A stretch of DNA of 64,000 nucleotides from Candidatus Levyibacteriota bacterium. Its GTDB lineage: Bacteria; Patescibacteriota; Microgenomatia; Levybacterales; UBA12049. The stretch lies in NCBI GenBank assembly GCA_052034235.1, contig JBPOIT010000002.1, positions 5,939 to 69,938 on the forward strand, written 5' to 3'. This document shows, one piece after another, positions 1 to 64,000 of this stretch; the first letter of the stretch is position 1; every line of letters begins with the position of its first letter. Made by a program: the position numbers and the translations under genes. The notes beneath the pieces are model-generated. The model saw nothing but the letters and a program-made list of their open reading frames with translations. It was not told the origin of the DNA and did not search any database.

Positions 1-103
1 TAAAAGGGGAAGGGTCGGATCATGGTTGTCTTCGTAGGCGCTTGCAGGTAATTGATGCGCTAGAGATAAACTATATGTAGTAACTGTTGCATTATTAGCC
101 TTA

Positions 104-430
104 TTATTTTGCTGCAGCCTTTTGCGCATTTTTTTCTTGTTCTGCTATTATGGCTTCTTCGGTGATCAATAAAGCTTCAATGCCTAAATATATACTGACG
201 ATATCTTGCTTTACTTTCATGACTGCACGGTCAAGCTTTAAATTCTTTACAATGAGATGATTGTTATACAATATTACTTCTTTCTCAATAATAGATATAA
301 AGTTGGCGTGCATGGGATAAATATCAAATTGTCCTACTTCGTTATGTGAAGTAATTCTATCGACATTACCCTCATAGATGAGGTCTTCGGTGCTTCTGAT
401 AGATACTTTAATAAGCTTTTGATCAGACAT
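104..430 (-). CDS. atpC: F-type ATP synthase F1 epsilon subunit
   Basis: 108-aa ORF immediately downstream of atpD, last gene of the atp operon. Size and position are typical; the N-terminal beta-sandwich-like sequence is consistent. Confidence 0.7.
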   Translation of the reverse strand: MSDQKLIKVSIRSTEDLIYEGNVDRITSHNEVGQFDIYPMHANFISIIEKEVILYNNHLIVKNLKLDRAVMKVKQDIVSIYLGIEALLITEEAIIAEQEKNAQKAAAK

Positions 431-447
431 AATAATAAAATGGTAGA

Positions 448-2839
<2,392 letters not shown>

Positions 2840-2877
2840 AGTACAAGGGTATCAAGCTACAAGAGATAGCACAAGTG

Positions 2878-4374
2878 TTATGCAGCTGGTGCAGCTGCTG
2901 GTTTTGGTTCCTGACCGAGTTTCAGGAGCGTATCTTTATGTTTCATGACATTTTCATTGAATGTCGTAATATCATGTGTATTTTTAATATCAAAAAGGAT
3001 TTTTTGCCCTCTGTAATGTGGGTAGATATAAGCCTTGATTAATCCATCTTTAATCCGTTCCAGCATATCTTTATCGGAAATAATGTTTTGCAAAATCATT
3101 GAGAGGATAATGAGTTGCACAGGTACGGGAACTGTTTCATGATAAGACTGGTTAAAAAACTTATAGACAAGCTCACCAAGTCGTAGGTTTCGTTTAACGT
3201 CTTCAGTTAATTCTTGTCCGAAATGAGCGAGGTTTTGCAGCTTGTCATAATTTGACAAAAAGGAAGTAAGATTTTTGTTGACTTCACGTGAAAGTTTATC
3301 AAGCGTTTGGCGTCCGACACGAGTAACAGAAAGTGGGATATTAACTGCAGGACGAAGTCCTGAATAGTAAATATTACTATCAAGATAAATGTGACCGTCA
3401 GTAATACCCATGACATTGGTTGAAACGTAACCTGTGAAATCTCCTTCGACGATTTCTATAACAGGTAAACAGGTAATTGATACTTCACCTACTGTTGGAT
3501 GTTTAAAATTGCCTCCTCGTTCTAATAGTTTTGAATGAACATAGAAAATGTCACCAGGGTAAGAATCACGTCCTGGGAAGCGGCGGGCGAGAAGTGAGAG
3601 TTCGCGATAAAACTTTGCGTGTGTTGAAAGATCGTCAAGAATAAGAAGTGTATGCTGTCCTTTATCTCGGAAATATTCAGCAATCGCCATCGCAGCATAT
3701 GGTGTTTGGAAAATAAGACTTGGTGAATCGTACGAACTGGTCGCAACAATAATAACTTTATCATTAATTTTTTCCTGGACAAAAAATTCTTGTAGTTTTT
3801 TAATGTCACTTTTTTTCTTTGCGATGGCTGCATAAATCGCAATAACACCCTCACTGACTTGTTTTTTGATTGCTGTCAAAAGAACTGATGTTTTTCCAGT
3901 TTTTCTATCACCGATAATAAGTTCGCGCTGGCCTCGCCCGAGGGGAATGAGTAGATCAATGAGTGAAATACCCGTGGCGAGTGGTGTTGTTATTTTTTGT
4001 CTTCCAGAAATACCTATTGGTTTTGCATCAAGATCCCGCATCTCTGTGGGAGGAGTATATTTAATAGATGGATCGAGCAGTTCTCCTAAAGGATTTATTG
4101 TATGCCCCATAAGTTCGGGTCCTACTGCGATGGAAAGTAATTCGTCAGTACGGGTTACTTTTGTTCCAACGCGTACCGGTTCATGTGAAAAAATTCTCGC
4201 TTCAATTTTACCTTTATTGATCGAAAACACTTCTGCCTTTTGTCCTGTCTCAAACATAATAACTTCCCGTGTTTTTACATTGGGAAGTCCTTCAATAAAG
4301 ACAATAGGATGACTTACCTGAAAAACAATGCCGTATTCACCAGTTTTTTTGAGATATTGGTTAAATGGATCCAT
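2878..4374 (-). CDS. atpA: F-type ATP synthase F1 alpha subunit
   Basis: Walker A GDRKTGKTS and alpha-type nucleotide-binding domain; operon position. Short Pro/Ala C-terminal tail EPKPAAAPAA. Confidence 0.92.
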   Translation of the reverse strand: MDPFNQYLKKTGEYGIVFQVSHPIVFIEGLPNVKTREVIMFETGQKAEVFSINKGKIEARIFSHEPVRVGTKVTRTDELLSIAVGPELMGHTINPLGELLDPSIKYTPPTEMRDLDAKPIGISGRQKITTPLATGISLIDLLIPLGRGQRELIIGDRKTGKTSVLLTAIKKQVSEGVIAIYAAIAKKKSDIKKLQEFFVQEKINDKVIIVATSSYDSPSLIFQTPYAAMAIAEYFRDKGQHTLLILDDLSTHAKFYRELSLLARRFPGRDSYPGDIFYVHSKLLERGGNFKHPTVGEVSITCLPVIEIVEGDFTGYVSTNVMGITDGHIYLDSNIYYSGLRPAVNIPLSVTRVGRQTLDKLSREVNKNLTSFLSNYDKLQNLAHFGQELTEDVKRNLRLGELVYKFFNQSYHETVPVPVQLIILSMILQNIISDKDMLERIKDGLIKAYIYPHYRGQKILFDIKNTHDITTFNENVMKHKDTLLKLGQEPKPAAAPAA

Positions 4375-4398
4375 ATATATTGTAAAGATTAAAAAGTA

Positions 4399-4947
4399 TT
4401 ATGCTTTGGGATGTGTCGTCTCATCGTGCTTCACAGGTGGATGGGGAAGGTTCACGGTTACCGTGTTTGTTGGAGAGGATTTTTCGACATATTCATTAGT
4501 AATAGTAATAAATTTATCCTTTATCGTATAGTCTACATCTTTACCATTATAATTAAGTATTGCACCTGCGATAAGCCTTTTATCGACGTTTATATCAAAA
4601 AGTACCTGATTTTTGATATTCATAACGAACCACTCCGATAAGGTTTTAAGAATTTTATCAGTTGGCTCAAAAGCAATTTTCAATGTGAGAACGGGGAGGA
4701 GTGCAATTTCTTTTTGTACAGATCCAAGAAAATCTTTCAGTTTATTTGGTGACTCAGGCGAGACATCATTGTCGCGAAACATTGCGAGTAATAGTTCTTT
4801 CTTCTTGAGTCCAAATTCTTCCATCAGTGTTTTATCTAAATCGAAATCCGTCTCATAAATTTTTTCAGAGACACGAGCGATGCGGGAAGAAAAATCAGTT
4901 GACTGCGCTTTTGTTTGAAAAAACGCTGATAGGTCTAAGGTGTTCAT
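4399..4947 (-). CDS. atpH: F-type ATP synthase delta (OSCP) subunit, with C-terminal extension
   Basis: 182-aa ORF between atpF and atpA; OSCP-like helical N-domain. Sequence is divergent, so the call rests mainly on operon position. Confidence 0.6.
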   Translation of the reverse strand: MNTLDLSAFFQTKAQSTDFSSRIARVSEKIYETDFDLDKTLMEEFGLKKKELLLAMFRDNDVSPESPNKLKDFLGSVQKEIALLPVLTLKIAFEPTDKILKTLSEWFVMNIKNQVLFDINVDKRLIAGAILNYNGKDVDYTIKDKFITITNEYVEKSSPTNTVTVNLPHPPVKHDETTHPKA

Positions 4948-4950
4948 AAA

Positions 4951-5643
4951 TTAGGAATCAAAAAGTCCTTCTTTTTTTGCTTTTTCAAATGAATCAATCA
5001 CGAGTTTTTGTTGATCCTCAAGTGATATTGATTTATTCAAAACATCCTGTGATACTTTTTGAGCAATTGCCAGTACCATTTGCTCTGTCTGTTTCATTCG
5101 TTCGAGTTTATATTCATCAAGTTCCTTTTGAACACTAGCAAGTTGATTCTCATTAAATGCTTTCATTTGGTTTTGGAGGTCTTCAGCGAGTTTTCTGGTG
5201 ACACTTTCGAATTCTTTGAGTTGCGTCTGCAGTTCATTATCAAGTCCTTTTGAAACTTCACCGACGTCTTTTAAGGATGTGTTTGTCAATTCCTTGAGAG
5301 AAGCGGCATAAGAATTAAGAACAACACGTCCAGTTTCGACTGATTCTTTTTGAATATCATCAAGCATTTCTTTGAGTGCATGATCAACAACTTCTTTGGA
5401 GCCTGAGGATACATATTTTGCGTCAGTAATAATTTTGTCAGCCTCGCTGGTTGCATCATCGAGAATTTTACGTTCCTTGGAAAGAGCATCATCTACGATT
5501 CTATGATATTCGGTATCAACTTTGTGGCGTTTGACTTCGAGTTCTTTTTCTTTAGCGTGCAGTCTAAAAGCGTACACGAGTACAAAAATGATGATGGTAA
5601 TACTTGACGTTATCGTCAAGAAATTGTAAAGCATGGGCAGCAT
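4951..5643 (-). CDS. atpF: F-type ATP synthase Fo b subunit (long form)
   Basis: Single N-terminal TM helix followed by ~190 aa of charged coiled-coil; located directly upstream of atpH. Confidence 0.55.
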   Translation of the reverse strand: MLPMLYNFLTITSSITIIIFVLVYAFRLHAKEKELEVKRHKVDTEYHRIVDDALSKERKILDDATSEADKIITDAKYVSSGSKEVVDHALKEMLDDIQKESVETGRVVLNSYAASLKELTNTSLKDVGEVSKGLDNELQTQLKEFESVTRKLAEDLQNQMKAFNENQLASVQKELDEYKLERMKQTEQMVLAIAQKVSQDVLNKSISLEDQQKLVIDSFEKAKKEGLFDS

Positions 5644-5666
5644 ACTTATTTATTTTAGCAGAAGTT

Positions 5667-6470
5667 TTATAGTCTGAGTATGAGGAATGCCACCGTGATA
5701 CCGGCAAGGATAATGATGACCACGATTGAGATGTTTAAAATTATACCAAAATGGATAATTTTACTCGCAGCAGGGTTTCTTCCGAGAGCTTCAACACCTT
5801 TTGCTGCAGTTCTGCCAAAGGTCATAAAGCCTAAGACAAATGACGCAATGACGACAAGTGCCGCCACGATATATTTAAAAACCGGAGTAGGGGCTTCTTT
5901 CGTCGGGAGAAGCGCGAACTTTAAAATATCTGTAAGTGAGCCAAGAAGTGTTGGTTTGGCGTTAAAATAATGTAGATTTAGTTCTACAGCAATTTTCTCA
6001 GTTTGTTGAGGATTGGGATTGTTAAACTCTTCAAGTGCCATACCTAAAACATATCCATCCTTGGTTGCTTTAACAGCTACGCCTGGGATTGTTGATGTTG
6101 TCAGCAGATCGCCTTTTTTAATTCCACCTTCTTTGGCGGAGACGAGCACATATAGTTTTCCAACAGAAATAACAGGGACACCATTTACGACGTCATCGCT
6201 TGCAAAAAGAATACCAGCATTTTCTGAAACAACACCAATAACTTGTGGATCATAGGGAATATTTGAAAGCTTTGCTCCAGTATTTGCTGAAGAGATAACA
6301 CTTCCATCTTTGACGTTTTTTTCCTGAACCTCTATCATTCTCGCAACGCCAAGTGTGCCGTCAGCCTGTCCGGCAATGTTAGAAGATTGTGCATGCGCAA
6401 CAGGCATTAGCTGAAAAAGTACAAAGCCCACTACAAACACGCTGACTAGTTTTCGTAAAAGGGAGAGCAT
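5667..6470 (-). CDS. Atypical atp-operon protein: signal peptide, periplasmic beta-rich domain, and C-terminal two-helix hairpin resembling an ATP synthase c-subunit loop but lacking the ion-binding carboxylate
   Basis: Start chosen at the internal Met (MLSLLRKLVSVFVVGFVLFQLMPVAHAQ, a signal peptide); the ORF track's 6602 start is unlikely. The C-terminal FGRTAAKGVEALGRNPAASK loop between two hydrophobic helices resembles the c-subunit EGIARQPE loop. No GxGxGxG motif and no Glu/Asp in TM2. Confidence 0.4.
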   Translation of the reverse strand: MLSLLRKLVSVFVVGFVLFQLMPVAHAQSSNIAGQADGTLGVARMIEVQEKNVKDGSVISSANTGAKLSNIPYDPQVIGVVSENAGILFASDDVVNGVPVISVGKLYVLVSAKEGGIKKGDLLTTSTIPGVAVKATKDGYVLGMALEEFNNPNPQQTEKIAVELNLHYFNAKPTLLGSLTDILKFALLPTKEAPTPVFKYIVAALVVIASFVLGFMTFGRTAAKGVEALGRNPAASKIIHFGIILNISIVVIIILAGITVAFLILRL

Positions 6471-6541
6471 ATACGTATCGTAACAAATACCTTGCAGTAT
6501 CCGCAAATACAGCTCTGTCTCTTTACGATGCTCTTTGTCAT

Positions 6542-7123
6542 ATGTTACAAGTAAGTAGTATGCCGCAAGACCCGAAAGCTCCAGTTCTTGAAGATGACAC
6601 AAAAGAACCTATGTCGCTTATGGTTGAACATCGTTTGCCATGGCTTATTATTGGTCTTCTTGGCGGACTTGGCCTCACTTTTGTTTCGGCAAGATATGAG
6701 AATTTACTTTCTCAGAACATATCACTCGCATTTTTTATCCCAGTTATTGTGTACATGGCTGATGCTGTTGGAACACAAACTGAAACTGTCTATATTCGCA
6801 ATCTCAATAAAAAGAGAACGCATTTTTCAGTCTATTTGATAAAAGAGGTAGGGCTTGGTATCTTTTTAGGGTTGCTATTTGGTGCGCTCACTGGTGTTTT
6901 TGCCTGGTTAGTTTTTCATTCAATAGCAACTGCGCTCAGTGTAGGACTGGCTATGATTGGAACTATGGCGATCGCTCCGGTTATCGCACTTGTTGTGCCG
7001 ACTATTTTAAAAATGGAGCATAAAGATCCAGCCATTGGTTCAGGACCGTTTGTAACAGTAATACAAGATTTCTTAAGTCTTGTTATCTATTTTTTCATTG
7101 CAACGGTAATAATCTTCAAGTAG
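6542..7123 (+). CDS. MgtE-family divalent cation transporter, transmembrane domain only (no N-terminal or CBS domains)
   Basis: MgtE TM-domain hallmarks: RLPWL, FIPVIVYMADAVGTQTETVYIR (the FIPxxxxxxGNxGxQS equivalent), and DPAIGSGPFVTVIQDFLSLVIYF. The true start may be an internal Met near 6611. Confidence 0.6.
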   Translation: MLQVSSMPQDPKAPVLEDDTKEPMSLMVEHRLPWLIIGLLGGLGLTFVSARYENLLSQNISLAFFIPVIVYMADAVGTQTETVYIRNLNKKRTHFSVYLIKEVGLGIFLGLLFGALTGVFAWLVFHSIATALSVGLAMIGTMAIAPVIALVVPTILKMEHKDPAIGSGPFVTVIQDFLSLVIYFFIATVIIFK

Positions 7124-7145
7124 ATAATGTAGAGGATAGGAGATA

Positions 7146-7274
7146 TCAACAGAACTCGCAGGATTTTGCTTTTTTCTTTGTTTTTTTTGCTTTGGTGACT
7201 TTTGTAGCCAAAGCTTTCGCAGCTTTTTTCTTACCTTTTGTTGTACCACTAGAAAAGAGTCCAAAGATAGCCAT
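7146..7274 (-). CDS. Possible small lysine-rich ORF (42 aa, MAIFGLFSSGTTKGKKKAAKALATKVTKAKKTKKKAKSCEFC)
   Basis: Hand-translated ORF below the 60-aa track cutoff, lying in the intergenic gap between the MgtE and P-type ATPase genes. No convincing SD. Very basic composition. Confidence 0.2.
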   Translation of the reverse strand: MAIFGLFSSGTTKGKKKAAKALATKVTKAKKTKKKAKSCEFC

Positions 7275-7304
7275 ATATTTACTCTAAATGAAATTTGTCT
7301 CTAT

Positions 7305-7333
7305 TGTCAAGTGCTTTACATTTCTTTTATAGT
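7305..7333 (+). promoter_or_regulatory. sigma70-like promoter TTGTCA-17-TATAGT for the P-type ATPase gene (predicts leaderless ATG at 7341)
   Basis: -35 at 7305-7310, 17-nt spacer, -10 at 7328-7333; the ATG at 7341 lies 7 nt downstream. Confidence 0.5.
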
Positions 7334-7340
7334 GAATATA

Positions 7341-10034
7341 ATGCCCGAATTGTCTTATTATTCTTTATCTCAAAGTGATCTTCTTACAAAGCTCCAAACA
7401 AGAGAAAGCGGGCTTTCTGATAGTGAAGCTGCAGAGCGGCTTACGAAAAATGGACCGAACACCTTAACTTCTAAAAAGAAAATTTCTGCTTGGTCATTAT
7501 ATTTTCAGCAATATAAAAATACACTGACACTCATCTTAATCATTGCTGCATTTTTAATTCTTTTCATCTATCAGTTTGGTGAGAAAGAACCTTCTGATCT
7601 TATTGAGGCTGGGCTTATTCTCACTATCGTTTTCATGATTACTATCCTGGGATTTGCTCAGGAATATAAAGCTGAAAAAGCAATTGAATCGTTAAAAAAA
7701 CTCCTTGCCTTTAAAGCCAAAGTAAAAAGAGGAGGAGTTGAAAAGGAAATTGATGTTGCTGCACTTGTTGTCGGTGATATCGTTATTTTAGAAGAAGGTG
7801 CAAAAGTGCCAGCAGATATTCGATTGATTAATGTGATGAGTCTGCGCATCAATGAAGCTTCACTGACTGGTGAATCAGTGCCAGTAAATAAGGAAGTGGC
7901 TGAAATTTCAGGAACGCAACAGCTCGGCGATCAAAAGAATATGGCATTTTCAGGAACGGCTGTTACTTCTGGGAGAGCAATAGGAGTTGTTGTAGAGACA
8001 GGAGATAAAACTGAAATTGGAAAAATAGCTCAAAGTGTCGCAGCAACGGTAGATGAAATAACTCCAATTCAGAAACGGCTTGATGAGATCGGTAAGATGA
8101 TTGGCTACATTATCCTCATCATCTGTGCAATCGTTTTTGTTTTTATTATGTTCTTTGCACAAGAATTTGCCCAGCAGCCGTTACTCCAGCGCCTTATCCA
8201 TTCGTTTATTGCAGCAGTAGCTTTAGCAGTGGCAGCAATCCCTGAAGGACTGCCTGCTGTTGTTACGATTTCACTTGCGTTAGGAACGCAGCGAATGCTT
8301 AAGAAGAATGCTTTGGTTCGCAAATTGAATTCTGTTGAAACATTGGGTTCAACAGATACTATTTGTTCAGACAAAACTGGAACACTGACAAAAGGAGAAA
8401 TGACTGTTACGACAATTTATTATGCAGATCAGCTCTATGAAGTTTCAGGTACTGGCTATGACACAGTCGGACAGTTTACTGATAATAAAAAAGTACTCAC
8501 CACATTTCCGTTCCAAGCGCTTCTTCAGGCAGGGCTATACTGCAATAATGCCAAACTGACAAACGGAAAAGTTTTAGGGGATCCGACAGAAGCAGCGCTT
8601 TTAGTTAGTGCAGCAAAAGCAGCACTTGCTCAACAAGACGGGGAGCGGGTTTTAGAAATTCCTTTCAGCAGTGAGCGAAAAATGATGTCAGTTGTCATAA
8701 AAACAGGCGATTCATATACACTGTACTCAAAAGGTGCGACTGAAGTTGTCCTTGACCAATGTTTCAGATTGGTAAGTGGTGATACGCAAAGGCCGATTGT
8801 TATTAAGGATAAAAAAGAAATTCTTGAAATAAATCATACCCTTTCGACAAAAGCACTTCGAAATTTAGGCTTTGCGTATAAAACACTTAGCAAAAGCGAA
8901 TTTGAAAAGAACAAAAATAATTACAAAGAATTAGAAAAAGGACTAACATTCCTCGGTATACAAGGTATGATTGATCCTCCTCGCATAGAGGTTAAACCTT
9001 TAATTGAACAATGTGTTTCATCAGGTATAAGAGTAATTATGATTACTGGTGATCATCCTGAAACCGCGAAAGCAATTGCTGGAGAAATTGGTATCAAGGG
9101 AAGTGCCCTGACAGGTACGGAGCTTGATAAAATGGATGAAAAAGCGTTCAGAAAAGCTGTTGAAGAAATTAGTGTCTATGCACGTGTCAATCCTGACACC
9201 AAACTTAAAATAGTTGCTGCATTGCAGGATAATGGTCATATTGTCGCCATGACAGGAGATGGTGTCAATGACGCGCCGGCACTGAAAAAAGCAGATATCG
9301 GCATTGCTATGGGAATAACAGGAACAGATGTCGCAAAGGAAGCTTCTGACATGGTTTTGCTTGATGATAAATTTTCAACCATCATAAGTGCAATTGAAGA
9401 GGGAAGAGGTATATTCCATAATATTAGAAAGTTTGTTGTGTACTTACTTTCATGTAATTTGGCAGAAGTTATTATTGTGTTTTTAGGCGTTGTGATCCTT
9501 CAGGATTTAGTTTTAACAGCAACGATGCTTTTATGGATAAATGTTGTCACCGATGGTATTCCAGCCGTTGCTCTCGGTCTCGATCCGGCTGAAAAGGGGA
9601 TTATGCGATACAATCCAAAGGTCTTCCAGACACAGATTATTAATAAGCGGTTATGGGTTGAAATGGTTGTATTTGGTATGTTCTTAAGCGTTTTTGTTCT
9701 TTGTGCTTACATAATGAATTTATCAGAGGGAATGCGAGCTGCTCAAAGTGCTGCCTTTATGAGTCTTGTTATCTTCGAACTGCTCAGCATCTTTTTAATC
9801 CGCTCACGATATCGTGTGTCTTTCTTTTCTAATAAATGGCTTTTGATTTCTGTTGCAGTAACACTCATGCTGCAACTTTTCATCACGTATGTTCCGTTTG
9901 TTGCAAATCTCTTCGCAGTAAACCCAGTACATATGAATGATTGGTTCTTTATTCTCGTTTCATGTATTTGGTTATATTTAGCATTTCAACTATTGCAGCA
10001 GGCTCTGAATAAGATCCCTGCGCTTAAGGACTAG
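7341..10034 (+). CDS. P2-type cation-translocating P-type ATPase (Ca2+/Mg2+-ATPase-like)
   Basis: DKTGTLT phosphorylation motif, [21 protein letters not shown] hinge, TGES actuator (LTGES), 10-TM topology. The track start 7311 is a GTG; the ATG at 7341 (MPELSYY) fits the promoter. Confidence 0.85.
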
Positions 10035-10103
10035 GGTACAATATAGCTGACTTGCTAAATATAAATTTATACGCTAGTGTTTATATAGAACTGTTTTCTG
10101 TCC

Positions 10104-10826
10104 ATGGATCTCGAAGCACAAATTGCTCAAACATCATATAATTTCCTCATGGTTGCCAGTATCCTGCTCTCAATCCTGGTTACTATTTCTCTACATACCA
10201 AACATCCAACTGAGCATTTAAAGAAATTTCTCTATTGGTCTATTGTGGCTGTTGTTATTATTCCGACGTTATATATGAGTGTGTCTACCATTTATCTCAA
10301 TGTCATATCATCAAGTGGTGGTCCAGTACACTGGCATGCAGATGTAGAAGTATGGAATTGCGGTAAAGAAGTAGAGTTAAAAGATCCGCAGGGCGTATTA
10401 AGTAATAAAATCGGAACAGCAACCCTTCATGAGCATAATGATAAGCGCGTACACTTAGAGGGGGTTGTCGTGCATCCTGAGGATGCGAGTTTAGGTAAAT
10501 TCTTTAAAGTAATTGATGGTGATCTTACCGACAATTCAGTTGTTGTCCCAACCAATAGTGGTCCATTGCCGCTGACGAGTGGAAGTGTCTGTGCTGATGG
10601 GCAAGTCGCTCAAATGCAGGTTTTTGTTTATCAAACCGATAGTGATGATTATTATTCACAAACCAAAATTGTCGATCCTGCACGATATATCATTTCTCCA
10701 TATTCAGCGGTACCCAAAGGAGATTGTGTGATTGTTGAATTTGGACCTGTGAGAGATCGGACAGACAAAGTTTGCAAAAGTTACCAAGTTGCAGAAAAGA
10801 TTGGTAAACTGAAAGGAGAGCGTTAA
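10104..10826 (+). CDS. Hypothetical membrane-anchored protein (2 TM plus Cys/His-containing extracytoplasmic domain)
   Basis: Two N-terminal TM helices followed by a soluble domain with HWHADVEVWNCG, CADGQ, GDCVIV and VCKSYQ. No recognisable family. Confidence 0.4.
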   Translation: MDLEAQIAQTSYNFLMVASILLSILVTISLHTKHPTEHLKKFLYWSIVAVVIIPTLYMSVSTIYLNVISSSGGPVHWHADVEVWNCGKEVELKDPQGVLSNKIGTATLHEHNDKRVHLEGVVVHPEDASLGKFFKVIDGDLTDNSVVVPTNSGPLPLTSGSVCADGQVAQMQVFVYQTDSDDYYSQTKIVDPARYIISPYSAVPKGDCVIVEFGPVRDRTDKVCKSYQVAEKIGKLKGER

Positions 10827-10830
10827 TTCT

Positions 10831-11535
10831 ATGGGCATAGATGTACCTACATTATCAATAGTTGTTATCTCAGCGTTAATTGATTCTATTAACCCATGTG
10901 CCATTGGTGTTTTGATTCTAATGGTTTCAGTTGTTCTTGGTGGAAAAGGTTCAATGCGACGACTGCTTATGTTGGGGGGATTATACATCGGCGCGATTTT
11001 CTTAACGTATCTTTTGGCAGGATTAGGGCTTATTTACTTCCTTGCAAACGTACCTATGTATGTTTCTGAATATCTCGCGCTTCTTGTCGGTGCATTTGTT
11101 ATCATTGCTGGCCTTTTGGAGATAAAAGATTTCTACTGGTATGGAAAAGGTTTCTCTCTACAAATTCCACCTGTTTTTGCTGAGAAGATACATAAATACT
11201 CAAAGAATGTTACCGTTCCAGGTGTTATGTTTTTAGGTGCATTTATCGCGGGGGTTGAATTACCATGTACTGGAGCTCCATATCTTGCCATCATTACACT
11301 TTTGTCGTTGAATTTTGATATTTACGCATTTGGCCTTCTTATTCTTTACAATGTTATTTTTGTTTTGCCGCTTATTATTATTTTGTTGCTAGTTGCGGGA
11401 GGTGTGAAAGTAAGTAAGATCAAAAAGTGGAAACAAGCAAACAAAGGGTATATGAGATTTGCAATTGGGTTTATGCTTATCGGTTTGGGCTGGCTCCTGA
11501 TCCTGATAGCAAACGGTACTATTAATTTTGGCTAA
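10831..11535 (+). CDS. ccdA: CcdA/DsbD-family thiol-disulfide transporter membrane protein
   Basis: Six-TM protein with the two family-typical Cys in TM helices, within INPCAIG and ELPCTGAPYL motifs (cf. SPCVLP/TPCTxP of CcdA/DsbD). Confidence 0.55.
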   Translation: MGIDVPTLSIVVISALIDSINPCAIGVLILMVSVVLGGKGSMRRLLMLGGLYIGAIFLTYLLAGLGLIYFLANVPMYVSEYLALLVGAFVIIAGLLEIKDFYWYGKGFSLQIPPVFAEKIHKYSKNVTVPGVMFLGAFIAGVELPCTGAPYLAIITLLSLNFDIYAFGLLILYNVIFVLPLIIILLLVAGGVKVSKIKKWKQANKGYMRFAIGFMLIGLGWLLILIANGTINFG

Positions 11536-11541
11536 TCATAT

Positions 11542-11814
11542 ATGATGAAACATATTGTTAAACGTAAAGGACATACTGAAGATTTTGATGAGCGCAAACT
11601 TTATGGGAGTGTTTTTTCGTCTCTTATGACGCTTCGAATGGCTGATGAAGAAGCGGAGGCAATCAGTCATATGGTGACAGATGATGTAAAAAAAGCAATT
11701 GCTGATAAAAAAGAGGTAACATCACAAACTATTCATACAGAAACTGCGAAAAGTCTTAAAAAATACCACCCAGACGCTTCTTATATGTACGACACGCATC
11801 GTGACTTGTCATAA
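11542..11814 (+). CDS. Stand-alone ATP-cone domain protein
   Basis: HIVKRKGHTEDFDERKLYGSVFSSL matches the ATP-cone V-KR-G--E-F---KL pattern (compare this window's NrdR: VIKRDGRREQYNREKLKAGLL). 90 aa with no other domain. Confidence 0.55.
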   Translation: MMKHIVKRKGHTEDFDERKLYGSVFSSLMTLRMADEEAEAISHMVTDDVKKAIADKKEVTSQTIHTETAKSLKKYHPDASYMYDTHRDLS

Positions 11815-11820
11815 AGCCTT

Positions 11821-13197
11821 ATGATCTCTTTTAGAAACCACCGTTATGATTATGACCTCATCGTCCTTGGAAGCGGTTCAGGGGGAAGTGTTGCAGCTCA
11901 TTACGCCCAATCCCTTGGCAAGAAAGTTGCTATTTTTGAGGCAGAAGAGGTAGGCGGAGAATGTCCTAATTATGCATGTGTCCCGACAAAGGCGATGCTT
12001 CACGCTGGGAGAACGTATGAAACTGTACAAAATGCAAAACTATTTGGCGTCAATGTCTCTGATGTTACATTAAATTATAATGCAGTCAAACGATGGAAAG
12101 ATCTAGTCGTTACAAGAACAGGCACCAATCATGGCAAAGCATCGTTTGAAAGAGACGGTATTCATTTGATTCATGAGAAAGCAGTTTTTACCTCTCCTCA
12201 TGAAATTCAAGCTGGTAGCAAAGTTTATAGCGCCGCAAAATTCCTCATTGCAACTGGTGCCAAAAATTTTGTACCTCCAATTACGGGACTTGAAGAAGCC
12301 GGTTATATCTCTTCAAAGGAAGCCTTAGATCTTGATAGTGTACCTAAGGCAATAATGATTTTTGGTGGAGGAGCAGTTGCGTGTGAATTTGCTGAGATCT
12401 TTGCAAATTTTGGTTCCAAAGTGACAATCGTTATCAGAGGAGATAAGCTGCTGAATAAAGAAGATACTGAAGTTAGTGAACTTATTGAAGCATTGTTTGT
12501 AAACAAAGGAATTAAAGTCCTCAAAGAAATGGCAGTAGTAAAAGTAGAGAAGAAAGATGGGAAAAAAGCAGTTCATTACCACAGCAAAGAGCGCGATTTC
12601 GTTGCTGAATATGATGAGATCCTGATGGCAGCGGGCAAAAGGGGGAATATTGATTTCAATCCCGAAAAAGCAGGTTTGAAAATCGATAAAGGAAGACTTC
12701 TTGTTGATCGTCATTTGTTGACCAACGTTTCTCATATCGCAGCAGCAGGAGATGTTGCAGGTCCATATCTGTTTACACATACAGCATCTTATCAAAGCAA
12801 TATCGCGGGGATTAATTTATTTGCACGTGACAAAGTGAGCGTTGATTATACTGTTGTCCCCAGATGCGTTTTTGTGACACCTGAGGTTGCCTCTGTCGGG
12901 ATAAGTGAAATTGAGGCTAAAGAGAAAGGGATTGCTATCAAAAAAGGCATTATGGCAATTGGTATGCTTGGTCGTGCTAATACCTCCGATGATTTTGATG
13001 GCTTTGTAAAAGTGATTACCGATAAAAAAGATGTTATTATCGGTGCCTCAATTGTTGCACCAAGAGCGGGGGAAATGATTCATGAACTAGCTCTCGCAAT
13101 TCATAGTAAGATAAGAGCACAAACGATTGCGAACATGATTCATGCATACCCCACTTATTCGGAGGGCGTAAAAATCGCCTGCAGCTTCGTTTCCTGA
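11821..13197 (+). CDS. Class I pyridine nucleotide-disulfide oxidoreductase (lipoamide dehydrogenase/glutathione reductase/MerA family)
   Basis: FAD-binding GSGSGG motif, redox-active GGECPNYACVPTK (CxxxxC), C-terminal dimerisation-domain His-Glu dyad HAYPTYSE. No MerA-type C-terminal CC pair. Confidence 0.8.
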   Translation: MISFRNHRYDYDLIVLGSGSGGSVAAHYAQSLGKKVAIFEAEEVGGECPNYACVPTKAMLHAGRTYETVQNAKLFGVNVSDVTLNYNAVKRWKDLVVTRTGTNHGKASFERDGIHLIHEKAVFTSPHEIQAGSKVYSAAKFLIATGAKNFVPPITGLEEAGYISSKEALDLDSVPKAIMIFGGGAVACEFAEIFANFGSKVTIVIRGDKLLNKEDTEVSELIEALFVNKGIKVLKEMAVVKVEKKDGKKAVHYHSKERDFVAEYDEILMAAGKRGNIDFNPEKAGLKIDKGRLLVDRHLLTNVSHIAAAGDVAGPYLFTHTASYQSNIAGINLFARDKVSVDYTVVPRCVFVTPEVASVGISEIEAKEKGIAIKKGIMAIGMLGRANTSDDFDGFVKVITDKKDVIIGASIVAPRAGEMIHELALAIHSKIRAQTIANMIHAYPTYSEGVKIACSFVS

Positions 13198-13210
13198 CCG
13201 TTATAGGCTA

Positions 13211-13238
13211 TTGACAACCTCTTAAAAAAAGTTATAAG
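13211..13238 (+). promoter_or_regulatory. Near-consensus sigma70 promoter TTGACA-16-TATAAG in the intergenic region ~240 nt upstream of dnaG
   Basis: -35 at 13211-13216, -10 at 13233-13238. It would transcribe ~150 nt ending at the 13392-13417 terminator. Confidence 0.4.
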
Positions 13239-13391
13239 CTGGATATGTCTACTAAATGCATTAAGTATACTTACCAATAAAAATGAGATAAATCTAGATA
13301 TCAAATTTTTAAAGGGAAATATATAAAAAGAAATGAAAAAGAATAAGAAGAGTATGTGAAGAGCATATAAACTTATTCCAATTCAACAAAA

Positions 13392-13417
13392 AAGTCTGTC
13401 AAAAGCAGACTTTTTTG
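13392..13417 (+). terminator. Rho-independent terminator (AAGTCTG-TCAAAAG-CAGACTT + T6)
   Basis: 7-bp stem at 13392-13398 and 13406-13412, 7-nt loop, U-tract to 13416. Confidence 0.65.
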
Positions 13418-13442
13418 ATATCTGACCCCTACATGCTACAAT
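13415..13442 (+). promoter_or_regulatory. sigma70 promoter TTGATA-16-TGcTACAAT (extended -10) for dnaG; predicts leaderless ATG at 13451
   Basis: -10 at 13437-13442 with upstream TG; the ATG follows 8 nt later; no SD. Confidence 0.5.
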
Positions 13443-13450
13443 AGCCACGT

Positions 13451-15214
13451 ATGGACCAAGTTGCCCAAATCCGCGAAAAAATAGATATTGTTGCGCTTAT
13501 CTCTGAATTCGTACCTCTTAAAAAAGCAGGGAGAAATTTCAAAGCCAATTGTCCTTTCCATTCTGAAAAAACACCTTCGTTTATGGTTTCCCCTGATAGG
13601 CAGACATGGCATTGTTTTGGCTCATGTAATAAAGGAGGAGATGTTTATTCCTTTGTTATGGAATATGAACGCCTTGAATTTCCTGAAGCCCTCAGAATGC
13701 TTGCAAAGCGTGCAGGAATAGAACTCGTCACACAACATGTTTCAAGTGGCCTTTCTTCAAAAAAGGAACGGATGTACCAGATCAACACGTTTACGAAAGA
13801 ATATTATCATTATGTACTTACCAAGCACAAAGCAGGAGACCGAGCGCTGCTCTATTTAAAAGACAGGGGAGTTTCTGAAAAAGTAATTGAAACATTTCAG
13901 ATTGGCTTTGCGCCAACGGGGAATAGTCTCTCAAAGTATCTCCTGAACAAAAAACAATTTACTAAAGAAGAATTGGTAGAAGCAGGTGTTGCATTTCAAG
14001 CTGGTCGTGACACCGTTGATTTTTTCCGTGACCGATTGATGTTTCCGCTTATTGATCATAGAGACAATGTGGTGGGTTTTGCAGGCAGAATTTTGGATAA
14101 AAATGCTAATGTCGCCAAGTACGTAAATACACGTGATACGCTGGTTTATCATAAAGGAGAACATCTGTTTGGTATAAATGTCACCAAAGAGGCTATGAGG
14201 CGTGAGAATCATGCTATTTTAGTTGAAGGAGAGTTTGATGTTATTTCATGTTTCCAACATGGCATTGGCAATGTTCTGGCAGTCAAGGGAACGGCACTGA
14301 CCGAACAACAAGTAAATCTTATCGGCAGATTTGCGGAGAAGCTGACTTTCTGTTTTGACGGTGATAAAGCAGGGCAGGAAGCAATCAAACGAAGTTTGGT
14401 TCTTGTTGAAAAAAAAGGATTGACTCCGACGGTTATTAAAATCCCTGGCGGCAAAGATCCTGATGAAGCACTGCAAAAAGAACCAGGACTTTTCAAAAAA
14501 GCTGTCAAAGAGGATTTTGGGGTTTATGATTATTTATTGGAACAAACACTAGAGAGCGCTGATACAAAAACAGCTGAAGGGAAGAAGGAGGTTTCTGAAA
14601 CAGTATTGCCATTTATTGCAGAAATAAAAAACGAGATTATTAAAGAACATTATCTTCGAAAATTAAGCACAGAACTCGGCACATCGTATGAAAGTATTAT
14701 AAGAGAACTAGACCGTCTAAAAACAAAAGAAGTACAAAAAACAGTCGTGCAAGTACTTCCCAAAATAAAACGTCCACAAGAAGAAATTAAAGAAGAATAT
14801 CTTCTTTCAATGATACTGCAGGGAAAACATCCGAAGGAATTGCTTGAAAAAGCGATAGCGATTTTATCAGATATGCTTTCCCATGATAGAGCACCACAAA
14901 AAGTTATGTATTTCTTGTTTAAGTATGTTGAAAGTGCTGAGGTATTTGATGGCAAAAAATTTGGTGATAGCCTGCCGCAAGAACTGATTGCAACGTATGA
15001 CAGAAGTTTATTGTATCCATTGCCTGAACTTTCAGATACGCAGGAGCTCCTTGAAGTAGAGAAGCTAGCAGTACAACTAAGAGAATTATACGTAAGACAA
15101 AAGATAAAACAAAAATCTGCTGAGAAAAAAGAGAAAGAACTTGCCGGTAACGACGAGGAAGCAATGCAATTAGCGCAAGAAATCTCAAATCTGTCAATTT
15201 TATTAAAAAGGTAG
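13451..15214 (+). CDS. dnaG: DNA primase
   Basis: N-terminal zinc ribbon CPFHSEKTPSF...C..C and Toprim EGEFDVIS; sits in the classic dnaG-rpoD arrangement. Confidence 0.9.
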   Translation: MDQVAQIREKIDIVALISEFVPLKKAGRNFKANCPFHSEKTPSFMVSPDRQTWHCFGSCNKGGDVYSFVMEYERLEFPEALRMLAKRAGIELVTQHVSSGLSSKKERMYQINTFTKEYYHYVLTKHKAGDRALLYLKDRGVSEKVIETFQIGFAPTGNSLSKYLLNKKQFTKEELVEAGVAFQAGRDTVDFFRDRLMFPLIDHRDNVVGFAGRILDKNANVAKYVNTRDTLVYHKGEHLFGINVTKEAMRRENHAILVEGEFDVISCFQHGIGNVLAVKGTALTEQQVNLIGRFAEKLTFCFDGDKAGQEAIKRSLVLVEKKGLTPTVIKIPGGKDPDEALQKEPGLFKKAVKEDFGVYDYLLEQTLESADTKTAEGKKEVSETVLPFIAEIKNEIIKEHYLRKLSTELGTSYESIIRELDRLKTKEVQKTVVQVLPKIKRPQEEIKEEYLLSMILQGKHPKELLEKAIAILSDMLSHDRAPQKVMYFLFKYVESAEVFDGKKFGDSLPQELIATYDRSLLYPLPELSDTQELLEVEKLAVQLRELYVRQKIKQKSAEKKEKELAGNDEEAMQLAQEISNLSILLKR

Positions 15215-15230
15215 TACTTTACCCTAGAGC

Positions 15231-15259
15231 TTGCATCATTTGAACCTGGGTGGTACAAT
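15231..15259 (+). promoter_or_regulatory. sigma70 promoter TTGCAT-17-TACAAT for rpoD (ATG 12 nt after -10)
   Basis: -35 at 15231-15236, 17-nt spacer, -10 at 15254-15259, ATG at 15272. Confidence 0.55.
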
Positions 15260-15271
15260 AGGGAAATCGCG

Positions 15272-16354
15272 ATGTCCCAGAAGTTACCTACAATCCTATC
15301 CGATGTGGCTGTATCGGCTAAAAAGCGTGGATACATCACACAGGATGAAATTCTTGGCATATACGCCAAACCTGAAGAACACATAGAAGAGCTTGACGCA
15401 TTCTATGATAAACTCATGCGTTCAAACATTGATGTGTTTGAATCAGTAGCCCAGCAACAGGACGTCCAAAAGCCTATTGAGGACCTCGAAAAAGAACTTG
15501 AAGCACTCACTGTTTTAACTGAAGGTTCAGTCTCAGATCCAGTCCGCATGTACCTCAAAGAAATAGGAAGAATCCCACTGCTTACCTTCGAAGAAGAAAT
15601 CGAACTGGCAAAGCTTGTCGAAAAAGAAGATGTGGCTGCTAAGAAGAAACTTATTAACTCAAATCTCCGTCTCGTTGTTTCGATTGCCAAAAAATACATC
15701 GGCCGAGGTTTGTCACTCCTTGACTTGATCCAAGAAGGAAACCAAGGACTTATCCGTGCGGTTGAAAAATATGATTGGAGACGCGGTTTTAAATTCTCAA
15801 CATACGCAACCTGGTGGATTCGTCAATCAGTTACTCGTGCTATCGCTGATCAAGCAAGAACCATCCGTATTCCAGTTCATATGGTTGAGAATATTAATAG
15901 ATTCCTCCGTTCACAAAGAAAGCTTATGCAGGAACTTGGTCGTGAGCCAACCCCTGAAGAAGTTGCAAAAGTCCTTGGTATTGAACCTGATAAAGCCCTT
16001 GAGATTATTAAAATCTCACAAAATCCTGCATCACTTGAAGCACCTGTTGGTGATGAAGAAGACAGCAGACTTGGGGACTTTATCCATGATACATCAGCAC
16101 CAACACTCTTTGATTCAGCATCACGTGAACTGCTTAAAGAGCAAGTAGAACAGGTCTTGGGAACATTGTCAGATAGAGAGCGAAGAGTATTAAAAGAACG
16201 ATTTGGTCTTGATGATGGACGTCCAAAGACACTTGAGGAAGTAGGACGTATGTTTGCAGTTACTCGTGAGCGTATTAGACAAATTGAAGCCAAAGCACTT
16301 CGTAAACTCCGCCATCCTTCACGAGGTAACAAACTCCGCGATTATCTTGTTTAA
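15272..16354 (+). CDS. rpoD: RNA polymerase primary sigma factor (sigma-70 family)
   Basis: Region 2 [18 protein letters not shown] and YATWWIRQS, region 4 HTH; 360 aa. Confidence 0.92.
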
Positions 16355-18120
16355 TCACCAGAATAGGGAAGTGAAAAGAAAAAGTCTGATCCTTTATTTT
16401 GCTTTGATTCAACCCATAATCTTCCTTTATGGTTACGTATTATCTCAGCACAAATATAGAGTCCCAATCCAAATCCTACCATAGATTTTTGGTGGAATTT
16501 GTTACTCCTATAAAAGCGCTCAAAGATTTTCTCCTGATCCTTTTTTGCAATACCTATACCGGAATCTTTGACCCGGATAATGACTTCTTTTTCTGATTCT
16601 TCAATAAAAATATATACATGCTTGGCATGTGGGGAGTATTTAACCGCATTAGAAATAAGGTTGACAAGCACTTGATAGATTCTGTCTATATCAAAGTTCA
16701 GTTTTCTTTTTGTGCCGCCGACAATTACCAATTTATGAGTATCGATTCCATATTGCATATCTTTTACAGTTTTTTGTACGAGGCTCTCAAGAGAGTGTTC
16801 TTTTTTGGATAAGGTAAACATACCATTTTCAATCCTGCTTACATTCAATAAATCTTCAATCAATACTTTCATCTTTCCTAATTGTTCATTAATTGAATGA
16901 ATAATATACAAGTTTTGTTGATCGCCTTTTTTAATAATATCCTTTTCAAGTAATTGACTGAATGCAATGACTGAGGTGAGGGGAGTTTTTAGTTCATGAC
17001 TTGCGATACTTATAAATTCATTTTTACTTTTCTCAACAGCTTTTTCGTGGCTGTTATCACGAAAAATAATAGTGACACCGATGACATTTCCATTTTGCAG
17101 CATGGGGCTTATTGTGCATTCCGCTGAAAAGGTTTTGCGGAATTTTGACTTCATAAAAAAGTCATGAGCTTTAATATGTTTTCCTGTAGTGAGAACATAT
17201 GATATAGAATTTTTTCCATGCTTTGCAGTGGAGTTATAAGTAGCGCTTTTAAGCGTTAAGACATCTTCAAATGTTTTTTCGTACACTTTTTCATTTCGCA
17301 AACCCAGCAGGTCTCTTGCAACATCGTTGATAAGTACTATTTTTCGTTGAGTATTTATTATGACAACTCCATTACCAATACTAGAAATAACGTTTAGTGT
17401 TGATAATTCAAATAATCCATATTTATATATCGCGTACGTTGTAATCATCGCAGTAATTGTCGTGAGTGGTATCGCGACGGGAAATACTGAAATATGAAGT
17501 GCAGGTAATATGCCGTTTGTAATTGTCCCAAATATGATAGGAATCGCGATAGCGATTATTAAAAGAATTGACTGTTTTTTTCTCAATCCGTCGAACGTTT
17601 TTTTTGACATCTGCCATATGATAAAAATTGAGTAAAAAGAAATCAGTTCAAACCAAATTACCATAATTGGGAAAAGTGAACCTGTTGGAACTGCGTTTCC
17701 CCAGGTGGTTTTAATAATTTCGGAATAATTACGAGACTCAATAAGATTCGTATTCCATGCGAAGTAAAGAAATATAATAGACGGCGTATAGACACCAAGA
17801 ATATAAGCAAGGCTTTTAGCAGTTGTTAAACTACCTGTATAAGCAAGTGCAAAAAGTGACATTGCTACTGGAATGAAAACATAACCAATGGCAGATATTT
17901 TATCGATAGCTATAAAAAGATTTTCGTTGAATTCATACGTGATAAGAAGTAATTGAGGAATTGACCAAAAGTTAATGAGGAGAAGCAGAACAACGAACGT
18001 GCTTAAAATAGGGGAATTCACTGTTCGTTTCAGCAATATTACTATTAGAATACTGTTCCCACTCGAGGCTAGCAGGAGCAAGAGAAAATACAATTCCTGC
18101 ATAAAAAAACCCTTACACAT
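16351..18120 (-). CDS. Sensor histidine kinase with large multi-TM N-terminal domain, PAS, HisKA and HATPase_c
   Basis: H-box [13 protein letters not shown] boxes ([22 protein letters not shown]), about 8 N-terminal TM helices. No response regulator gene adjacent. Confidence 0.8.
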
Positions 18121-18209
18121 ATTGTACCATCAATTATGACGAAGGTAATTGATCTATCTCACGAGGGACTGGAATTTATGACGCTATTTGCTTATGATTA
18201 GAAGACCAC

Positions 18210-19712
18210 ATGTCTAAACGATTTAAGCATTTTCTTAAGAATTACATACTCCTTTTTGTTATTTTCCTGACAGGCGCTGCAGTTCTCATTATTGAGGTCA
18301 CTGCGACGAGAATTCTTTCTGTCTATTTTGGTAATACAATTTTTACTGTTTCAAGTGTGCTTAGTGTTATTTTACTTGCCTTGAGTTTGGGATATTATCT
18401 CGGAGGCAGACTCGCTGACAAGCGTCCCTCAGAACTGTTATTTTTTCAGCTTATTGCAGTAAGCGGTTTAAGTGTCTTTTTGCTCCAATTTCTGAATAGT
18501 ATGTTTATTCCAATGCTTAGCAAAACACTGGACATGCAGTATGGGCCAATTTTTGTCTCACTCATTCTTTTTTTACTTCCGGGCTTTCTTTTAGGTCTGT
18601 TATCTCCACTCGTTGCCAAACTCCAAACTATTCGCATGGGTGCTGATGAAGTTGGAAGGATTACTGGTGATGTGTTTTTCTGGTCAACACTTGGAAGTAT
18701 TATTGGAAGTTTGGCAACAGGTTTTGTGCTTATTCCACTTTTTGGAGTGACTGAAATTATCCTTGGGACTGGCGTGTTACTTCTGATCATCGGTTGTCTC
18801 GGTATGATACAAATCCAAAAGAATCGATTAGCAACAATCAAACTTCTCACATTGTTTATCACCATCTCTTTTATACAAATCTGTTTGAGTTTTTTGGCCG
18901 ATAAACAACTGAGAGAGAATGTGGTTTATGCAAACGACGGTTTATATGACAATATTGTCATTTTTGATGGGATGCTGGAGAATCGTCCGACACGATTTTT
19001 GCAGCAATCAACTGATGCCTCAAGTGCTATGTACAAAGACTCAACAGAGTTGGTATATGACTATACAAAGTATTACCGATTATATTCGCTGACAAAGCCT
19101 GATATCACTCGAGCAATGGTAATCGGCGGAGGAGCATATTCAATTCCGAAAGACCTGTTACTGACTGATAATGATGTTATCGTTGATGTTGCAGAAATTG
19201 AACCTGAAATGTATGAGCTTGCAAAGGATTATTTTAGCGTTCCGAATGATAACAGGCTCGTAAATTACGTAGGGGATGGGAGAAGATTTTTGCAGGAAAC
19301 TGATCAGTCTTATGATCTAATTTTTGGTGATGCATATCATACATCAATCCCGTCTCATTTAACGACACAGGAGTTCCTTCGTCTAACCAAATCAAAACTC
19401 ACCAAAGACGGCGTATTTATTATGAATGCTATCGGAAGGCTACGGGCAGAAAAACCTTCATATTTGCTATCTCAGATAAAAACATTTATATCAGTTTATC
19501 CAAATACAATGATTTTTGCAGTTCATGACAAAGCATATACGGGGCCACAGAATATCATTCTTGCTGGTTTTAATACAGAAAAACCAATTAATCCAGGCAC
19601 GTTTGCTGATAAAATAATTAAAATAGGGGAGTTCGATTTGGAATCACATGCACTCTTCACAGACAACTATGCACCAGTGGAATACTTTAACGTCGTCAAT
19701 AAGCTCCGTTAA
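18210..19712 (+). CDS. Membrane-anchored spermidine/spermine synthase-like aminopropyltransferase (N-terminal multi-TM fusion)
   Basis: About 6 N-terminal TM helices, then a class I MTase/spermidine synthase core (MVIGGGAYS, GDGRRFL, YDLIFGDAY). Confidence 0.65.
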   Translation: MSKRFKHFLKNYILLFVIFLTGAAVLIIEVTATRILSVYFGNTIFTVSSVLSVILLALSLGYYLGGRLADKRPSELLFFQLIAVSGLSVFLLQFLNSMFIPMLSKTLDMQYGPIFVSLILFLLPGFLLGLLSPLVAKLQTIRMGADEVGRITGDVFFWSTLGSIIGSLATGFVLIPLFGVTEIILGTGVLLLIIGCLGMIQIQKNRLATIKLLTLFITISFIQICLSFLADKQLRENVVYANDGLYDNIVIFDGMLENRPTRFLQQSTDASSAMYKDSTELVYDYTKYYRLYSLTKPDITRAMVIGGGAYSIPKDLLLTDNDVIVDVAEIEPEMYELAKDYFSVPNDNRLVNYVGDGRRFLQETDQSYDLIFGDAYHTSIPSHLTTQEFLRLTKSKLTKDGVFIMNAIGRLRAEKPSYLLSQIKTFISVYPNTMIFAVHDKAYTGPQNIILAGFNTEKPINPGTFADKIIKIGEFDLESHALFTDNYAPVEYFNVVNKLR

Positions 19713-19749
19713 AAAAATCGGACCTGCCGTGAAGTGTTCGGTAGGTCCG
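19711..19749 (-). terminator. Hairpin terminator between convergent genes (CGGACCTGCCG-N9-CGGTAGGTCCG with A/T tract)
   Basis: 11-bp stem (one G-U) at 19719-19729 and 19739-19749; the A7 run at 19711-19717 gives a U-tract on the minus strand. Confidence 0.5.
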
Positions 19750-19794
19750 TAAGGGTATTATATCACTTAAGAACAAGTACATATTTTAATAGTT

Positions 19795-20451
19795 TTAACT
19801 AGGTATGGGGAACTTCTCCTTAGTTATATTAATGATCTTCTTAGTCAAACGATTAGCTGCTTGGCGTCGCGTTAAAGCGGATAACATCTCCTCTGCAGGA
19901 ACAATTGAAGGTTCATGAGTTTTGTGCTTATCTCCGGTGGTAAGAAAAAATGCTGTCCTATCTGTTGACGGATAAATCCGAAAGGAGAGGTAATCATCAT
20001 GTGCATTATTAAACTCTTCAGGTAATACTCCTGCTAATATAGGGAGTCCGCTGGCTCTCCTGTATGATTTATCAATTCCGGTATGAGGGTGCATTTGCGG
20101 GATATAGATACCACCAATTAAACCAGGCCCGTCATTGAAATCACCACGAGCTGCTGCTATAACAAGCTTGTGAGGATCTGTCGCTTGTTTATCACGATCT
20201 TTTTGCAGGCTTAGAAACACAATATTTCCTTCTATTATTGTGAATGTTTTCTGTATACCTACGACACCTGTGTCTGATGGACGTATATAGACTTGTATTT
20301 CAGCGCCTACAAGACGCTCTCTTTGTTTTTTGGTAAGTGTTGTTTGGCGGGAATCAATTAATTCTGCGTAAATAGCTTCGATTCCACCTTCAAAACCATG
20401 ACCAGAAGCTCTTTGAGGTTTTCTAAGTCCAAGCTCTGCGAGTACATTCAT
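19795..20451 (-). CDS. Hypothetical protein (218 aa), no recognised domain
   Basis: ORF with reasonable codon usage; no motif recognisable by eye. Ends 77 nt before tRNA-Asn. Confidence 0.35.
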   Translation of the reverse strand: MNVLAELGLRKPQRASGHGFEGGIEAIYAELIDSRQTTLTKKQRERLVGAEIQVYIRPSDTGVVGIQKTFTIIEGNIVFLSLQKDRDKQATDPHKLVIAAARGDFNDGPGLIGGIYIPQMHPHTGIDKSYRRASGLPILAGVLPEEFNNAHDDYLSFRIYPSTDRTAFFLTTGDKHKTHEPSIVPAEEMLSALTRRQAANRLTKKIINITKEKFPIPS

Positions 20452-20528
20452 AGAGCGGAATTATAGCATAAATAATTGCTCTGGATTTCTGATACGGTTG
20501 ATGGTAAAATAACGTTTACCGTTAATAT

Positions 20529-20600
20529 TCCGCGATAGCTCAGCGGTAGAGCAGGAAGCTGTTAACTTCAAGGTCCTAGGTTCGAATCCTAGTCGCGGAG
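20529..20600 (+). tRNA. tRNA-Asn (anticodon GTT)
   Basis: Cloverleaf folded by hand: acceptor TCCGCGA/TCGCGGA, D-arm GCTC/GAGC, anticodon loop CT-GTT-AA, T-arm CTAGG-TTCGAAT-CCTAG, discriminator G. Confidence 0.85.
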
Positions 20601-20607
20601 CATGATA

Positions 20608-20631
20608 AAGAGCCGAAAGGCTCTTTTTTTG
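20608..20631 (+). terminator. Rho-independent terminator after tRNA-Asn (AAGAGCC-GAAA-GGCTCTT + T7)
   Basis: 7-bp GC-rich stem with GAAA tetraloop, followed by TTTTTTT. Confidence 0.8.
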
Positions 20632-20769
20632 TGGCATGTAACAAAGGAAGTGCGAAGAAATAATATTTATTAAAATTTGTTACATTTCTCTTGCTAAAAA
20701 GATATTGTGATTGCAGTTGGTAGTTGGCATAATAGTAAAAATTGTATTAGAAAAGGGGGTGAATGAATT

Positions 20770-21150
20770 ATGGCGAAATACGTAGACGGATTTGTCCTTG
20801 TCGTTCCAAAAGACAAAACTGAAGAATACAAAAAAATGGCAGAAGGCGGTCGTGATACTTGGATGAAGCATGGTGCTTTGGAATATTATGAAAACCGAGG
20901 TGATGATCTTGCTCCACAGGAAATGGGTGATGAAAAAGGCCGTGCATTTCCAGAAATGGCTGCAGCAAAAAGTGATGAGACAGTTTGGTTTTCTTTTATA
21001 ATTTTTAAATCAAAAGAACATCGAGACGAAGTCAATGCTAAGGTGATGGAAGAATTTGGTAAACAGGCTGAAGAAGGTAAAGATATGCCGATGCCTTTTG
21101 ATATGAAGCGAATGGCATATGGTGGTTTCCAAGTAGAAGTAGAAGGCTAA
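20770..21150 (+). CDS. DUF1428 (YbaA-like) family protein
   Basis: MAKYVDGFVLVVPKD N-terminus and ~125-aa length typical of DUF1428; strong SD AAGGGGGTG upstream. Confidence 0.55.
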   Translation: MAKYVDGFVLVVPKDKTEEYKKMAEGGRDTWMKHGALEYYENRGDDLAPQEMGDEKGRAFPEMAAAKSDETVWFSFIIFKSKEHRDEVNAKVMEEFGKQAEEGKDMPMPFDMKRMAYGGFQVEVEG

Positions 21151-21171
21151 ATAATTTATAAAAATCACAAG

Positions 21172-21200
21172 ATCGCTCTCATTGTTGAGAGCGATTTTGA
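21172..21200 (+). terminator. Probable terminator (ATCGCTCTC-ATTGTT-GAGAGCGAT + TTTTGA)
   Basis: Perfect 9-bp inverted repeat with a short U-tract, 22 nt after the stop. Confidence 0.55.
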
Positions 21201-21298
21201 TGAATTGAATAGTGAAAATGACGCTCTGACTTCGTCCATTAAGCAGGGCAAAATAAAAGCTCTTTATCAAATTACTTTAATTTGATATCATATGACAT

Positions 21299-21727
21299 AT
21301 GGCAACAATAAATCCTTGGATTAACTTCAACGGTAATGCAGAAGAAGCATTTACGTTTTATAAATCAGTATTCGGCGGAGAATTTACGAAAGTAGTACGT
21401 TTCAAAGACATTGCGAGCGCTGAATTCCCAATCCCTGAAAAAGAAGAAAATAAAATAATGCATATTGCCTTACCTATTGGTAAAGGTTCTACGTTGATAG
21501 CAAATGATGTTCCAGAAATCTTGGGACAAGTAAATGAGCATGAAAATAGAAGCAAGATTTTACTAAGTACGGAAAGTAAAGAAGAGGCGGACAGATTATT
21601 TACTGGCCTTTCGGTTGGTGGAGAGGTTGAAGGACCTATGGGAGACAGTCCGTGGGGCTCATATGCGGGTATGTTTCGAGATAAATATGGCATTGAATGG
21701 ATAATAGAATTTTCTCCTGATAAATAA
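21299..21727 (+). CDS. PhnB/YjdN-like VOC-fold protein (3-demethylubiquinone-9 3-methyltransferase-domain family)
   Basis: N-terminal INPWINFNGNAEEAFTFYKSVFGG matches the family signature I-P-L-F-G-AEEA-FY--FG. Confidence 0.65.
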   Translation: MATINPWINFNGNAEEAFTFYKSVFGGEFTKVVRFKDIASAEFPIPEKEENKIMHIALPIGKGSTLIANDVPEILGQVNEHENRSKILLSTESKEEADRLFTGLSVGGEVEGPMGDSPWGSYAGMFRDKYGIEWIIEFSPDK

Positions 21728-21747
21728 ATACATTATCAAAAGTAGTT

Positions 21748-22095
21748 TTGTATAGTTCGTTTATGCAAAAACTTATTAAGAATTATCCTCTTATATCCTC
21801 AGCTGTTTTAGGTTTTATTTTCCTTATTCCGTTTATTGTTCTTGAGATTGTAAATAGGTGGAAATTTAGCGAAGGGTTTCCATTTGCTGTTTTTACTTTT
21901 ACATGGGCTCTTCAAACTGTTTTTATACTGATACTGTTGAAATTTATAAAGAAAAGACAGTCAGGAAAAACTTTTAAAGAAAATCCATTTATCATTATTC
22001 TACAAATAGTAAGCTTGGTACTTATAGCTTATATTTGGGGAGGCTGGATTATCGACCAATGGCCCTGTTTGATGGGTGTGCCAAATTGTGACTAA
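21748..22095 (+). CDS. Hypothetical small membrane protein (3 TM)
   Basis: Hydrophobic segments only; no motif. Confidence 0.35.
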   Translation: MYSSFMQKLIKNYPLISSAVLGFIFLIPFIVLEIVNRWKFSEGFPFAVFTFTWALQTVFILILLKFIKKRQSGKTFKENPFIIILQIVSLVLIAYIWGGWIIDQWPCLMGVPNCD

Positions 22096-22126
22096 ACTTA
22101 TATCTTCTGATACAATACCCTAACTT

Positions 22127-22525
22127 ATGAAGCATATTGCACCTTCTCAAAAGATATATACTGCCAAATCTACTATTCCTCATGCTGATAGGGGAGTTTT
22201 TGCTGAGGTAGCAATTAAGGAAGGGGAGATTATTGAAGTGTGTCCGTTTATTGAAATTCATGATCCTGAAAGTTCGAATTTGGAGAATAACTTTCTCATT
22301 AACTATTATTATTTTTTTGGGGAGACAAAAGAGAGAGTACTTGTCGCTTTGGGTTTTGGGTCGCTCTACAATCATGATTATTCGCCAAACGCAGCTTATA
22401 CAATACATCCAGATGAACAGACAATTGTCTTTAGCGCAATAAAAAACATACGGAAAAATGAAGAAATAAAAGTGAACTACAATCACGGAAATGATGACTG
22501 CGCCCCTTTATGGTTTGAAGAATAA
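22127..22525 (+). CDS. SET-domain protein (putative protein-lysine methyltransferase)
   Basis: NHDYSPNAAY (the NHSCxPN pseudoknot motif equivalent) and EEIKVNY (ELxxxY); 132 aa, minimal SET core. Confidence 0.6.
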   Translation: MKHIAPSQKIYTAKSTIPHADRGVFAEVAIKEGEIIEVCPFIEIHDPESSNLENNFLINYYYFFGETKERVLVALGFGSLYNHDYSPNAAYTIHPDEQTIVFSAIKNIRKNEEIKVNYNHGNDDCAPLWFEE

Positions 22526-22566
22526 GACAATATACGTATTACAATCTCAACTGTTATAATTAATCC

Positions 22567-22836
22567 ATGAGTACTATTGAAGAGATTGATAAACGTCTTC
22601 AAAAAATTGAAGAGAGAAATAAAAGTGTTGAATTAAACAAAGCGTGGGAAACAAGTTACACTCGTCGATTACTTATCTCAATTTTTACGTATCTCGCAAT
22701 TGCGCTTTATCTGCAATTTATTGTTGGTATCGATCCATGGATTAATGCAATTGTACCAACAATTGGTTTTTTACTTTCTACATTATCACTTCCATTTTTA
22801 AAAAAAGTCTGGGAGAAGTTTTTCTATAAGAAATAA
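22567..22836 (+). CDS. Hypothetical small membrane protein (2 TM)
   Basis: ORF with two hydrophobic helices. Confidence 0.3.
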   Translation: MSTIEEIDKRLQKIEERNKSVELNKAWETSYTRRLLISIFTYLAIALYLQFIVGIDPWINAIVPTIGFLLSTLSLPFLKKVWEKFFYKK

Positions 22837-22854
22837 AGAATATATAATAATTCT

Positions 22855-23217
22855 ATGAAACCAACAACTGTTGATGAATATATTGCTGCCGCACCTGAGG
22901 AGACGAGAGAGAAACTAAAAGAACTGCGTGAGATTATTCGTAGTGTTGCTCCAATGGCGGAGGAGAAGCTAAGTTACAGTATGCCTTATTATGGGTATAA
23001 GGGGAGACTGGTGTATTTTGGGTTTGCAAAAAAACATGTTGGATTATATCTTCCGCCGCCGGTTGTTGAAGAATATGCAGAAGAACTTAAAATGTACGAG
23101 ACATCTAAATCAGCCGTACAGTTTCCCTTAGAAGAAAAACTTCCCGTTGCTCTTATAAAAAAGCTCGTTGTTGCTCGAATAAAAATAAATGACGCGATGG
23201 CTATAGAAAAAAAGTAA
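22855..23217 (+). CDS. DUF1801 (YdhG-like) domain protein
   Basis: VDEYIAAAPEETREKLKELREIIRSVAP...SYSMPYYGYKGRLVYFGFAKKHVGLY follows the DUF1801 pattern. Confidence 0.55.
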   Translation: MKPTTVDEYIAAAPEETREKLKELREIIRSVAPMAEEKLSYSMPYYGYKGRLVYFGFAKKHVGLYLPPPVVEEYAEELKMYETSKSAVQFPLEEKLPVALIKKLVVARIKINDAMAIEKK

Positions 23218-23227
23218 AAGAAATATC

Positions 23228-23256
23228 TTGACATATACCCCTAGGGGGTATAATAT
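23228..23256 (+). promoter_or_regulatory. copA promoter (TTGACA ... TATAAT/TAATAT) with an embedded GC-cored palindrome TATACCCC-TA-GGGGGTATA, a CsoR-type operator candidate
   Basis: -35 at 23228-23233; the pseudo-palindrome at 23234-23252 overlaps the spacer and -10; ATG at 23263. Confidence 0.5.
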
Positions 23257-23262
23257 TGAGGT

Positions 23263-25533
23263 ATGACTTCTCGTTCATATCAAGTAAATGGAATGCACTG
23301 TGCGAGCTGTAGTTCCATTATCTCCAAAAAACTTAACAAACTTCCAGGTGTGGATTCATGCTATGTTAATTTCGCCACAGAACAGGCACGTATTTCGTAC
23401 GATTCTGAAAAGGTAACAACAGAACAGATGAATCATGAAATTAATAAATTAGGATATAACCTTATCTCCCATGAAGAAAATCATAATGAATCGATGGATC
23501 ATTCAGAGCATTTAGGACTTACGCAATCAAAAGAAGACAAGCTCAAAGAACTTGCAAACCTTGAATCAAAAGTTGCATTTGTTTTACCAATTACTCTTAT
23601 GGTGTTTTCCCTTATGTTGTGGGATATCTTGTCTCAAGTTGGAGGGTTTCCTTCATTGCCAATTGAGATGGAGCTTTTTACAGCGATTTTATTTGTGTTA
23701 GCATCAATCGTTTTGTTTTGGATTGGGAGACCATATATAGATGCAGTTGTAAGATTTGCAAAATATCGTGTTTCAAATATGGACTCTTTAGTAGGAATAG
23801 GAACGCTGACTGCGTATCTTTATAGCAGTATCATATTTTTATTCCCACAGATAAAGACAGCATTATCACTTCCTGACTATACCTATTTTGATATCACTAT
23901 TGTTGTTATTGGTTTTATAACATTAGGCAAGTATCTTGAAACCCGTTCAAAACTGCAAACTGGTGAAGCGATTGAAAAACTCATCAACCTGCAAGCAAAA
24001 ACGGCTTTGGTTTTAAGAGATAACAAAGAAGTTCAAATTGCACTTTCAGAAGTACGTGTCGGAGATATTATGATCGTCAAGCCAGGAATGAAACTTCCTG
24101 TTGATGGAATTGTTTTCAGCGGGAGTTCTTCTATTGATGAATCAATGATAAGTGGAGAACCATTGCCTGTTGAGAAAAAGAAAGGTGATAGTGTTATCGG
24201 CGCGACTATCAATAAGCAAGGGAGTTTTCAGTATCGTGCAACCAAAGTTGGTTCCCAAACAATGCTTGCTCAAATTATCAAACTTGTTGAAAATGCGCAG
24301 GGGTCAAAAGCGCAGATTCAAAACCTTGCAGATAAAGTCTCGGCTGTCTTTATCCCAAGCGTTCTTATTATTGCTGTTGTCACGTTTTTTCTTTGGTTAA
24401 CAATTGGTGCATATTTTCTGGGGATGACAGCTGCATTCTCGTATGGGCTCTTGGCATTTGTTGGTATTCTTGTTATTGCCTGTCCTTGTGCATTAGGTCT
24501 TGCAACACCAACTGCAATAATCGTCGGTGTAGGAAAAGGTGCTAGTCATGGGATATTAATAAAAGACGCAGAGAGTCTGGAAAATTTACATACAATAGAT
24601 ACCATCGTTTTTGATAAGACAGGAACTATTACAAATGGAACACCCACGGTCACAAACATTGTCTCATTTGAAAAATCTTATTCAGAAAAAGAGGTACTGC
24701 AGTATGCCGGCAGTCTTGAAAACCTTTCAGAACATCCATTAGCAAATGCAATTGTTCAGAGTTTCAAAAAAACAGGAGGTTCTATACTTAAAGTAAATTC
24801 ATTTAAAGAACATGAAGGGATTGGTGTTGAAGGGATAGTTGAGCAAAAAAAGATGATTGTTAGAAAGCCCTCAAAAGACGAACAACAACTTGCAGCTATC
24901 AGTACAATGCAGTCTCAAGGAAACACCGTTGTTGTTTTGGAAATAGAGAAAAAAATTGTTGGAATACTTGCTCTTAATGACACTGTTAAACCGAACGCAA
25001 AACAAGCTATTAATCGATTACATGATATGGGTATAAAAACAGTAATGCTGTCAGGTGACAATAAACAGGCAGCAGCCTTTATTGCCGAAAAAGTGGGTAT
25101 TGATGTCGTTAAAGCAGAAGTGCTTCCTCAAGAAAAAGCGCACATAATCAAGCAGTTACAAAAAGATGGAAAAAATGTCGCAATGGTAGGGGATGGTATC
25201 AACGATGCACCCGCGTTAAGTGAAGCAAAAGTAGGTTTTGCGATGGCAACAGGTTCAGATATCGCTATTGATTCGGCCAGTATCACTATTCTTGGTGGAT
25301 CAATAGAAAAAGTTCCGCAAGCAGTTATGCTTTCAAGAGCAACAATTCGTACAATAAAACAAAACTTGTTCTGGGCTTTCATATATAATATTATTGGTAT
25401 TCCATTAGCTGCAGGCGTGTTGTATCCGCTGTTTGGATTGTTTCTCAATCCGGTTTTTGCGGGATTTGCGATGGCGTTATCATCTGTGTCTGTTGTTGGT
25501 AATTCGTTATTATTAAGGAAAGGGAAAATTTAA
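23263..25533 (+). CDS. copA: Copper-translocating P1B-type ATPase
   Basis: N-terminal HMA GMHCASC, CPC ion-translocation motif (ACPCALG), [19 protein letters not shown] motif (SEHPL). Confidence 0.92.
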
Positions 25534-25534
25534 T

Positions 25535-26548
25535 ATGGATCTACTTGTTATTTTCATTACTGGTTTAACTGTTGGCGGGCTTACATGTTTAGCTGTCCAA
25601 GGTGGCCTCCTTGCATCAGTTATTGCTGCGAGAGAAGAGGAGTCAACAAGAAACAAAAAAGCGCATGCCTTTTACGCGACTGGAATCTTTTTGAGTTCTA
25701 AATTAGTAGCGTATACACTTTTGGGTTTTTTTCTGGGTGCCTTTGGAGGAGCAATAAATATCAGTGATACAGTCCAAAGTATCATGCAGCTATTAGCCGG
25801 TGTTTATATGATTATTGTTGCGCTCAACTTACTCAATATTCATCCCATATTCAGATATGCAATTATTCAGCCGCCAAGATTCTTAACTCGAATGGTCCGA
25901 AATCAGTCGAGATCAAAAGACATATTTTCACCTGCGCTTTTGGGAGCCATGACAATATTTATTCCTTGCGGCACAACGCTTGCAATGGAAACTTTAGCAA
26001 TCAGTAGCGCCAATGCTTTTACAGGAGCTGCGATTATGGGCATATTTACACTGGGAACAATACCATTATTTTTCGGAATTGGAGTCGTGACATCAGTACT
26101 AGGAGATATGTATAAAACGAGATTTCTTAAACTTGCAGCAATAGCACTAATTTATTTGGGGCTGACATCTATTAACGGTGCGTTTATTGTGCTTGGTTTT
26201 CCACTTAATTCTCAAATATTTGCACAAAACACCGAACAGCCTGTGCAAAAAAATGAAAAGAAACTGTACAGTGAAGCGCCTAAACAGCAGAACATAACGA
26301 TACGCATTACTTCAGAGGGGTATTCTCCGAATTATATAAAAGTGAAGAAAGGCCAACCTGTCACATTGACGCTCAACAGTAAAGATGCATTCAGTTGCGC
26401 TCTCGCGTTTCGTATTCCTGAATATGGTATCAGCAAAAATTTACATCCAACAGAAACACAGACTGTTACTTTTACTCCGCAAAAGACAGGGAAAATTCCA
26501 TTTGCTTGCTCGATGGGGATGTACACGGGGGTGATTGAGGTAATATGA
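25535..26548 (+). CDS. Membrane protein (about 6-7 TM with a TM Cys, GGLTCLAVQGG) carrying a C-terminal cupredoxin-like beta domain; probable copper-handling accessory protein
   Basis: Translationally coupled to copA (its start lies 1 nt after the copA stop) and overlaps copZ by 4 nt. The C-terminal ~90 aa (ITIRITSEGYSPNYIKVKKGQPVTLTLNS...FACSMGMYTGVIEV) look like a cupredoxin fold without an obvious His ligand. Confidence 0.45.
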   Translation: MDLLVIFITGLTVGGLTCLAVQGGLLASVIAAREEESTRNKKAHAFYATGIFLSSKLVAYTLLGFFLGAFGGAINISDTVQSIMQLLAGVYMIIVALNLLNIHPIFRYAIIQPPRFLTRMVRNQSRSKDIFSPALLGAMTIFIPCGTTLAMETLAISSANAFTGAAIMGIFTLGTIPLFFGIGVVTSVLGDMYKTRFLKLAAIALIYLGLTSINGAFIVLGFPLNSQIFAQNTEQPVQKNEKKLYSEAPKQQNITIRITSEGYSPNYIKVKKGQPVTLTLNSKDAFSCALAFRIPEYGISKNLHPTETQTVTFTPQKTGKIPFACSMGMYTGVIEVI

Positions 26549-26769
26549 GCATCATAAAAAAGAAATTTACTATCGAAGGGATGCATTGCACTTCGTGTGC
26601 AATGAATATTGATTTTGACCTAGAAGATCTTCCTGGAATAAAAATAGCAAAAACAAGCTATGCGAAACAACAAACACAAGTTACGTATGATGAAGAAAAG
26701 GTAACTGCAAAAAATATTTGTGAAACTATCGGAAAAACCGGATATAAAGCATCTCTCGCCACAAAATAG
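26545..26769 (+). CDS. copZ: Copper chaperone (HMA domain)
   Basis: GMHCTSCAMNI metal-binding motif; 74 aa. Confidence 0.8.
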   Translation: MSIIKKKFTIEGMHCTSCAMNIDFDLEDLPGIKIAKTSYAKQQTQVTYDEEKVTAKNICETIGKTGYKASLATK

Positions 26770-26825
26770 CCCTGTTGTGATCTGGGTCATCGCACTATTT
26801 GTGTTAACGCATTAGTATACAGGTA

Positions 26826-27308
26826 ATGAAAAAAGATCCGTCAATTTGTTGTTCGCCGCTTGAAACGGCTTTATGGCAGGAGAAGACGCATGTATGGAAA
26901 GAGAAGCTCTTTTTACAAGATCAAGTTATCCAGTTTATGCATATACCCCTTAACATGTCACAAGTCGTAACGCGGATGTTTAAGAAAATTGAAGATACTG
27001 ATGTCTGTCCACCTGAGAAAGAGTTTCTTATGCTAGCGTATGATCCGTCGCCGTGGAAGTCTGAGATTTCGATGACAATAACCAAACCTATTCAAGGTGA
27101 AAAAATGACCAAACTATCAGGCACGTTTGTCAGTAAAGTATTTGACGGGCCGTATCATTATGTCCCCAAATGGATAAAGGAGATGGATGCATATCTAGCT
27201 TCTCATAAACAATCACCAATGAAATATTATTTTCATTATGCTTATTGTCCTAAATGCGCGAAAAAGTATGGACACAACTATTGTATTGCATTTGCACAGG
27301 TAAAATAA
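26826..27308 (+). CDS. Hypothetical Cys-rich protein (CC...C N-terminus; YCPKCAKKYGHNYC C-terminus)
   Basis: ORF directly after copZ; the clustered Cys/His residues suggest metal binding. No family recognised. Confidence 0.35.
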   Translation: MKKDPSICCSPLETALWQEKTHVWKEKLFLQDQVIQFMHIPLNMSQVVTRMFKKIEDTDVCPPEKEFLMLAYDPSPWKSEISMTITKPIQGEKMTKLSGTFVSKVFDGPYHYVPKWIKEMDAYLASHKQSPMKYYFHYAYCPKCAKKYGHNYCIAFAQVK

Positions 27309-27313
27309 TTTCT

Positions 27314-27466
27314 ATGACAATAAACAAAGAGTGGCATCTTGCTCATAAAATGCCAAAAAATCCTACAGAAGAGCAGCGAGCGAAGTGGCATAAGGAACAT
27401 GCCAAACACTGCGAGTGCCGCGTAGTTTCCCCTAAGATTCAGGAACTGATTGATAAATATAACTGA
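27314..27466 (+). CDS. Small His/Cys-rich protein (50 aa; ...WHKEHAKHCECR...)
   Basis: ATG at 27314 sits inside the track ORF 27254-27466, whose first 60 nt overlap the previous gene. Confidence 0.3.
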   Translation: MTINKEWHLAHKMPKNPTEEQRAKWHKEHAKHCECRVVSPKIQELIDKYN

Positions 27467-27556
27467 ACCCGGTTGCCACAAAAAGCAAAGTGTGTTAATA
27501 TATCATTTATTAAATCTTTATAGGTCACGTCACTGCCTCACAATCTGTCCTTTGCT

Positions 27557-28363
27557 ATGAAAAAAATTATATATAGTATCTCAGTTTTTGGTTTATTACT
27601 TCTCTTACTGTTTCTCCCGGAAAGTGTAGAAGCAAACAATTCGTGGAACAATTATCACTGGCCAAGGAGCAAGAATCCATTTAATCTCACACTTGGTGAT
27701 AATCTGTCCTCGCAATGGGATTCATATCTTTCATCAGCTTCCTATGATTGGGGGAGGTCATCACGGTTTGATACAAAGATTGTGCAGGGACGAATAAATG
27801 CCACCACATGTAAAGGCAGTACCGCAAATATCCAGGTTTGTAATGCCTCGTACGGTACAACTGGTTGGTTAGGTTTGGCACAACTTGGAGTTAATGGGGA
27901 TCATATTTCATACGCGTCAGTCAAACTTAATGATACCTATTTCACCATGTCACGATATAATACTTCAGCTTGGAAGAGACTTGTGATGTGTCAAGAAATC
28001 GGACATGCGCTTGGTCTTGATCATCAGGACGAGAATTTCAGTAATAAACCCATTGGAACATGTATGGATTACACGAGTGATCCGGTACCTAATCAAAAAC
28101 CCAATATAGCAGATTATTACACACTGTTAGATGTGTACAGACATTTGGATACAGGTGTTGCAGAAGGAACAGCAATTGCTGTTGATGACACAAGTATTGC
28201 AGGAGGAACTGACGAAAATGATTGGGGCAAACTCGTTGCGGGAACAGATCGAAGAGGAGGAGCAACAACTCTGGCAAGTGATACGAGCCATGTGGCAACG
28301 TTTGAAAAAGATTTAGGTAACGGAAAAAAAGTAAACACCATTGTCATCTGGGTACAGGAATAA
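27557..28363 (+). CDS. Secreted metzincin-like protein with variant zinc motif QEIGHALGLDH (QExxHxxGxxH)
   Basis: Signal peptide; the motif is paralogous to the HEFGHALGIDH of the 43804-44727 protease but with the first His replaced by Gln; a Met lies downstream (TCMDY). Confidence 0.5.
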   Translation: MKKIIYSISVFGLLLLLLFLPESVEANNSWNNYHWPRSKNPFNLTLGDNLSSQWDSYLSSASYDWGRSSRFDTKIVQGRINATTCKGSTANIQVCNASYGTTGWLGLAQLGVNGDHISYASVKLNDTYFTMSRYNTSAWKRLVMCQEIGHALGLDHQDENFSNKPIGTCMDYTSDPVPNQKPNIADYYTLLDVYRHLDTGVAEGTAIAVDDTSIAGGTDENDWGKLVAGTDRRGGATTLASDTSHVATFEKDLGNGKKVNTIVIWVQE

Positions 28364-28404
28364 TCATATGATTTACATTCATATGTGGTACAATTATCTC
28401 AACT

Positions 28405-28791
28405 ATGCAAATTAACTTCGTCGCAGCATTTCTAGCCTCATTTACAGGACTTGTTCTGGGTTATCTTTGGTATTCAGTATTTTTTGCCAAACAGTGGCAA
28501 AAGCTTTCAGGTGTAACAGATGCACAGCTTAATAAAGGTATGCCGAAAAGGGCACTGGGTTCATTTCTCCTGACATTCGTTATGTCACTTAACCTCGCAG
28601 CGTTCATAGGAACTGAAGCTGATGGTATGTTTGGCCTTTTTGCAGGATTCGCTGCAGGTTTTGGGTGGGTTGGGGTATCATTTGCTATTAATTATATGTT
28701 CGAACATCGTCCTTTCAAATTACTTCTTATAAATGGAGGATATTTCACCGTTCTTCTCACAATCAGTGGCTTCATTATTGGCCTCATGTAA
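28405..28791 (+). CDS. DUF1761 family membrane protein
   Basis: MQINFVAAFLASFTGLVLGYLWYSVFFAKQW is characteristic of DUF1761; 4 TM. Confidence 0.5.
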   Translation: MQINFVAAFLASFTGLVLGYLWYSVFFAKQWQKLSGVTDAQLNKGMPKRALGSFLLTFVMSLNLAAFIGTEADGMFGLFAGFAAGFGWVGVSFAINYMFEHRPFKLLLINGGYFTVLLTISGFIIGLM

Positions 28792-28873
28792 TTCCACAAC
28801 AGTTAATCAACTCAAAAAGTTTAGACGTTTTCAGCATGGCTAATCCTCACAAAAAACATACAGGGATCTTACT

Positions 28874-28896
28874 TATTTAAGTCTTGACTTAAATAA
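28874..28896 (+). promoter_or_regulatory. Perfect 11-2-11 inverted repeat TTATTTAAGTC-TT-GACTTAAATAA overlapping the -35 (TTGACT) of the arsR operon promoter; ArsR/SmtB-type autoregulatory operator candidate
   Basis: Palindrome arms at 28874-28883 and 28886-28896; the arsR ATG at 28913 is preceded by TATATCAT with no SD (leaderless-like). Confidence 0.55.
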
Positions 28897-28912
28897 TAAC
28901 TTCATATATCAT

Positions 28913-29251
28913 ATGTCCATTATGGATATGTTCACAGCACTTGCTGAACCTACTCGCCGCAATATCTTAGAGATGCTCGCTAACTCGGGGGAGATGTCAG
29001 CGAGTGATATCTGCAGTAAATTTACCTCATCCGCTCCTGCAATTTCACAACATTTGAAAGTACTTCGTGATGCTGATTTGGTATCCGTTGAAAAGAGAGC
29101 GCAGCAGCGAATATATGCAATCAACCCAGATAAATTGACAGAACTTGAGCTGTGGATAAAAAAATTGACAAGGCAGTGGGAAGAGAAATTCTCTAGATTA
29201 GATGCCCTGCTGCAAGAAGAAAAGAAAAAATTGAAAGGGGGTGAAAAATAA
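28913..29251 (+). CDS. ArsR/SmtB-family transcriptional regulator
   Basis: Winged HTH: EPTRRNILEMLANSGEMSASDICSKF...ISQHLKVLRDADLV. Confidence 0.8.
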   Translation: MSIMDMFTALAEPTRRNILEMLANSGEMSASDICSKFTSSAPAISQHLKVLRDADLVSVEKRAQQRIYAINPDKLTELELWIKKLTRQWEEKFSRLDALLQEEKKKLKGGEK

Positions 29252-29754
29252 TGACAGAACTAAAAGAAATAATGATAGAAAGAGTGTTTGATGCCCCGAG
29301 AGAATTGGTTTGGAAGTATTGGACAGAACCAGAGATGATTCAGAAATGGTGGGGACCTGAAACATTCACAGCTCCAAGTATTAAAGTTGATTTAAAAGTT
29401 GGCGGCAAATATATCTTTGCCATGAAGGGACCAGATGGTTCTGAATGGGATCAAGTTATGTACAGTGCTGGTGTCTACAAGGAAATAGTTCCTCACGAAA
29501 AATTAGTTGTTACAGACTATTTTTCAGACGAAGACGGAAACATGATGAATCCTGATCAGTTTGGACAAGATTCAAATTTCCCAAAAGAATCAACAGTAAC
29601 AGTGCTTTTTGAAGAAATTGAAGGAGGTAAAACCAAGCTGTCAGTTATCTATCCAAAACCTGAAACGGAAGCACAAATGGAAGCAATTCTTAAGAGCCAG
29701 ATGACTGAAGGTTGGCAATCAAGTTTCAATAAACTCGAGGCGAGTTTGAAATAA
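29251..29754 (+). CDS. SRPBCC-superfamily protein (AHSA1/activator of Hsp90 ATPase homolog-like)
   Basis: ERVFDAPRELVWKYWTEPEMIQKWWGP N-terminal signature; TAATG overlap with arsR. Confidence 0.7.
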   Translation: MTELKEIMIERVFDAPRELVWKYWTEPEMIQKWWGPETFTAPSIKVDLKVGGKYIFAMKGPDGSEWDQVMYSAGVYKEIVPHEKLVVTDYFSDEDGNMMNPDQFGQDSNFPKESTVTVLFEEIEGGKTKLSVIYPKPETEAQMEAILKSQMTEGWQSSFNKLEASLK

Positions 29755-29802
29755 GAGTGAAATCAAATCCGCCAGAGGTGGGAAGAAAGGGGGTGAAAAC
29801 AT

Positions 29803-30327
29803 ATGGCAGACATAAAACAAAAAATTACACCATGTTTGTGGTTTGATATGGAATGCGAAGAGGCAATAAACATGTATGTTGACCTTTTTAACAACAGACC
29901 AGGAGTTAAAGGAAAAACATCACAGATTGTGCATATAGAACGTTACCCGGAAGGCGTTGAAGAAGAGCACATGAAAGGAATGGAAGGGAAAATTATTACC
30001 TCAATTTTTGAACTGGATGGACAAACCTTTCAAGCACTGGATGGCGGCCCAATCTTTAAATTCAACGAAGCAATTTCGCTTTCCGTTGAATGTGAAGATC
30101 AGGAAGAAGTTGATTACTTCTGGGAAAAACTCTCAGCAGTTCCCGAATCCGAACAATGTGGTTGGTTGAAAGATAAATATGGTCTTTCATGGCAAATCGT
30201 CCCTAAGCAAATGGGAGCGATGTTAACCTCGTCTGATAAAGAAAAAGCAGGTAGAGCAATGATGGCTATGCTTCAAATGAAGAAAATAGATATCAAAAAA
30301 CTTCAAGAAGCATATGATGGGAATTAA
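29803..30327 (+). CDS. PhnB/YjdN-like VOC-fold protein (second copy)
   Basis: ITPCLWFDMECEEAINMYVDLF signature of the 3-demethylubiquinone-9 methyltransferase-domain family. Confidence 0.65.
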   Translation: MADIKQKITPCLWFDMECEEAINMYVDLFNNRPGVKGKTSQIVHIERYPEGVEEEHMKGMEGKIITSIFELDGQTFQALDGGPIFKFNEAISLSVECEDQEEVDYFWEKLSAVPESEQCGWLKDKYGLSWQIVPKQMGAMLTSSDKEKAGRAMMAMLQMKKIDIKKLQEAYDGN

Positions 30328-30351
30328 CCAAAATGTAATTACTTTTGAACA

Positions 30352-30373
30352 CCCTCTCCTTGATAGGAGAGGG
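30352..30373 (+). other. Stem-loop CCCTCTCC-TTGATA-GGAGAGGG without a U-tract, between the PhnB-like and MFS genes
   Basis: Perfect 8-bp GC-rich inverted repeat, followed downstream by TGtTACAAT (an extended -10 for the MFS gene). Confidence 0.35.
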
Positions 30374-30477
30374 AAAGGCAATGAGGTATCTTTGGGTATT
30401 CATAAGAAAAGTAACATGTTACAATAGTTATTCATTATTAACCAACATTTACTCCATTAGGTATAAAGGAAACATCT

Positions 30478-31902
30478 ATGACAAACAAGCAACCAGTAAA
30501 TAAACAAGTTATCCTGTGGCTATTGGCACTCACCATGTTTTTGGTCGTGCTTGATAGTGCAATTGTGAATGTGGCATTGCCTGCGATTAAATCGGCCCTG
30601 CATTTTGATGACGCCTCGTTGCAATGGGTGTTGACTGCATATATTCTCACGTTTGGCGGATTTCTCATGCTGGGGGGGAGAACAGCTGATCTTTATGGAA
30701 GACGAAGGGTATTGGTTGCTGGCATTGGTGGATTCACACTCTTTTCGCTGCTCATCGGTTTATCAACGACAAGTACGATGATGGTCGCGTTTCGTGCACT
30801 ACAAGGGCTTGCAGCAGCCTTTATGGCACCAACTGCGCTCTCAATACTGTTAACGACCTTTGAAGAAGGCCCGGAGCGTCATAAGGCACTCAGTGTATGG
30901 AGCATCGTTGCATCAGGGGGAGCAGCCGCAGGCGTGTTTCTTGGTGGTGTGTTAACACAATATTTCGGTTGGCAATGGTGCTTTTTTGTGAATGTACCAG
31001 TTGGAATTGCTGCCATGTATTTTATCCAGAAACATATTCCTGCACATATTAAGGAAGCAAAGGATAAGCATCTCGATTTGCCAGGGGCTGTTCTTATTAC
31101 CGGCGGACTTATGTCACTTGTTTACGGGCTCACTGTCGCTTCTGAATTAGGTTGGACTGCTATTGCTACGTTTACTTCATTTGGCGTCAGTATTTTATTA
31201 CTTGTAGCATTTCTTTTTAATGAGACAAAATCAAAACATCCGCTCGTGCCGCTTAGTATTTTTCGAATTAGAAACGTTGTCGGGGGAAACTTAATGCTGC
31301 TTCCGATTGTTGCGGGTGCCATGGGGCAATTCTTCTTTTTATCGCAGTATATTCAAAATGTGTTGAAATATCCGCCATCACTTAGCGGGCTTTCATTTCT
31401 TCCCATTCCACTTATCATCGGCGTTATTTCATATAATTCTCCTAAATTACTTAGTAGATTCGGTTTTAAACCTCTCCTTATTGTAGGAACGTGTTTGATT
31501 ACCTCAGGTATTTTCATATTGAGTTTTATCGGTGCAGACACGCCGTATTTTACACATTTACTGCCTGCCTTTGTCTTGTTAGCAAGCGGCTTTGGTATAA
31601 CTTTTGTTTCCATCACCGTTGCTGCGACATCCGGCGTTTCTCCGGATAAATCAGGGCTTGTGGCAGGTTTAATTAATACAGCACAACAAATTGGAGGAGC
31701 ATTGGGATTAGCTATCTTGGCAGTAGTCGCACACACCGCAACTGTTGCATCACTAGCCGCAGGCCAATCTGAAACACAGGCCGCTGTTGATGGATACCAT
31801 TATGCGTTTCTTACAGCATCAGCACTGATGGTTGTTGCACTGATGGTTGGCATCTTTATTATCCAAACGCCGAAAACCGCACCTGCTCCTGAAGTAAAAT
31901 AA
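30478..31902 (+). CDS. MFS transporter, DHA2 (14-TM drug:H+ antiporter) family
   Basis: 14 predicted TM helices; motif A-like GGRTADLYGRRRVL; EmrB/QacA-like. Confidence 0.8.
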   Translation: MTNKQPVNKQVILWLLALTMFLVVLDSAIVNVALPAIKSALHFDDASLQWVLTAYILTFGGFLMLGGRTADLYGRRRVLVAGIGGFTLFSLLIGLSTTSTMMVAFRALQGLAAAFMAPTALSILLTTFEEGPERHKALSVWSIVASGGAAAGVFLGGVLTQYFGWQWCFFVNVPVGIAAMYFIQKHIPAHIKEAKDKHLDLPGAVLITGGLMSLVYGLTVASELGWTAIATFTSFGVSILLLVAFLFNETKSKHPLVPLSIFRIRNVVGGNLMLLPIVAGAMGQFFFLSQYIQNVLKYPPSLSGLSFLPIPLIIGVISYNSPKLLSRFGFKPLLIVGTCLITSGIFILSFIGADTPYFTHLLPAFVLLASGFGITFVSITVAATSGVSPDKSGLVAGLINTAQQIGGALGLAILAVVAHTATVASLAAGQSETQAAVDGYHYAFLTASALMVVALMVGIFIIQTPKTAPAPEVK

Positions 31903-31974
31903 GAGGTAACTAAATACTATTTAGCTTTACTGGTGAATAAAATAAGCATACATTAGGATATTAGAAAGAAGAAG

Positions 31975-32784
31975 TTATTCTTGCCATTCTTCTGGAGGAA
32001 CTGACATTTCAATCAGTATGAAGTTTGTGTTTGCAGGGTCTGCAATTGCTGCAATCTTTCCGACACCAATATCTTTTGTCATATGGACTGACCCGCCTAG
32101 TTCTTTTACTTTGGCAACTGACTCATCGAGATTTTTAACTGTGAAATATACCATCCAGCAGGGAACCATGCCCATCATTTCGGGAGTAATAGCCATCATT
32201 CCACCGTTCATGCGGCTCTTATTGAGAATAGTGACATAACCACCATTTTCTGCATCCACTTCATACGTCCAGCCTAACAGGTCACCATAAAATTGTTTTG
32301 CTTTTTCTATGTCATGTGTATACAGTTCGTTCCAACTCATGGCTCCTGGGACATTTATGATACCAGCACCGATATGCTTCTTTGGCTGCCAAAGACAAAC
32401 GACAGCTTTTGTTGGATCTTCAATTGTTGACATTCTTCCTGAATCCAGAACATCCATTGGCGGCATTTTAACAATAGCACCAAGTTTTTCTGCCTTAGCT
32501 GTCATTTCATCGACATTATCAACAGTAATATAATTACTCCAGAAAGAAGGCATATCCGGTGCAAATGTTGGGCTGCCGCCTGCTGTGTATTTGCCATCGA
32601 GAGAGAACATGGTGTAATCAGGTCTGCCCTGGCCTGTTGGCATATCTTCGCTTGTCCAACCCATAAGTTCGTTCATGAACTTTTTGGAAGCTTCGCGATC
32701 TATTGAAAAGAAATCAGCCCAGGAGAATGTTCCTAGTGGATATTTGGTTGGAGTGAATGACATATGAGTATTATACGCCGCCAC
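31975..32784 (-). CDS. Two-domain VOC (glyoxalase/bleomycin-resistance/dioxygenase fold) protein
   Basis: Tandem VOC modules (FSWADFFSID... and MSWNELYTHD...). Confidence 0.6.
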   Translation of the reverse strand: MAAYNTHMSFTPTKYPLGTFSWADFFSIDREASKKFMNELMGWTSEDMPTGQGRPDYTMFSLDGKYTAGGSPTFAPDMPSFWSNYITVDNVDEMTAKAEKLGAIVKMPPMDVLDSGRMSTIEDPTKAVVCLWQPKKHIGAGIINVPGAMSWNELYTHDIEKAKQFYGDLLGWTYEVDAENGGYVTILNKSRMNGGMMAITPEMMGMVPCWMVYFTVKNLDESVAKVKELGGSVHMTKDIGVGKIAAIADPANTNFILIEMSVPPEEWQE

Positions 32785-32819
32785 ACACAGAGTGCAAGAT
32801 TTATAGTAAAATACTACAT

Positions 32820-33539
32820 ATGTTGAATCAACTTGAAATTATTTCGTATAACATTGAGGTTGGGAAAAAGCTAGATGATGTTGTCTCCTGGATAACCCAA
32901 GCTGACTTACATCCTGATGTCTTTTGTTTTCAGGAGTTTCCTGAAAAACGTCTGGCATATTTTGAAGCCTTTCTTCAAATGCGAGGGTATCAATATGTCT
33001 ACACACCCGGAGTCATCATTGGGAAATCACAGGTAGGTGAGTTAACGGCGTACAAAAAATCAAAGTTACAACTGGTTGAGCATAAGGAGCTTCCACTTGG
33101 GAATTACTTTCTTGAGCGGCGATATAAAAAGCTGCGTGGACAGAGAAGTGCGTTGTTAACTTCATATAAATATCGTGATAGTATTTTTGCTGTTGCCAAT
33201 ATCCATCTCAGTGTTTTTTCACCGCATTCAATGCGTTATAAGCAGTTAAGCCTGGTACTTGAATCATTGGGGCAGTTGGCAGAAAAATCTCTTGTGATTG
33301 GAGATTTTAACTACACGAGCTTGTTTGGCGTGAAGAAGCTTTTTGCATTCATGGAAACATATGGTTTTTCCTGCGCGGGGGAGCGTATGATAACTCATAA
33401 AATTTTCAGACGCATTCCTCAGCAATTAGATTATGTCTTTCATAAAAATCTTTTCCCCAACGAAGTTACTGTACATAAAGTGCCTCATTCAGATCATTTA
33501 CCGGTGTCGGTTCTCTTGAAGGTCAAATCTGCAGTATAA
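32820..33539 (+). CDS. Endonuclease/exonuclease/phosphatase (EEP) family protein
   Basis: DVFCFQEF, GDFNYT and HSDHLPV catalytic motifs. Start set at the internal ATG 32820 to avoid overlapping the convergent gene. Confidence 0.65.
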   Translation: MLNQLEIISYNIEVGKKLDDVVSWITQADLHPDVFCFQEFPEKRLAYFEAFLQMRGYQYVYTPGVIIGKSQVGELTAYKKSKLQLVEHKELPLGNYFLERRYKKLRGQRSALLTSYKYRDSIFAVANIHLSVFSPHSMRYKQLSLVLESLGQLAEKSLVIGDFNYTSLFGVKKLFAFMETYGFSCAGERMITHKIFRRIPQQLDYVFHKNLFPNEVTVHKVPHSDHLPVSVLLKVKSAV

Positions 33540-33540
33540 A

Positions 33541-35199
33541 TTACTGTGTGGTTTTCGTTTCTACGGTTTTAATTTCTACAGTATTGAGCGGTTGTACTTG
33601 AAATGTTTGGACTCCTGAAGGTTGGACCTCAAATGTTTGTGGAGCTGTTGATTCGACAGTTGTAGTAACTGTCTCGACAGGAGCTTCAACTGCTGTAGCA
33701 GGCACTGCAAGGTCAATAGAAGCAGCCGGTTCCGCACGGCCTCCCATAAAGCTTGTTGCTGCAAATGGTGTCGGGAAACCATTATTATTTTTTGGTGCTA
33801 AGAAGAGAAGCAAAAGGAAAAGCACGAGAAGGAACAGTATTGCCCATATCACCGTTGACGCAAAAGTCACAAGTGCCCAGCCCATACCTTTTTTGATACC
33901 CATACCAATTGCCGGAGCGAGGAAGAAAAAGAGATAGACAAAAGCGGAAACTGCAAAAACAAACAGAACAAGAATACTTTCACTATTTGAATATCCATAC
34001 CCCATGCTTGGATTTAGCAGTTGGGATACTGCATAAATGGCAAAGGTATAGAGTGAGACAAAGAGCATTGAAACAAAGCTAATAGTCATCGCAATCAGAA
34101 AAGTCTTGTTCCGATTCTTGAGTACTGCAACTGAAGCTTCGTCTTTCGCAGCTTTTTTGCCTGAAACTTTGTTTATGACAACCTTTGCGACAATAATGGT
34201 GATAAGAACAATGAGAAGAAAAATTCCTACACCTGTTGCTATTTCTTTCCCATATAGTATGGCTTGAGATTTTGCATAAGAACCAGATACTTCATAAGTT
34301 TCCTTGGGTGCGAGATCAGAAGCTTGCTTGATAATCTTGCCGGTGCCGATTTGGTTGTAAAACTGATCAAACTGAGCATTTCTTATGCCAGAGCTCATAC
34401 TGTCTGTTGCCGGAAGTGCGGCCATAGTCATTGTTCCGCCATAGTTTACGTCGCCGAGTGCTCCACGCAAAATGTAATCTGCATCAGTTGAGATCCCAAC
34501 TTGCAGTGAGTTTATCTTATCTTCTGTTTTGAGCGTTACAAATTTATAGTCATACGCGCCAAAAACATCCTTTTGAGTAATTGTGTTTGTACGGTAATAG
34601 ACAAAGTATGCACCGTTTTTATTTGGCTCAATTGGAGTAGGAAGCTTAAGGAGAATCGTATTATTTTGTGTTTCATTTTGAATGCGCTGGTAGGTTGTGC
34701 TTCCATAAAGATATTGGTAATCAGGCTGCTGATATTCTGCGCATGTTTCCTTCATAACCGCAGGCGTCAGTGTTTTTGTATCAGAAATCAATGGTTGTGG
34801 GAGATACCGAATGCATTGAGGTTCCTGAATAACCTGATAAGCAATCATCTCGGCAGGGGAAATATTCTCAGGCAATATTAAGCTGACAGTTTCAAGCGGA
34901 GTAGTGCCGGTATTTGAAACAATTGCTTTAAACGTCACAACAGCTTCACCATTACCACGAAGTGTAAGGGTATAAAATTGATTTTGTCCAAAAAGATTCG
35001 CAGGTGTATCCTGAGGTGGAACGGGGAGGATGCTAAGACTTCCTGAAGTCGTTTGAGCACTCGCACTAACAGGCACAAAAAGGATAAGAGCTAAAATAAG
35101 AAGAAAGAAACGCTTCACTCTCTTTAGTAAACCATGTTCATAGTTTGCTGTCAATAAATAAGTAAAAAGTGTGCGTCTTGATTTGTTATAATTTAACAT
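33541..35199 (-). CDS. Large secreted/membrane-anchored hypothetical protein (signal peptide, beta-rich ectodomain, several C-terminal TM helices, repetitive tail)
   Basis: Signal peptide LILALILFVPVSASAQT; a C-terminal hydrophobic cluster; tail ...QTFEVQPSGVQTFQVQPLNTVEIKTVETKTTQ. Start uncertain (35199 ATG, or 35226 per the track). Confidence 0.4.
   Translation of the reverse strand: MLNYNKSRRTLFTYLLTANYEHGLLKRVKRFFLLILALILFVPVSASAQTTSGSLSILPVPPQDTPANLFGQNQFYTLTLRGNGEAVVTFKAIVSNTGTTPLETVSLILPENISPAEMIAYQVIQEPQCIRYLPQPLISDTKTLTPAVMKETCAEYQQPDYQYLYGSTTYQRIQNETQNNTILLKLPTPIEPNKNGAYFVYYRTNTITQKDVFGAYDYKFVTLKTEDKINSLQVGISTDADYILRGALGDVNYGGTMTMAALPATDSMSSGIRNAQFDQFYNQIGTGKIIKQASDLAPKETYEVSGSYAKSQAILYGKEIATGVGIFLLIVLITIIVAKVVINKVSGKKAAKDEASVAVLKNRNKTFLIAMTISFVSMLFVSLYTFAIYAVSQLLNPSMGYGYSNSESILVLFVFAVSAFVYLFFFLAPAIGMGIKKGMGWALVTFASTVIWAILFLLVLFLLLLFLAPKNNNGFPTPFAATSFMGGRAEPAASIDLAVPATAVEAPVETVTTTVESTAPQTFEVQPSGVQTFQVQPLNTVEIKTVETKTTQ
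35184..35192 (+). promoter_or_regulatory. Extended -10 promoter TGtTATAAT for the MFS gene (ATG at 35200, leaderless-like)
   Basis: TG at 35184-35185, TATAAT at 35187-35192, ATG 8 nt downstream. Confidence 0.45.
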
Positions 35200-36441
35200 A
35201 TGATCCGCAAGCCTCAGAGCATACAATCAATTTACCTGTCACTGGTTTTAGGTAATACACTCGCGGCTTCATTTATCTGGGGGATTAATACTATTTTTCT
35301 GCTTGATGCTGGGCTAAGTAATTTTGAGGCATTTCTTGCTAACGGACTGTTTTCGCTCGGCATGGTTCTTTTTGAGGTACCAACAGGCATCGTCGCTGAC
35401 ACGTACGGAAGGAGGACTTCCTATATGCTTGGAACAATAACACTTTCAGTTTCAACAGCACTGTATCTTTTAATGTGGCAGATTCATGGTCCATTCTGGG
35501 GATGGGCGGTTTCTTCAATAATGCTTGGACTTGGCTTTACCTTTTTCTCAGGTGCTCTTGAAGCCTGGCTTGTTGATGCGCTGAAAGCAACAAATTTTAA
35601 AGGCAATCTCGAAAGTGTTTTTTCCAAAGGACAAATTGTGGGAGGTATCGCAATGCTCGTTGGGTCTGTCGCTGGGGGAGTGATTGCTCAATTTACAAAC
35701 CTTGGGGTGCCATACATACTCAGAGCTGTGGTTCTTCTTATTAACTTTGCCACTGCCTACTTTCTGATGAAAGATTTAGGGTTTATACCCTCAAAACCTA
35801 AACAGCCATTTTCTGAAATGAAAAAAATATTTGATAAGTCAGTTGAGCATGGTTTCCATAACCCACCAGTTCGTTGGATTATGCTCGCTGCACCGTTTAC
35901 AACAGGTGTAAGTTTCTATGTCTTTTATGCACTTCAGCCATATTTACTCCAATTATATGGAGATGAAAGAGCCTACAGTGTTGCAGGTGTTATTGCTGCA
36001 CTGACGGCTTGTGCGCAAATTGTGGGAGGCATGACTGCTGTTCATTTGCGCAAACGCTTCAAAAAGCGAACAGATATACTTTTACAAGGAATATTTGTAA
36101 CAGGCCTTCTTCTTCTTTTAGTTTCATTGGTAACTAATTTTTGGGTTGCGCTCATTCTTATTTTTGCGTGGGCACTGCTTTCGGCTGCCATCATGCCTGT
36201 ACGCCAAGCATATCTTAATGACATTATCCCTTCTGAACAGCGAGCGACAGTTTTGTCATTTGATTCATTGATGGGTTCAAGTGGTGGTATTGTGCTCCAG
36301 CCTGCGCTCGGAAAGGCTGCTGACATGTGGGGATATGGTACTTCCTATGCTCTGTCAGCGTGTTTCCAATTTGCAGCATTGCCGTTTATCTATTTTGCAA
36401 AAAAAGAAAAGGTAAAAGCTGATGTTATCGAAGAAAAATAA
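35200..36441 (+). CDS. MFS transporter (12 TM)
   Basis: 12 hydrophobic helices; GIVADTYGRRTSYMLG matches the MFS motif A. Confidence 0.75.
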   Translation: MIRKPQSIQSIYLSLVLGNTLAASFIWGINTIFLLDAGLSNFEAFLANGLFSLGMVLFEVPTGIVADTYGRRTSYMLGTITLSVSTALYLLMWQIHGPFWGWAVSSIMLGLGFTFFSGALEAWLVDALKATNFKGNLESVFSKGQIVGGIAMLVGSVAGGVIAQFTNLGVPYILRAVVLLINFATAYFLMKDLGFIPSKPKQPFSEMKKIFDKSVEHGFHNPPVRWIMLAAPFTTGVSFYVFYALQPYLLQLYGDERAYSVAGVIAALTACAQIVGGMTAVHLRKRFKKRTDILLQGIFVTGLLLLLVSLVTNFWVALILIFAWALLSAAIMPVRQAYLNDIIPSEQRATVLSFDSLMGSSGGIVLQPALGKAADMWGYGTSYALSACFQFAALPFIYFAKKEKVKADVIEEK

Positions 36442-36990
36442 TTATTTAAATTTGACGGGGATGACAAGAGGAGTACCTTCGCCTTTATAAGTCGTATTTG
36501 CCTTTTCAATAATTAGTTTCCCTTTGTCAGTTGAGATAGTTTCTTCTTTAAAACTAATTGCAGCAACGAACGGGACGAGGCCATTTGTTTTCGTCGTATT
36601 TATTGCTTTTACCTCTTTTGTCATGATGACTTTGCCGTTTTCATCTTCAAGCCTCACGTTAAGTTTTTCATCAAAATACCATCCGCCTAGAGCTTTTCCA
36701 TCAAGTTTGAATGGACTTGAAACGAGTTGGTTCGGCTTGGGTTCTGTCACGACAATGACTTTTTCAAGCATTTTGCCGTTATATACCTCAACAAAGACCT
36801 GGTCATTTTTTGTATGACACTCTCGGGGCTCAGTCTCAACGACCAAAAAGCCAGCTGCCTGACAGTCTTCAAAGGTTTTAATATCTGTGGGTTTGGATTG
36901 TTGTCTGAGGGGATTAGGAAAGAACAAATACACCCCGACACCAACGCCGACGACTACGAGTAAAATGAGCAGAATAGCAACTACTTTCAT
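36442..36990 (-). CDS. Hypothetical exported protein with N-terminal TM anchor (possible Gmad2/Ig-like domain)
   Basis: N-terminal hydrophobic helix, beta-rich C-terminus (GGWYFDEKLNVRLEDENGKVI...); weak resemblance only. Confidence 0.35.
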   Translation of the reverse strand: MKVVAILLILLVVVGVGVGVYLFFPNPLRQQSKPTDIKTFEDCQAAGFLVVETEPRECHTKNDQVFVEVYNGKMLEKVIVVTEPKPNQLVSSPFKLDGKALGGWYFDEKLNVRLEDENGKVIMTKEVKAINTTKTNGLVPFVAAISFKEETISTDKGKLIIEKANTTYKGEGTPLVIPVKFK

Positions 36991-37077
36991 AGGTGTACAT
37001 TCTTATTATAAAGAAGATTTAAAAAAAGACAAACAGGAGAAGCTAGTAGTTGACAACACAAAACGTTTTTTGTCATT

Positions 37078-38427
37078 ATGGATTGTATGAACTTATTTCG
37101 TCTTATTGGATTATCAGTGCTACTCAGTTTAGCTATTGGTGTTGCTCCTGCTGCCGCCGCAACGACAGGCACATTACTCCCAGTTTCAGATGGTAACTAT
37201 ACGCAATGGATTCCTAAAAGCGGTGCAAGTCATTTTGTGATGGTTGATGAAACAACATGTAATGGAACTACAGATTATAATTCGACAACAACGGTAAATC
37301 ACAGGGATGCTTACGGGTTGTCACTGGCTACAATTCCGGATGGATCAACAATTACTCAAATAGCTCTTACACCCTGTGCTTCAAAGAATACAAGTGGAGG
37401 TTCCAATTCTACTATGAATGTCTTTTACCGATTGAATGGTGTAGATAGTGCCAATGCTGGTAATTATTCTGTAAGCGGTACAACACCTGCAAGCCTATCA
37501 ACCACCTTATTTTCGGGTTTAACAATATTGAAATCACCGACAACGGCTCTTCAGGCTGGTGTCGTATATACAGCAGGAACGAGAGGACTTCGTGTTAGCC
37601 GCATGGCGTCAATCATTACCTATACACCTCTTGCAACACCGTCCGGTTTAGTAGCTGTTGCCACAGGATCAGCAGTTGGTATAACTTGGGTTGATAACTC
37701 AACGAATGAAGATGGTTTTAAAATTGAACGGTCAGATAATGGTGGAGCATATGTTGAAGTAGGAACAGTAGGGCAGAATATTAAGATTTATTCTGATCCA
37801 GGTCTTGCTGTTGGAACATACGCCTATAGAGTAAGGGCTTACAATGCCGCAGCAAATTCCGCTTATACCTCAGTCTCAACAGCCTATGTCATTAGCGCAC
37901 CATCGTCTTTAGCTGCTAATACTGCAAGTGGCTCGGTTGCACTCAGTTGGGTAGATAACTCGTCAAATGAAGATGGTTTTCGTCTAGAGCGTAGATTGAA
38001 CGGAGTTGGTTCGTTTGCTTTTGTTAAAAACCTTTCAAGCAATGTTATTGTAACGACAGATAATAATCTTCCGGCAGGAGTCTATGAATATCGTATAAGG
38101 GCGTATAAAAGTACAAGCGCGTCTGACTATTCAAATGTGGACGAAGCAACTGTCCTTGCAAGTCCGACCAGCTTAACCGCAACAGCAATTGGTTCTGGTT
38201 CAATCCTTTTGAATTGGACTGATAATGCTGCAAATGAAGAAGGTTTTAGCATTGAAAGGCGAAATGGCACGGGTGCGTATGCAGTTGTTGCTACAACATC
38301 TGCAAGTGTGACAAGTTATGAAGATCCTGGTTTAACAGTGGGTATGACTTATCATTATCGTGTGCGTGCTTTTCTCGGTACTGAAACATCAAGTGCAACT
38401 GCGACAGCTAGTGCAACAGCTTTTTAA
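37078..38427 (+). CDS. Secreted protein with N-terminal beta domain and three tandem fibronectin type III repeats
   Basis: Signal peptide; three ~87-aa repeats each with W(V/T)DNSxNE(D/E)GF(K/R)(I/L)ERR ... Y(A/E)YR(V/I)RA(Y/F). Confidence 0.6.
   Translation: MDCMNLFRLIGLSVLLSLAIGVAPAAAATTGTLLPVSDGNYTQWIPKSGASHFVMVDETTCNGTTDYNSTTTVNHRDAYGLSLATIPDGSTITQIALTPCASKNTSGGSNSTMNVFYRLNGVDSANAGNYSVSGTTPASLSTTLFSGLTILKSPTTALQAGVVYTAGTRGLRVSRMASIITYTPLATPSGLVAVATGSAVGITWVDNSTNEDGFKIERSDNGGAYVEVGTVGQNIKIYSDPGLAVGTYAYRVRAYNAAANSAYTSVSTAYVISAPSSLAANTASGSVALSWVDNSSNEDGFRLERRLNGVGSFAFVKNLSSNVIVTTDNNLPAGVYEYRIRAYKSTSASDYSNVDEATVLASPTSLTATAIGSGSILLNWTDNAANEEGFSIERRNGTGAYAVVATTSASVTSYEDPGLTVGMTYHYRVRAFLGTETSSATATASATAF
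37633..38424 (+). repeat. Three tandem ~261-nt intragenic repeats encoding FN3 modules
   Basis: Protein-level periodicity (aa ~186-273, 274-360, 361-449); the DNA copies are divergent. Confidence 0.55.
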
Positions 38428-38520
38428 TCCTTCTAATTATTCTGCAGGAGATATTCTATTGTTAGTGACTCCTTGATTCTGACTTATATGGAAACCAATT
38501 GGAGAAAGTGTCAAGTCTTT

Positions 38521-39390
38521 TTATTTAGGTTGGAAGTTGGTGAATTCTTGTGCGCAGGAGTTTCCTGAGCAGGCAACGCAGCTATAGGCATAGTTACCAA
38601 CAATTGCATCGTGATGAATCTTATCATTGATCCACCAGTTAAATGCTGCTTCTTCTGTTCGCATAGAAATAATATTTTCAGAATTCCAGTAGGGAAGTGC
38701 GCGTGCTTTGAGTCCTGCATGCATATAACCTCCAGTAACTTCAGCCGCAATTTCTGGAGCACGTGAAGCCGCAAGTGAGCAAGCCCGTTCGTCTTTTTGA
38801 AATGCTGGTAATCCTTGAGATGCTCTATAGGCATTACTCATGGCGAAGAGCTTTTCTGGATCTAATCCTCCTGCATTTGATTGAGGTGCGATACTTGCTG
38901 CTGTAGTGGGTAGAGGTGCTGTTGTTGGAGCGGTTGTTGGCGCTGCATGTGTAATCTGAGGTGTCTGTGTTACTTGTGGTTTGGTACTTGGTGTCGGTGA
39001 GACTATTTCAGTACCATCCTCGTTTTTAAAAACAGCAGGAGGTTGTTGATCAGGAAGTACAGGCAGGGTCATTACCGTGGCTATCGTTGGTAGAAGCACA
39101 ACTTCACCCATAACCTTATTTGTTTCCAAATGAGTAATTTGAATTTTTTCAGGAATAGTGAAACTAATATGTACCGTGAGGGGAGATTGTTTTGTTGCGC
39201 TGGTATAGGTTATTGATTCATCGTTAAAAGTTAGCCCTGCGTATTCAAACTGTAGAGGAAGGGTTACTGTTTCGGCGTGCGCGACAGATGTGGCAGAAAA
39301 AAATATGCCTAAAAACGAAAAAAGGGCCGTACTGATTGTAAATAGTGTTTTGTGCATCAGGGCTCTACTACATCTAGTATAACAAACCAA
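38521..39390 (-). CDS. Secreted CAP/SCP/PR-1-like domain protein with Pro/Thr-rich linker
   Basis: Signal peptide; C-terminal ~120 aa with CAP-like pattern (AYRASQGLPAF...HYTQVVW-like NWWINDKIHHDAIVGNYAYSCVAC). Confidence 0.5.
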   Translation of the reverse strand: MVCYTRCSRALMHKTLFTISTALFSFLGIFFSATSVAHAETVTLPLQFEYAGLTFNDESITYTSATKQSPLTVHISFTIPEKIQITHLETNKVMGEVVLLPTIATVMTLPVLPDQQPPAVFKNEDGTEIVSPTPSTKPQVTQTPQITHAAPTTAPTTAPLPTTAASIAPQSNAGGLDPEKLFAMSNAYRASQGLPAFQKDERACSLAASRAPEIAAEVTGGYMHAGLKARALPYWNSENIISMRTEEAAFNWWINDKIHHDAIVGNYAYSCVACSGNSCAQEFTNFQPK

Positions 39391-39405
39391 AACGGCTGTG
39401 GCAAA

Positions 39406-40707
39406 TCATTGTTGTGCTGCTTCGTGTGTGAGCGTTACGAGTACCAGGTCAGGTACATAGAGGAATTCTTCTTTTTTGTAACCGTTTCGCAAAAGCGCAT
39501 CGTGGACGTTTTTGGAGAGGACAACTGGATAATAATCATCAATTTTATGTGAGAGGGTTTGTTGTTCAGTTTGATCCTCAAAAATATCGTAGCCTATGGT
39601 TAAGATCCCGAGTTTTGTTTTTGAAGGTTTGTAACCGAGTTCTTTAAGGCGTGTATAGAATCTTTCCTTATACTCAGTGATACCTTCTTTTGTTGCTCTA
39701 AAGACGATTCTACGGCCTTTAGCGATAGTTAAAATCTTTTTGAGCACAATATCAGATGGATCCAGCAGTGTCACTCCACTATATCGCAGAGCAATTGATC
39801 CCATGGTGATAACATCTTCACTCTTTGGGATAATTGCTTTTTCATCTTCTGAGACAACATAACTTTTATGGTATTTATCTCCAATAATAATAATGCGGTT
39901 TTGATTCCAGTTCAGTTCTTTTTCGATGACTCTGATATTTTGGCAGAGAATGTCGAGTTTATGAGGAGAAAGATCATATGCTTTTGCACCTGGTAAAAAG
40001 ATTTGGTCATCTTTAACAGGGAAGAACACATATTCACCCGCGTGTTCACCATCTGCTCTTATAAGCGTTTGTTTGAGGTCGTCATACAGTCCATCAGCTG
40101 CATAGGTATTCCAGAAAATGGTAACGAATGGTTTTGTTTCTGAGATTGTAACTGTTTCATCAGGTTTATGGTTGAGGACAAACTGTGTGCCGATAAAGTC
40201 GCCTTTGCCCACAAAAAGCAGAGAATGACCGGGTTTCATGATAAGGCGGAGCATGCCGCTTGTGACTTGTTCTTGAAGCATTTTCTTTGCAAGATAGACT
40301 TTATCAAGCCAGGTTCTTCTATCAATTGCATCAATAAGTTTTTTGATACCGAAAATGCCAAAAGAGTAGAGGACGATGTTTGGAATGTGGTAGAGGATAT
40401 TGGCTTTTCGAACGGGCTCTCCAATCATGTCCCATAAATAATCAATTCCAACAAGCATCGGAGGTGGGAAATTCGTCCAGGAAGGTAATTGATTGACAAA
40501 TGCTTTAAACTCGATTGGAAACGCAGTAAAGATGAACCCAAACAGTAATGACAGCGGCACAGTTATACGTTTCAGTACTTTTCGAAGTTTGGTATCCTGA
40601 TTTAATTTCTCAAATTGCAAAAGATAGGTGATATCTTCTGGCTTTATTGATGTACCAGATGTGACATTCTTTGCAATGGCTATGAGTCTGCGCTTTTGAT
40701 ACTGCAT
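39406..40707 (-). CDS. Hypothetical 433-aa protein with an N-terminal TM segment; no recognisable catalytic motif
   Basis: ORF divergent from the second histidine kinase; no Walker or other motifs seen by eye. Confidence 0.4.
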   Translation of the reverse strand: MQYQKRRLIAIAKNVTSGTSIKPEDITYLLQFEKLNQDTKLRKVLKRITVPLSLLFGFIFTAFPIEFKAFVNQLPSWTNFPPPMLVGIDYLWDMIGEPVRKANILYHIPNIVLYSFGIFGIKKLIDAIDRRTWLDKVYLAKKMLQEQVTSGMLRLIMKPGHSLLFVGKGDFIGTQFVLNHKPDETVTISETKPFVTIFWNTYAADGLYDDLKQTLIRADGEHAGEYVFFPVKDDQIFLPGAKAYDLSPHKLDILCQNIRVIEKELNWNQNRIIIIGDKYHKSYVVSEDEKAIIPKSEDVITMGSIALRYSGVTLLDPSDIVLKKILTIAKGRRIVFRATKEGITEYKERFYTRLKELGYKPSKTKLGILTIGYDIFEDQTEQQTLSHKIDDYYPVVLSKNVHDALLRNGYKKEEFLYVPDLVLVTLTHEAAQQ

Positions 40708-40756
40708 ATGTGTATTATACCTTGGCTTTGATTACCTGTGAAGAGGAGGCTGAAGG

Positions 40757-42259
40757 TTGTGTGAAACTCATATGAGTGCTATTATATCGACATTTCTCAT
40801 GGAAATCCTTCTGACTTATCTTAATCCTATTCGCCGTTTAGGCAAGAAGAAGTATTCAACACTGTTTCCGCTCCTGGTTTCAGTAGTCATACCCGTTCTT
40901 TCGGAATTATTTGCTGTATTTATAGCACATAATCCCAATATTGTTGGTGTGTATATCATCTGGGCTAATGTTATGACAATTATGTATTTTGCCTTTCGTG
41001 ACGGGTTAAAAGGAGGAGTGATTGCAGCACTTATTCCAGTTTGTTACTACGCGTACATCATTTACACAAGACAACACACAGGTGCTCAACTGGTTGCAAG
41101 TGTTGAAACAACAATTGTGCTAGGCCTTCTGTATCTTGCAATGGCGGGTGTCATCGGGTGGTTGAAGCAAACAATTGATAGCCTCATTGAAAGTGAAGCA
41201 AATGAAAAAAGGCGCCTCCAAGCGATTGTGCAGCAATTACCAGTTGGGGTTGTTATTACTGATAGTAAAGGCAGAGTTACACAAGTAAATAAAAAGTTGG
41301 AAACGATTTTAGGTACAAAAATACCCCTAGGTTTTATAATGGGAAGCGCTCCGCTTTTGCCGACCACCACAAATGGGAAAAATATTGTGCCTTCAAAAGG
41401 TCCACTCGCACAGGTTATTTCTACAGGCAAGACGGTAGGTGGAAAAGAATTTAGTATTAAACGCAAAGATGGCCGGGAAGTGTACGTTCTCACAAGTGCC
41501 GCTCCTATTCATAACAAAGTAGGTAAATTGATCGCGGCTGCTTCAATTTCCTACGACATTACCCAGCAAAAAGAGCTTGAAAAACGGAAAGATGATTTTT
41601 TAAATATGGCTTCTCATGAGTTGCGAACTCCACTCACAAGCATGAAACTCTACATCGATTCACTGACAGCAAAGGTTAGAGACTACGATGATGAACGTGT
41701 CAATAAAACAATAAAAAGTATCAAACAGCAGACTGATAGGCTTCAGGAGTTAGTAAGTGATTTACTTGATGTCTCCAAGATCCAAACCGGCAAGCTGAGT
41801 TTTGTTAAAGAAACGTTTCGGCTTGATACATTAGCTGCTGAAACAATTGAAGATGTGCGGGGAATGGCTAAAAAACAGGAGATTGTGCTAACAAGTAAGG
41901 CGTCGGTGAATGTGTTTGCAGATAGATTTCGTATGTATCAAGTGCTCACCAATCTCATCACAAATGCCATAAAGTATTCAAAAGGTGAAAAACAAATCAA
42001 AGTCAGAATAAAGCGGGAAGCTGATAAAGTCGTTGTTAGCGTACAAGATTTTGGGATTGGGATTGCAAAAGAGCAGCAAAAGAAAATCTTTGAGAGACTT
42101 TATCAAGTACAGGATGACAATGGCAGAACATATCCTGGATTTGGGATGGGTTTATATATCTCGAAAGAAATAATTACGAGGCACAAAGGTGCAATTTGGG
42201 TTGAAAGTGAAAAAGGGAAGGGATCGACATTTTATTTCACGCTTCCTCTTAAAAAATAA
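40757..42259 (+). CDS. Sensor histidine kinase (4-5 TM, PAS, HisKA, HATPase_c)
   Basis: H-box ASHELRTPLTSM; N/G boxes (NLITNAIKYS, DFGIGI, GFGMGL). No adjacent response regulator. Confidence 0.8.
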   Translation: MCETHMSAIISTFLMEILLTYLNPIRRLGKKKYSTLFPLLVSVVIPVLSELFAVFIAHNPNIVGVYIIWANVMTIMYFAFRDGLKGGVIAALIPVCYYAYIIYTRQHTGAQLVASVETTIVLGLLYLAMAGVIGWLKQTIDSLIESEANEKRRLQAIVQQLPVGVVITDSKGRVTQVNKKLETILGTKIPLGFIMGSAPLLPTTTNGKNIVPSKGPLAQVISTGKTVGGKEFSIKRKDGREVYVLTSAAPIHNKVGKLIAAASISYDITQQKELEKRKDDFLNMASHELRTPLTSMKLYIDSLTAKVRDYDDERVNKTIKSIKQQTDRLQELVSDLLDVSKIQTGKLSFVKETFRLDTLAAETIEDVRGMAKKQEIVLTSKASVNVFADRFRMYQVLTNLITNAIKYSKGEKQIKVRIKREADKVVVSVQDFGIGIAKEQQKKIFERLYQVQDDNGRTYPGFGMGLYISKEIITRHKGAIWVESEKGKGSTFYFTLPLKK

Positions 42260-42262
42260 AAA

Positions 42263-43003
42263 CTAACAATTTGGCCAAGCGCCTCGGCCGCCGTTTGAGA
42301 TTTTGTAAGCGGCAGTTCGGATAGCTTCCTCAGCATTTTTCCTTAGGTCAGGATTAGTATCAAGGCCCATGGCACTGCGTGTGCTTATCCATGTCGCTGC
42401 TGCAAATTGATACATGCCTGCATATAAGCCAGTATCGGCATTGGTATTAAAACCAGCTTCGCATTTTGCAATTCGTTTGAGATCTTCTTTATCGACTTTA
42501 TATTCATCAGCATATTTACTAAATAATGAATCAAGATCCGTAGGTGCTGCAACAGCAGTCTGGGGGATTGGCGTTGCTGTTGGCAATGGTTCTGTCGTCG
42601 GAATAGCGCTTGGTGTTATTGTTACTTGAATTATTTTAGTAGGTTCAGGTGTTGTCGTTGGCGTTTGTGGTTCAGCGGTAACGGTAGGAACAGGCTCGTC
42701 AGTTGATTTAAGTGTAAAAAGAACTGGTTTTTGTTTTACATCCTCTGGCTGCTGTGTGATTTGTTTTACGTAGGCTAAGGTCGGAGTAGGTTGAGGTGTA
42801 ACAGCCGGTATCTGCGTAGGTTTTGCTATTAGCTCAGATGTCTGTGCGTTCGCAACTGTATGGAACAGGGTCGTTGAGACACTGAATGAAAGAAAAGAGA
42901 GAAGCACGTAGCTAGCCAGTTTCCTCTGCATTATTAAATCGTAACATGCACATTCTTTACTGTGTGTAAGAGATACGCTATAAGATAAAAAACAAAAGGG
43001 CAT
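42263..43003 (-). CDS. Secreted transglycosylase-like (Rpf/PF06737-like) domain protein with Pro/Thr-rich linker
   Basis: Signal peptide; C-terminal CEAGFNTNADTGLYAGMYQFAAATWIS...AWPNC resembles the Rpf-type lysozyme-like domain (CESGGNW...GLYQF..TW). Confidence 0.55.
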   Translation of the reverse strand: MPFCFLSYSVSLTHSKECACYDLIMQRKLASYVLLSFLSFSVSTTLFHTVANAQTSELIAKPTQIPAVTPQPTPTLAYVKQITQQPEDVKQKPVLFTLKSTDEPVPTVTAEPQTPTTTPEPTKIIQVTITPSAIPTTEPLPTATPIPQTAVAAPTDLDSLFSKYADEYKVDKEDLKRIAKCEAGFNTNADTGLYAGMYQFAAATWISTRSAMGLDTNPDLRKNAEEAIRTAAYKISNGGRGAWPNC

Positions 43004-43206
43004 TAATATGCTAATTGAAGTTTAGTAAAAACTTTTCGCTCAATGTTAGAGAGCCTTATAGTGGGCAGAGAAGTGTTTTGAGACAAAAAAACTGTTCATT
43101 TTTTGAAGCTGAACAATGGAAAAGATTGCAAACTATATAAATGAAATTTTATAGTCAAATAGAGTGTGTTTGGTGTTTATAAATCCTGTATACAATCCCT
43201 ACAGGT

Positions 43207-43782
43207 TTATTTTTCTTCAAAAGTGATATCGGAAGGGAGTATGAATTTTGTTTCGTCTGGATTCCAAGGTTTACAATTAAAAATCATATTCTGACGAATT
43301 TGTTCTGCCTGTTGTTTCTCTTGAGGAGTGAGAGATTTATTTGCTTCACTGAATTTCATACCTACTTTTTGTCCGCCAAGGATCATCCAGCTGTAGGCGG
43401 TATTATTCATATAAATAGCGTTACCTTCAGCTTCCATACCGCCAATTGTTGCCGTTATGGTACTTCTTCCTTTATGTGCAGTTGTCCAGAGTGTGCCTTT
43501 GTTAAATGGGTTTTCTCCTTCAACTGGCATCCTCCAATCACATTCCAAATTCTGGCCACGACCAACGATATCAGGGATAGTTGTATTCAATTCTCGATTG
43601 GTGAGTGTTTCTGAAGGAATAACATTTCCCACAGAGTTTTTTGTCAAAGAAGCAATAGGTGAGGTATTTGGATTTGATTGAGTTGCAAAAAATAAACCAA
43701 AGCCAATGATTGCAGCTGCCCCCAAAACGACAAGTAAAGCGATTGTTGAAAATCCCAAAGCTGATAATTTATGGCCATTCAT
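43207..43782 (-). CDS. Hypothetical membrane-anchored exported protein
   Basis: N-terminal TM helix; 191 aa; no family recognised. Confidence 0.35.
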   Translation of the reverse strand: MNGHKLSALGFSTIALLVVLGAAAIIGFGLFFATQSNPNTSPIASLTKNSVGNVIPSETLTNRELNTTIPDIVGRGQNLECDWRMPVEGENPFNKGTLWTTAHKGRSTITATIGGMEAEGNAIYMNNTAYSWMILGGQKVGMKFSEANKSLTPQEKQQAEQIRQNMIFNCKPWNPDETKFILPSDITFEEK

Positions 43783-43803
43783 ACGGGTCGATTATAACAT
43801 GAC

Positions 43804-44727
43804 TTATCTAATACGCTGCAAATTCTCAACAATTAAAGCGAAACGCTCCTGCGCAATTTCCAAAAGACTTTTTTTCCGGCAAACCTCCTGCAGTTCTATC
43901 AAATCATCATTTGCTGGTATAACAGCATTGTTTGTTCGTGTATACATAATTGCCTTGGTATCAGGTACGTGATCTATGCCTAATGCATGGCCGAATTCAT
44001 GGGCGAGTGTGTGAACGAGTTCATCTGGGGTGTTATAAAAATAAATGATAATTCGTCGACCATCTTTATCCTGAATGTAAATTCCTTCTTCAGGTTTTGA
44101 TTTCAAGGCTTCGTTATAAGTATCGACTGTTTGGCTTAATGCTTGTACCTCAGTATTGTATTCGTCAGTTGATTGACCGAGCTCAGCGGCCGTTGCATGA
44201 AGTTGCCTTGATTCCTCCTGAAGCACTTTTTGCCGTTCGATCAGTCCTTGATAGACATCAGTAGGTGCGCCTCCTTTTGTGTTCCAGTTATCAATTTCCT
44301 GGTTAAGTGCTGCAGCTTTTTGCTTGAAGGCTGCAACACGTTGTTCATACGCAGCAATCCTTGGTTCAAGCGCTTTATTCTGTTCATCGAGTTTGGTATC
44401 AAGCTGACTTATTTGGGAATTAAGTGATTGCCGTTCGTCATATTCTAAACTAACGGTGAGTGGACCTTCTGGGTCATAAGCAAAAAGTTCTTTTCCTGAA
44501 GCCTCGCTCCAAATCGCTCCGGCTTCCTGAATATACTTTTTGAATTCTTCTTCTGACAGATTAAATCGTTTATCAATTTTACCGATTTTATAGGCAAGGG
44601 GAGTGTCACATGTGGAGTAGTACGTGACTTGTTTTATTTGCTCTGCGATGACGGTTCGGTTTTGGAAGCCAAGGCCCAAGAGAACAATCACTAGAATGAC
44701 CCAAAATAACTTTCTCATAGCCATCAC
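43804..44727 (-). CDS. Secreted zinc metalloprotease, metzincin (matrixin-like) with coiled-coil region
   Basis: Canonical HEFGHALGIDH (HExxHxxGxxH) plus Met-turn AIMY; signal/TM at the N-terminus; Q/E-rich coiled-coil in the middle. Confidence 0.65.
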   Translation of the reverse strand: MMAMRKLFWVILVIVLLGLGFQNRTVIAEQIKQVTYYSTCDTPLAYKIGKIDKRFNLSEEEFKKYIQEAGAIWSEASGKELFAYDPEGPLTVSLEYDERQSLNSQISQLDTKLDEQNKALEPRIAAYEQRVAAFKQKAAALNQEIDNWNTKGGAPTDVYQGLIERQKVLQEESRQLHATAAELGQSTDEYNTEVQALSQTVDTYNEALKSKPEEGIYIQDKDGRRIIIYFYNTPDELVHTLAHEFGHALGIDHVPDTKAIMYTRTNNAVIPANDDLIELQEVCRKKSLLEIAQERFALIVENLQRIR

Positions 44728-44816
44728 ATTTTAGTAGATAGGTGCAAAAGGTGCAACATTTACACAAAAAACCCTCCGGTGAGTACGGAGGGTTTTGCAG
44801 GTTATCCAATTACTCT

Positions 44817-46223
44817 TTAGTACGAAGCATAATTGAATCCAGAGGTATTACTAATTCTGACACTTGCATAGTTATTGCCCGTGCGAATCGATACCTTACC
44901 GTTGTGTTCCTCATGATTCTGAGAATGATAGTTTTTATATTTCTCGTTGAAATAGTTGCAGTCATCCTTTTTATCATAATCATGGTTTACCTTTTTTACG
45001 TACGTGACATATTTTTTATCATGGTTGTACTTATCGTCATGATTGTAAGATGTTACTTTGTAATCTTTGTTGTAATCATCTTTATGACTTTTGTAGTACT
45101 CATATGCCTCCCAGCAGCCATAATTACCTTCATATCCTTCATGTTTGAATAGGAATGTTAAGTAATAGTGACAGTTTTGTAGGTATTCATATTTGCCATA
45201 ATCATTCTTTTCATATTTCACGTATTTGTAGTCGTACTCTTTGTAATCCTTCTTGTTTGATTCATGGCCTTTTTTATCCCAGTCATCGTGTTTGAAGGAG
45301 TACGTATGATCATCTTTTTTCTCAGAATTGTATTCATGATGATTGTCTTCATCATGTTTATTCTTATCATCATGATCATCGTCTTTTTTACTGTCTACAT
45401 ACGTATGATCCTCGGAAGCTTTATGCTCATCGACCTTTTTATCGTCCTCATGTTTACCATAGTTTTTATTTTCATACTCATGGTTATCCTTTTTGACTTC
45501 GACATACTTTTGGTCGTCATGGTTTTTCCAGGATTTCTCGTCATCATTTTCATGATTGTCTTTGTAGGACTCGTCTTTGTTGTATGAATCTTTGTTCCAA
45601 TCATTATCTTTGTTTTCTTCAGACTTGAAAACTTCGTGCTTTTCCTCATACTTCTTATCGTCCTTGTCAGACCAGTTTTTTTTGTCAGTATCCCAGTCTT
45701 TCTCATCATGCTTATATGATGTGTTCTCATCTGCATGGTTGTATCCAGTATTTGCTTGTACGTCTACATTATTCTCAATCTTGGTGTCATTCTCCTGCGT
45801 GACTTCTTTCTTATCGTTATTTGAGAAATGTATCTCGTTATCTGAATGTGCACCGTTTTCGCTTTCTTTTATTTTCCAATCACTCTTCTCATGATCGTTA
45901 TTCACATACGCAGCGTTTACTCCGGCCGTATTCTCGATAGAAACGTGAGAGCGAGCATCACCAGTGTGTATTGAAACATCTCCACCGGTATTATCATTGG
46001 CTGAATTATTGCCCGTATTGCTATGTGTTGAGACATTATTGGAAATGGATGTATCGTTAGATTGATGAACAGATGTATCATGTTGTTCACTCACATGAAC
46101 TTTGTTATCTGAACGTGAACCATTTCCTGCAATAGTGATTGAATCAGCTGAAGCCGGGAAAAATGCTGCTGATCCCAAGAATGCTGCTGAAGAAATAAAA
46201 TAAGCAAGTTTTGTTTTTGTCAT
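44817..46223 (-). CDS. Secreted low-complexity His/Asp/Lys/Tyr/Asn-rich protein (468 aa)
   Basis: Strong SD AAGGAGGTG; signal peptide MTKTKLAYFISSAAFLGSAAFFPASA; long KDD/HDD/YNHD/KYE-type repeats. Opposite-strand ORFs are codon-bias artefacts. Confidence 0.5.
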   Translation of the reverse strand: MTKTKLAYFISSAAFLGSAAFFPASADSITIAGNGSRSDNKVHVSEQHDTSVHQSNDTSISNNVSTHSNTGNNSANDNTGGDVSIHTGDARSHVSIENTAGVNAAYVNNDHEKSDWKIKESENGAHSDNEIHFSNNDKKEVTQENDTKIENNVDVQANTGYNHADENTSYKHDEKDWDTDKKNWSDKDDKKYEEKHEVFKSEENKDNDWNKDSYNKDESYKDNHENDDEKSWKNHDDQKYVEVKKDNHEYENKNYGKHEDDKKVDEHKASEDHTYVDSKKDDDHDDKNKHDEDNHHEYNSEKKDDHTYSFKHDDWDKKGHESNKKDYKEYDYKYVKYEKNDYGKYEYLQNCHYYLTFLFKHEGYEGNYGCWEAYEYYKSHKDDYNKDYKVTSYNHDDKYNHDKKYVTYVKKVNHDYDKKDDCNYFNEKYKNYHSQNHEEHNGKVSIRTGNNYASVRISNTSGFNYASY

Positions 46224-46428
46224 TTACTTTTCACCTCCTTTCCGACGTGCCGTTATATACAAAAGCGGAGGTTCATCACTAGTAAATGAAATCCACACGT
46301 AGCGTAGGGCAGGTCTTATGTGATTAGAGTTAGACTAACCAGTTTATGTAAATCTAGAATAGATGTTTGTTAATAAACAGGTAAGAAAGGCTGATGAGGT
46401 TAGAGTTTTACGCCTGTTGAAGTAGAGG

Positions 46429-47493
46429 TTATTTTATAATCCGGGCGATTTTTTTTGTTTGTTCGATAATATAATCTATTTCTTCATCTTTCAAATCAGG
46501 GTAGAGTGGGAGACTTGCACAATGTGCTCCGATAAATTCGGTAACAGGAAGTGTTACTTTGTTGTATTGTTTATAACCCTTCATTAAATGAAGCGGAAGA
46601 TAATGGATACTGCATTGAATTCCTGCCTCTTTCATTTGAACCAGGAATTCATCGCGGTTTTCAACGAGAAGAGGATACATATGATTTCCTTTGATTTGTA
46701 GACCAAATGCTTCGTTATATTTTGTGACGATTTCGTCACGTCTTGCGTTCAAACCTTCAACTTTTTTAAGCTGCTCTCGGCCAATTGCAGCTTCGACATC
46801 TGTCATATCAAAGTTCCAGCCTGGCTCTTCAACTTCATAATAAAAACTGGAAGCACTTACGCCTCCTGTCCCTTGATAACGGCTCAATGTGTCTTTTGCG
46901 ATTCCGCCGTGACATGCCATTCTATACCAAGCTGCTTTTTCATCGTCATCAGTAATAATCATACCTCCGCGGACAGTAGTCATATTTTTCACTGCGTAAA
47001 AAGAAAAACAGATGGTAATACCTTTATAGTCGTTTTTTTCAATGCGATGAGCAGAGTCGAAAAGTACTGGAACAGGGAAGTTCTCAAACCCTTCAGCATA
47101 CCTTGCTGAATAATGAACAGGTATAACGAGCTTGGTACGAGGTGTTATTTTTCTCTTTACGTCTTCAGGATCTAAACACCACGTATCTTTTTTAACATCT
47201 GCAAAAACAGGTGTTGCACCTGCCTGAATAACAATACTTGCAGTAGCACTCCAGGTAAGAGAGGGGACGATTACTTCATCTTCAGGTTGAAGTTTCATCT
47301 GCTTTACAACAAGATAAAGCGCCATGGTGCAGCCGTTAGTTGCAATTGCATGTTTCGCACCGGTATAAGCAGCAACTTCTTCTTCAAAAGCTTGTGTTTC
47401 TTTGCCTCTTATGAGCCAGCCGCTATCAAGAACGCGCTTAACAGCTTGCAATTCTTTTTCATCAATTGACGGTTTTGTAAGATTAATAGTCAT
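46429..47493 (-). CDS. DegT/DnrJ/EryC1/StrS-family PLP-dependent sugar aminotransferase
   Basis: N-terminal KPSIDEKELQAVKRVLDSGWL...G; family-typical length and conserved Lys region. Confidence 0.8.
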   Translation of the reverse strand: MTINLTKPSIDEKELQAVKRVLDSGWLIRGKETQAFEEEVAAYTGAKHAIATNGCTMALYLVVKQMKLQPEDEVIVPSLTWSATASIVIQAGATPVFADVKKDTWCLDPEDVKRKITPRTKLVIPVHYSARYAEGFENFPVPVLFDSAHRIEKNDYKGITICFSFYAVKNMTTVRGGMIITDDDEKAAWYRMACHGGIAKDTLSRYQGTGGVSASSFYYEVEEPGWNFDMTDVEAAIGREQLKKVEGLNARRDEIVTKYNEAFGLQIKGNHMYPLLVENRDEFLVQMKEAGIQCSIHYLPLHLMKGYKQYNKVTLPVTEFIGAHCASLPLYPDLKDEEIDYIIEQTKKIARIIK

Positions 47494-47495
47494 AG

Positions 47496-48533
47496 TTAGA
47501 AGTTAAAAAGATTAATAGTTTTCATTGACTGTAATGCATTACGTGACTTTGTAAAGAGAGTAGTTCGCTTCTCGCCATTATTTGTGTACTTCATAAGATA
47601 CTTTACGCGATAATACACATCTTCATCAAGACTTTTAATACTTTTGTTTTCAAATGCCTTATAGATTTCATGAACAGCATCTTTTACGTCATATGTTGGT
47701 TTGAAGCCGAAATCCTTTTTAATTCTGTCAAAATTTGCTTTGTAGGATCTGCCATCGATACTTTCTTCGTTAATAACGAGTTCCACATGTGGCAATTCTT
47801 TTTTAATAAGTTTTCCAAGGTCAGAAATTCGATAATTCTGTTCATTTGAACCGACGTTATATATTCGGTGTTTTGGCTTTTCAACATGAAGTATCATACC
47901 AATTGCACGTGAGACATCTTTGACATGTACGATTGGACGCCACTGTGAACCACCGTTAACGGTAATTTTATTTTTAAAATAGGCATTTCCGGTCATGGTA
48001 TTAACGACGAGATCAAATCTCGGTTTTGGTGAGTGTCCGTAAACTGTTGCAAAACGGAGAACTATCCCGTTCACCTGTGGATTAAGATAGGCTTTTTCTG
48101 AAAGCATTTTGGTTCGCGCATAGAGTGTGACTGGTCCGAGTGGACTTTCTTCGTTAAACACACCGTTTTCTGAAAATCCGTATACGGAACAGGATGATGC
48201 ATAGATAACACGTTTACCTGTTGCTTGGCACAATTCAGCAATTAAATGGTTAGCTTTGTAATTGACATTCCATGTAAGCTCAGGAAGCAAATCAGATGCC
48301 GGGTCATTTGAAATAGCCGCTAAATTTACAATTGCGTCAGCCTTTTCAATAGCAGGCAGCAGGTCATTAATATCACGAATATCTCCAACGATATATTCTC
48401 TGTTAGGAAAACCTTTATCGTTTCGTTCATAAAGAAAATTATCAAACACGATAACGTCATCGCCAATTGATTCAAGATAATCACATAATACTGAGCCAAT
48501 GTAACCGGCTCCGCCGAGGACGAGTACTTTCAT
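47496..48533 (-). CDS. NAD-dependent nucleotide-sugar epimerase/dehydratase (SDR extended family)
   Basis: Rossmann GGAGYIGS at the N-terminus; YxxxK catalytic pair (Y147 and K151, within ...LYARTKMLSEKAYL...). Confidence 0.8.
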   Translation of the reverse strand: MKVLVLGGAGYIGSVLCDYLESIGDDVIVFDNFLYERNDKGFPNREYIVGDIRDINDLLPAIEKADAIVNLAAISNDPASDLLPELTWNVNYKANHLIAELCQATGKRVIYASSCSVYGFSENGVFNEESPLGPVTLYARTKMLSEKAYLNPQVNGIVLRFATVYGHSPKPRFDLVVNTMTGNAYFKNKITVNGGSQWRPIVHVKDVSRAIGMILHVEKPKHRIYNVGSNEQNYRISDLGKLIKKELPHVELVINEESIDGRSYKANFDRIKKDFGFKPTYDVKDAVHEIYKAFENKSIKSLDEDVYYRVKYLMKYTNNGEKRTTLFTKSRNALQSMKTINLFNF

Positions 48534-48534
48534 A

Positions 48535-49689
48535 TTATTTGCTGAGTGCCAGCCCTCCTTTTTGAGATTTTGCAGCTTGATCCATACTGACTACTTCATT
48601 GCAGTATGATTCGTATTGCTTGGCAATATTGTCCCAACCATATAATTTGGCAAATGGTCGTGCGTTTTTCTTGAGAGCCGCACGTTTGTTCTTATTCGTT
48701 GTCATTGTGAGAAGGGCATTAGCAAGAGATTTTGCATTTCCAGGCTGAGCCTTGATAGAAATCGTTGTTGGCACCCATGCCAAACCGTCAACATCCATAC
48801 AGACGATAGGTTTGCCCATACCTGCAAATTCGAGTGGCACGAGTGGGAAGTCTTCAAAACGTGAAGGATAAATGCCATACATACAGTTGGCGATTAATGT
48901 TTCCTTTTTTTTACCATCAACGCGTCCAATAAACTCAACAAACGATGAGACACCTTGTTCTTTGATCATCTTTTTAAGGGTTTCTTCTTCTTCCTTGGGG
49001 CCATTTCCTGCGAGGATAATTTTGACAGGGAAGTTCTTTGGAAGCATTGCGCATGCTTCTACGAGTGTGTCAAGGCTTTTTTGTCTGATATCAATTCTTC
49101 CCAAAAAGAAAGCATAAGGTTTTTCAGTTCCTTTGATAGTGAACCATTTTTCAGTCACACCGTTAGGAATAATTCTTGTATGAATTTTAGGATTTAGTCT
49201 TTCCATTTTCTTTTTATTCAAAGGAGAGTAGGCGAGGAAATATTTATACTTCTTTGCACCAAATGCTTCAACCCAATGAAAAGGCAATTTATACTTTCTG
49301 GTAAATTCTTTTGCCTCAAACATTGTCGGCATACCGATGACAGGAATTTTGGTAAAGACAGGTGAGAATAAAGTTGAAATCGGTGCGGTAAAACATTCAA
49401 TCATGACATCACATGAAAATTTACTAACAGTAAAGGGGAGTGCAGCAATGTAGACGAAGTTATTTAGTTTAATGTTAGAACTGCCAAGACCTATATGTTT
49501 ATATTCTATGCCATCTTTAGCATAGTCTTTATAACCAGGATAGCGGGAGCAAATGATTGTGACTTTGTGTCCAAGCGTTACAAGCCTCTGTGCTACTTCG
49601 AAGGTAGCACGAGCCTGTCCGCCTGAAAGCAGGTGGTTTTTGAGGTCATCGAAATCTAAGAATGCTATGTGTAATTTTTTAGTACGCAT
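48535..49689 (-). CDS. Glycosyltransferase family 4 (GT-B)
   Basis: C-terminal E-x7-E-like motif region (FEDFPLVPLEFAGMGKPIV); 384 aa. Confidence 0.7.
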   Translation of the reverse strand: MRTKKLHIAFLDFDDLKNHLLSGGQARATFEVAQRLVTLGHKVTIICSRYPGYKDYAKDGIEYKHIGLGSSNIKLNNFVYIAALPFTVSKFSCDVMIECFTAPISTLFSPVFTKIPVIGMPTMFEAKEFTRKYKLPFHWVEAFGAKKYKYFLAYSPLNKKKMERLNPKIHTRIIPNGVTEKWFTIKGTEKPYAFFLGRIDIRQKSLDTLVEACAMLPKNFPVKIILAGNGPKEEEETLKKMIKEQGVSSFVEFIGRVDGKKKETLIANCMYGIYPSRFEDFPLVPLEFAGMGKPIVCMDVDGLAWVPTTISIKAQPGNAKSLANALLTMTTNKNKRAALKKNARPFAKLYGWDNIAKQYESYCNEVVSMDQAAKSQKGGLALSK

Positions 49690-49773
49690 ATATTTAAAGA
49701 CTTATAGTATTATATCAGAGTTTTCCCCTTTTGCAAGTAGTAAATAAACCTATAGGAAAAGTACAAAAGACAC

Positions 49774-49802
49774 TTGTATTTGTTATCGCATACTAGTATA
49801 AT
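49774..49802 (+). promoter_or_regulatory. sigma70 promoter TTGTAT-17-TATAAT for the TrpR-like gene (ATG 49810, leaderless-like)
   Basis: -35 at 49774-49779, -10 at 49797-49802, ATG 8 nt downstream. Confidence 0.5.
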
Positions 49803-49809
49803 AGTATGC

Positions 49810-50094
49810 ATGAGCAGCACACCGAGAAATGAATTATTAGAATCATTGCTGGCAGTTAAAACAAAGCAGGAAATGGAAGCATTTCTTTCAGGCATTTTGA
49901 CGCCGCAAGAACTTGCTGATTTGCCAAAAAGGCTTGAAATTTTTAAGATGTTAAAAGTAGGAATTCCCCAGCATGAAATTGCGAAGAAACTAGGAGTCGG
50001 AGTGGCGACAGTAACTCGAGGCTCACTTGAACTCCAGCGGGGAAATATACAAAAAACAGGATGGTGGCGCAGTTTATCAACCTTGAGAGGCTGA
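49810..50094 (+). CDS. TrpR-like protein, YerC/YecD family
   Basis: Small helical protein with ...LTPQELADLPKRLEIFKMLKVGIPQHEIAKKLGVGVATVTRGS... HTH, typical of the YerC/YecD TrpR-like family; directly upstream of trpE. Confidence 0.55.
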   Translation: MSSTPRNELLESLLAVKTKQEMEAFLSGILTPQELADLPKRLEIFKMLKVGIPQHEIAKKLGVGVATVTRGSLELQRGNIQKTGWWRSLSTLRG

Positions 50095-50124
50095 TCTTTG
50101 CGTTTTTTTGGGAAACTCTTGGAT

Positions 50125-50153
50125 GAACCTCTCAGGTGAGAGGTTCTTTCTTT
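50125..50153 (+). terminator. Terminator/attenuator-like hairpin GAACCTCTC-AGGT-GAGAGGTTC + TTTCTTTGTT immediately before the trpE ATG
   Basis: Perfect 9-bp stem at 50125-50133 and 50138-50146, with a U-rich tail ending 4 nt before the ATG at 50157. Confidence 0.55.
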
Positions 50154-50156
50154 GTT

Positions 50157-51506
50157 ATGAAACAATTACAAAAAATTTGTATTACACAAAAACCAACATA
50201 CCGTAAATTGGCAGAAGATGTCGATTTCTTTGAACTGTTTGCAAAAGTAGAACGGGAGTTTGATACCTGTTTTCTGCTTGAATCATTAGGAGAAGAAGGG
50301 AAGTTTTCAAGATATTCAACAATTGGGTTTGCCCCTGAACATCTTATTTCAGCACAAAAAGAAACGTTATTTGTGGATGATGAAACGTTTGAAACAACAA
50401 ATCCATATAAAGCACTAAGAGAGATGATGCCTGAAGAAACGATTGCTCGTGAATACGCGGGAGGACTTGTCGGGTATGTAAGTTATGATGCTATTAACTA
50501 TTTTGAACCGACAATTAAAGCAAAAGTGCATGACGATTTTGATCAGTTTATGTTTGGCGCGTATACGGATGGCGTAGTTTTTGACAAATTAACCAATGAG
50601 TTATTTTATTTTTACTACACGGAGGATCGAAGCCAAATTTTAAAACAAATCATGAAAAAATCACTTCCTACTCAATCTGTGCAGGTTACATTTGCAAATG
50701 ACAGTCTTACGAAAGGGGAACATAAACAGATTGTTGAACAGGTTAAAGAACAAATTCGTGCAGGAAATATCTTTCAATGCGAGGTTGGATTTAAATCGAA
50801 GTACAAAGTAAAAGGAGACTTGTTGCAAATCTATAAAAAGCTGAGAAAAGAGAACCCCTCTCCGTTTATGTATTATCTGAAATTTGGCAAAAAGAAAATC
50901 ATTGGTGCGAGTCCTGAACTGCTCTTTTCGCTTCGAGATGGTGAAATGACCACCAAACCGCTTGCCGGAACAATTAAACGCGGCAAATCTGAGCAGGAAG
51001 ACCAACAGCTTGCAAGAATGTTGCTTAACGATCCTAAAGAAATTGCTGAGCACAGAATGCTTGTTGATTTACACCGCAATGATATCGGCAAAGTTGCGCA
51101 GTTTGGTACGGTGAAAGTGCGTGAACTGATGTCTGTTAAAAAGTTCAGTTATGTGCAGCATATTTCAAGCGAGATTGTCGGACTCATGAGTCAGAAAGAG
51201 GATATGTTCTCAGCGTTTGCTTCCAATTTTCCAGCAGGAACACTAACAGGTGCTCCCAAGATTGAAGCGATGAAAATTATTGATGCGAACGAAAAAGAGG
51301 CGCGCGGACCATATGGCGGGGCAGTCGGGCATTTCGGTTTTAATGGAGATTGTACTTTTGCCATAGCTATCAGATCACTTTTTGCCTCAGGTGAAAAGGC
51401 TTACACCCAAACATGCGGAGGGATTGTGTTTGATTCTGATCCTGACAAAGAGTATCAGGAGATTATCAATAAAAAGAAAGCGATGAAAGGAGTTTTGGAA
51501 GCATGA
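50157..51506 (+). CDS. trpE: Anthranilate synthase component I
   Basis: Chorismate-binding domain; GAVGHFGFNGDCTFAIAIRS and GGIVFDSDPDKEYQE C-terminal signature. The track start 50136 is a GTG inside the hairpin. Confidence 0.9.
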   Translation: MKQLQKICITQKPTYRKLAEDVDFFELFAKVEREFDTCFLLESLGEEGKFSRYSTIGFAPEHLISAQKETLFVDDETFETTNPYKALREMMPEETIAREYAGGLVGYVSYDAINYFEPTIKAKVHDDFDQFMFGAYTDGVVFDKLTNELFYFYYTEDRSQILKQIMKKSLPTQSVQVTFANDSLTKGEHKQIVEQVKEQIRAGNIFQCEVGFKSKYKVKGDLLQIYKKLRKENPSPFMYYLKFGKKKIIGASPELLFSLRDGEMTTKPLAGTIKRGKSEQEDQQLARMLLNDPKEIAEHRMLVDLHRNDIGKVAQFGTVKVRELMSVKKFSYVQHISSEIVGLMSQKEDMFSAFASNFPAGTLTGAPKIEAMKIIDANEKEARGPYGGAVGHFGFNGDCTFAIAIRSLFASGEKAYTQTCGGIVFDSDPDKEYQEIINKKKAMKGVLEA

Positions 51507-52108
51507 AGGTCTTACTTATCGATAATTATGATTCATTTACCTTTAATCTCTACCAGGTCGTAGGTGAAATTCTGATGAAAACACAAAGTAAGTTTACAAT
51601 CGATGTGTTTCGAAATGATGAGATGACACTTTCAGAAATAGCTCAGAATAAATATGACAGAATTATTATTTCTCCAGGCCCGGGAGATCCAGCTGATAAG
51701 CACTATTTTGGTGTTTGCGCAGAGGTCATTACGCAGCTTGGTAAAAGGACTCCTGTCTTTGGGGTGTGCCTCGGGATGCAGGGAATTGCGCATTACTTCG
51801 GTGGAAAAGTGGTTCGGGCTAACGTTCCTATGCACGGTAAGACAAGTGAAATAATGCATGACGAAAAAGGGGTTTTTGCTGGATTGCCGCAAGGTCTTGA
51901 AGTGATGCGTTACCATTCACTCATTGCTGATAAAAAATCACTGCCAAAAGAACTCGTTATAACTGCAACCGCAGGTGAAAACGGTGACATTATGGGAATT
52001 AGGCATAGACATTTCCCAATCGAAGGCATACAATTCCATCCGGAATCATTTGCAACAGAAGCGGGAAAACGAATGCTTGAAAACTTTATACAGCAAACTT
52101 ATGAATAA
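51503..52108 (+). CDS. trpG: Anthranilate synthase component II (class I glutamine amidotransferase)
   Basis: VLLIDNYDSFTFNL, catalytic GVCLGMQ, HPE triad; ATGA overlap with trpE. Confidence 0.85.
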   Translation: MKVLLIDNYDSFTFNLYQVVGEILMKTQSKFTIDVFRNDEMTLSEIAQNKYDRIIISPGPGDPADKHYFGVCAEVITQLGKRTPVFGVCLGMQGIAHYFGGKVVRANVPMHGKTSEIMHDEKGVFAGLPQGLEVMRYHSLIADKKSLPKELVITATAGENGDIMGIRHRHFPIEGIQFHPESFATEAGKRMLENFIQQTYE

Positions 52109-53114
52109 GATATTAAACAAACTACTTGAAAAGCAAGATTTGTCAGCTCGTGAGATACGTCTCTTTCTTGACGGTATGGTAACGGGGGAAGTCCCGCCAG
52201 CACAGATCGCTGCATTTCTGGCGGGATTGCGGACAAAAGGGGAAACTGTTGAGGAACTTGTGGCACTGATTGAAGGTATGCGAACGTATATGGTTGTCGT
52301 GCCTGGTGGCGAAACGGCAATTGATACATGTGGCACTGGAGGAGATGGTTCTGGAACATTTAATATCTCAACGACAGTTGCTTTTGTTGTTGCTGGTGCA
52401 GGCGTTACGGTTATGAAACACGGCAACAGAGCAGCCAGTAGTAAATGCGGCAGTGCAGACGTTTTGGAAGCACTTGGAGTACATATCAATATAACTTCGA
52501 TGCAAGCTAAAAAAGTGGCTGAAAAAACGGGAATGGTATTTCTCTTTGCACCCATGTATCATCCAGCGATGAAAAATATAGCACCTGTTCGAAAAGAACT
52601 TGGAGTGAGAACAGTTTTTAATTATCTCGGACCGTTTCTCAATCCCGCAGGGGTAAAACGACAATTGATTGGTGTGCCTTCACCTGTTCTTGCCAAAAAA
52701 CTTGCAACGGTTGCGGTAAAACTTGGATATGAACATCTGTTGATTGTTTCAAATAAAGACGGACTTGATGAGCTTGGCCTCTCTTCAGGATCACACATCT
52801 ATGAAGTGAAAGGGAGAACTGTCAAGTCAAAAATGTTTGATCCTTTGAAATTAGGTTTTAAGACTGCGTCAGTAAAAGCACTGAGTGGAGGAACTGCAGC
52901 GCAAAACGCACAACTTATAAAAGAAGTTCTGAGTGGTAAAGAAGGTCCTCGTCGTGATATTGTGGTAATAAATGCAGCACATGCGCTGTATGTTTCAGGT
53001 AAAGTAAAAACGGTCAAAGAAGGCATAAAACTTGCAGAAATCTCTCTTGATTCAGGATCAGCAAAAGAAGTTTTAGAAAATGTTATAAAGGAGACAAACA
53101 TATATGCACAATAA
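52101..53114 (+). CDS. trpD: Anthranilate phosphoribosyltransferase
   Basis: GTGGDGSGTFNIST glycine-rich motif; start taken at the internal ATG 52101 (overlaps the trpG stop) rather than the track start 51975. Confidence 0.85.
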   Translation: MNKILNKLLEKQDLSAREIRLFLDGMVTGEVPPAQIAAFLAGLRTKGETVEELVALIEGMRTYMVVVPGGETAIDTCGTGGDGSGTFNISTTVAFVVAGAGVTVMKHGNRAASSKCGSADVLEALGVHINITSMQAKKVAEKTGMVFLFAPMYHPAMKNIAPVRKELGVRTVFNYLGPFLNPAGVKRQLIGVPSPVLAKKLATVAVKLGYEHLLIVSNKDGLDELGLSSGSHIYEVKGRTVKSKMFDPLKLGFKTASVKALSGGTAAQNAQLIKEVLSGKEGPRRDIVVINAAHALYVSGKVKTVKEGIKLAEISLDSGSAKEVLENVIKETNIYAQ

Positions 53115-53838
53115 ACTCAAACAAATTATTGATCAAACAAAACGAGATGTCGCTTCCCGAAAAACAAAAAACACGGTTGTCAGTTTGTTTCGAAACTATG
53201 ACGGTGTGGCGATTATCGCTGAGATAAAACTTGCGTCTCCTACAAATCCTCATTTGGGTTCAGTAAATGATGTAACGCCAAACGCTCGTGACTACCAAAA
53301 GGGTGGAGCAGCGATGATTTCTCTCGTTACAGAGAAACATTTCTTTAAAGGTGATCCGAATTTTATTCGTCAAATTAAAAAAGCTGGAGTCAGCTTGCCT
53401 ATTTTGCAAAAAGATTTTGTCATTGATGCATTGCAGCTTGTTGAGTCAAAAGAAGCCGGTGCCGATGCAGTTTTACTGATTGCTAAAATGTTGAGAAGAA
53501 AGCAGCTTAAGCAGTTTGTTTCACTCGCCAAAGCGCTTGGTGTTGAACCTATTGTTGAAATAAACGATGAAGAAGATCTGGACAATGCAATTGCTGCAAA
53601 TCCTTCTCTTATCGCCGTGAATGCGAGAGATTTGGAAACCTTTACTGTTGATATTGATCGTGCAAGCAGTCTCATGGAAAGAATCCCAGATGAATTTGTG
53701 AAGCTTGGCTTTTCAGGAATACAAACTCGTAGTGACGTTGAAAAGTACAAAAAAGCTGGTGCAAAAGGGGTTTTGGTTGGGACGAGCCTGATGCAAGCTC
53801 CTGATAAAATACAACTTTTGGAGGAATTACATGTATGA
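53104..53838 (+). CDS. trpC: Indole-3-glycerol phosphate synthase
   Basis: IIAEIKLASP motif; TIM-barrel length. Confidence 0.8.
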   Translation: MHNKLKQIIDQTKRDVASRKTKNTVVSLFRNYDGVAIIAEIKLASPTNPHLGSVNDVTPNARDYQKGGAAMISLVTEKHFFKGDPNFIRQIKKAGVSLPILQKDFVIDALQLVESKEAGADAVLLIAKMLRRKQLKQFVSLAKALGVEPIVEINDEEDLDNAIAANPSLIAVNARDLETFTVDIDRASSLMERIPDEFVKLGFSGIQTRSDVEKYKKAGAKGVLVGTSLMQAPDKIQLLEELHV

Positions 53839-54452
53839 CCGTAGCAGTCAAAATCTGCGGGATTAGGTCAGTTGAAAGCGCATTGGCTGCAATAGATGCA
53901 GGTGCTGACTTCATTGGGCTTAATTTTGTTCCAACCTCAAAGCGAAAGATCAATGAAGGTACAGCACGAGAGATTGTTGAGGCAGTTGAAGGGCAAGCAA
54001 TGACGGTTGGTGTTTTTCAAAATGCTGACAGTGTGTATGTAAATACACTCGCAAGAAGTTTGGATTTAGATTATGTGCAATTGCATGGAACTGAGGATGC
54101 CGCGTATTGCAGCCAAATGCAAACTAAAGTCATAAAAGCACTTTCGCTAAAGCAAAATGTTGATGTCCATGCATTACTGCGTGAGATGAAAGAGCTAGAT
54201 GTGTCATTGTTTTTGCTAGATCGAGCAGTGCAGGGAAGCGGTTCTGCCATACCTGTTCAAGTTGCGGAGCGCCTGGCGCAGGAATTTGAAGTCTTTCTTG
54301 CTGGAGGATTACTTCCAGATACTGTTGCTGGCGTGGTAAAAAAAATTAGACCATATGCGGTTGATGTTGCGGGAGGAATTGAAACTGATGGGGAGGAAGA
54401 TATTATCAAGATAAAACAATTTATCATGAATGCAAAAGGAGTAATTTTATGA
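53835..54452 (+). CDS. trpF: Phosphoribosylanthranilate isomerase
   Basis: VKICGI N-terminus; 205 aa; ATGA overlap with trpC. Confidence 0.75.
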
Positions 54453-55666
54453 AAAGTCATTTTGGAAAATATGGAGGACGTTATGTCCCTGAAATGTTGA
54501 TGCCGGCACTGGAGGCACTTGAAGTTGTCTATGAAGTTGCAAAGTCAGATCCGATGTTTCAAGCAGAATTCCAGGATTTGCTGAGCAATTTTTCAGGCAG
54601 ACCAACACCTCTTATCTATGCCAAGAATCTTACTGAAAAACTTGGTGGGGCAAAGATCTACCTGAAGAACGAAGGACTCAATCATACAGGAGCACATAAA
54701 ATTACGCATTGTTTAGGCCAAGCGCTCATTGCCAAACGGCTTGGCAAAACACGGTTAATCGCTGAAACAGGCGCAGGCCAGCACGGAGTTGCGACCGCTA
54801 CTGTTGCTGCCAAACTAGGATTTTCCTGTACTGTTTACATGGGAGCAGTTGATGTTGCCCGTCAGCGTCCAAACGTTTTTTTGATGGAACAGTTGGGTGC
54901 GACTGTTGTGCCTGTGGAATTTGGTAGTAAAACCCTCAAAGATGCAGTCAACGCAGCGATTAAGGACTGGATTGAAAATGTTGAAGATACACACTATTTG
55001 CTTGGGTCAGTTGTCGGACCTCATCCTTTCCCCACGATGAATAGGGATTTTCAGTCAGTTGTCGGACGGGAAATAAAAAAGCAGGTAAAAGCTCGCACAA
55101 AACAACTTCCTGATTATGTTATTGCATGTGTGGGCGGGGGAAGTAATGCGATGGGTGCGTTTTATGATTTTCTTAGAAACAAAGACGTGAAACTTGTTGG
55201 AGTTGAAGCCGGAGGTACGGGTAAGAAGATAGGTGAACACGCAGTACGTTTCCCAGCAGGCAAAGTAGGAGTTGTCGAAGGGTATAAATCATACTTTCTG
55301 CAGGATAGCGATGGACAACTGCAAAAAACACATAGTATCTCAGCAGGTCTCGATTATCCAGGCATCGGTCCTGAACTGAGTTTTCTTCATGACACAGAGA
55401 GAGTGACGTTTGTAAATTCCACAGATCATGAAGCGCTTGATGCAGTTCAAACGCTCGCAAAAACAGAAGGCATTATCCCAGCGCTTGAATCAGCTCATGC
55501 AGTTGCGTACGCGATGAAACTTGCCCCAACTCTTCCCAAAACAAAAACAATTGTTGTTAACCTTTCAGGAAGAGGAGATAAAGATATTTTCATTCTGACT
55601 AAAGCGTTTAAAGATAGAAAGTTTTATGAGTTTATGAAAGACCAAGTGGAGGAGGGATATGAATAA
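54449..55666 (+). CDS. trpB: Tryptophan synthase beta chain
   Basis: PLP-binding [22 protein letters not shown] and GGGSNAMG motifs. Confidence 0.92.
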
Positions 55667-56447
55667 ATTTGAAGCTAAACTGGCGGAATTAAAACAAAAA
55701 AAGAAATTGGGTTTAATGACCCACGTTGTTGTGGGATTTCCCTCAATTGAGGAAACAGTTTCAATTGTCAAAACCATGGCTGAAAACGGTGCTGATTTTA
55801 TCGAACTGCAGATTCCGTTTTCTGATCCACTTGCCGATGGCCCGACAATTATGAAGGCATGCGAAGCGTCACTCGCAAATGGTACCAAAGTAAAAGATGC
55901 GTTCAAGGTGATGAAACAATTATCGTTTCAGTCTGAGACACCGCTTCTTTTTATGGCGTATTACAACACTATTTTTAGATATGGGGTTGAAAAGTTTTGT
56001 TTTGATGCGCAAATGGCAGGTGCTGCAGGTCTTATTGTGCCTGACATGCCGCTTGATGAGGAAGCGCATGAACATTTCTATGAATACTGCGAAAAGTACA
56101 ACTTATATCATATTCAGGTTATTTCACCAGCTTCAACAGATAATCGGTTGCAAAGAAATGCTCAAGCTGCAAGCGGTTTTGTTTATGTGACTTCACGGCA
56201 GGGAACAACAGGTGCAAAAGACACACTTGATCCAGCACTTGTCACGTATCTTCAAAAACTAAGAACGTATATAAAATTACCACTTGCCGTTGGATTTGGT
56301 ATTTCAAAACGTGAACATATAGACATGCTGCGGGGACATGCTGATATTGCCGTTGTCGGGAGTGCGATTATAGATATTATTAAATCAACTGCAAAAGGGA
56401 AGCGCGAGGAAGCAGTTAAAACATATATTTCCCAGTTAGTACGTTGA
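55659..56447 (+). CDS. trpA: Tryptophan synthase alpha chain
   Basis: TIM barrel with GFGIS and LGSAII-like motifs; 8-nt overlap with trpB. Confidence 0.85.
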
Positions 56448-56478
56448 ATAAGTTGAGCTTAGGAAGTACAATACAGAT

Positions 56479-57459
56479 ATGAAAAAAAGAGTTTTATCAG
56501 GAATACGCGCAACAGGAAGACTCCATGTGGGGAACTATTTAGGTGCCATAAAAGGTATGCTTGCACTGCAAGATGATCCCGATTATGAAACCTTTTATAT
56601 GGTTGCGGATTTGCATACATTGACGACACCCTATGATATTGAAGAATTGCGGGTTAATAGGCGTGAAATTATTCTAGATTATCTTGCAGCAGGGCTTGAT
56701 CCTGAAAAGAGTGTGCTCTTTCAGCAATCAGCAAATCATGTGCACGCCGAGCTCGCATTTTATTTCTCAAGCGTTATGACAATTGCCAGAATGCAGCATT
56801 TGCCCACATTTAAAGACAAAGTGAAGCAATATCCCGAGCACGCGACAATGGCTCTTCTCAATTACCCAATCCTTATGGCCTCAGATATTTTAGTTTATAA
56901 AGCAAACAGTGTTCCCGTAGGCATTGATCAGGAGCCGCATCTGGAAATATCACGTGAAATTGCACGAAAAATGAATCAGGAATATGCAACCGATTTTCCT
57001 GAGCCTGTACGTTTTAAAACAAAGGGTGAATATGTCCCATCACTTCTGGGTGAAGGCAAGATGAGTAAATCTGTTGAAGGCAGTTATATCAATCTCACTG
57101 ATGATTTGGAAACAATTCAGGGAAAACTGGCCAAAGCTCCAACTGACTCAGGAAAGGGGACGGAACCTTTTGGCGGAGTAAAGGCATTACTGGAATTTGT
57201 AGAACTTTTTCAAGGCCTAGAGCGTAAAAAAGAGTATGAGCGTTTGTACACTGAAGGAGAGGGAATCAGATATTCAGATCTCAAAAAAGAGCTTGCCAAA
57301 TCAATCTATTCAGAGTTGCAACCTTTCCAGGAAAAACGTCGGCATTTTGAAAATAATCCGCATATTGTTGATGCCATTATCGAAGAAGGGAATAAAAAGG
57401 CAACAGCCATTGCTGAGGAAACAATGACTGAAGTCAAACAAAAAATGGGCCTTTTGTAA
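56479..57459 (+). CDS. trpS: Tryptophanyl-tRNA synthetase
   Basis: HVGNYLG (HIGH-type) and KMSKS motifs; 326 aa. Confidence 0.9.
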   Translation: MKKRVLSGIRATGRLHVGNYLGAIKGMLALQDDPDYETFYMVADLHTLTTPYDIEELRVNRREIILDYLAAGLDPEKSVLFQQSANHVHAELAFYFSSVMTIARMQHLPTFKDKVKQYPEHATMALLNYPILMASDILVYKANSVPVGIDQEPHLEISREIARKMNQEYATDFPEPVRFKTKGEYVPSLLGEGKMSKSVEGSYINLTDDLETIQGKLAKAPTDSGKGTEPFGGVKALLEFVELFQGLERKKEYERLYTEGEGIRYSDLKKELAKSIYSELQPFQEKRRHFENNPHIVDAIIEEGNKKATAIAEETMTEVKQKMGLL

Positions 57460-57465
57460 AACTTC

Positions 57466-58401
57466 ATGAAACTTCATAACCGCAGCGGAAAAGATAAAGG
57501 CCTCATCGCGATTATTCTGTTAACCATGTTTTATGGCTTATTGCCGCTTTTTCCAAGGTATTTAAACGAATCATTTGAACTCTTTCAGCAAATTTATCTT
57601 CGCATGTTTGTCGGTTTTATCATCCTTGCGCTTTTGTTTCATAAACAGATTAATTTCAATAAACTTCTGAGGCTGCCTTTTAAAGAATTCCGCTGGATTT
57701 TCTTCAGAGCATTTTCGTATTACGTATTGGGAGTAGGGCTGTATACTGTTGCGATTTTGATGACAAAAGTGAGTAACGTCGTTTTTATAGGATCAATCCC
57801 CATGACAGCTATTCTTGGGTTTTTCTGGTTAGGCGAGAAGGTGACTTGGCAGAAAGTAGCATTGATTGTTGTTTCGGCTATGGGCGTTTTTATTATTGCA
57901 GTGAAAGATTTTAGCGGTATTCCTGAGTTTGGTTTAGGAGAATTGTTTGCCCTGGTTTCATCAATTTTTATTTCAATTGGCCTCGTCATGAGACGGAAAC
58001 AATCGTCTCATCTCACGGATTACGAAACAGCAACGCTTATGCTTCTGTTTGCAGGCGTGCAATTATTTGTTATCTCGCTCATTGCAGGTGAACCATTGCC
58101 TGTAACAGGCTGGAATCTTGGAATTATTGGTGTTTTGATTGCAAGTGGACTAACTGTTGCTGCGTTGAGTTTTCTCATGAATTACGGTTTTGCGAGAGTT
58201 CAAGCAGTTCTTGCAGGCAATATCATCACCATGTCAAACTTTTTTTCAACACTCACTGCATTTATTGCATTTGGCGAAGTGCCAATTCTACGCGAATTGT
58301 TTGGAGGAATATTAATCGTTATGAGCGTTATCTGGATGCATAGGTTAGAGGGAGCAAAAGAAGTAAAGCAGCATAATCAGGATGTCCCTCCGAGAGAATA
58401 A
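57466..58401 (+). CDS. DMT-superfamily (EamA-like) transporter
   Basis: 10 TM in two 5-TM repeats. Confidence 0.7.
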   Translation: MKLHNRSGKDKGLIAIILLTMFYGLLPLFPRYLNESFELFQQIYLRMFVGFIILALLFHKQINFNKLLRLPFKEFRWIFFRAFSYYVLGVGLYTVAILMTKVSNVVFIGSIPMTAILGFFWLGEKVTWQKVALIVVSAMGVFIIAVKDFSGIPEFGLGELFALVSSIFISIGLVMRRKQSSHLTDYETATLMLLFAGVQLFVISLIAGEPLPVTGWNLGIIGVLIASGLTVAALSFLMNYGFARVQAVLAGNIITMSNFFSTLTAFIAFGEVPILRELFGGILIVMSVIWMHRLEGAKEVKQHNQDVPPRE

Positions 58402-58434
58402 TGCTATCGATTCATATTGATGTACTGTGTTATC

Positions 58435-58463
58435 TTGTCAAAATAAAACTACCTGTTTATACT
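58435..58463 (+). promoter_or_regulatory. sigma70 promoter TTGTCA-17-TATACT for gap (ATG 58471, leaderless-like)
   Basis: -35 at 58435-58440, -10 at 58458-58463, ATG 7 nt downstream. Confidence 0.5.
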
Positions 58464-58470
58464 AATAACT

Positions 58471-59808
58471 ATGGTACGTGCCGCAATTAACGGATATGGA
58501 CGCATAGGAAGAGTAGCGCATAGAGTAATACTCCAATGGCATAGTGAAGATATTGAAGTTGTCGCTATCAATGTCGGTTCCTCAACTGATCTGAAAGGCT
58601 GGATGTATTTACTCAAATACGACAGTGTCTACGGTCTTTTGCCTTTTGATGTGTCAGTGAAACCAAATCCTGATCCTACAAACAAATCATTCCTCGGACA
58701 CATTGTGGTAAGTGGAAAAGAAATCCCAGTATATTCACAAAAAGATCCAACGCTTCTTCCGTGGAAAGATCTCAATATTGATGTCGTTGTGGAGTGCACT
58801 GGTGCATTTACCAGTAAGGAGAAAATTTCACAACACATTGCAGCGGGGGCAAAAGCAGCGGTTCTTTCAGCACCAGCAAAAGACGGTGAGCCAATCCCAA
58901 CATATGTCGTTTCAGTCAATGACAGTAACTACCAGGGAGAAAATATCATTTCCAACGCTTCATGCACTACAAATTGTATTACTCCACCTGCCAAAGTTAT
59001 TGAAGAGGCTTTTGGTATTCAAAAAGCGATGATGACAACTGTTCATGGTTATACCTCAGATCAAGAACTGCATGACGGTGGACACAAAGATTATCGTCGT
59101 GCTCGCGCTGCTGCCTTAAATATCGTTCCAACTTCAACAGGTGCCACGATAGCTGCTGCAGAAGCTTTACCATCACTCAAAGGAGTCTTCGCTGGACTTT
59201 CATTACGTGTTCCAATCCCGGTTGGCTCACTGTCTGATATAACCTTTCTTTTGAAGCGCGATGTTACCGTGCAAGAAGTCAATGACGCCCTGAAACGGGA
59301 ATCTGAAAATCCAAACTATAAAGGCATTTTGGCAGTGACTGAAGATCCGATTGTTTCAAGTGATATTATCGGCAATTCACACTCTAGTATTGTCGATTTG
59401 TCACTTACGCAGGTTGTTGGAGGTAATATGTTGAAGATTGTTGCTTGGTATGATAATGAATACGGTTATGCTAACCGTCTTGTTGAACAAAGTGTTATGG
59501 TAGGGCAGAAAGTTTCTGCACCAGCTGCACCTGGCACAGACACAACCCAACCACAGCCTCAAGATGTTCCAACACCACAACCCCAGCAGCCTGTACAACC
59601 AGAACCTCAACAGCCGCAGCCTGAACAGCCGCAAATGCCGCCAGTTGAACCGCAAGTTCCACCAATCCTGCCTGTTGATCAAAATCCTCAGCCGGTACAG
59701 GAAAGTGGTCAACTCCCACAGCAAGATCCAAATCAACAACCTATCCAGCAGGATGGAGGACAACCTCCTGTTGATCCGAATCAACAGCCTCAGAATCCTA
59801 CAAACTAA
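58471..59808 (+). CDS. gap: Glyceraldehyde-3-phosphate dehydrogenase with ~95-aa C-terminal Pro/Gln-rich extension
   Basis: NGYGRIGR NAD-binding motif, active site SNASCTTNC, WYDNEYGY. The tail runs from PAAPGTDTTQPQPQDVPTPQPQQPVQPEPQQPQP to NQQPQNPTN. Confidence 0.9.
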   Translation: MVRAAINGYGRIGRVAHRVILQWHSEDIEVVAINVGSSTDLKGWMYLLKYDSVYGLLPFDVSVKPNPDPTNKSFLGHIVVSGKEIPVYSQKDPTLLPWKDLNIDVVVECTGAFTSKEKISQHIAAGAKAAVLSAPAKDGEPIPTYVVSVNDSNYQGENIISNASCTTNCITPPAKVIEEAFGIQKAMMTTVHGYTSDQELHDGGHKDYRRARAAALNIVPTSTGATIAAAEALPSLKGVFAGLSLRVPIPVGSLSDITFLLKRDVTVQEVNDALKRESENPNYKGILAVTEDPIVSSDIIGNSHSSIVDLSLTQVVGGNMLKIVAWYDNEYGYANRLVEQSVMVGQKVSAPAAPGTDTTQPQPQDVPTPQPQQPVQPEPQQPQPEQPQMPPVEPQVPPILPVDQNPQPVQESGQLPQQDPNQQPIQQDGGQPPVDPNQQPQNPTN

Positions 59809-59874
59809 ATTCGTTTGCAATAAAAATGCTAAATGGCAAATTCCCCGCAAAATGGGTATAATACTCAGTACTAT

Positions 59875-60456
59875 ATGGATAAACCTATGGAACTACCCGG
59901 AATTCGCATTATAACCGTTTCTGGCCGCATCGGAGCTGGTTCTACATCACTTGCCCGACATATCGCAAAAACGCTGTCCTGGAAGCATATAGAGGGCGGA
60001 GAGATATTCTGGGAAGCGGTTCGGAAAAAGATGCAGCTATCTCCCAAAGATACCAATCTGAGACCTGATGAGGAAGATGTCCTCTTTGATGAAAAATTAA
60101 AGGAAATACTCCAAAACGAAAAACATATTGTCCTTGAAACCAAATTGGCCGGATTTTTGGCACAGGGTCTACCTGATATCTTCAAAGTGGCTGTTATTTG
60201 TGAGGAAAATGGGGAAGATAGAGCTGAAATAAGAATAGATAGATTGGTAAATAGGGAAGAAGTGTCAATCGATGATGCAAAAGAAGAAGTGTTTCAGCGC
60301 GAACACAACGATTTGACGAAATGGCGCAAATTATATGTGAATAATGATCAAGACTGGATATATTGGGACAAAAAATACTTTGATTTAATTGTAAATACCT
60401 TTGATCATAATCAGGAAGAAAGCAGATCATTAGTACTTGACGCACTTGGATTATAG
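59875..60456 (+). CDS. Cytidylate kinase family 2 (archaeal-type CMP kinase)-like P-loop protein
   Basis: P-loop ITVSGRIGAGSTSLARHIA; ~190 aa. Start set at the ATG 12 nt after a TATAAT box (59857-59862), which lies inside the track ORF. Confidence 0.5.
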   Translation: MDKPMELPGIRIITVSGRIGAGSTSLARHIAKTLSWKHIEGGEIFWEAVRKKMQLSPKDTNLRPDEEDVLFDEKLKEILQNEKHIVLETKLAGFLAQGLPDIFKVAVICEENGEDRAEIRIDRLVNREEVSIDDAKEEVFQREHNDLTKWRKLYVNNDQDWIYWDKKYFDLIVNTFDHNQEESRSLVLDALGL

Positions 60457-60470
60457 CAAAATCAAAAATC

Positions 60471-61049
60471 ATGAATCAAAAGTCCCTCAGTCATAGCAAA
60501 AAACTTATAACAGCGGTATGCGGCTTGTCGCTCTTTTTGATCAGCGCTGGCTTTGTTTACGCCGATAGTTCAGAAAGTGCAGCTCTTATTTCTCCAACAC
60601 CAAAGCCTGTAGAATATGAATTGCCATATCCGGGATTACTTCCTGACCATCCGCTGTACTTTCTTCGTGCAGTAAGAGATACCATGCAGAATATTTTCAC
60701 CTCAAATCCATTAAAGAAAGCTGAATTTCATTTGTTGCAGGCTGATAAAAGTGTCAGTGCAAGTGTGCTTTTGTCTGAAAAGCAAGATACACTGCAGCTT
60801 GCAGGTGCGACGGCTGTTGAAGCCCAAGTGCATTTTGAAAAAGCACTTGATTTTCTTGGGAATGCAAAGACACAAGGGCTAGAAGTAAATGAGCTCGCAA
60901 GAAAAATGCATTTAGCAAATGAAAAACACCAGGAGACATTACTCCTTCTCGAAAATGGTGCTGAAAAACATCGTGAGGAATTTACCAAAGCAGTGCAGAA
61001 AGCACAAAGTGTCGAGAAAAAAGTAAAAGCATTTTTGCCCGAAGAATAG
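60471..61049 (+). CDS. Secreted DUF5667-like protein
   Basis: Signal peptide; LPYPGLLPDHPLYFLR motif typical of DUF5667; helical C-terminus. Confidence 0.35.
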   Translation: MNQKSLSHSKKLITAVCGLSLFLISAGFVYADSSESAALISPTPKPVEYELPYPGLLPDHPLYFLRAVRDTMQNIFTSNPLKKAEFHLLQADKSVSASVLLSEKQDTLQLAGATAVEAQVHFEKALDFLGNAKTQGLEVNELARKMHLANEKHQETLLLLENGAEKHREEFTKAVQKAQSVEKKVKAFLPEE

Positions 61050-61287
61050 AGTAAATCCAATTCTTTGTATATATTTTTACTACAACCCATAATCACTTGT
61101 AAGAAAACTAACTCAAAAAATACTCATCCAAGGCTATGGACCATTTTTGATATAATTAGTAGTAGTTGACACCACGGATGTAGTGTCATATGCTTTTTCT
61201 TGCACTAGATATAGACAAGTGCAGGGCAAGGTTTCATTACCACTTACGACAAACGCTAAGTAGGAATGAGAGCTGGAAAGGAACAAT

Positions 61288-61761
61288 ATGCATTGTCCAT
61301 ATTGCGGAGCTAAGAATTCAGAAGTTGTAGAGACACGAGACAGCGCGGACATGGATACGATCAGGAGACGAAGAGCGTGTCTTTCTTGCACAAAACGTTT
61401 TACAACGTATGAGCGAGTCGAGAATGTCCAGCTCGTTGTTATCAAACGTGACGGGAGACGAGAACAATATAACAGAGAAAAACTGAAAGCAGGACTTCTC
61501 AGAGCATGTGAGAAGACATTGATACCTGCAGATGTCATTGAAAAGGTCGTGACAGACATAACAAGAGAATTACGAGGATTAGGTTCACTTGAAGTAGAAA
61601 GCACCATTATAGGCGAATTGGTGGCGAGAGAACTAAAAAAACTTGATAAGGTAGCATATATCAGATTTGCAAGCGTCTTTAAAAGATTTATGGATGCTGA
61701 GGATTTTGAGAAAGAATTAAAACAATTGGTACTAAATACCAAAAACAAACCAACATTATGA
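61288..61761 (+). CDS. nrdR: Transcriptional repressor NrdR (zinc ribbon plus ATP-cone)
   Basis: MHCPYCGAKNSEVVETRDS...C..C zinc ribbon; VIKRDGRREQYNREKLKAGLLRACEK ATP-cone. Confidence 0.85.
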   Translation: MHCPYCGAKNSEVVETRDSADMDTIRRRRACLSCTKRFTTYERVENVQLVVIKRDGRREQYNREKLKAGLLRACEKTLIPADVIEKVVTDITRELRGLGSLEVESTIIGELVARELKKLDKVAYIRFASVFKRFMDAEDFEKELKQLVLNTKNKPTL

Positions 61762-64000
61762 AAAACGAAGAAATTCAATTAGAAGGAATAAGACTGAAAG
61801 TGTTTATGGATCGCTATTCTCTGAAAGACGAGAAGGGTGAACCAACAGAACACACTCCTGCAGAAATGTGGAGAAGGGTAGCTCGTGGTATTGCTGCAAC
61901 TGAAAAGAAGGCTGATCGCAAACAATGGGAAGATACCTTCTATCACACGATGGAAGATTTCAAATTTGTGCCTGCCGGTCGTATTCTTTCAGGCGCGGGT
62001 ACAGGTTATCAAGTAACATATTTTAATTGCTTTGTTATTCCATCTCCAAAAGATTCACGCCATGGCATTTTAGAAGCACTCGGCCAATTAGTTGAGATTC
62101 AAGCTCGCTCAGGCGGCGTTGGCCTTAATCTTTCATCGCTTCGTCCGAAAGGCGCACGTGTCAAAAAAGTAAACGGCACATCATCAGGTCCTGTTAACTG
62201 GGCAACACTCTTCTCAGTCGCAACTCATGATATTGTCCAGCAGGGTGGATCACGTCGCGGTGCAACCATGCTTATGCTTTGGGATTGGCATCCAGATATT
62301 GAGGAGTTCATCACTGTCAAACAAGACCTTACCAAGATTAACGGCGCAAATCTCTCAGTTTGTATCTCCGACGGCTTCATGGAAGCTGTGAAGAAAGATG
62401 ACGATTGGGATCTTGTCTATCCTGATCTTACCGATTCGAAATATGATTCAGACTGGGATGGCGACATGACAAAATGGCGCAAACTTGGTGGAAAAGTTAT
62501 TGTCCACAAAACCGTTAAAGCACGATATCTCTGGGATCTGATCTGCACTGCTGCCTGGCGCAGCGCAGAACCTGGACTGCACTTTTTGGAGCGCAGTAAT
62601 AAGCGTTCAAATACCTGGTACTTTGAGCAGTTGGTTGCAACCAACCCGTGCGGTGAACAGCCGCTCGGTCCTTGGGCTGTCTGCAACCTCGGTGCTATGA
62701 ATTTGGCTGCGTATGTGGATGCAAAGGGTGAATTTGATTACACCAACTTTGGACGTGACGTTCGTGTTGCGATTCGTATGCTTGATAACGTTATTGATGA
62801 GACATACTATTTTTTCAAAGAAAACGAAACAGTTGCCAAGGATATCCGCCGAACAGGGCTTGGTATCATGGGTATTGCTGACGCACTTATCAAGATGAAA
62901 ATCAGATATGGCTCAGAAGAATCGCTTCCAGTCATCAGAAAGATCTTCCAAACACTCCGTGACCATGCGTATGAAGCATCAGCAGATCTTGCCAAAGAAA
63001 AAGGCAAATTCCCTAAGTTTGAGAAAGAAAAATATCTGAAGGGTTATCATGTGCAAGCTTTGCCAAAGAAACTTCAGGATAAAATTGCGAAGCAGGGAAT
63101 CCGAAATGCTGTTTTATTGACGATTGCTCCAACAGGAACAACATCACTTCTTGCCGGTGTTTCAAGTGGTATTGAACCAGTTTATGAATTTGTTTTCCGC
63201 CGCCGTGACAGAACCGGCGAACACATGATGTATCATCCGCTGCTTGAAGAATGGAAGAAACAACACCCAACGGAAGAGCGTCCTGAATATTTTGCATCAG
63301 CCAATGATTTAACCCCACTTGAACATACCAAAGTGCAGGCTATTGCTCAGGAATATATAGACTCATCAATTTCAAAGACAGTAAACGCACCTAATGCTCA
63401 TACTGTTGATGACGTGAAGTCGCTTTACATGGCAGCATATGACATGGGACTGAAAGGTGTAACCTATATGCGCGATGGATCACGACAAGGTGTTCTTGAG
63501 CGAGTTGATGAAAAACCAAAAGCTGCTGAAGCAACTGTTGCGCAGGAAGAAGTTAAGCCAACCATTCCAGTAACACCTCGTATCCCACGTCCAAGTGTGT
63601 TGATGGGTGTGACCTACAAGGCTGATAGTCCAATCGGTAAGATCTACATGACTATCAATGAAAATGAGAAACGTGAACCGTTTGAAGTCTTTATCAACCA
63701 TGGAAAATCAGGCTCTGATCTTATGGCTATGGCCGATGCGTTGGGACGTATGATTTCATTTGTCCTTCGTATCCATAGTCCTGTCCCAGCACGTGAACGT
63801 ATGCGAGAAATCGTATCTGAGCTTTCAGGTATCGGTGGATCACGCAGTATTGGATTTGGTGAAAATAGAGTCAGGTCTCTGCCTGATGCAGTCGCGAAAG
63901 TCCTCGCCAAACACTTCCAATTCCGTGTCAATGGCAAAGTAGAGGACAAGCAAACTATCGAAGCGGTTCATGCAACACCTATGGGAACAGCAACTGATGT
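61758..64000 (+). CDS. nrdJ: Class II (adenosylcobalamin-dependent) ribonucleotide reductase, 3'-partial (runs off the window)
   Basis: Hand-translated frame from the ATG at 61758 (ATGA overlap with the nrdR stop): active-site NPCGEQPLGPWAVCNLGAMNL and C-terminal RPSVLMGVTYKADSPIGKIYMTINE...PFEVFINHGKSGSD. No stop before 64000. Confidence 0.8.
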   Translation, partial: MKNEEIQLEGIRLKVFMDRYSLKDEKGEPTEHTPAEMWRRVARGIAATEKKADRKQWEDTFYHTMEDFKFVPAGRILSGAGTGYQVTYFNCFVIPSPKDSRHGILEALGQLVEIQARSGGVGLNLSSLRPKGARVKKVNGTSSGPVNWATLFSVATHDIVQQGGSRRGATMLMLWDWHPDIEEFITVKQDLTKINGANLSVCISDGFMEAVKKDDDWDLVYPDLTDSKYDSDWDGDMTKWRKLGGKVIVHKTVKARYLWDLICTAAWRSAEPGLHFLERSNKRSNTWYFEQLVATNPCGEQPLGPWAVCNLGAMNLAAYVDAKGEFDYTNFGRDVRVAIRMLDNVIDETYYFFKENETVAKDIRRTGLGIMGIADALIKMKIRYGSEESLPVIRKIFQTLRDHAYEASADLAKEKGKFPKFEKEKYLKGYHVQALPKKLQDKIAKQGIRNAVLLTIAPTGTTSLLAGVSSGIEPVYEFVFRRRDRTGEHMMYHPLLEEWKKQHPTEERPEYFASANDLTPLEHTKVQAIAQEYIDSSISKTVNAPNAHTVDDVKSLYMAAYDMGLKGVTYMRDGSRQGVLERVDEKPKAAEATVAQEEVKPTIPVTPRIPRPSVLMGVTYKADSPIGKIYMTINENEKREPFEVFINHGKSGSDLMAMADALGRMISFVLRIHSPVPARERMREIVSELSGIGGSRSIGFGENRVRSLPDAVAKVLAKHFQFRVNGKVEDKQTIEAVHATPMGTATD

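Follow-up and report, generated by a model that had tools for sequence, protein, structure and literature searches.

A three-gene envelope module with a stand-alone ATP-cone protein in ultra-small bacteria and archaea

The CcdA/DsbD electron transporters include the CcdA-ResA/StoA system of Bacillus subtilis, the CcdA-Etrx-MsrAB2 system of Streptococcus pneumoniae and DsbD of Escherichia coli. Thioredoxin is the electron donor of CcdA-type proteins and also the reductant of ribonucleotide reductase (RNR). Another thiol system, the Lpd-DlaT-AhpD-AhpC peroxidase of Mycobacterium tuberculosis, is based on lipoamide dehydrogenase (E3). The mer operon combines an external metal-binding protein (MerP), a membrane protein whose cysteines are essential (MerT) and a cytoplasmic class I oxidoreductase (MerA) in which Tyr replaces the catalytic His. 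ATP-cones, as found in NrdR and in NrdA, NrdB and NrdD, work by ATP/dATP-driven oligomer switching (PMC9110341, PMC11226230, PMC5794259).

A gene cluster of a Candidatus Levyibacteriota bacterium shares features with each of these systems. In the 64,000-nucleotide stretch of DNA that was analyzed (the window), five co-directional open reading frames occupy 7341-13197 on the + strand. They encode a P-type ATPase, a protein with two transmembrane (TM) helices and an ectodomain (prot2), a CcdA-like membrane protein, an ATP-cone protein and a class I pyridine nucleotide-disulfide oxidoreductase (PNDR), with intervening spacers of 69, 4, 6 and 6 nt. The cluster is followed by an intrinsic-terminator-like hairpin (13387..13417), 190 nt 3′ of the PNDR stop codon, whose 13-bp stem is flanked symmetrically by an A-tract and a U-tract (A6/U6). 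The hairpin has a dG of -15.6 kcal/mol (z = -4.98), none of 200 shuffled sequences folds as well, and it possibly acts in both directions. Gene content, co-direction, 4-70-nt spacing and terminator are all as given in the preliminary description of this DNA.

The core of the cluster is a trio: the genes for prot2, the CcdA-like two-Cys membrane protein and the stand-alone ATP-cone, overlapping or near-abutting, accompany one another in ultra-small organisms, well over a hundred of them, among the CPR bacteria and DPANN archaea. At loci anchored on the cone, the CcdA-like gene lies directly 5′ in 78 of 80 and prot2 lies 5′ of that in 75 of 80. When the CcdA-like gene is the anchor, prot2 is upstream in 51 of 51 and the cone downstream in 60 of 68, or 63 of 68 after a six-frame check. 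Within the fetched DNA the cone is absent from five CcdA-anchored loci and from locus L086, in all of which the membrane protein keeps every conserved motif. Median gaps are -4 nt between prot2 and the CcdA-like gene, 9.5 nt between the latter and the cone, and 14 nt between cone and PNDR. Such an arrangement goes far beyond what chance would produce: of about 150 non-redundant loci, drawn from two domains of life, >90% retain the core, whereas the flanking genes vary. Archaeal copies resemble the window as closely as do copies from other CPR classes (56-69% for the CcdA-like protein), except for that of L004 (44%). Loss of synteny in relatives had been named as grounds for abandoning the operon proposal; instead, the linkage of these three genes ranks among the tightest neighborhoods. 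A literature search found no paper on the module; its role is probably to connect redox or metal chemistry at the surface with the cellular nucleotide pool.

The two outer genes of the proposed five-gene unit are accessories, neither obligate nor universal, and frequent only in bacteria-labelled loci. About 50 loci of the cone-anchored set carry that label, including all 32 with the reductase beside the trio and all but one of the 42 with a P2 ATPase near it. Archaea-labelled loci have neither gene next to the trio, the ATPase of L040 being the sole exception, and a sizeable minority of the bacteria-labelled loci also lack them there. Adjacency of ATPase and PNDR nevertheless recurs in Levy-, Davies- and Terrybacteria, Microgenomates and Saccharibacteria. 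Other redox genes also neighbor the trio, encoding a DsbA-like protein (L004), a peroxiredoxin and SOD (L022), VKOR and DoxX (L043), a rhodanese and an FMN reductase (L085) and, near L086, MsrA.

The CcdA-like membrane protein (10831..11535, + strand; 234 aa, about six predicted TM helices) resembles CcdA and DsbD in being small, polytopic and of the LysE/DsbD superfamily, and in having two pseudo-symmetric TM helices that each carry a single conserved Pro-Cys motif. Its gene, like theirs, adjoins that of a presumed extracytoplasmic partner. The motifs N-P-C23 (TM1) and L-P-C146-T-G-A-P (TM4) are invariant, and a cytoplasmic loop is conserved (E97-K99-D100-W103-Y104-G105). Unlike in CcdA/DsbD, the best Pfam match is not DsbD_TM, for which the window protein itself obtains no score, but SfLAP/GAP, at 30.7 bits, short of the gathering score of 35. 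Among 15 family members, SfLAP is matched by 14 and DsbD_TM by 4 (best E 2e-8). The more than 6,000 relatives are named ‘GAP family protein’ (NCBI) or ‘cytochrome c biogenesis protein CcdA’ (JGI); to our knowledge, CPR and DPANN hosts are largely without c-type cytochromes. The AF2 model is helical with a pLDDT of only 67; solved CcdA was matched neither by sequence nor by the fold of this poor model. Of the earlier CcdA/DsbD label, the two TM cysteines are confirmed and part of the family matches DsbD_TM, while identity with CcdA proper is not established.

Upstream, prot2 (10104..10826, + strand; 240 aa) is modeled with high confidence (AF2, pLDDT 92.9) as an N-out 2-TM hairpin bearing an extracytoplasmic domain of ~170 aa. 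Neither sequence nor Foldseek comparison retrieves a PDB entry for it, Pfam and NCBIfam give no match either, and its family comprises 462 clusters at 50% identity. Among 128 non-redundant bacterial and archaeal sequences, H76, H78, D80, C86, H109, H111, D113, H117, E119 and C163 are ≥96% conserved, confirming the Cys/His-containing ectodomain noted before. The His5/Asp2/Glu cluster is most simply read as a metal site. In the same sequences C208 and C224 are either both present (110) or both absent (18), behaving as a dispensable structural pair. This presumed partner, a new-fold His/Cys ectodomain on a 2-TM anchor, differs from the thioredoxin-fold CxxC proteins that accompany CcdA/DsbD. A further difference is that a cytoplasmic ATP-cone and, in bacteria, a class I flavoenzyme reductase are attached here, rather than thioredoxin alone.

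The stand-alone ATP-cone protein (11542..11814, + strand; 89-90 aa) contains no Cys and matches PF03477 at 34.3 bits (gathering score 25.8), in line with its first assignment. Homologues are 89 aa long, so ATG 11545 may be the true start. The protein shares the Pfam domain and a basic N-terminal motif with the cones of NrdR and NrdA/NrdB/NrdD, and those of NrdD and NrdR are its closest solved relatives (family profile against PDB, E 0.005-0.01). The motif H-I-V-K-R-K-G...D-E-R-K is nearly invariant in bacteria and archaea, and its basic residues, going by RNR ATP-cones, are presumably those that bind the triphosphate. Unlike NrdR and RNRs, the protein has no Zn-ribbon or RNR body, ends in a C-terminal tail of its own (Y-x-Y-x-T-H-R-D-(I/L)-S) and is encoded after a membrane protein rather than with nrd genes. 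The genome has its own canonical NrdR (61288-61761), to whose cone, scoring 64 bits, the stand-alone protein shows no BLASTP similarity. By analogy with the cones of NrdR and RNRs, it presumably acts through a nucleotide-dependent change of association.

The PNDR (11821..13197, + strand; 458 aa) has the Pfam domains Pyr_redox_2, Pyr_redox and Pyr_redox_dim and an atypical active site. Lipoamide dehydrogenases are its closest solved structures and provide its best NCBIfam model, albeit below the equivalog cut-off (374.9 against 408.8); the MerA model is also missed (347.8, cut-off 454). The disulfide motif GGEC48PNYAC53VPTK (C48-x4-C53) follows the pattern ECPN[FWY][AG]C and not the TCLNVGC of lipoamide dehydrogenase. 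The C-terminal HAY443PTYSE aligns with HAHPTLSE of solved lipoamide dehydrogenases, and the position before Pro-Thr, which we take to correspond to the catalytic H452 of human E3, is Tyr in the window and Tyr or Phe in all 29 relatives. The HxxxxE dyad ascribed to the enzyme is consequently not present, although its class and CxxxxC motif were correctly recognized and its likeness to lipoamide dehydrogenase holds for the closest structures. The canonical catalytic His is thus replaced and the score lies under the cut-off; that this reductase feeds the membrane protein, as the preliminary description suggested, is not supported. No E1 or E2 genes lie near the PNDR in the window or in CPR relatives, unlike in E3 systems.

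The first gene (7341..10034, + strand; 897 aa) encodes a P2-type, Ca2+/Mn2+-like ATPase, as originally reported, with the Pfam domains Cation_ATPase_N, E1-E2_ATPase, Hydrolase and Cation_ATPase_C and the motifs DKTGT, PEGLP and NVVTDG. Its NCBIfam scores are 670 bits (SERCA-type) and 519.7 bits (PMCA-type, cut-off 507), and its closest solved structures are Listeria LMCA1, SPCA1 and SERCA. ATG 7341 is the start conserved in relatives; GTG 7311, given in the open reading frame listing, was rejected. Further 5′ lies an optional neighbor (6542..7123, + strand), a 193-aa MgtE-like divalent-cation channel consisting of the TM domain only (Pfam MgtE, 81.7 bits; only the TM part of TIGR00400 is covered). 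A gene of this kind precedes the ATPase in 8 cone-anchored loci, and also in L085, L093, L114, L116 and L171. Divergent from the ATPase, a Lys-rich protein of 42 aa (MAIFGLFS...SCEFC; 7146..7274, - strand) has no Pfam match and belongs to no known family. Full-length tblastn matches of 50-90% identity occupy the same position in nine loci (L171, L006, L089, L088, L007, L005, L090, L086 and L092), with an invariant N-terminal FGL and C-terminal CEFC; in L013 and L014 a Cys-rich insert is added. Elsewhere in the window, 23263-26769 holds a CopA / DsbD_2-cupredoxin / CopZ operon. There too a P-type pump stands beside a two-Cys DsbD-superfamily protein with an external metal-binding domain, but the pump is a P1B heavy-metal ATPase, the cupredoxin is fused, and ATP-cone and flavoenzyme are lacking.

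ATPase and small-protein genes share a back-to-back promoter region (7281..7333). A consensus scan places -35 TTGTCA (7304-7309) and -10 TATAGT (7328-7333) on the + strand, 7 nt before ATG 7341, and -35 TTGACA (7310-7305) and -10 TAGAGT (7286-7281) on the - strand, 7 nt before ATG 7274. Six relatives keep TTGTCAA, TATAGT and the two start codons unchanged among surrounding bases that vary, and the mRNAs from both promoters are probably leaderless. Ahead of the trio, a candidate internal promoter/operator (10052..10092, + strand) comprises TTGCTA (10052-10057), 17 nt and TAGTGT (10075-10080). The window and L171 share the block ATACGCTAnTGTTnATnTAGA, of which L005, L085 and L013 have variant forms, the rest of the spacer being divergent. 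As the scan did not pick it up, the evidence for a promoter here is weak; its conservation nonetheless suggests that the trio can be transcribed apart from the ATPase. A single operon is therefore only one of the layouts observed; in 25 of 43 cases the ATPase gene is read divergently from the trio.

From what was observed, namely gene anatomy, conservation, the invariant residues and a promoter footprint, we infer that the proteins form a complex, what they carry and in which direction, and that a nucleotide is bound and acts as a gate. The reading that we favor, and only tentatively, is that the trio forms a nucleotide-gated thiol relay, a three-protein envelope module. Encoded by overlapping genes, prot2 and the CcdA-like protein would most likely be united in a single membrane complex with 2 + 6 TM helices, in which the buried Cys23/Cys146 exchange with Cys86/Cys163 of prot2, located in the extracytoplasmic domain with the His5/Asp2/Glu cluster. 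The exchange would be of the DsbD/CcdA thiol-disulfide type, with electrons most probably moving outward so that the metallo-domain at the surface, or its substrate, stays reduced. The Cys-free ATP-cone would serve as a cytoplasmic regulatory subunit that binds ATP/dATP and shifts its oligomeric or binding state as in RNRs and NrdR, thereby opening or closing the cytoplasmic face of the membrane protein. Since CcdA-type proteins and RNR have thioredoxin in common, a dATP/ATP sensor would arbitrate between its two uses. In many CPR bacteria the NAD(P)H flavoenzyme beside the trio may supply or consume the relayed equivalents, and the Ca/Mn-type P2 ATPase, sometimes with the MgtE-like channel and the small CxxC peptide, shares the control region. 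A thiol relay is supported by the invariant P-C motifs in two TM helices together with the DsbD_TM matches, by the invariance of C86/C163 where C208/C224 are dispensable, and by the redox neighbors (PNDR in 32 loci, DsbA-like protein, peroxiredoxin and SOD, VKOR, rhodanese, MsrA); nucleotide sensing, by the above-threshold cone match, the kept K-R...K motif and the NrdD/NrdR profile matches. Against it stand the absence of an encoded thioredoxin-fold CxxC partner from the cluster, prot2 not being thioredoxin-like, and the missing DsbD_TM score, sub-threshold SfLAP score and lack of a match to solved CcdA for the window protein. The PNDR, without its catalytic His, is absent beside the trio in archaea and many CPR loci, and the cone-less loci retain all membrane-protein motifs.

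Nucleotide-regulated export of reducing power, as first proposed, is hence plausible, but the metal-flavored neighbors (P-type ATPase, MgtE, VIT1, CxxC peptide) fit a metal cargo equally well. A thiophilic-metal relay or the metalation of an exoenzyme, which we regard as rather unlikely, would suit the same anatomy. The membrane cysteines would then be metal ligands as in MerT, prot2 an extracytoplasmic metal-binding partner comparable to MerP or a metalated exoenzyme, and the CcdA-like protein a carrier moving a transition metal in or out; its LysE superfamily also includes CadD, NicO, MntP and TerC. The flavoenzyme, with an aromatic residue for the catalytic His as in MerA, would be a cytoplasmic reductase of the metal, companion cations would be handled by the P2 ATPase, MgtE or VIT1, and the cone would tune flux to the nucleotide or energy state. 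The invariant His5/Asp2/Glu cluster agrees with this, as do the ATPase (42 cone-anchored loci), MgtE (at least 9) and VIT1 neighbors, the conserved CxxC peptide with its Cys-rich variants, the Tyr/Phe and 348-bit MerA score of the PNDR, and the parallel of the CopA operon. However, prot2 and the membrane protein are not homologous to MerP and MerT, and the PNDR misses both the MerA and lipoamide dehydrogenase cut-offs, lacks NmerA and the C-terminal Cys-Cys pair of MerA, and in many relatives has Phe for Tyr, so that the position is not a conserved metal ligand. The wide CPR/DPANN distribution, including many groundwater MAGs, argues against a mercury-specific role. Moreover, the ATPase is Ca-type by its closest structures and no heavy-metal pump, P-C motifs in TM1 and TM4 mark the DsbD/CcdA proteins that transfer electrons, we know of no DsbD-family member that is a metal carrier, and the DsbA-like, VKOR, peroxiredoxin and rhodanese neighbors point to redox chemistry.

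It is less probable still that the trio is self-contained, with ATPase and reductase as bystanders kept close by shared regulation or by vertically inherited CPR gene order, so that the five genes are not one pathway. The divergent orientation of many ATPases, and the lack of the PNDR and near-lack of the ATPase beside the trio in archaea-labelled loci, are what such a trio would show, and so are the other genes between ATPase and trio in L001, L024, L041 and L090, the 1-4 genes separating the PNDR in L011, L033, L077, L082 and L085, the 103-nt gap before it in L171 and the promoter-like block in front of prot2. Yet unselected gene order normally decays over distances such as those between CPR classes, across several of which the adjacency recurs. 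Persistence of the ATPase in both orientations argues for selection on proximity, and the median cone-to-PNDR gap is 14 nt. The least probable alternative, which we doubt strongly, is that the 90-aa protein keeps the ATP-cone fold but has lost nucleotide sensing, and serves the membrane protein only as a chaperone or as a subunit for structure or assembly. Its modest Pfam score (34 bits against 64 for the NrdR cone), the lack of BLASTP similarity to that cone, the E of only about 0.005-0.01 in PDB profile matches and the family-own invariant tail would fit, but a purely structural subunit would not need the nearly invariant N-terminal V-K-R-x-G...F-D-x-R-K. Among archaeal loci, VIT1 adjoins the trio in three, and in L073 a 2-oxoacid dehydrogenase operon carries the trio between its E1-beta and E2 genes.

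On the plus strand between 7341 and 13197 lie five ORFs, encoding an 897-aa P-type ATPase (7341-10034), a 240-aa two-TM protein (prot2, 10104-10826), a 234-aa polytopic membrane protein (CcdA-like, 10831-11535), a 90-aa stand-alone ATP-cone (11542-11814), and a 458-aa class I pyridine nucleotide-disulfide oxidoreductase (PNDR, 11821-13197). The intergenic spacers measure, in order, 69, 4, 6, and 6 nt, and the run is followed by a 13-bp hairpin at 13387-13417 with A6/U6 flanks (-15.6 kcal/mol, z = -5), with dnaG and rpoD downstream. Because ORFs, spacers, and hairpin are all present, the preliminary description of five co-directional, closely spaced genes ending at a terminator is confirmed. 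Best database hits place the stretch in a Patescibacteria (CPR) genome close to Levybacteria. Upstream, the minus strand carries an F-type ATP synthase operon. Between its genes and MgtE, a 311-aa ORF with a TTG start and a hydrophobic C-terminus (5667-6602, minus strand) has no match in Pfam and is probably over-extended, as its homologue in the closest related locus (L171) is 223 aa. The 190 nt between the PNDR stop codon and the hairpin (13198-13386) are AT-rich and ORF-free; L171 carries a 513-aa gene without a Pfam match between the reductase and dnaG, and the interval in the window may therefore be a deletion scar.

The conserved unit within this cluster is the trio of prot2, CcdA-like protein, and ATP-cone. 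A cone-anchored scan of one genome per species gave 80 loci, about 49 labelled as bacteria (mostly CPR) and 31 as DPANN archaea; with four additional loci, of which three were duplicates, 80 had a callable cone ORF. The CcdA-like gene is directly upstream of the cone in 78 of the 80, and prot2 is upstream of the CcdA-like gene in 75. The ATPase lies no more than a few genes away in 42 loci (41 bacterial), with 18 co-directional and 25 divergent cases, and PNDR lies downstream in 32, all bacterial. When metagenomes were scanned with the CcdA-like gene as anchor, prot2 was upstream in all 51 assessable loci and the cone downstream in 60 of 68 (63 after a six-frame check), while PNDR was present in 20 of 41 and the ATPase in 16 of 27. 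Median gaps are -4 nt from prot2 to the CcdA-like gene, 9.5 nt from there to the cone, and 14 nt from the cone to PNDR. The synteny check proposed for the five-gene operon thus holds for the trio but not for the ATPase and PNDR, which are frequent accessories of bacteria-labelled loci only (with one ATPase exception). The remaining neighbours are unrelated, lineage-dependent housekeeping genes, such as those for SRP54, YkuD, a D-Ala-D-Ala carboxypeptidase, and an epimerase.

The cluster is unusually widely conserved across CPR and DPANN. Archaeal copies match those of the window at 56-69% for the CcdA-like protein, 41-53% for the cone, and 35-44% for prot2, values similar to those of other CPR classes; the most divergent locus (L004) reaches 44, 36, and 32% for the same three proteins. 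That archaeal copies are as close to the window as those of other CPR classes indicates that the trio has moved laterally, as a unit, between the two domains. The archaeal labels are backed by flanking prefoldin and aRF1 genes; the labels Gammaproteobacteria, Lysobacterales, and Limnocylindrales borne by some MAGs are probably unreliable.

ATP-cones are regarded as an allosteric switch of ribonucleotide reduction. The identity of the stand-alone cone is borne out by Pfam PF03477, which it matches over residues 3-80 with 34.3 bits (gathering score 25.8) and which is present in 56 of 56 homologues. The N-terminal motif V-K-R-x-G...D-x-R-K is kept in the window protein; among 21 sequences V6, G10, D16, R18, and K19 are invariant and K7 and R8 at least 90% conserved. 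This motif aligns with kViKRDG...FDssKi of NrdD, and we take the V-x-K-R-x-G...K residues to be those that bind triphosphate in ATP-cones of ribonucleotide reductase (RNR). Searched against the PDB, the family profile matches only the cones of NrdD and NrdR. The protein contains no cysteine and no Zn-ribbon. With 18 bits against the NrdR model TIGR00244 (cut-off 124.65) and the four-Cys Zn-ribbon missing, it is not NrdR. A canonical NrdR is encoded at 61288-61761 (plus strand; Zn-ribbon 67 bits, ATP-cone 64 bits), and BLASTP detects no similarity between it and the stand-alone cone. An origin of the cone as a recent NrdR duplicate is rejected on the low TIGR00244 score and this BLASTP result. 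In three other loci (L028, L031, L045) an NrdR-RNR pair occurs about four genes downstream of the trio, and L004 has a class II-like RNR about 6 kb upstream.

The membrane protein was initially identified as CcdA/DsbD. Like these proteins, it has the hallmark of two Pro-Cys motifs, N21-P22-C23 in TM1 and L144-P145-C146-T147-G148 in TM4 (LPC146TGAP); both are without exception among 32 sequences and reach at least 90% conservation in 152 cone-linked ones. The window protein does not, however, match DsbD_TM (PF02683) even at E<=1, and its best Pfam match, GAP/SfLAP (PF11139), stays at 30.7 bits below the gathering score of 35. Among 15 family members, SfLAP is matched by 14 at E<=1 (best 9.3e-13) and DsbD_TM by four (best E 2e-8). 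PF02683 is precomputed on several database relatives, which are named either 'GAP family protein' (NCBI) or 'cytochrome c biogenesis protein CcdA'. The protein is thus, judged by its motifs and profile scores, CcdA-like rather than CcdA. Its AF2 model is poor (pLDDT 67) and Foldseek with that model uninformative; a PDB profile search returned as sole match a non-significant DsbA fragment (FFWYG..., E 0.82). Alignment of the family with the window's own DsbD_2 protein by hhalign is not significant (probability 0.3%), with the second Cys in register. Five or six loci lack the cone within the DNA retrieved and have an intact membrane protein. Degradation of its cytoplasmic loop in cone-less loci is rejected, as 81-86 of 86 conserved positions are kept, a count that addresses conservation, not docking. 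No CxxC thioredoxin-fold partner is encoded within the cluster.

Prot2 is an N-out two-TM hairpin with an external domain of about 170 aa (AF2 pLDDT 92.9), which has no match in Pfam, NCBIfam, or the PDB by sequence or fold. In a non-redundant set of 128 sequences from bacteria and archaea, H76, H78, D80, C86, H109, H111, D113, H117, E119, and C163 are essentially invariant, a pattern that reads as a putative metal site together with a single Cys pair of functional importance. C208 and C224 are both present in 110 sequences and both absent from 18; being kept or lost jointly, they behave like a structural disulfide. The ectodomain family comprises 462 clusters, corresponds to no Pfam family, and is a candidate new metalloprotein family. 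Long relatives of 431-485 aa, considered as fusions with the membrane protein in a Rosetta-stone search, instead carry an unrelated C-terminal extension without a Pfam match.

For PNDR, the initial reading of a CxxxxC motif plus an HxxxxE dyad is correct in its first half. The redox motif is present as C48-x4-C53, in the unusual invariant context GGECPN[FWY][AG]CVPTK. The dyad is wrong in detail: PNDR reads HAYPTYSE in place of the HAHPTLSE of lipoamide dehydrogenases, so that the His before Pro-Thr, the catalytic H452 of human E3, is replaced family-wide, by Tyr443 in the window and by Tyr or Phe in 29 of 29 relatives. As for the Glu, the window protein and most relatives retain it. Given this replacement and 374.9 bits against the dihydrolipoyl dehydrogenase model TIGR01350 (equivalog cut-off 408.8), identity as the E3 of PDH is rejected. 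Mercury resistance is likewise rejected, as PNDR scores 347.8 bits against the MerA model TIGR02053 (cut-off 454.45) and its C-terminus (...KIACSFVS) has a single, non-invariant Cys and lacks the MerA Cys-Cys pair. The nucleotide-binding beta-alpha-beta motif is lineage-dependent, with VT(I/L)VNRS in the Levybacteria type (VTIVIRGD in the window) and Glu/Asp at that point in the Saccharibacteria type (VHIAE, VHIIE, IYLSD); we take the former type to look NADPH-like and the latter NADH-like. A 2-oxoacid dehydrogenase operon in a Candidatus Iainarchaeum MAG (L073, 5286-9637) has the trio inserted between its genes for E1-beta and E2 (lipoyl), a placement of note because the bacterial partner enzyme, PNDR, is lipoamide-dehydrogenase-like. 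Another locus (L085, 7891-11755) holds genes for an ArsR-type HTH protein, a rhodanese, an MFS transporter, and an FMN-reductase/flavodoxin-like protein between cone and reductase, an insert with a sulfur or metalloid-stress flavour.

The other accessory, called a P2-type cation ATPase from the outset, retains that identity: P-type core motifs including NVVTDG can be read in its sequence, and it exceeds the TIGR01517 cut-off (519.7 against 507.05 bits). Against the SERCA-type model it scores 670 bits and misses the cut-off of 703. Among NCBIfam models it fits those of the SERCA, PMR1, and PMCA Ca-ATPases best, and the closest solved structures are Listeria LMCA1, SPCA1, and SERCA, which place the protein among P2-type pumps of the Ca2+ ATPase family, a class assigned from motifs and scores. 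The window pairs a P-type ATPase with a DsbD-superfamily protein once more at 23263-26769 (plus strand). There, the gene for a P1B heavy-metal ATPase (HMA domain) ends 1 nt ahead of one for a 337-aa DsbD_2 protein, which has cysteines in its TM segments (GGLTC, IPCG) and a cupredoxin-like domain fused at its C-terminus; a gene for a 74-aa HMA (CopZ-like) protein comes after these two. VIT1-family Fe/Mn transporter genes adjoin the trio in three Nano-/Woesearchaeota-like loci, assigned by Pfam in L063 (8490-9221) and by sequence similarity only in L064 and L069.

Upstream of the ATPase start at 7341 stands TTGTCA-18-TATAGT, and a 42-aa ORF on the other strand (7274-7146) has TTGACA-18-TAGAGT in front of it; the region 7281-7341 thus holds back-to-back symmetric promoter-like elements with a common palindromic -35 (TTGTCAA). 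Each -10 box ends 7 nt before the ATG, so both mRNAs are probably leaderless. Six relatives keep TTGTCAA, TATAGT, and the two start codons unchanged, and the bases around them drift. A block with TTGCTA-17-TAGTGT in the ATPase-prot2 spacer is also kept in relatives; the trio probably has its own promoter as well, which fits genomes where the ATPase points the other way. The Lys-rich 42-aa ORF (MAIFGLFSSG...KSCEFC, 7146-7274, minus strand), too short for the ORF list, ends in CEFC and is conserved at full length and 50-90% identity in the same place in at least nine relatives. It is upstream of and divergent from the ATPase, and in L088 divergent from prot2; in L013 and L014 an additional CxxC...CCxxCC insert lengthens it to 59-60 aa. 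Pfam contains no family for it, and a TRASH/YHS-type assignment was without Pfam support.

A CcdA-type thiol relay is the reading of the trio that we tentatively prefer, with somewhat less than even confidence. The buried Cys pair of the CcdA-like protein would exchange with C86/C163 of prot2, the two proteins being presumably translationally coupled, and the relay would most probably carry electrons outward to the surface metallo-domain. ATP-cones act through ATP/dATP-driven association changes (PMC9110341, PMC11226230, PMC5794259), and the Cys-free cone would be a nucleotide-dependent regulatory subunit at the cytoplasmic face; the rationale would be that ribonucleotide reductase and the envelope compete for thioredoxin electrons. 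A redox theme is supported by PNDR and by scattered neighbours of the trio, namely a DsbA-like protein (L004), peroxiredoxin and SOD (L022), VKOR and DoxX (L043), and rhodanese and FMN reductase (L085). The main rival, which we consider unlikely, is a thiophilic-metal relay or exoenzyme-metalation system. It would account for the His/Asp/Glu cluster of prot2, the neighbouring P-type ATPase, MgtE, and VIT1, the small CxxC peptide, and a PNDR that is MerA-like in lacking the catalytic His; the parallel CopA/DsbD_2-cupredoxin/CopZ operon in the same window also speaks for it.

The components come from known superfamilies, and the cluster would be a DsbD/CcdA-type envelope relay with two new partners, the surface domain and the ATP-cone subunit. 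Genomes of CPR and DPANN are tiny and mostly without respiratory chains and quinones. Beyond the relay, a wider proposal, which we regard as doubtful, is that the ATP-cone would sense nucleotides and be dedicated to gating a membrane thiol (or metal) relay, one that supplies a surface metallo-domain without a detectable fold match. The three-gene cassette moved between CPR and DPANN would then apparently be a shared adaptation of ultra-small, quinone-poor episymbionts, linking redox or metal chemistry of the envelope to an ATP/dATP pool that has to be scavenged from hosts. If true, this would be the first function of an ATP-cone beyond nucleotide metabolism, and a cone family tied to a CcdA-like membrane protein in >90% of sampled loci would extend the concept of the allosteric switch to membrane processes. 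In the literature searched, no paper connects ATP-cones to CcdA, DsbD, or Patescibacteria, and none describes stand-alone ATP-cones; the pairings found with 'standalone' were unrelated. The trio is a strong candidate for surface disulfide, redox, and metal chemistry of CPR and DPANN at host contact, and it offers three small expressible proteins with clear testable residues, tightly conserved across two domains.

Elsewhere in the window, an anthranilate synthase component I gene (50136-51506, plus strand) opens a co-directional ORF run to about 58401, which may be a tryptophan-biosynthesis operon, the annotation covering its first gene only. Such an operon is unusual in a CPR genome.

Follow-up and report, generated by a model that had tools for sequence, protein, structure and literature searches.

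A minimal SET-domain protein of the vSET type, predicted to be a lysine methyltransferase, encoded by an uncultured Candidatus Levyibacteriota bacterium

The closest described systems are three small SET enzymes. vSET (A612L) of Paramecium bursaria chlorella virus 1 (PDB 1n3j, 2g46, and 3kma) is a viral enzyme that methylates K27 of eukaryotic histone H3; its roughly 120-130 aa are a SET core standing alone, with neither a pre-SET nor a post-SET region. vSET functions as a homodimer and does so without a post-SET region, and its Y105 is thought to align methyl transfer (PMC3914023). Set7 of S. pombe (PDB 5h6z), which methylates H3K37, has 169 aa and is extended at its C-terminus, and PFL0690c of Plasmodium falciparum (4rz0), too, belongs to the minimal SET proteins, its PDB entry bearing the title 'putative histone methyltransferase'. 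SET lysine methyltransferases are found in prokaryotes as well, namely, BaSET of B. anthracis, cpnSET/NUE of Chlamydia, and Go1-SET of Methanosarcina mazei, and the likeness of our protein to these is drawn from their descriptions (PMC3980110). The characterised small bacterial SET proteins are mostly effectors of pathogens, and to these are added the two endogenous cases in which Hc1 and MC1-alpha are the targets, cpnSET methylating Hc1 and Go1-SET methylating MC1-alpha (PMC3980110). The pathogen SET proteins are secreted effectors, whereas the SET protein described here has no secretion signal and comes from an uncultured and apparently metabolically competent bacterium.

The SET gene lies in a 64,000-nucleotide stretch of contig JBPOIT010000002.1, which was analysed as a whole and is referred to as the window, and the features discussed are collected in Table 1. 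This is a genuine gene on which purifying selection acts. When it was compared with a 96%-identical copy there were 10 synonymous and 6 non-synonymous differences and the dN/dS was 0.14, and when it was compared with an 85%-identical copy the dS was 0.96 and the dN/dS was 0.08. A 145-aa ORF on the opposite strand (22049..22486, minus strand) was taken for a shadow ORF and discarded in view of the Pfam match on the plus strand and the dN/dS. The start codon is supported because the N-terminal APSQKIY of the protein is kept in its relatives. In a hydropathy scan over all 132 aa no signal peptide, hydrophobic N-terminus, or TM segment was detected, the maximum Kyte-Doolittle score over 19 residues being 1.18. 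The initial annotation had described a minimal SET protein at 22127-22525 that carries the hallmarks NHDYSPNAAY and EEIKVNY and is without pre-SET or post-SET zinc clusters, and this description holds: an ORF of exactly 132 aa runs there from ATG to stop and has a full-length Pfam SET match, the two strings are residues 82-91 and 112-118, respectively, and zinc clusters of either kind are impossible because the protein has just two cysteines (C39 and C125), nor is there room for extra domains.

Table 1. Features of the SET gene, its surroundings, and the rest of the window
Feature	Position	Strand	Remarks
SET gene, complete ORF	22127..22525	+	132 aa plus stop, ATG to TAA; 15.2 kDa, pI 5.06
SET domain proper	22190..22483	+	Residues 22-119; whole Pfam profile, AF2 model, Foldseek
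Motif I, R22-G23-V24-F25, putative GxG-type SAM-binding turn	22190..22201	+	Aligns with GYGVF (vSET) and GRGLF (MLL1)
Aromatic cluster Y60-Y61-Y62	22304..22312	+	Aligns with Tyr of DYLF (vSET) and CYMF (MLL1)
Motif III, N82-H83-D-Y-S-P87-N88 (NHxxxPN)	22370..22390	+	Aligns with vSET, Set7, SETD7
Y91	22397..22399	+	At least 90% conserved; aligns with Tyr of NCIY in SETD7
Motif IV, E112-E-I-K-V-N-Y118, with predicted catalytic Tyr Y118	22460..22480	+	From sequence alignment
C-terminal flank GNDDCAPLWFEE, residues 121-132, with W129	22487..22522	+	W129 at least 90% conserved; pLDDT <50
Promoter-like site GTGACT-17-TACAAT, TG upstream	22088..22116	+	Consensus match only
tRNA-Asn (GTT)	20529-20601	+	Sole Rfam match
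Terminator-like hairpin	20607-20626	+	Directly 3' of tRNA-Asn
89-aa predicted membrane ORF	22567-22836	+	Lowest GC in window, 0.30
HMA-CopA P-type ATPase	23263-25533	+	Copper/heavy-metal cluster directly downstream
DsbD_2 transmembrane domain fused to cupredoxin	25535-26548	+	
74-aa HMA protein	~26545-26769	+	
-10-like hexamers, examples	ORFs at 13451, 15272, 22127, 22567, 22855, 23263, 35200, 56479		
500-aa protein, N-terminal MFS-like membrane region and spermidine/spermine-synthase domain	18210-19712	+	
Large ORFs (218-561 aa)	33541-35226, 39406-40707, 44817-46223, 19795-20451	-	No Pfam/NCBIfam family; 33541-35226 has a sub-threshold match to oligosaccharide repeat-unit polymerase
trp operon trpE, G, D, C, F, B, A, then trpS	50136-57459	+	
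GAPDH, 445 aa	58471-59808	+	Pfam domains end at residue 327; ~115-aa C-terminal extension unexplained

When the protein was searched against Pfam, the SET profile PF00856 matched residues 22-119 over profile positions 2-105 of 105 with an E-value of 1.6e-14 and 54.6 bits, the gathering cutoff being 22.4 bits, which is far beyond chance. The only other Pfam match was a sub-threshold one to the PR-domain (E 0.12), and in NCBIfam there was no named family for the 132-aa protein. The SAM-binding Asn and Tyr, on which the initial annotation had made its assignment depend together with the PF00856 match, are present in the alignments as N82-H83 and Y118. Motif III, the putative pseudoknot and SAM motif, has its counterparts in NHSKDPN of vSET, NHDRHPN of Set7, and NHSFTPN of SETD7, and the Cys of the canonical NHSCxPN is Tyr85 in our protein, a position at which vSET has Lys. 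Y118 aligns with Y105 of vSET and with the Tyr of TVAY in SETD7, which is presumably the catalytic Y335, and the Tyr of NCIY with which Y91 is aligned is taken by us to be Y305, the Phe/Tyr product-specificity position of SET7/9; the alignment with SETD7 is weak but consistent, and vSET has His at the position of Y91. The aromatic cluster Y60-Y61-Y62 may form the wall of the lysine channel. The C-terminal flank has the pattern GNDDxxPLWF, of which the LWF motif is common to S. pombe Set7, and it is nearer to the flank of Set7 than to that of vSET; it is probably a flexible flap in place of the post-SET region.

These residues are strongly conserved. In an alignment of 21 relatives of the protein (A1), the invariant residues were R22, G23, F25, I36, E37, C39, P40, Y60, G76, G78, S79, Y81, N82, A104, I108, E113, I114, and Y118, and the residues that were at least 90% conserved were Y61, H83, P87, N88, Y91, and W129. 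Judged by the profile, motifs I and III, and the predicted catalytic Tyr, the protein belongs to the SET-domain superfamily.

Three different searches led to the same solved relatives. With the single sequence as the query, the best matches in the PDB were PFL0690c (4rz0, 6.5e-10), vSET (1n3j, 9.8e-9), and Set7 (5h6z, 1.3e-8), followed by SETD7 at about 5e-3. With the family profile made from the 21 relatives in A1, the matches were Set7 (2.6e-24), vSET (1.1e-20), and PFL0690c (1.3e-16), and beyond these MLL1 and others came at 1e-9 or weaker. The AlphaFold2 model of the protein has a pLDDT of 78 and a pTM of 0.73 and is disordered only at residues 1-4 and 121-132. When this model was searched with Foldseek, 364 PDB chains were found at E<=1e-3 and all of the 50 best were SET-domain methyltransferases, the top three being 4rz0, vSET 3kma, and Set7 5h6z with TM-scores of 0.76-0.85 for the predicted model. 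This structure prediction, which the initial annotation had named as a check, suggests a SET fold. As vSET, Set7, and PFL0690c top the sequence, profile, and fold searches alike, sequence and model together point to a minimal stand-alone SET enzyme of the vSET / Set7 / PFL0690c type.

The likeness differs in kind among the three. Like vSET, our protein is a stand-alone SET core without a pre-SET or a post-SET region, and the two have in common the motifs G-x-G-V-F, ALGFGxxxNHxxxPN, and EEIxxxY; vSET 3kma superposes on the AF2 model with a TM-score of 0.85 and an rmsd of 2.2 Å at 30% identity. Unlike vSET, which is viral, has a eukaryotic H3K27 target, and is a homodimer, the SET gene is on a bacterial chromosome and the dimer is proposed by analogy. 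Set7, the best match of the family profile (Foldseek TM-score 0.79), shares RGVFA, LGxGSxxNHDxxPN, EExxISY, and the C-terminal LWF(E) with our protein, whereas it is a eukaryotic histone methyltransferase, it is longer at its C-terminus, and the identity is 25-27%. PFL0690c, the top match of the single-sequence search and of Foldseek, is 38% identical over 118 aligned columns, whereas it is eukaryotic and its NH motif is separated from the catalytic Tyr by a long insertion.

The family to which the protein belongs is large. In an exhaustive phmmer search against 1.84 billion representatives at 50% identity, relatives were found in 3083 clusters at E<=1e-3, in 763 at E<=1e-10, and in 9 at E<=1e-30. 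They are mostly single-domain proteins of 110-170 aa, and only 59% of the single-domain relatives are acidic. According to a review, 83 out of 390 bacterial genomes had SET genes in 2007, the number had passed 500 by 2014, and free-living species were among the carriers (PMC3980110). The statement in the initial annotation that bacterial SET proteins are rare could not be upheld in view of these numbers and of the 3083 related clusters. In species-representative genomes, relatives were found in a Spirochaetota MAG (50% identity), in Woesebacteria and Saccharibacteria (38%), in Chitinophagales/Chitinophaga (36%), and in a Micavibrionaceae MAG of the Alphaproteobacteria (34%). On plasmids of Priestia megaterium, P. 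aryabhattai, Bacillus thuringiensis, and Cytobacillus, relatives annotated as 'SET domain-containing protein' are 36-46% identical over 83-94% of the query. Viral relatives, which are 32-42% identical, were found in a 735-kb uncultured phage (LR756501.1, 692222-692533) and in 46 IMG/VR contigs (L029-L074), among them giant-virus MAGs as well as phage contigs of 200-470 kb; in BFVD, relatives were found among the proteins of Caudovirales, Megaviridae, and chloroviruses. Despite the phage relatives, no family in PHROGs matched the SET protein. This is a large and already recognised family in many bacteria, plasmids, phages, and giant viruses, and the SET protein is a fairly ordinary member of it.

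Some relatives carry more than the one domain. About 16 of the best 150 cluster representatives, judged by stretch count and length, appear to be tandem SET-SET proteins, and when five of these sequences were inspected both halves were intact in four (P0033, P0034, P0036, and P0037) and in the fifth (P0032) the N-terminal half was degenerate and without the NH motif and the catalytic Tyr. Degenerate halves such as this one raise the question whether our protein has no catalytic activity and uses its SET fold solely for binding a partner, and we regard this as scarcely credible, as the catalytic and SAM-binding motifs are all intact both in the protein and in its relatives. Among the closest relatives examined, which besides P0032-P0037 were P0045, P0093, P0113, P0143, P0152, and P0156, there are also fusions other than tandem ones. 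The partners are a LigD 3'-phosphoesterase with an ATP-dependent ligase, with or without GNAT, RNase H, and, in P0113, P0143, and P0156, ATP-grasp (D-Ala-D-Ala-ligase-like) and class I methyltransferase domains. The LigD, RNase H, and GNAT fusions hint at nucleic-acid-associated contexts, and the ATP-grasp and class I methyltransferase fusions could equally be compatible with peptide or small-molecule chemistry; the fusion partners are heterogeneous and are at best hints that point in more than one direction. From the fusions in P0113, P0143, and P0156 it could be argued that the substrate is not a protein and is instead a ribosomally or ATP-grasp-made peptide, a cofactor, or a metabolite. This is very unlikely in our view, as no ATP-grasp or peptide-modification gene was found among the window neighbours scanned and the lysine-channel tyrosines together with the catalytic Tyr match those of protein-lysine methyltransferases. 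The molecule names of the PDB matches, by sequence as well as by Foldseek, are all histone or lysine methyltransferases, and to our knowledge all solved relatives act on protein lysines.

When the surroundings of the gene were examined, a same-strand run was found that consists of tRNA-Asn, DUF1428, a VOC/glyoxalase-fold protein, a membrane ORF of 110-115 aa, and SET, and 3' of SET on the same strand come the 89-aa membrane ORF, DUF1801, a CopA-type P-type ATPase, the DsbD_2-cupredoxin fusion, and the HMA protein. This gene order is kept in the 94-100% identical contigs (L007-L014). The window and the 96% relatives have the 89-aa ORF, whereas the 85% relative (L024) lacks it, and there DUF1801 comes 20 nt after SET (1008-1029). 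No neighbours are shared with the 48%-identity relatives (L026-L028), and in an all-against-all BLASTP of the flanking ORFs of six genomes from other phyla (L001-L006) the SET gene was the sole match. Since the neighbours are conserved only at 85% identity or above, nothing about a partner or substrate can be read from the gene context. The GC content of the SET gene is about 0.36 and that of its surroundings (20.7-24 kb, 3' of the tRNA-Asn) is 0.33-0.37, compared to about 0.395-0.397 for the window with a standard deviation of 0.031. Horizontal acquisition was considered on the basis of GC and set aside as not decisive, the deviation being about one standard deviation and coming largely from the small membrane ORFs. 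The 20.7-24 kb stretch of below-average GC may be a flexible region.

A different origin for the gene has to be weighed at this point, namely, that it was derived from a mobile element or a virus, was acquired horizontally, and has a role in virus-host or plasmid-host conflict, for example by modifying a DNA-binding protein of the host or of a phage, and not in housekeeping. The distribution is patchy, with relatives of 34-50% identity over Spirochaetota, Bacteroidota, Patescibacteria, and Alphaproteobacteria and others on Bacillus/Priestia plasmids, in the 735-kb phage, in the 46 IMG/VR contigs, and among the BFVD Caudovirales proteins; the gene is about 1.5 kb downstream of the tRNA-Asn in DNA of below-average GC (0.34-0.36 versus 0.395); and the adjacent 89-aa ORF comes and goes among close relatives. 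However, none of the flanking genes identified is an integrase, phage, or plasmid gene, neither the SET protein nor its small neighbours had a PHROG or PADLOC match, synteny and purifying selection hold at the locus throughout the 85-100% relatives, and the small membrane ORFs account for most of the GC deviation of about one standard deviation. A mobile origin with a conflict role is therefore considered unlikely.

The transcription of the gene appears to be its own. Between the -10 hexamer of the promoter-like site and the ATG there are 10 nt, and no Shine-Dalgarno sequence precedes this ATG, which suggests that the SET gene has its own promoter and a leaderless or near-leaderless mRNA. The same arrangement is common in the window. 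In 24 of the 66 window ORFs a -10-like hexamer ends 4-13 nt upstream of the start codon, compared to 11.1 ± 3.2 at random positions; these hexamers are of the form TAnnnT, often TACAAT or TATAAT, and their distance peaks at 6-8 nt before the start. A Shine-Dalgarno-like core was found in just 9 of the 66. From sequence patterns this suggests that leaderless mRNAs are widespread in the window, which would be unusual for a bacterium of 39.5% GC.

What the rest of the window encodes bears on the lifestyle of the organism. Besides the trp operon, there are genes for the alpha and beta subunits of an F-type ATP synthase, DnaG, a 360-aa RpoD, two P-type ATPases and two MFS transporters, two PAS histidine kinases, a pyridine nucleotide-disulphide oxidoreductase, and the sugar-modifying enzymes DegT, an epimerase, and GT4. 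Many window ORFs are without a Pfam or NCBIfam family, which fits an uncultured and poorly sampled lineage, and when ten uncharacterised ORFs were searched in NCBIfam no family specific to a lineage was found. The complete trp operon speaks against the genome being strongly reduced and auxotrophic; the window does not resemble a piece of a reduced genome and the metabolism is apparently self-sufficient. The initial annotation had supposed a reduced genome and possibly a host- or partner-associated organism, and this picture does not fit a window with trpEGDCFBA, trpS, the F-ATPase alpha and beta subunits, PAS kinases, transporters, and sugar-modifying enzymes.

This observation leads to the question whether the protein is nevertheless a secreted effector, that is, a nucleomodulin that methylates the histones of a eukaryotic host or partner like BaSET, NUE, RomA/LegAS4, and BtSET. 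The characterised bacterial SET proteins are mostly host-directed effectors (PMC10117894, PMC3980110), and the closest solved relatives of our protein methylate histones. The protein has no signal peptide or TM segment, which counts only weakly against its membership in the group of bacterial nucleomodulin effectors (NUE, RomA/LegAS4, BtSET, and BaSET), as export is possible even where such a signal is lacking: no signal can be recognised in BaSET, and yet it is secreted (PMC3980110). The initial annotation had named host histones and bacterial nucleoid or ribosomal proteins as the usual candidate substrates, and neither the sequence nor the surroundings of the gene single out a host target. 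There are, however, no secretion-system genes among the window ORFs scanned, which are about half of them; tryptophan biosynthesis, ATP synthase subunits, and environmental sensor kinases are not the profile of an obligate associate; and close family members occur in free-living soil bacteria and on Priestia plasmids. An effector function is therefore quite unlikely.

The reading that we prefer, with somewhat better than even confidence, is that the SET protein is a cytoplasmic, probably homodimeric, SAM-dependent lysine methyltransferase that acts on a probably basic endogenous protein. The full-length SET profile, the four intact SET motifs, the fold predicted as SET, the absence of zinc-cluster regions, and the purifying selection are its foundation. 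From sequence and model the enzyme would be a SAM-dependent protein-lysine N-methyltransferase of the minimal SET type. By analogy to vSET it would work as a homodimer, and we infer the dimer because vSET works as one and because tandem SET-SET proteins are frequent among the top relatives. In other SET enzymes the C-flanking segments fold over SAM and the substrate lysine, and here the disordered aromatic C-terminal flank (PLWF) may close over them in the same manner and thereby replace the post-SET region. With Tyr91 at the position of the Phe/Tyr switch of SET7/9, the product would, again by analogy, be a low methylation state, mono- or dimethyl-lysine. Being acidic and without a signal, the protein would stay in the cytoplasm, where it would methylate a single lysine or a few of them on a basic protein of the cell itself, for example a DNA-associated or ribosomal one, and not a host histone. 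The gene appears to have a promoter of its own that yields a near-leaderless mRNA, and it is not part of any conserved operon. A basic endogenous substrate is probable because the enzyme is acidic and signal-less and comes from an apparently self-sufficient bacterium, and because the targets in the precedents, Hc1 and MC1-alpha, are DNA-binding. In addition, SET relatives occur in non-pathogens, for example, in Chitinophaga and Priestia megaterium.

A bolder proposal, which we hold only tentatively and with rather low confidence, is that the widespread clade of SET proteins of about 130 aa in free-living bacteria marks an endogenous nucleoid protein or a DNA-repair factor; a DNA-repair target such as Ku is hinted at by the LigD-SET and RNase H-SET fusions. 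The substrate of the small bacterial SET proteins is a question for the whole family and this locus does not make the answer easier; the SET gene alone contradicts nothing that is known and raises no new question. What it adds to the family is a clean, intact, and selected example from an uncultured lineage. The leads come from the family survey, in which the frequent tandem SET-SET proteins support a dimeric working unit and the LigD, RNase H, GNAT, and ATP-grasp fusions were found. If the proposal is true, methyl-lysine on a DNA-associated protein would be a genuine bacterial 'chromatin mark' system and not the work of a host-directed effector.

What the first reader, a model, noticed from the sequence alone, without database searches (positions are those of the whole stretch)
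44817..46223. Highly expressed (strong SD) secreted His/Asp/Lys/Tyr-rich low-complexity protein
The 468-aa protein has a signal peptide. An N-terminal Asn/Ser/Thr-rich region is followed by ~300 aa of HDD, KDD, YNHD and KYE-type repeats. It ends with a Gly/Asn-rich motif (TGNNYASVRISNTSGFNYASY) reminiscent of C-terminal sorting/anchor tails. The composition suggests high-capacity divalent-metal binding or biomineral/matrix interaction. It is adjacent to zinc metalloprotease genes.
Basis: seen in the sequence. Interest (0 to 1): 0.6.

Follow-up and report, generated by a model that had tools for sequence, protein, structure and literature searches.

The report
Surface repeat protein with sticky loop
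This is a real, exported protein of an uncultured ultra-small (Patescibacteria/CPR) bacterium: it belongs to a large, unnamed family of all-beta surface repeat proteins, and its last repeat is split open by a 272-residue disordered loop rich in Lys, Asp, Glu, Tyr and His, whose function (adhesion or cross-linking, possibly cation binding) is still untested.

Summary
The 468-aa ORF (44817-46223, minus strand) is real. It has a Sec-type signal peptide, the longest Shine-Dalgarno site among 48 window genes, its own terminator, and identical copies in two independent assemblies. It contains no DNA tandem repeats.

The N/S/T-rich N-terminus is not filler. It consists of about 90-aa repeat units (GNGxxSDN...NTGxNxA..NTGGDVxIxTGDA) of a large Patescibacteria family: 3198 cluster representatives, with no Pfam, NCBIfam or PDB match. 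Typical members sit in three-paralogue clusters next to a sortase gene.

The C-terminal "sorting-like" tail is the closing hairpin of the second unit. That unit is split by a 272-aa low-complexity insert (K, D, Y, E, N and H make up 79%) that AlphaFold2 leaves unmodelled (pLDDT below 50). At least twelve relatives share this split architecture. Their inserts keep composition (aromatic 17-26%, K and D, net charge near zero, DYDHDKK-like motifs) but not sequence.

The resemblance to Bacillus CotC is compositional only. Classical His clusters (HH, HxH) are not enriched, and the neighbouring M10 protease is not conserved next to relatives.

Best reading: a surface protein displaying a multivalent adhesive or cross-linking loop. 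Metal binding is possible but untested.

The parts
46231..46240 (-). Shine-Dalgarno site AAGGAGGTGA (GGAGG core at 46234-46238), upstream of the ATG at 46223
   Evidence: Read from the sequence. It is the longest anti-SD complement among the 48 ORFs examined in the window.
46146..46223 (-). Signal peptide, aa 1-26 (MTKTKLAYFISSAAFLGSAAFFPASA | DS). Probable SPase I cleavage after ASA.
   Evidence: Read from the sequence. The same n/h/c region and an A-x-A followed by D/T are found in all aligned relatives. AlphaFold2 models aa 2-18 as a helix.
45900..46142 (-). Repeat unit 1, aa 28-108 (GNGSRSDN ... NTGNNSANDNTGGDVSIHTGDARSHVSIENTAGVN)
   Evidence: Homology to 108 family proteins, best E=6e-63. 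pLDDT is about 80 and the region is all-beta. The single-unit alignment is A4.
45720..45875 (-). Repeat unit 2, first half, aa 117-168 (ENGAHSDN ... ANTGYNHADENT)
   Evidence: Unit 1 aligned to the spliced unit 2 scores 181 (BLOSUM62), z=20 against shuffles. pLDDT is 75-81.
44904..45719 (-). Low-complexity insert, aa 169-440. Composition: K 20%, D 17%, Y 13%, E 11%, N 10%, H 9%. Net charge about -0.09 per residue. Three Cys at 351, 370 and 422. Degenerate aromatic-x-H-D-D/E-K motifs.
   Evidence: Composition. pLDDT is below 50 throughout. The insert alone has no homologue at E<=0.01 among 5.8 billion proteins. There is no DNA tandem repeat. The C-x19-20-C spacing is shared with P0055, P0071 and P0080.
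44820..44903 (-). Repeat unit 2, second half, aa 441-468 (NGKVSIRTGNNYASVRISNTSGFNYASY). This closing beta-hairpin completes the split unit.
   Evidence: It aligns to unit 1 residues 81-105; 0 of 2000 shuffles reach the score. It aligns to the C-terminal hairpin of all 10 split-type relatives. pLDDT is 71-79 although it follows 270 unmodelled residues.
44817..44819 (-). Stop codon TAA
44766..44796 (-). Intrinsic terminator: an 11-bp stem (AAAACCCUCCG / CGGAGGGUUUU), a 7-nt loop, then a U run. It starts 20 nt after the stop codon.
   Evidence: The RNA fold of the 72-nt stretch containing it has MFE -20.5 kcal/mol, and the hairpin is present in both the MFE and the centroid structure. The simple pattern scan did not list it.

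Best explanation
The gene encodes a Sec-exported cell-envelope or surface protein of a Patescibacteria (CPR) bacterium.

Family. It belongs to a large, so far unnamed family built from about 90-residue all-beta repeat units. The unit signature is GNGxxSDN ... QxNxAxIxNNV ... NTGxNxAxxNTGGDVxIxTGDAxxxVxxxNxxNxN.

Architecture. This member has two units. The second unit is split at its NTG loop by a 272-residue loop, and the last 28 residues return to complete the fold. The insert is therefore held as a closed loop at one pole of the beta module. It is highly charged with a net charge near zero, rich in aromatic residues, and probably disordered.

Shown here: export signals, family membership, the split-repeat architecture, conservation of that architecture in at least 12 relatives, and conservation of insert composition without conservation of sequence.

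Inferred: the beta module is the scaffold or attachment part, because its relatives are sortase-linked surface proteins. The loop is inferred to be a multivalent "sticky" element. Its Tyr/Trp, Lys and Asp/His side chains would mediate adhesion to cell-wall or host polysaccharide, or self-association and cross-linking of a surface matrix. Cations bound by its H-D/E pairs could act as cross-linkers. In this reading it is a functional analogue, not a homologue, of Tyr/Lys/Asp-rich coat proteins such as Bacillus CotC/CotU.
For: Family.
- 108 homologues, best E=6e-63, all built of the same unit. Source names include Gottesman-, Woese-, Levy- and Saccharibacteria.
- A profile search finds 3198 cluster representatives at E<=1e-3 and 1159 at E<=1e-30.

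Surface location.
- Twelve of the 108 homologues end in LPxTG plus a hydrophobic segment plus a basic tail.
- 25 of 36 genome loci carry a sortase gene within 6 kb. The typical gene order is a ~415-aa paralogue, a ~730-aa paralogue with a C-terminal membrane anchor, a ~380-aa LPxTG paralogue, then sortase.
- The split-type relative P0088 lies directly downstream of a sortase gene.

Split repeat.
- Unit 1 against the spliced unit 2 gives z=20. The tail alone is reached by 0 of 2000 shuffles.
- Alignment A1 of 11 split-type proteins shows the conserved C-terminal hairpin.
- In the AlphaFold2 model, pLDDT is about 80 for aa 28-165, 71-79 for aa 441-468 and below 50 for aa 170-439.
- P0368 has a 30-aa K/Y-rich insert at the same site. 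L046 and L073 are further split-type members.
- In a neighbour-joining tree of unit 1, split members are mostly each other's nearest neighbours.

Loop properties.
- Across relatives the inserts have aromatic content 17-26%, K 8-24%, D 8-26% and net charge near zero.
- DYDH, DHDK, YDHD and KDYD are the commonest 4-mers across inserts.
- P0021 uses Trp (14%) in place of Tyr. Aromaticity, not Tyr as such, is therefore the conserved property.
- Typical family members carry Cys-bracketed aromatic mini-inserts in the same last unit (also P0049 and P0052). This suggests the last unit is the variable interaction end of the protein.

Expression signals. The strongest SD in the window and a dedicated terminator.
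Against: No function was tested here, and no family member has been characterised. No relevant paper was found.

The fold has no significant match: Foldseek against PDB and BFVD gives TM<=0.12. The idea of a rod with the loop at one pole therefore rests only on the secondary-structure strings of the two models.

This protein has no LPxTG motif, no membrane anchor and no sortase gene within the 64-kb window. How, or whether, it stays on the cell is unknown.

Low pLDDT may reflect the lack of alignable homologues rather than true disorder. Three conserved Cys and a short hydrophobic patch (YLQNCHYYLTFLF) hint at some local structure.

A purely passive spacer role, or simple tolerance of low-complexity expansion, cannot be excluded.
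Confidence: 0.55

Rival explanations
1. One reading: the insert is a high-capacity divalent-metal binding, buffering or storage module, or a biomineral nucleator. His and Asp/Glu side chains would chelate Zn, Ni, Cu or Ca.
For: - The insert is 9% His, 17% Asp and 11% Glu.
- 16 of its 24 His are followed by D or E. HDD and NHD are enriched, at z=4.6 and z=5.7.
- The D-H-D motif recurs in the closest split-type relatives.
- Tyr, His and Asp together are classical Fe(III) ligands. This is general knowledge and was not tested here.
- The window also encodes a heavy-metal P-type ATPase with an HMA domain and a DsbD/cupredoxin-like protein. These lie about 19 kb away.
Against: - Lys is as abundant as Asp (20%), so the net charge is about zero. 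That is atypical for cation-storage proteins.
- HH, HxH and HxxH clusters, typical of His-rich metal binders, are at or below chance.
- His varies from 2 to 13% among split-type relatives, whereas aromatic content is constant.
- No metal-related gene is adjacent, and no neighbour is conserved.
Confidence: 0.2
2. The protein is a true homologue or orthologue of Bacillus spore coat protein CotC/CotU and is cross-linked through dityrosine into a coat. JGI names three relatives "spore coat protein C".
For: - JGI gives that name to P0055, P0071 and P0080.
- The top three residues are shared (K, D, Y). DYDHDKK-like strings also occur in CotC; the CotC sequence was recalled from memory, and only its 66-codon length ending in Tyr is consistent with PMC2841587.
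- CotC and CotU are tyrosine-rich outer-coat proteins that assemble into high-mass forms (PMC7944565).
Against: - Pairwise BLASTP gives only E=0.003 to 0.02, with many alternative registers. That is the signature of shared composition, not homology.
- The insert has no Pfam or NCBIfam hit.
- The insert alone finds nothing at E<=0.01 among 5.8 billion proteins.
- One relative replaces Tyr by Trp, which is incompatible with a general dityrosine mechanism.
- Patescibacteria are not known to sporulate (general knowledge).
Confidence: 0.05
3. The protein is a substrate or functional partner of the adjacent M10 zinc metalloprotease. For example, the protease could process the loop or be regulated by it.
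For: - The M10-like gene (43804-44727, HEFGHALGIDH) lies 90 nt downstream on the same strand.
- It is followed by two more genes for predicted exported or membrane proteins: a 191-aa protein with an N-terminal hydrophobic segment, and a transglycosylase-like protein.
Against: - A strong terminator separates the two genes.
- tblastn with the M10 protein finds no relative in any of the 40 other loci carrying family members that were fetched by then. The gene downstream of P0002 is unrelated.
- The contexts of the split-type relatives P0088 and P0094 contain no M10 gene.
Confidence: 0.08
4. The low-complexity stretch is an artefact: a mis-assembly, a frameshifted pseudogene, or a non-coding AT-rich stretch spuriously read as an ORF.
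For: - Low-complexity regions are prone to assembly and annotation errors.
- AT skew in this 2-kb bin is extreme, at -0.27.
Against: - The gene is identical in contigs from two independent assemblies, with 0 mismatches over 1407 nt.
- There are no DNA tandem repeats.
- The family-specific hairpin is in frame after 272 residues with no stop codon.
- The same architecture recurs in 10 or more relatives with different insert lengths.
Confidence: 0.02

Closest known systems
Unnamed Patescibacteria/Microgenomates repeat-protein family (GNGxxSDN...NTGGDVxIxTGDA units), e.g. hypothetical protein A3A79_00360 of Candidatus Gottesmanbacteria (P0033)
   Same: Signal peptide. The same ~90-aa all-beta unit, with 40-50% identity over the units. 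The last unit tolerates insertions at its loops.
   Different: - Typical members have four units, Cys-Cys linkers between units, and a C-terminal FDLxDLLxxLG-like tail. They sit in a three-paralogue cluster with sortase.
- This protein has two units, no Cys linkers and no tail, and it stands alone.
- It carries a 272-aa insert that is absent from about 90% of the family: only 2 of the 146 newly returned top representatives have anything similar.
Bacillus subtilis outer spore-coat proteins CotC/CotU
   Same: Extreme Tyr/Lys/Asp composition with DYD(H)DKK-like strings. An extracellular structural setting. CotC and CotU multimerise into high-mass forms (PMC7944565).
   Different: - There is no detectable homology, only shared composition.
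- CotC is a free 66-aa protein made in the mother cell without a signal peptide (general knowledge).
- Here the biased segment is a loop inside a folded repeat of an exported protein in a lineage not known to sporulate.
LPxTG sortase-anchored surface proteins and adhesins of monoderm bacteria (MSCRAMM-type: stalk plus low-complexity region)
   Same: A signal peptide and a repetitive beta-rich ectodomain combined with a low-complexity region. Paralogues in other genomes carry LPxTG signals and sit next to sortase genes.
   Different: - This protein has no LPxTG motif, hydrophobic segment or basic tail.
- The repeat fold matches no Ig-like or CnaB pilin structure.
- The low-complexity segment is an internal closed loop, not a wall-spanning linker.
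Functional amyloid and beta-solenoid repeat proteins (curli CsgA, Pseudomonas FapC, Ag43)
   Same: Asn/Gln/Gly-rich imperfect repeats predicted as all-beta. These proteins top the insignificant Foldseek lists.
   Different: E-values are 0.14 to 5, TM is at most 0.15 and rmsd is above 28 A, so there is no real superposition. No member matches a curli (Curlin_rpt) or Fap family in Pfam.
Histidine-rich metal-binding proteins (Hpn-like proteins, His-rich loops of metal transporters)
   Same: Elevated His with neighbouring acidic residues.
   Different: His is only 9% and is dispersed. HH and HxH clusters are not enriched. Lys and Tyr dominate the composition.

Membership tests
Patescibacteria GNGxxSDN/NTGGDVxIxTGDA repeat-protein family (unnamed) | N-terminal Sec signal peptide followed directly by the first unit | tested here: met
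   MTKTK + hydrophobic core + PASA|DS, then ITIAGNGSRSDN. This aligns with all relatives.
Patescibacteria GNGxxSDN/NTGGDVxIxTGDA repeat-protein family (unnamed) | At least two ~90-aa units with the invariant N, G, S, Q and T positions | tested here: met
   phmmer E=6e-63 to family members. Invariant columns N34 G35 S38 D39 N40 Q54 N56 ... G442 I446 T448 G449 in A1. The internal unit-to-unit alignment has z=20.
Patescibacteria GNGxxSDN/NTGGDVxIxTGDA repeat-protein family (unnamed) | Genomic cluster of three paralogues plus sortase | tested here: not met
   This is the only family member in the 64-kb window. No sortase-like sequence is present. The cluster is typical of the family (25 of 36 loci) but is not universal.
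Split-last-unit subfamily (P0055, P0071, P0080, P0094, P0095, P0088, P0077, P0081, P0105, P0021, L046) | The last unit is interrupted between NTGxNxA and (N)TGGxVxIxTGDA by an aromatic and charged low-complexity insert, and the protein ends right after the closing hairpin | tested here: met
   Alignment A1, composition table, nearest-neighbour analysis.
CotC/CotU spore coat proteins | Sequence homology to CotC | tested here: not met
   BLASTP E=0.003 with multiple registers. No Pfam or NCBIfam family. The insert-only search is empty. The CotC sequence was recalled from memory.
CotC/CotU spore coat proteins | Small free protein of an endospore former, deposited from the mother cell | tested here: not met
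   The segment is internal to a 468-aa protein that carries a signal peptide. The best named AtpD relatives of the window are Patescibacteria.
LPxTG sortase substrates | C-terminal LPxTG motif, hydrophobic segment and basic tail | tested here: not met
   The C-terminus ...SVRISNTSGFNYASY has none of the three features.
His-rich metal-binding proteins | Clustered His (HH, HxH, HxxH) or very high His content | tested here: not met
   HH 1 (2.0 expected), HxH 0 (2.1 expected), HxxH 1 (1.8 expected). His is 9%.
His-rich metal-binding proteins | Measured metal binding | not testable with these tools
   This needs biochemistry.
Curli/Fap functional amyloids | Match to the curlin or Fap repeat families, or to their solved folds | tested here: not met
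   No Pfam hit for the protein or for 44 single units. Foldseek E>=0.3 and TM<=0.15.
Tandem-repeat (array) proteins | Head-to-tail DNA or peptide repeats of a defined period | tested here: not met
   Tandem Repeats Finder reports only a 2-copy 15-nt match. There is no periodic pattern of alternating aromatic residues.

The most novel reading that the evidence does not exclude
The Patescibacteria repeat family is a new all-beta fold that forms the main sortase-linked surface structure of Microgenomates-type cells. The split-unit subfamily has convergently evolved a CotC-like or mussel-glue-like Tyr/Trp-Lys-Asp-His "cement" loop, displayed as a closed loop at the tip of the module. These ultra-small episymbionts would use it to glue themselves to host cell walls or mineral surfaces, possibly with metal-mediated (for example Fe(III) or Zn) cross-linking.
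Probability: 0.2. Interest if true: 0.7.

Novelty: new variant of a known kind. Interest (0 to 1): 0.42.

Why it matters
Patescibacteria are abundant, mostly uncultured bacteria, and all cultivated members live attached to other microbes. How they attach is largely unknown.

This finding points to a very large surface-protein family: 3198 clusters at 50% identity, with no match in Pfam, NCBIfam or the PDB. It defines a subfamily in which one repeat has been opened to display a long aromatic and charged low-complexity loop.

If the loop proves to be an adhesive, cross-linking or cation-binding element, it would be a simple, testable module for host or surface attachment. It would also be an example of convergent evolution with spore-coat and bioadhesive proteins.

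The repeat unit is also a good target for structure determination, because it currently has no structural match.

Tried and rejected
Searches that found nothing.
- Pfam and NCBIfam scans of the protein and relatives gave nothing meaningful. The MSCRAMM hits of P0015 come from Asp/Ser-rich composition and score far below cut-off.
- PDB sequence searches with the four-unit profile and the single-unit profile gave no hit, even at E<=10.
- Foldseek of both models against PDB and BFVD returned only insignificant beta-solenoid look-alikes.
- The insert-only homology search was empty.
- The metagenome scan with the single protein found no close relative.
- Cluster look-up and contig look-up gave no organism names. 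Taxonomy was therefore inferred from named AtpD relatives at about 80% identity.
- Literature searches for a description of this family, or of His-rich secreted CPR proteins, found nothing relevant.

- The search for related loci with the 107-sequence alignment failed because no stretch was conserved enough.

Ideas considered and rejected.
- C-terminal sorting signal: rejected.
- Tandem-repeat array or mis-assembly: rejected.
- Operon with the M10 protease: rejected.
- Amphipathic alternating-Tyr beta pattern: not above chance.
- A structured 5' leader or an anti-SD hairpin: fold z=-0.6.
Full report
**1. Observation**

The ORF 44817..46223 on the minus strand is 468 codons long, with an ATG start and a TAA stop.

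Start and export signals:
- It begins MTKTK-LAYFISSAAFLGSAAFF-PASA|DS. This is a standard Sec signal peptide layout with an A-x-A cleavage site and no lipobox Cys. This is read from the sequence; no predictor was run.
- Upstream lies AAGGAGGTGA (46231-46240). This is the longest complement to the anti-SD among the 48 ORFs examined in the window.
- Most of those ORFs have no SD at all. Nine have a TA[TC]AAT box ending 4-12 nt before the start codon, against 0.4 expected, which points to leaderless transcripts.

Transcript end:
- Twenty nucleotides after the stop there is an 11-bp GC-rich hairpin followed by a U run. The 72-nt stretch containing it folds at -20.5 kcal/mol.
- The gene is therefore probably its own transcription unit.

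Composition of residues 169-440:

| Measure | Insert | 101 control windows from 20 other window proteins |
|---|---|---|
| K+D+Y+E+N+H share | 78.7% | mean 26%, max 38% |
| Shannon entropy | 3.39 bits | mean 4.01, min 3.78 |

- HDD, NHD, KDD and DKK are enriched over shuffles, with z between 3 and 5.7.
- There is no tandem DNA repeat. Tandem Repeats Finder finds only a 2-copy 15-nt match.
- The region is therefore compositionally biased, not an array.

Assembly check:
- Two contigs from independent SRA-run assemblies carry the gene with 0 mismatches over 1407 nt.
- One of them matches 14.8 kb of the window exactly.

**2. What the ends of the protein are**

A search of 5.8 billion proteins returned 108 homologues, the best at E=6e-63.
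- Most are 400-430 aa long.
- None has a precomputed Pfam domain, apart from one LPxTG anchor.
- Where sources name them, they come from Candidatus Gottesmanbacteria, Woesebacteria, Levybacteria, Saccharibacteria or the "Patescibacteria group".

Reading these proteins shows a signal peptide followed by, typically, four copies of a ~90-aa unit. The unit consensus is xxIxGNGxxSxN...TxVxQxNxAxIxNNVxxxxNTGxNxAxxNTGGDVxIxTGDAxxxVxxxNxANxNxA (alignment A4).

The query's "Asn/Ser/Thr-rich N-terminal region" maps onto this unit as follows:
- Residues 28-108 are unit 1.
- Residues 117-168 are the first half of unit 2, ending at ...ANTGYNHADENT.
- The last 28 residues (NGKVSIRTGNNYASVRISNTSGFNYASY) are the missing second half of unit 2.

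Evidence for the split:
- Unit 1 aligned against the spliced unit 2 scores 181 (BLOSUM62), z=20 against shuffles.
- The tail alone aligns to GDVSIHTGDARSHVSIENTAGVNAA of unit 1. No shuffle out of 2000 reaches that score.

The tail is therefore not a sorting signal. It is the closing hairpin of a repeat that has been split by a 272-residue insert.

**3. The split architecture is a conserved subfamily**

Ten of the 108 homologues have the same design: P0055, P0071, P0080, P0094, P0095, P0088, P0077, P0081, P0105 and P0021.
- Each has one to three intact units followed by a last unit interrupted at the same loop.
- Insert lengths are 66-302 aa.
- Each protein ends immediately after GNTGGDVSIxTGDAxAxVxLxNxxxSN.

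Further examples:
- P0368 has only a 30-aa K/Y-rich insert at the same site.
- L046 and L073, from metagenomes, are split-type as well.

In a neighbour-joining analysis of unit 1, the split members are mostly each other's nearest neighbours. This suggests one or a few origins.

What the inserts share and do not share:
- They are not alignable. The query insert alone finds nothing at E<=0.01.
- Their composition is conserved:

| Property | Range across split-type inserts |
|---|---|
| Aromatic (Y/W/F) | 17-26% |
| K | 8-24% |
| D | 8-26% |
| H | 2-13% |
| Net charge per residue | -0.17 to +0.06 |

- P0021 has 14% Trp and no Tyr. Aromaticity, rather than Tyr or His, is therefore the constant.
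- The commonest shared 4-mers are DYDH, DHDK, YDHD, KDYD and HDKK.
- The query and its three closest split-type relatives share three Cys in the insert, with a C-x19-20-C spacing. This hints at a small disulfide-bounded element.

The architecture is a minority form. Only 2 of the 146 newly returned proteins among the 150 best cluster representatives have such a segment, and only 2 of 154 family ORFs in 80 metagenome loci are split-type.

**4. Structure**

AlphaFold2 on the query, using the family alignment, gives these confidence values:

| Residues | pLDDT |
|---|---|
| 28-165 | about 80 |
| 441-468 | 71-79 |
| 170-439 | below 50 |

- Unit 1 has strands at 39-69, 83-86 and 90-106.
- The split unit 2 has the equivalent strands at 128-158, 444-447 and 451-467.
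- This agrees with the tail completing unit 2.

A typical four-unit member (P0015) is modelled with pLDDT 73 and pTM 0.71.
- It is all-beta, with one ~31-33-residue strand and one ~19-residue strand per unit.
- It has a short C-terminal helix.

From these secondary-structure strings I infer an elongated beta module in which the NTG loops, including the insertion site, lie at one end. I could not inspect coordinates, so this is inference.

Searches for a known fold or family found nothing meaningful:
- Foldseek against PDB and BFVD gives nothing real: TM<=0.15 and rmsd>28 A. The top, insignificant hits are beta-solenoids such as Ag43, SRRP, FapC and CsgA.
- PDB sequence searches with four-unit and single-unit profiles give nothing, even at E<=10.
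- Pfam and NCBIfam give nothing.

**5. Family size and genomic setting**

A profile search of 1.84 billion cluster representatives finds 3198 proteins at E<=1e-3 and 1159 at E<=1e-30.

In 36 genome loci, the named records are Microgenomates-group lineages: Davies-, Curtiss-, Gottesman-, Roizman- and Levybacteria. Many MAG records carry the title "uncultured Gammaproteobacteria"; I did not verify those titles.

The typical arrangement in these loci is three paralogues in a row:
- a ~415-aa protein with a C-terminal FDLxDLLxxLG-like tail;
- a ~720-770-aa protein with a C-terminal membrane anchor;
- a ~370-390-aa protein with an LPxTG signal.

These are followed by a sortase gene. A sortase-like gene lies within 6 kb in 25 of the 36 loci.

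The split-type P0088 lies directly downstream of a sortase gene and among cell-wall enzyme genes. The family is therefore a cell-surface family linked to sortase.

The query is different:
- It is the only family member in the 64-kb window.
- No sortase or LPxTG protein is present in the window.

Its neighbours are listed below.

| Neighbour | Coordinates | Position |
|---|---|---|
| M10/matrixin-like protease (HEFGHALGIDH; roughly 90 residues more than the Pfam model between its N-terminal part and the HExxH region, overlapping weak coiled-coil-type hits) | 43804-44727 | downstream |
| 191-aa protein with an N-terminal hydrophobic segment | 43207-43782 | downstream |
| Transglycosylase-like protein | 42263-43003 | downstream |
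| DegT aminotransferase | 46429-47493 | upstream |
| Epimerase | 47496-48533 | upstream |
| GT4 glycosyltransferase | 48535-49689 | upstream |

None of these neighbours is found next to family members in the 40 other loci fetched by then. The only exceptions are two weak epimerase matches.

**6. Organism**

- The window comes from a 152.7-kb NCBI contig.
- Its ATP synthase beta subunit has its best named relatives, at about 80% identity, in Candidatus Saccharimonadales, Patescibacteria group and Levyibacteriota.
- Together with the phyletic range of the repeat family, this places the window in Patescibacteria. The class is uncertain.

**7. Comparison with known systems**

CotC/CotU:
- JGI calls three split-type relatives "spore coat protein C".
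- Bacillus CotC and CotU are tyrosine-rich outer-coat proteins that assemble into high-mass forms (PMC7944565).
- The CotC sequence was recalled from memory. Its 66-codon length ending in Tyr agrees with PMC2841587.
- Against the query and P0071 it gives only E=0.003-0.02 in pairwise BLASTP, in many alternative registers.
- This is compositional resemblance, not homology.

Metal binding:
- 16 of 24 His are followed by D or E, so H-D/E pairs are frequent.
- HH, HxH and HxxH are at or below chance.
- Lys balances the acidic residues.
- His content is the least conserved feature among relatives.
- Cation binding may contribute but is unlikely to be the defining property.

Sortase substrates, curli/Fap amyloids and tandem-repeat arrays all fail their defining tests (see the membership table).

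**8. Most likely mechanism**

Shown:
- The protein is exported.
- It consists of a two-unit beta module of a surface-protein family.
- The second unit is closed by the C-terminal hairpin, so the 272-residue insert forms a closed loop.
- The loop's aromatic and charged composition is maintained by selection, while its sequence and length drift.

Inferred:
- The loop is a multivalent interaction element. Cation-pi, pi-pi and electrostatic contacts, possibly bridged by metal ions, would stick the protein to wall or host polysaccharide or to itself, giving adhesion or matrix cross-linking.
- The variable, Cys-bracketed aromatic mini-inserts in the last unit of ordinary family members (P0049 and P0052) support the idea that this end of the module is the interaction end.

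Expression. High expression is suggested by the unique SD and the dedicated terminator. Codon usage supports it only weakly.

**9. Verdict**

It is better explained as a split repeat with a disordered loop, in a member of a large uncharacterised Patescibacteria surface-protein family.
- The sorting-tail reading is wrong.
- The protease link is not conserved.
- The metal-binding idea is possible but not favoured.

The finding is moderately interesting. The family and its fold are unannotated and the architecture is unusual. However, low-complexity segments in bacterial surface proteins are a known kind of feature, and no function has been demonstrated.

Noticed in passing
window-wide; e.g. starts at 13451(+), 19795-20451(-), 23263(+), 35200(+), 39406-40707(-), 43207-43782(-), 56479(+): Nine of 48 ORFs have a TA[TC]AAT box ending 4-12 nt before the start codon, against 0.4 expected. 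Most ORFs lack any Shine-Dalgarno sequence. This genome seems to use leaderless mRNAs widely, which makes the target's perfect SD stand out.
   Followed up: partly
L007-L041 and L045 (genome loci), e.g. L029/L045 10001-14659: In Microgenomates genomes the repeat family occurs as a conserved cluster of three paralogues: ~415 aa with an FDLxDLLxxLG tail, ~730 aa with a C-terminal membrane anchor, and ~380 aa with LPxTG. A sortase gene follows; 25 of 36 loci have a sortase within 6 kb. This looks like an undescribed sortase-dependent surface assembly.
   Followed up: partly
L058, L097, L117; P0049, P0052 (last repeat unit): Ordinary four-unit family members carry a short aromatic-rich (often Trp-rich) mini-insert bracketed by two Cys, between QxN and NDV of the last unit (e.g. 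QENDWKCSSYGHDGFLSLFEGYGYGKSKCNDVD). This is a different site in the same unit from the large insert of the split-type proteins.
   Followed up: no
window 44904-45719 (aa 351, 370, 422): Three Cys inside the low-complexity insert are shared with P0055, P0071, P0080 and L046. The first two are 19-20 residues apart and flank an aromatic-rich stretch. This may be a small disulfide-bonded element inside the otherwise unmodelled loop.
   Followed up: partly
window 43804-44727 (-): The adjacent M10/matrixin-like protease has the HEFGHALGIDH zinc site. Its match spans roughly 90 residues more than the Pfam model between the N-terminal part and the catalytic helix. The extra stretch overlaps weak coiled-coil-type hits at aa ~90-220.
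   Followed up: no
window 46429-49689 (-): A tight three-gene set lies immediately upstream of the target on the same strand: GT4 glycosyltransferase, NAD-dependent epimerase/dehydratase, and DegT-type aminotransferase. It could make an amino sugar for wall polysaccharide or for glycosylating surface proteins. It is not conserved next to relatives.
   Followed up: partly
window 49774-56447 (+): A complete tryptophan operon (trpE, G, D, C, F, B, A) is preceded by a Trp-repressor-like gene. This is notable in a genome whose markers look like Patescibacteria, a group usually poor in amino-acid biosynthesis.
   Followed up: no
window 23263-26548 (+) and 7311-10034 (+): A heavy-metal P-type ATPase with an HMA domain is followed by a DsbD_2/cupredoxin-like protein. 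A second cation P-type ATPase is also present. These lie about 19 kb or more from the target, so they give no direct support for a metal role.
   Followed up: no
L007, L008, L011, L012 and others (record titles): Many TPA_asm MAG records that carry this Patescibacteria-type gene cluster are titled "uncultured Gammaproteobacteria bacterium", and one is titled "Nanoarchaeia archaeon". These titles look like placeholders or mis-assignments. This was not verified.
   Followed up: no
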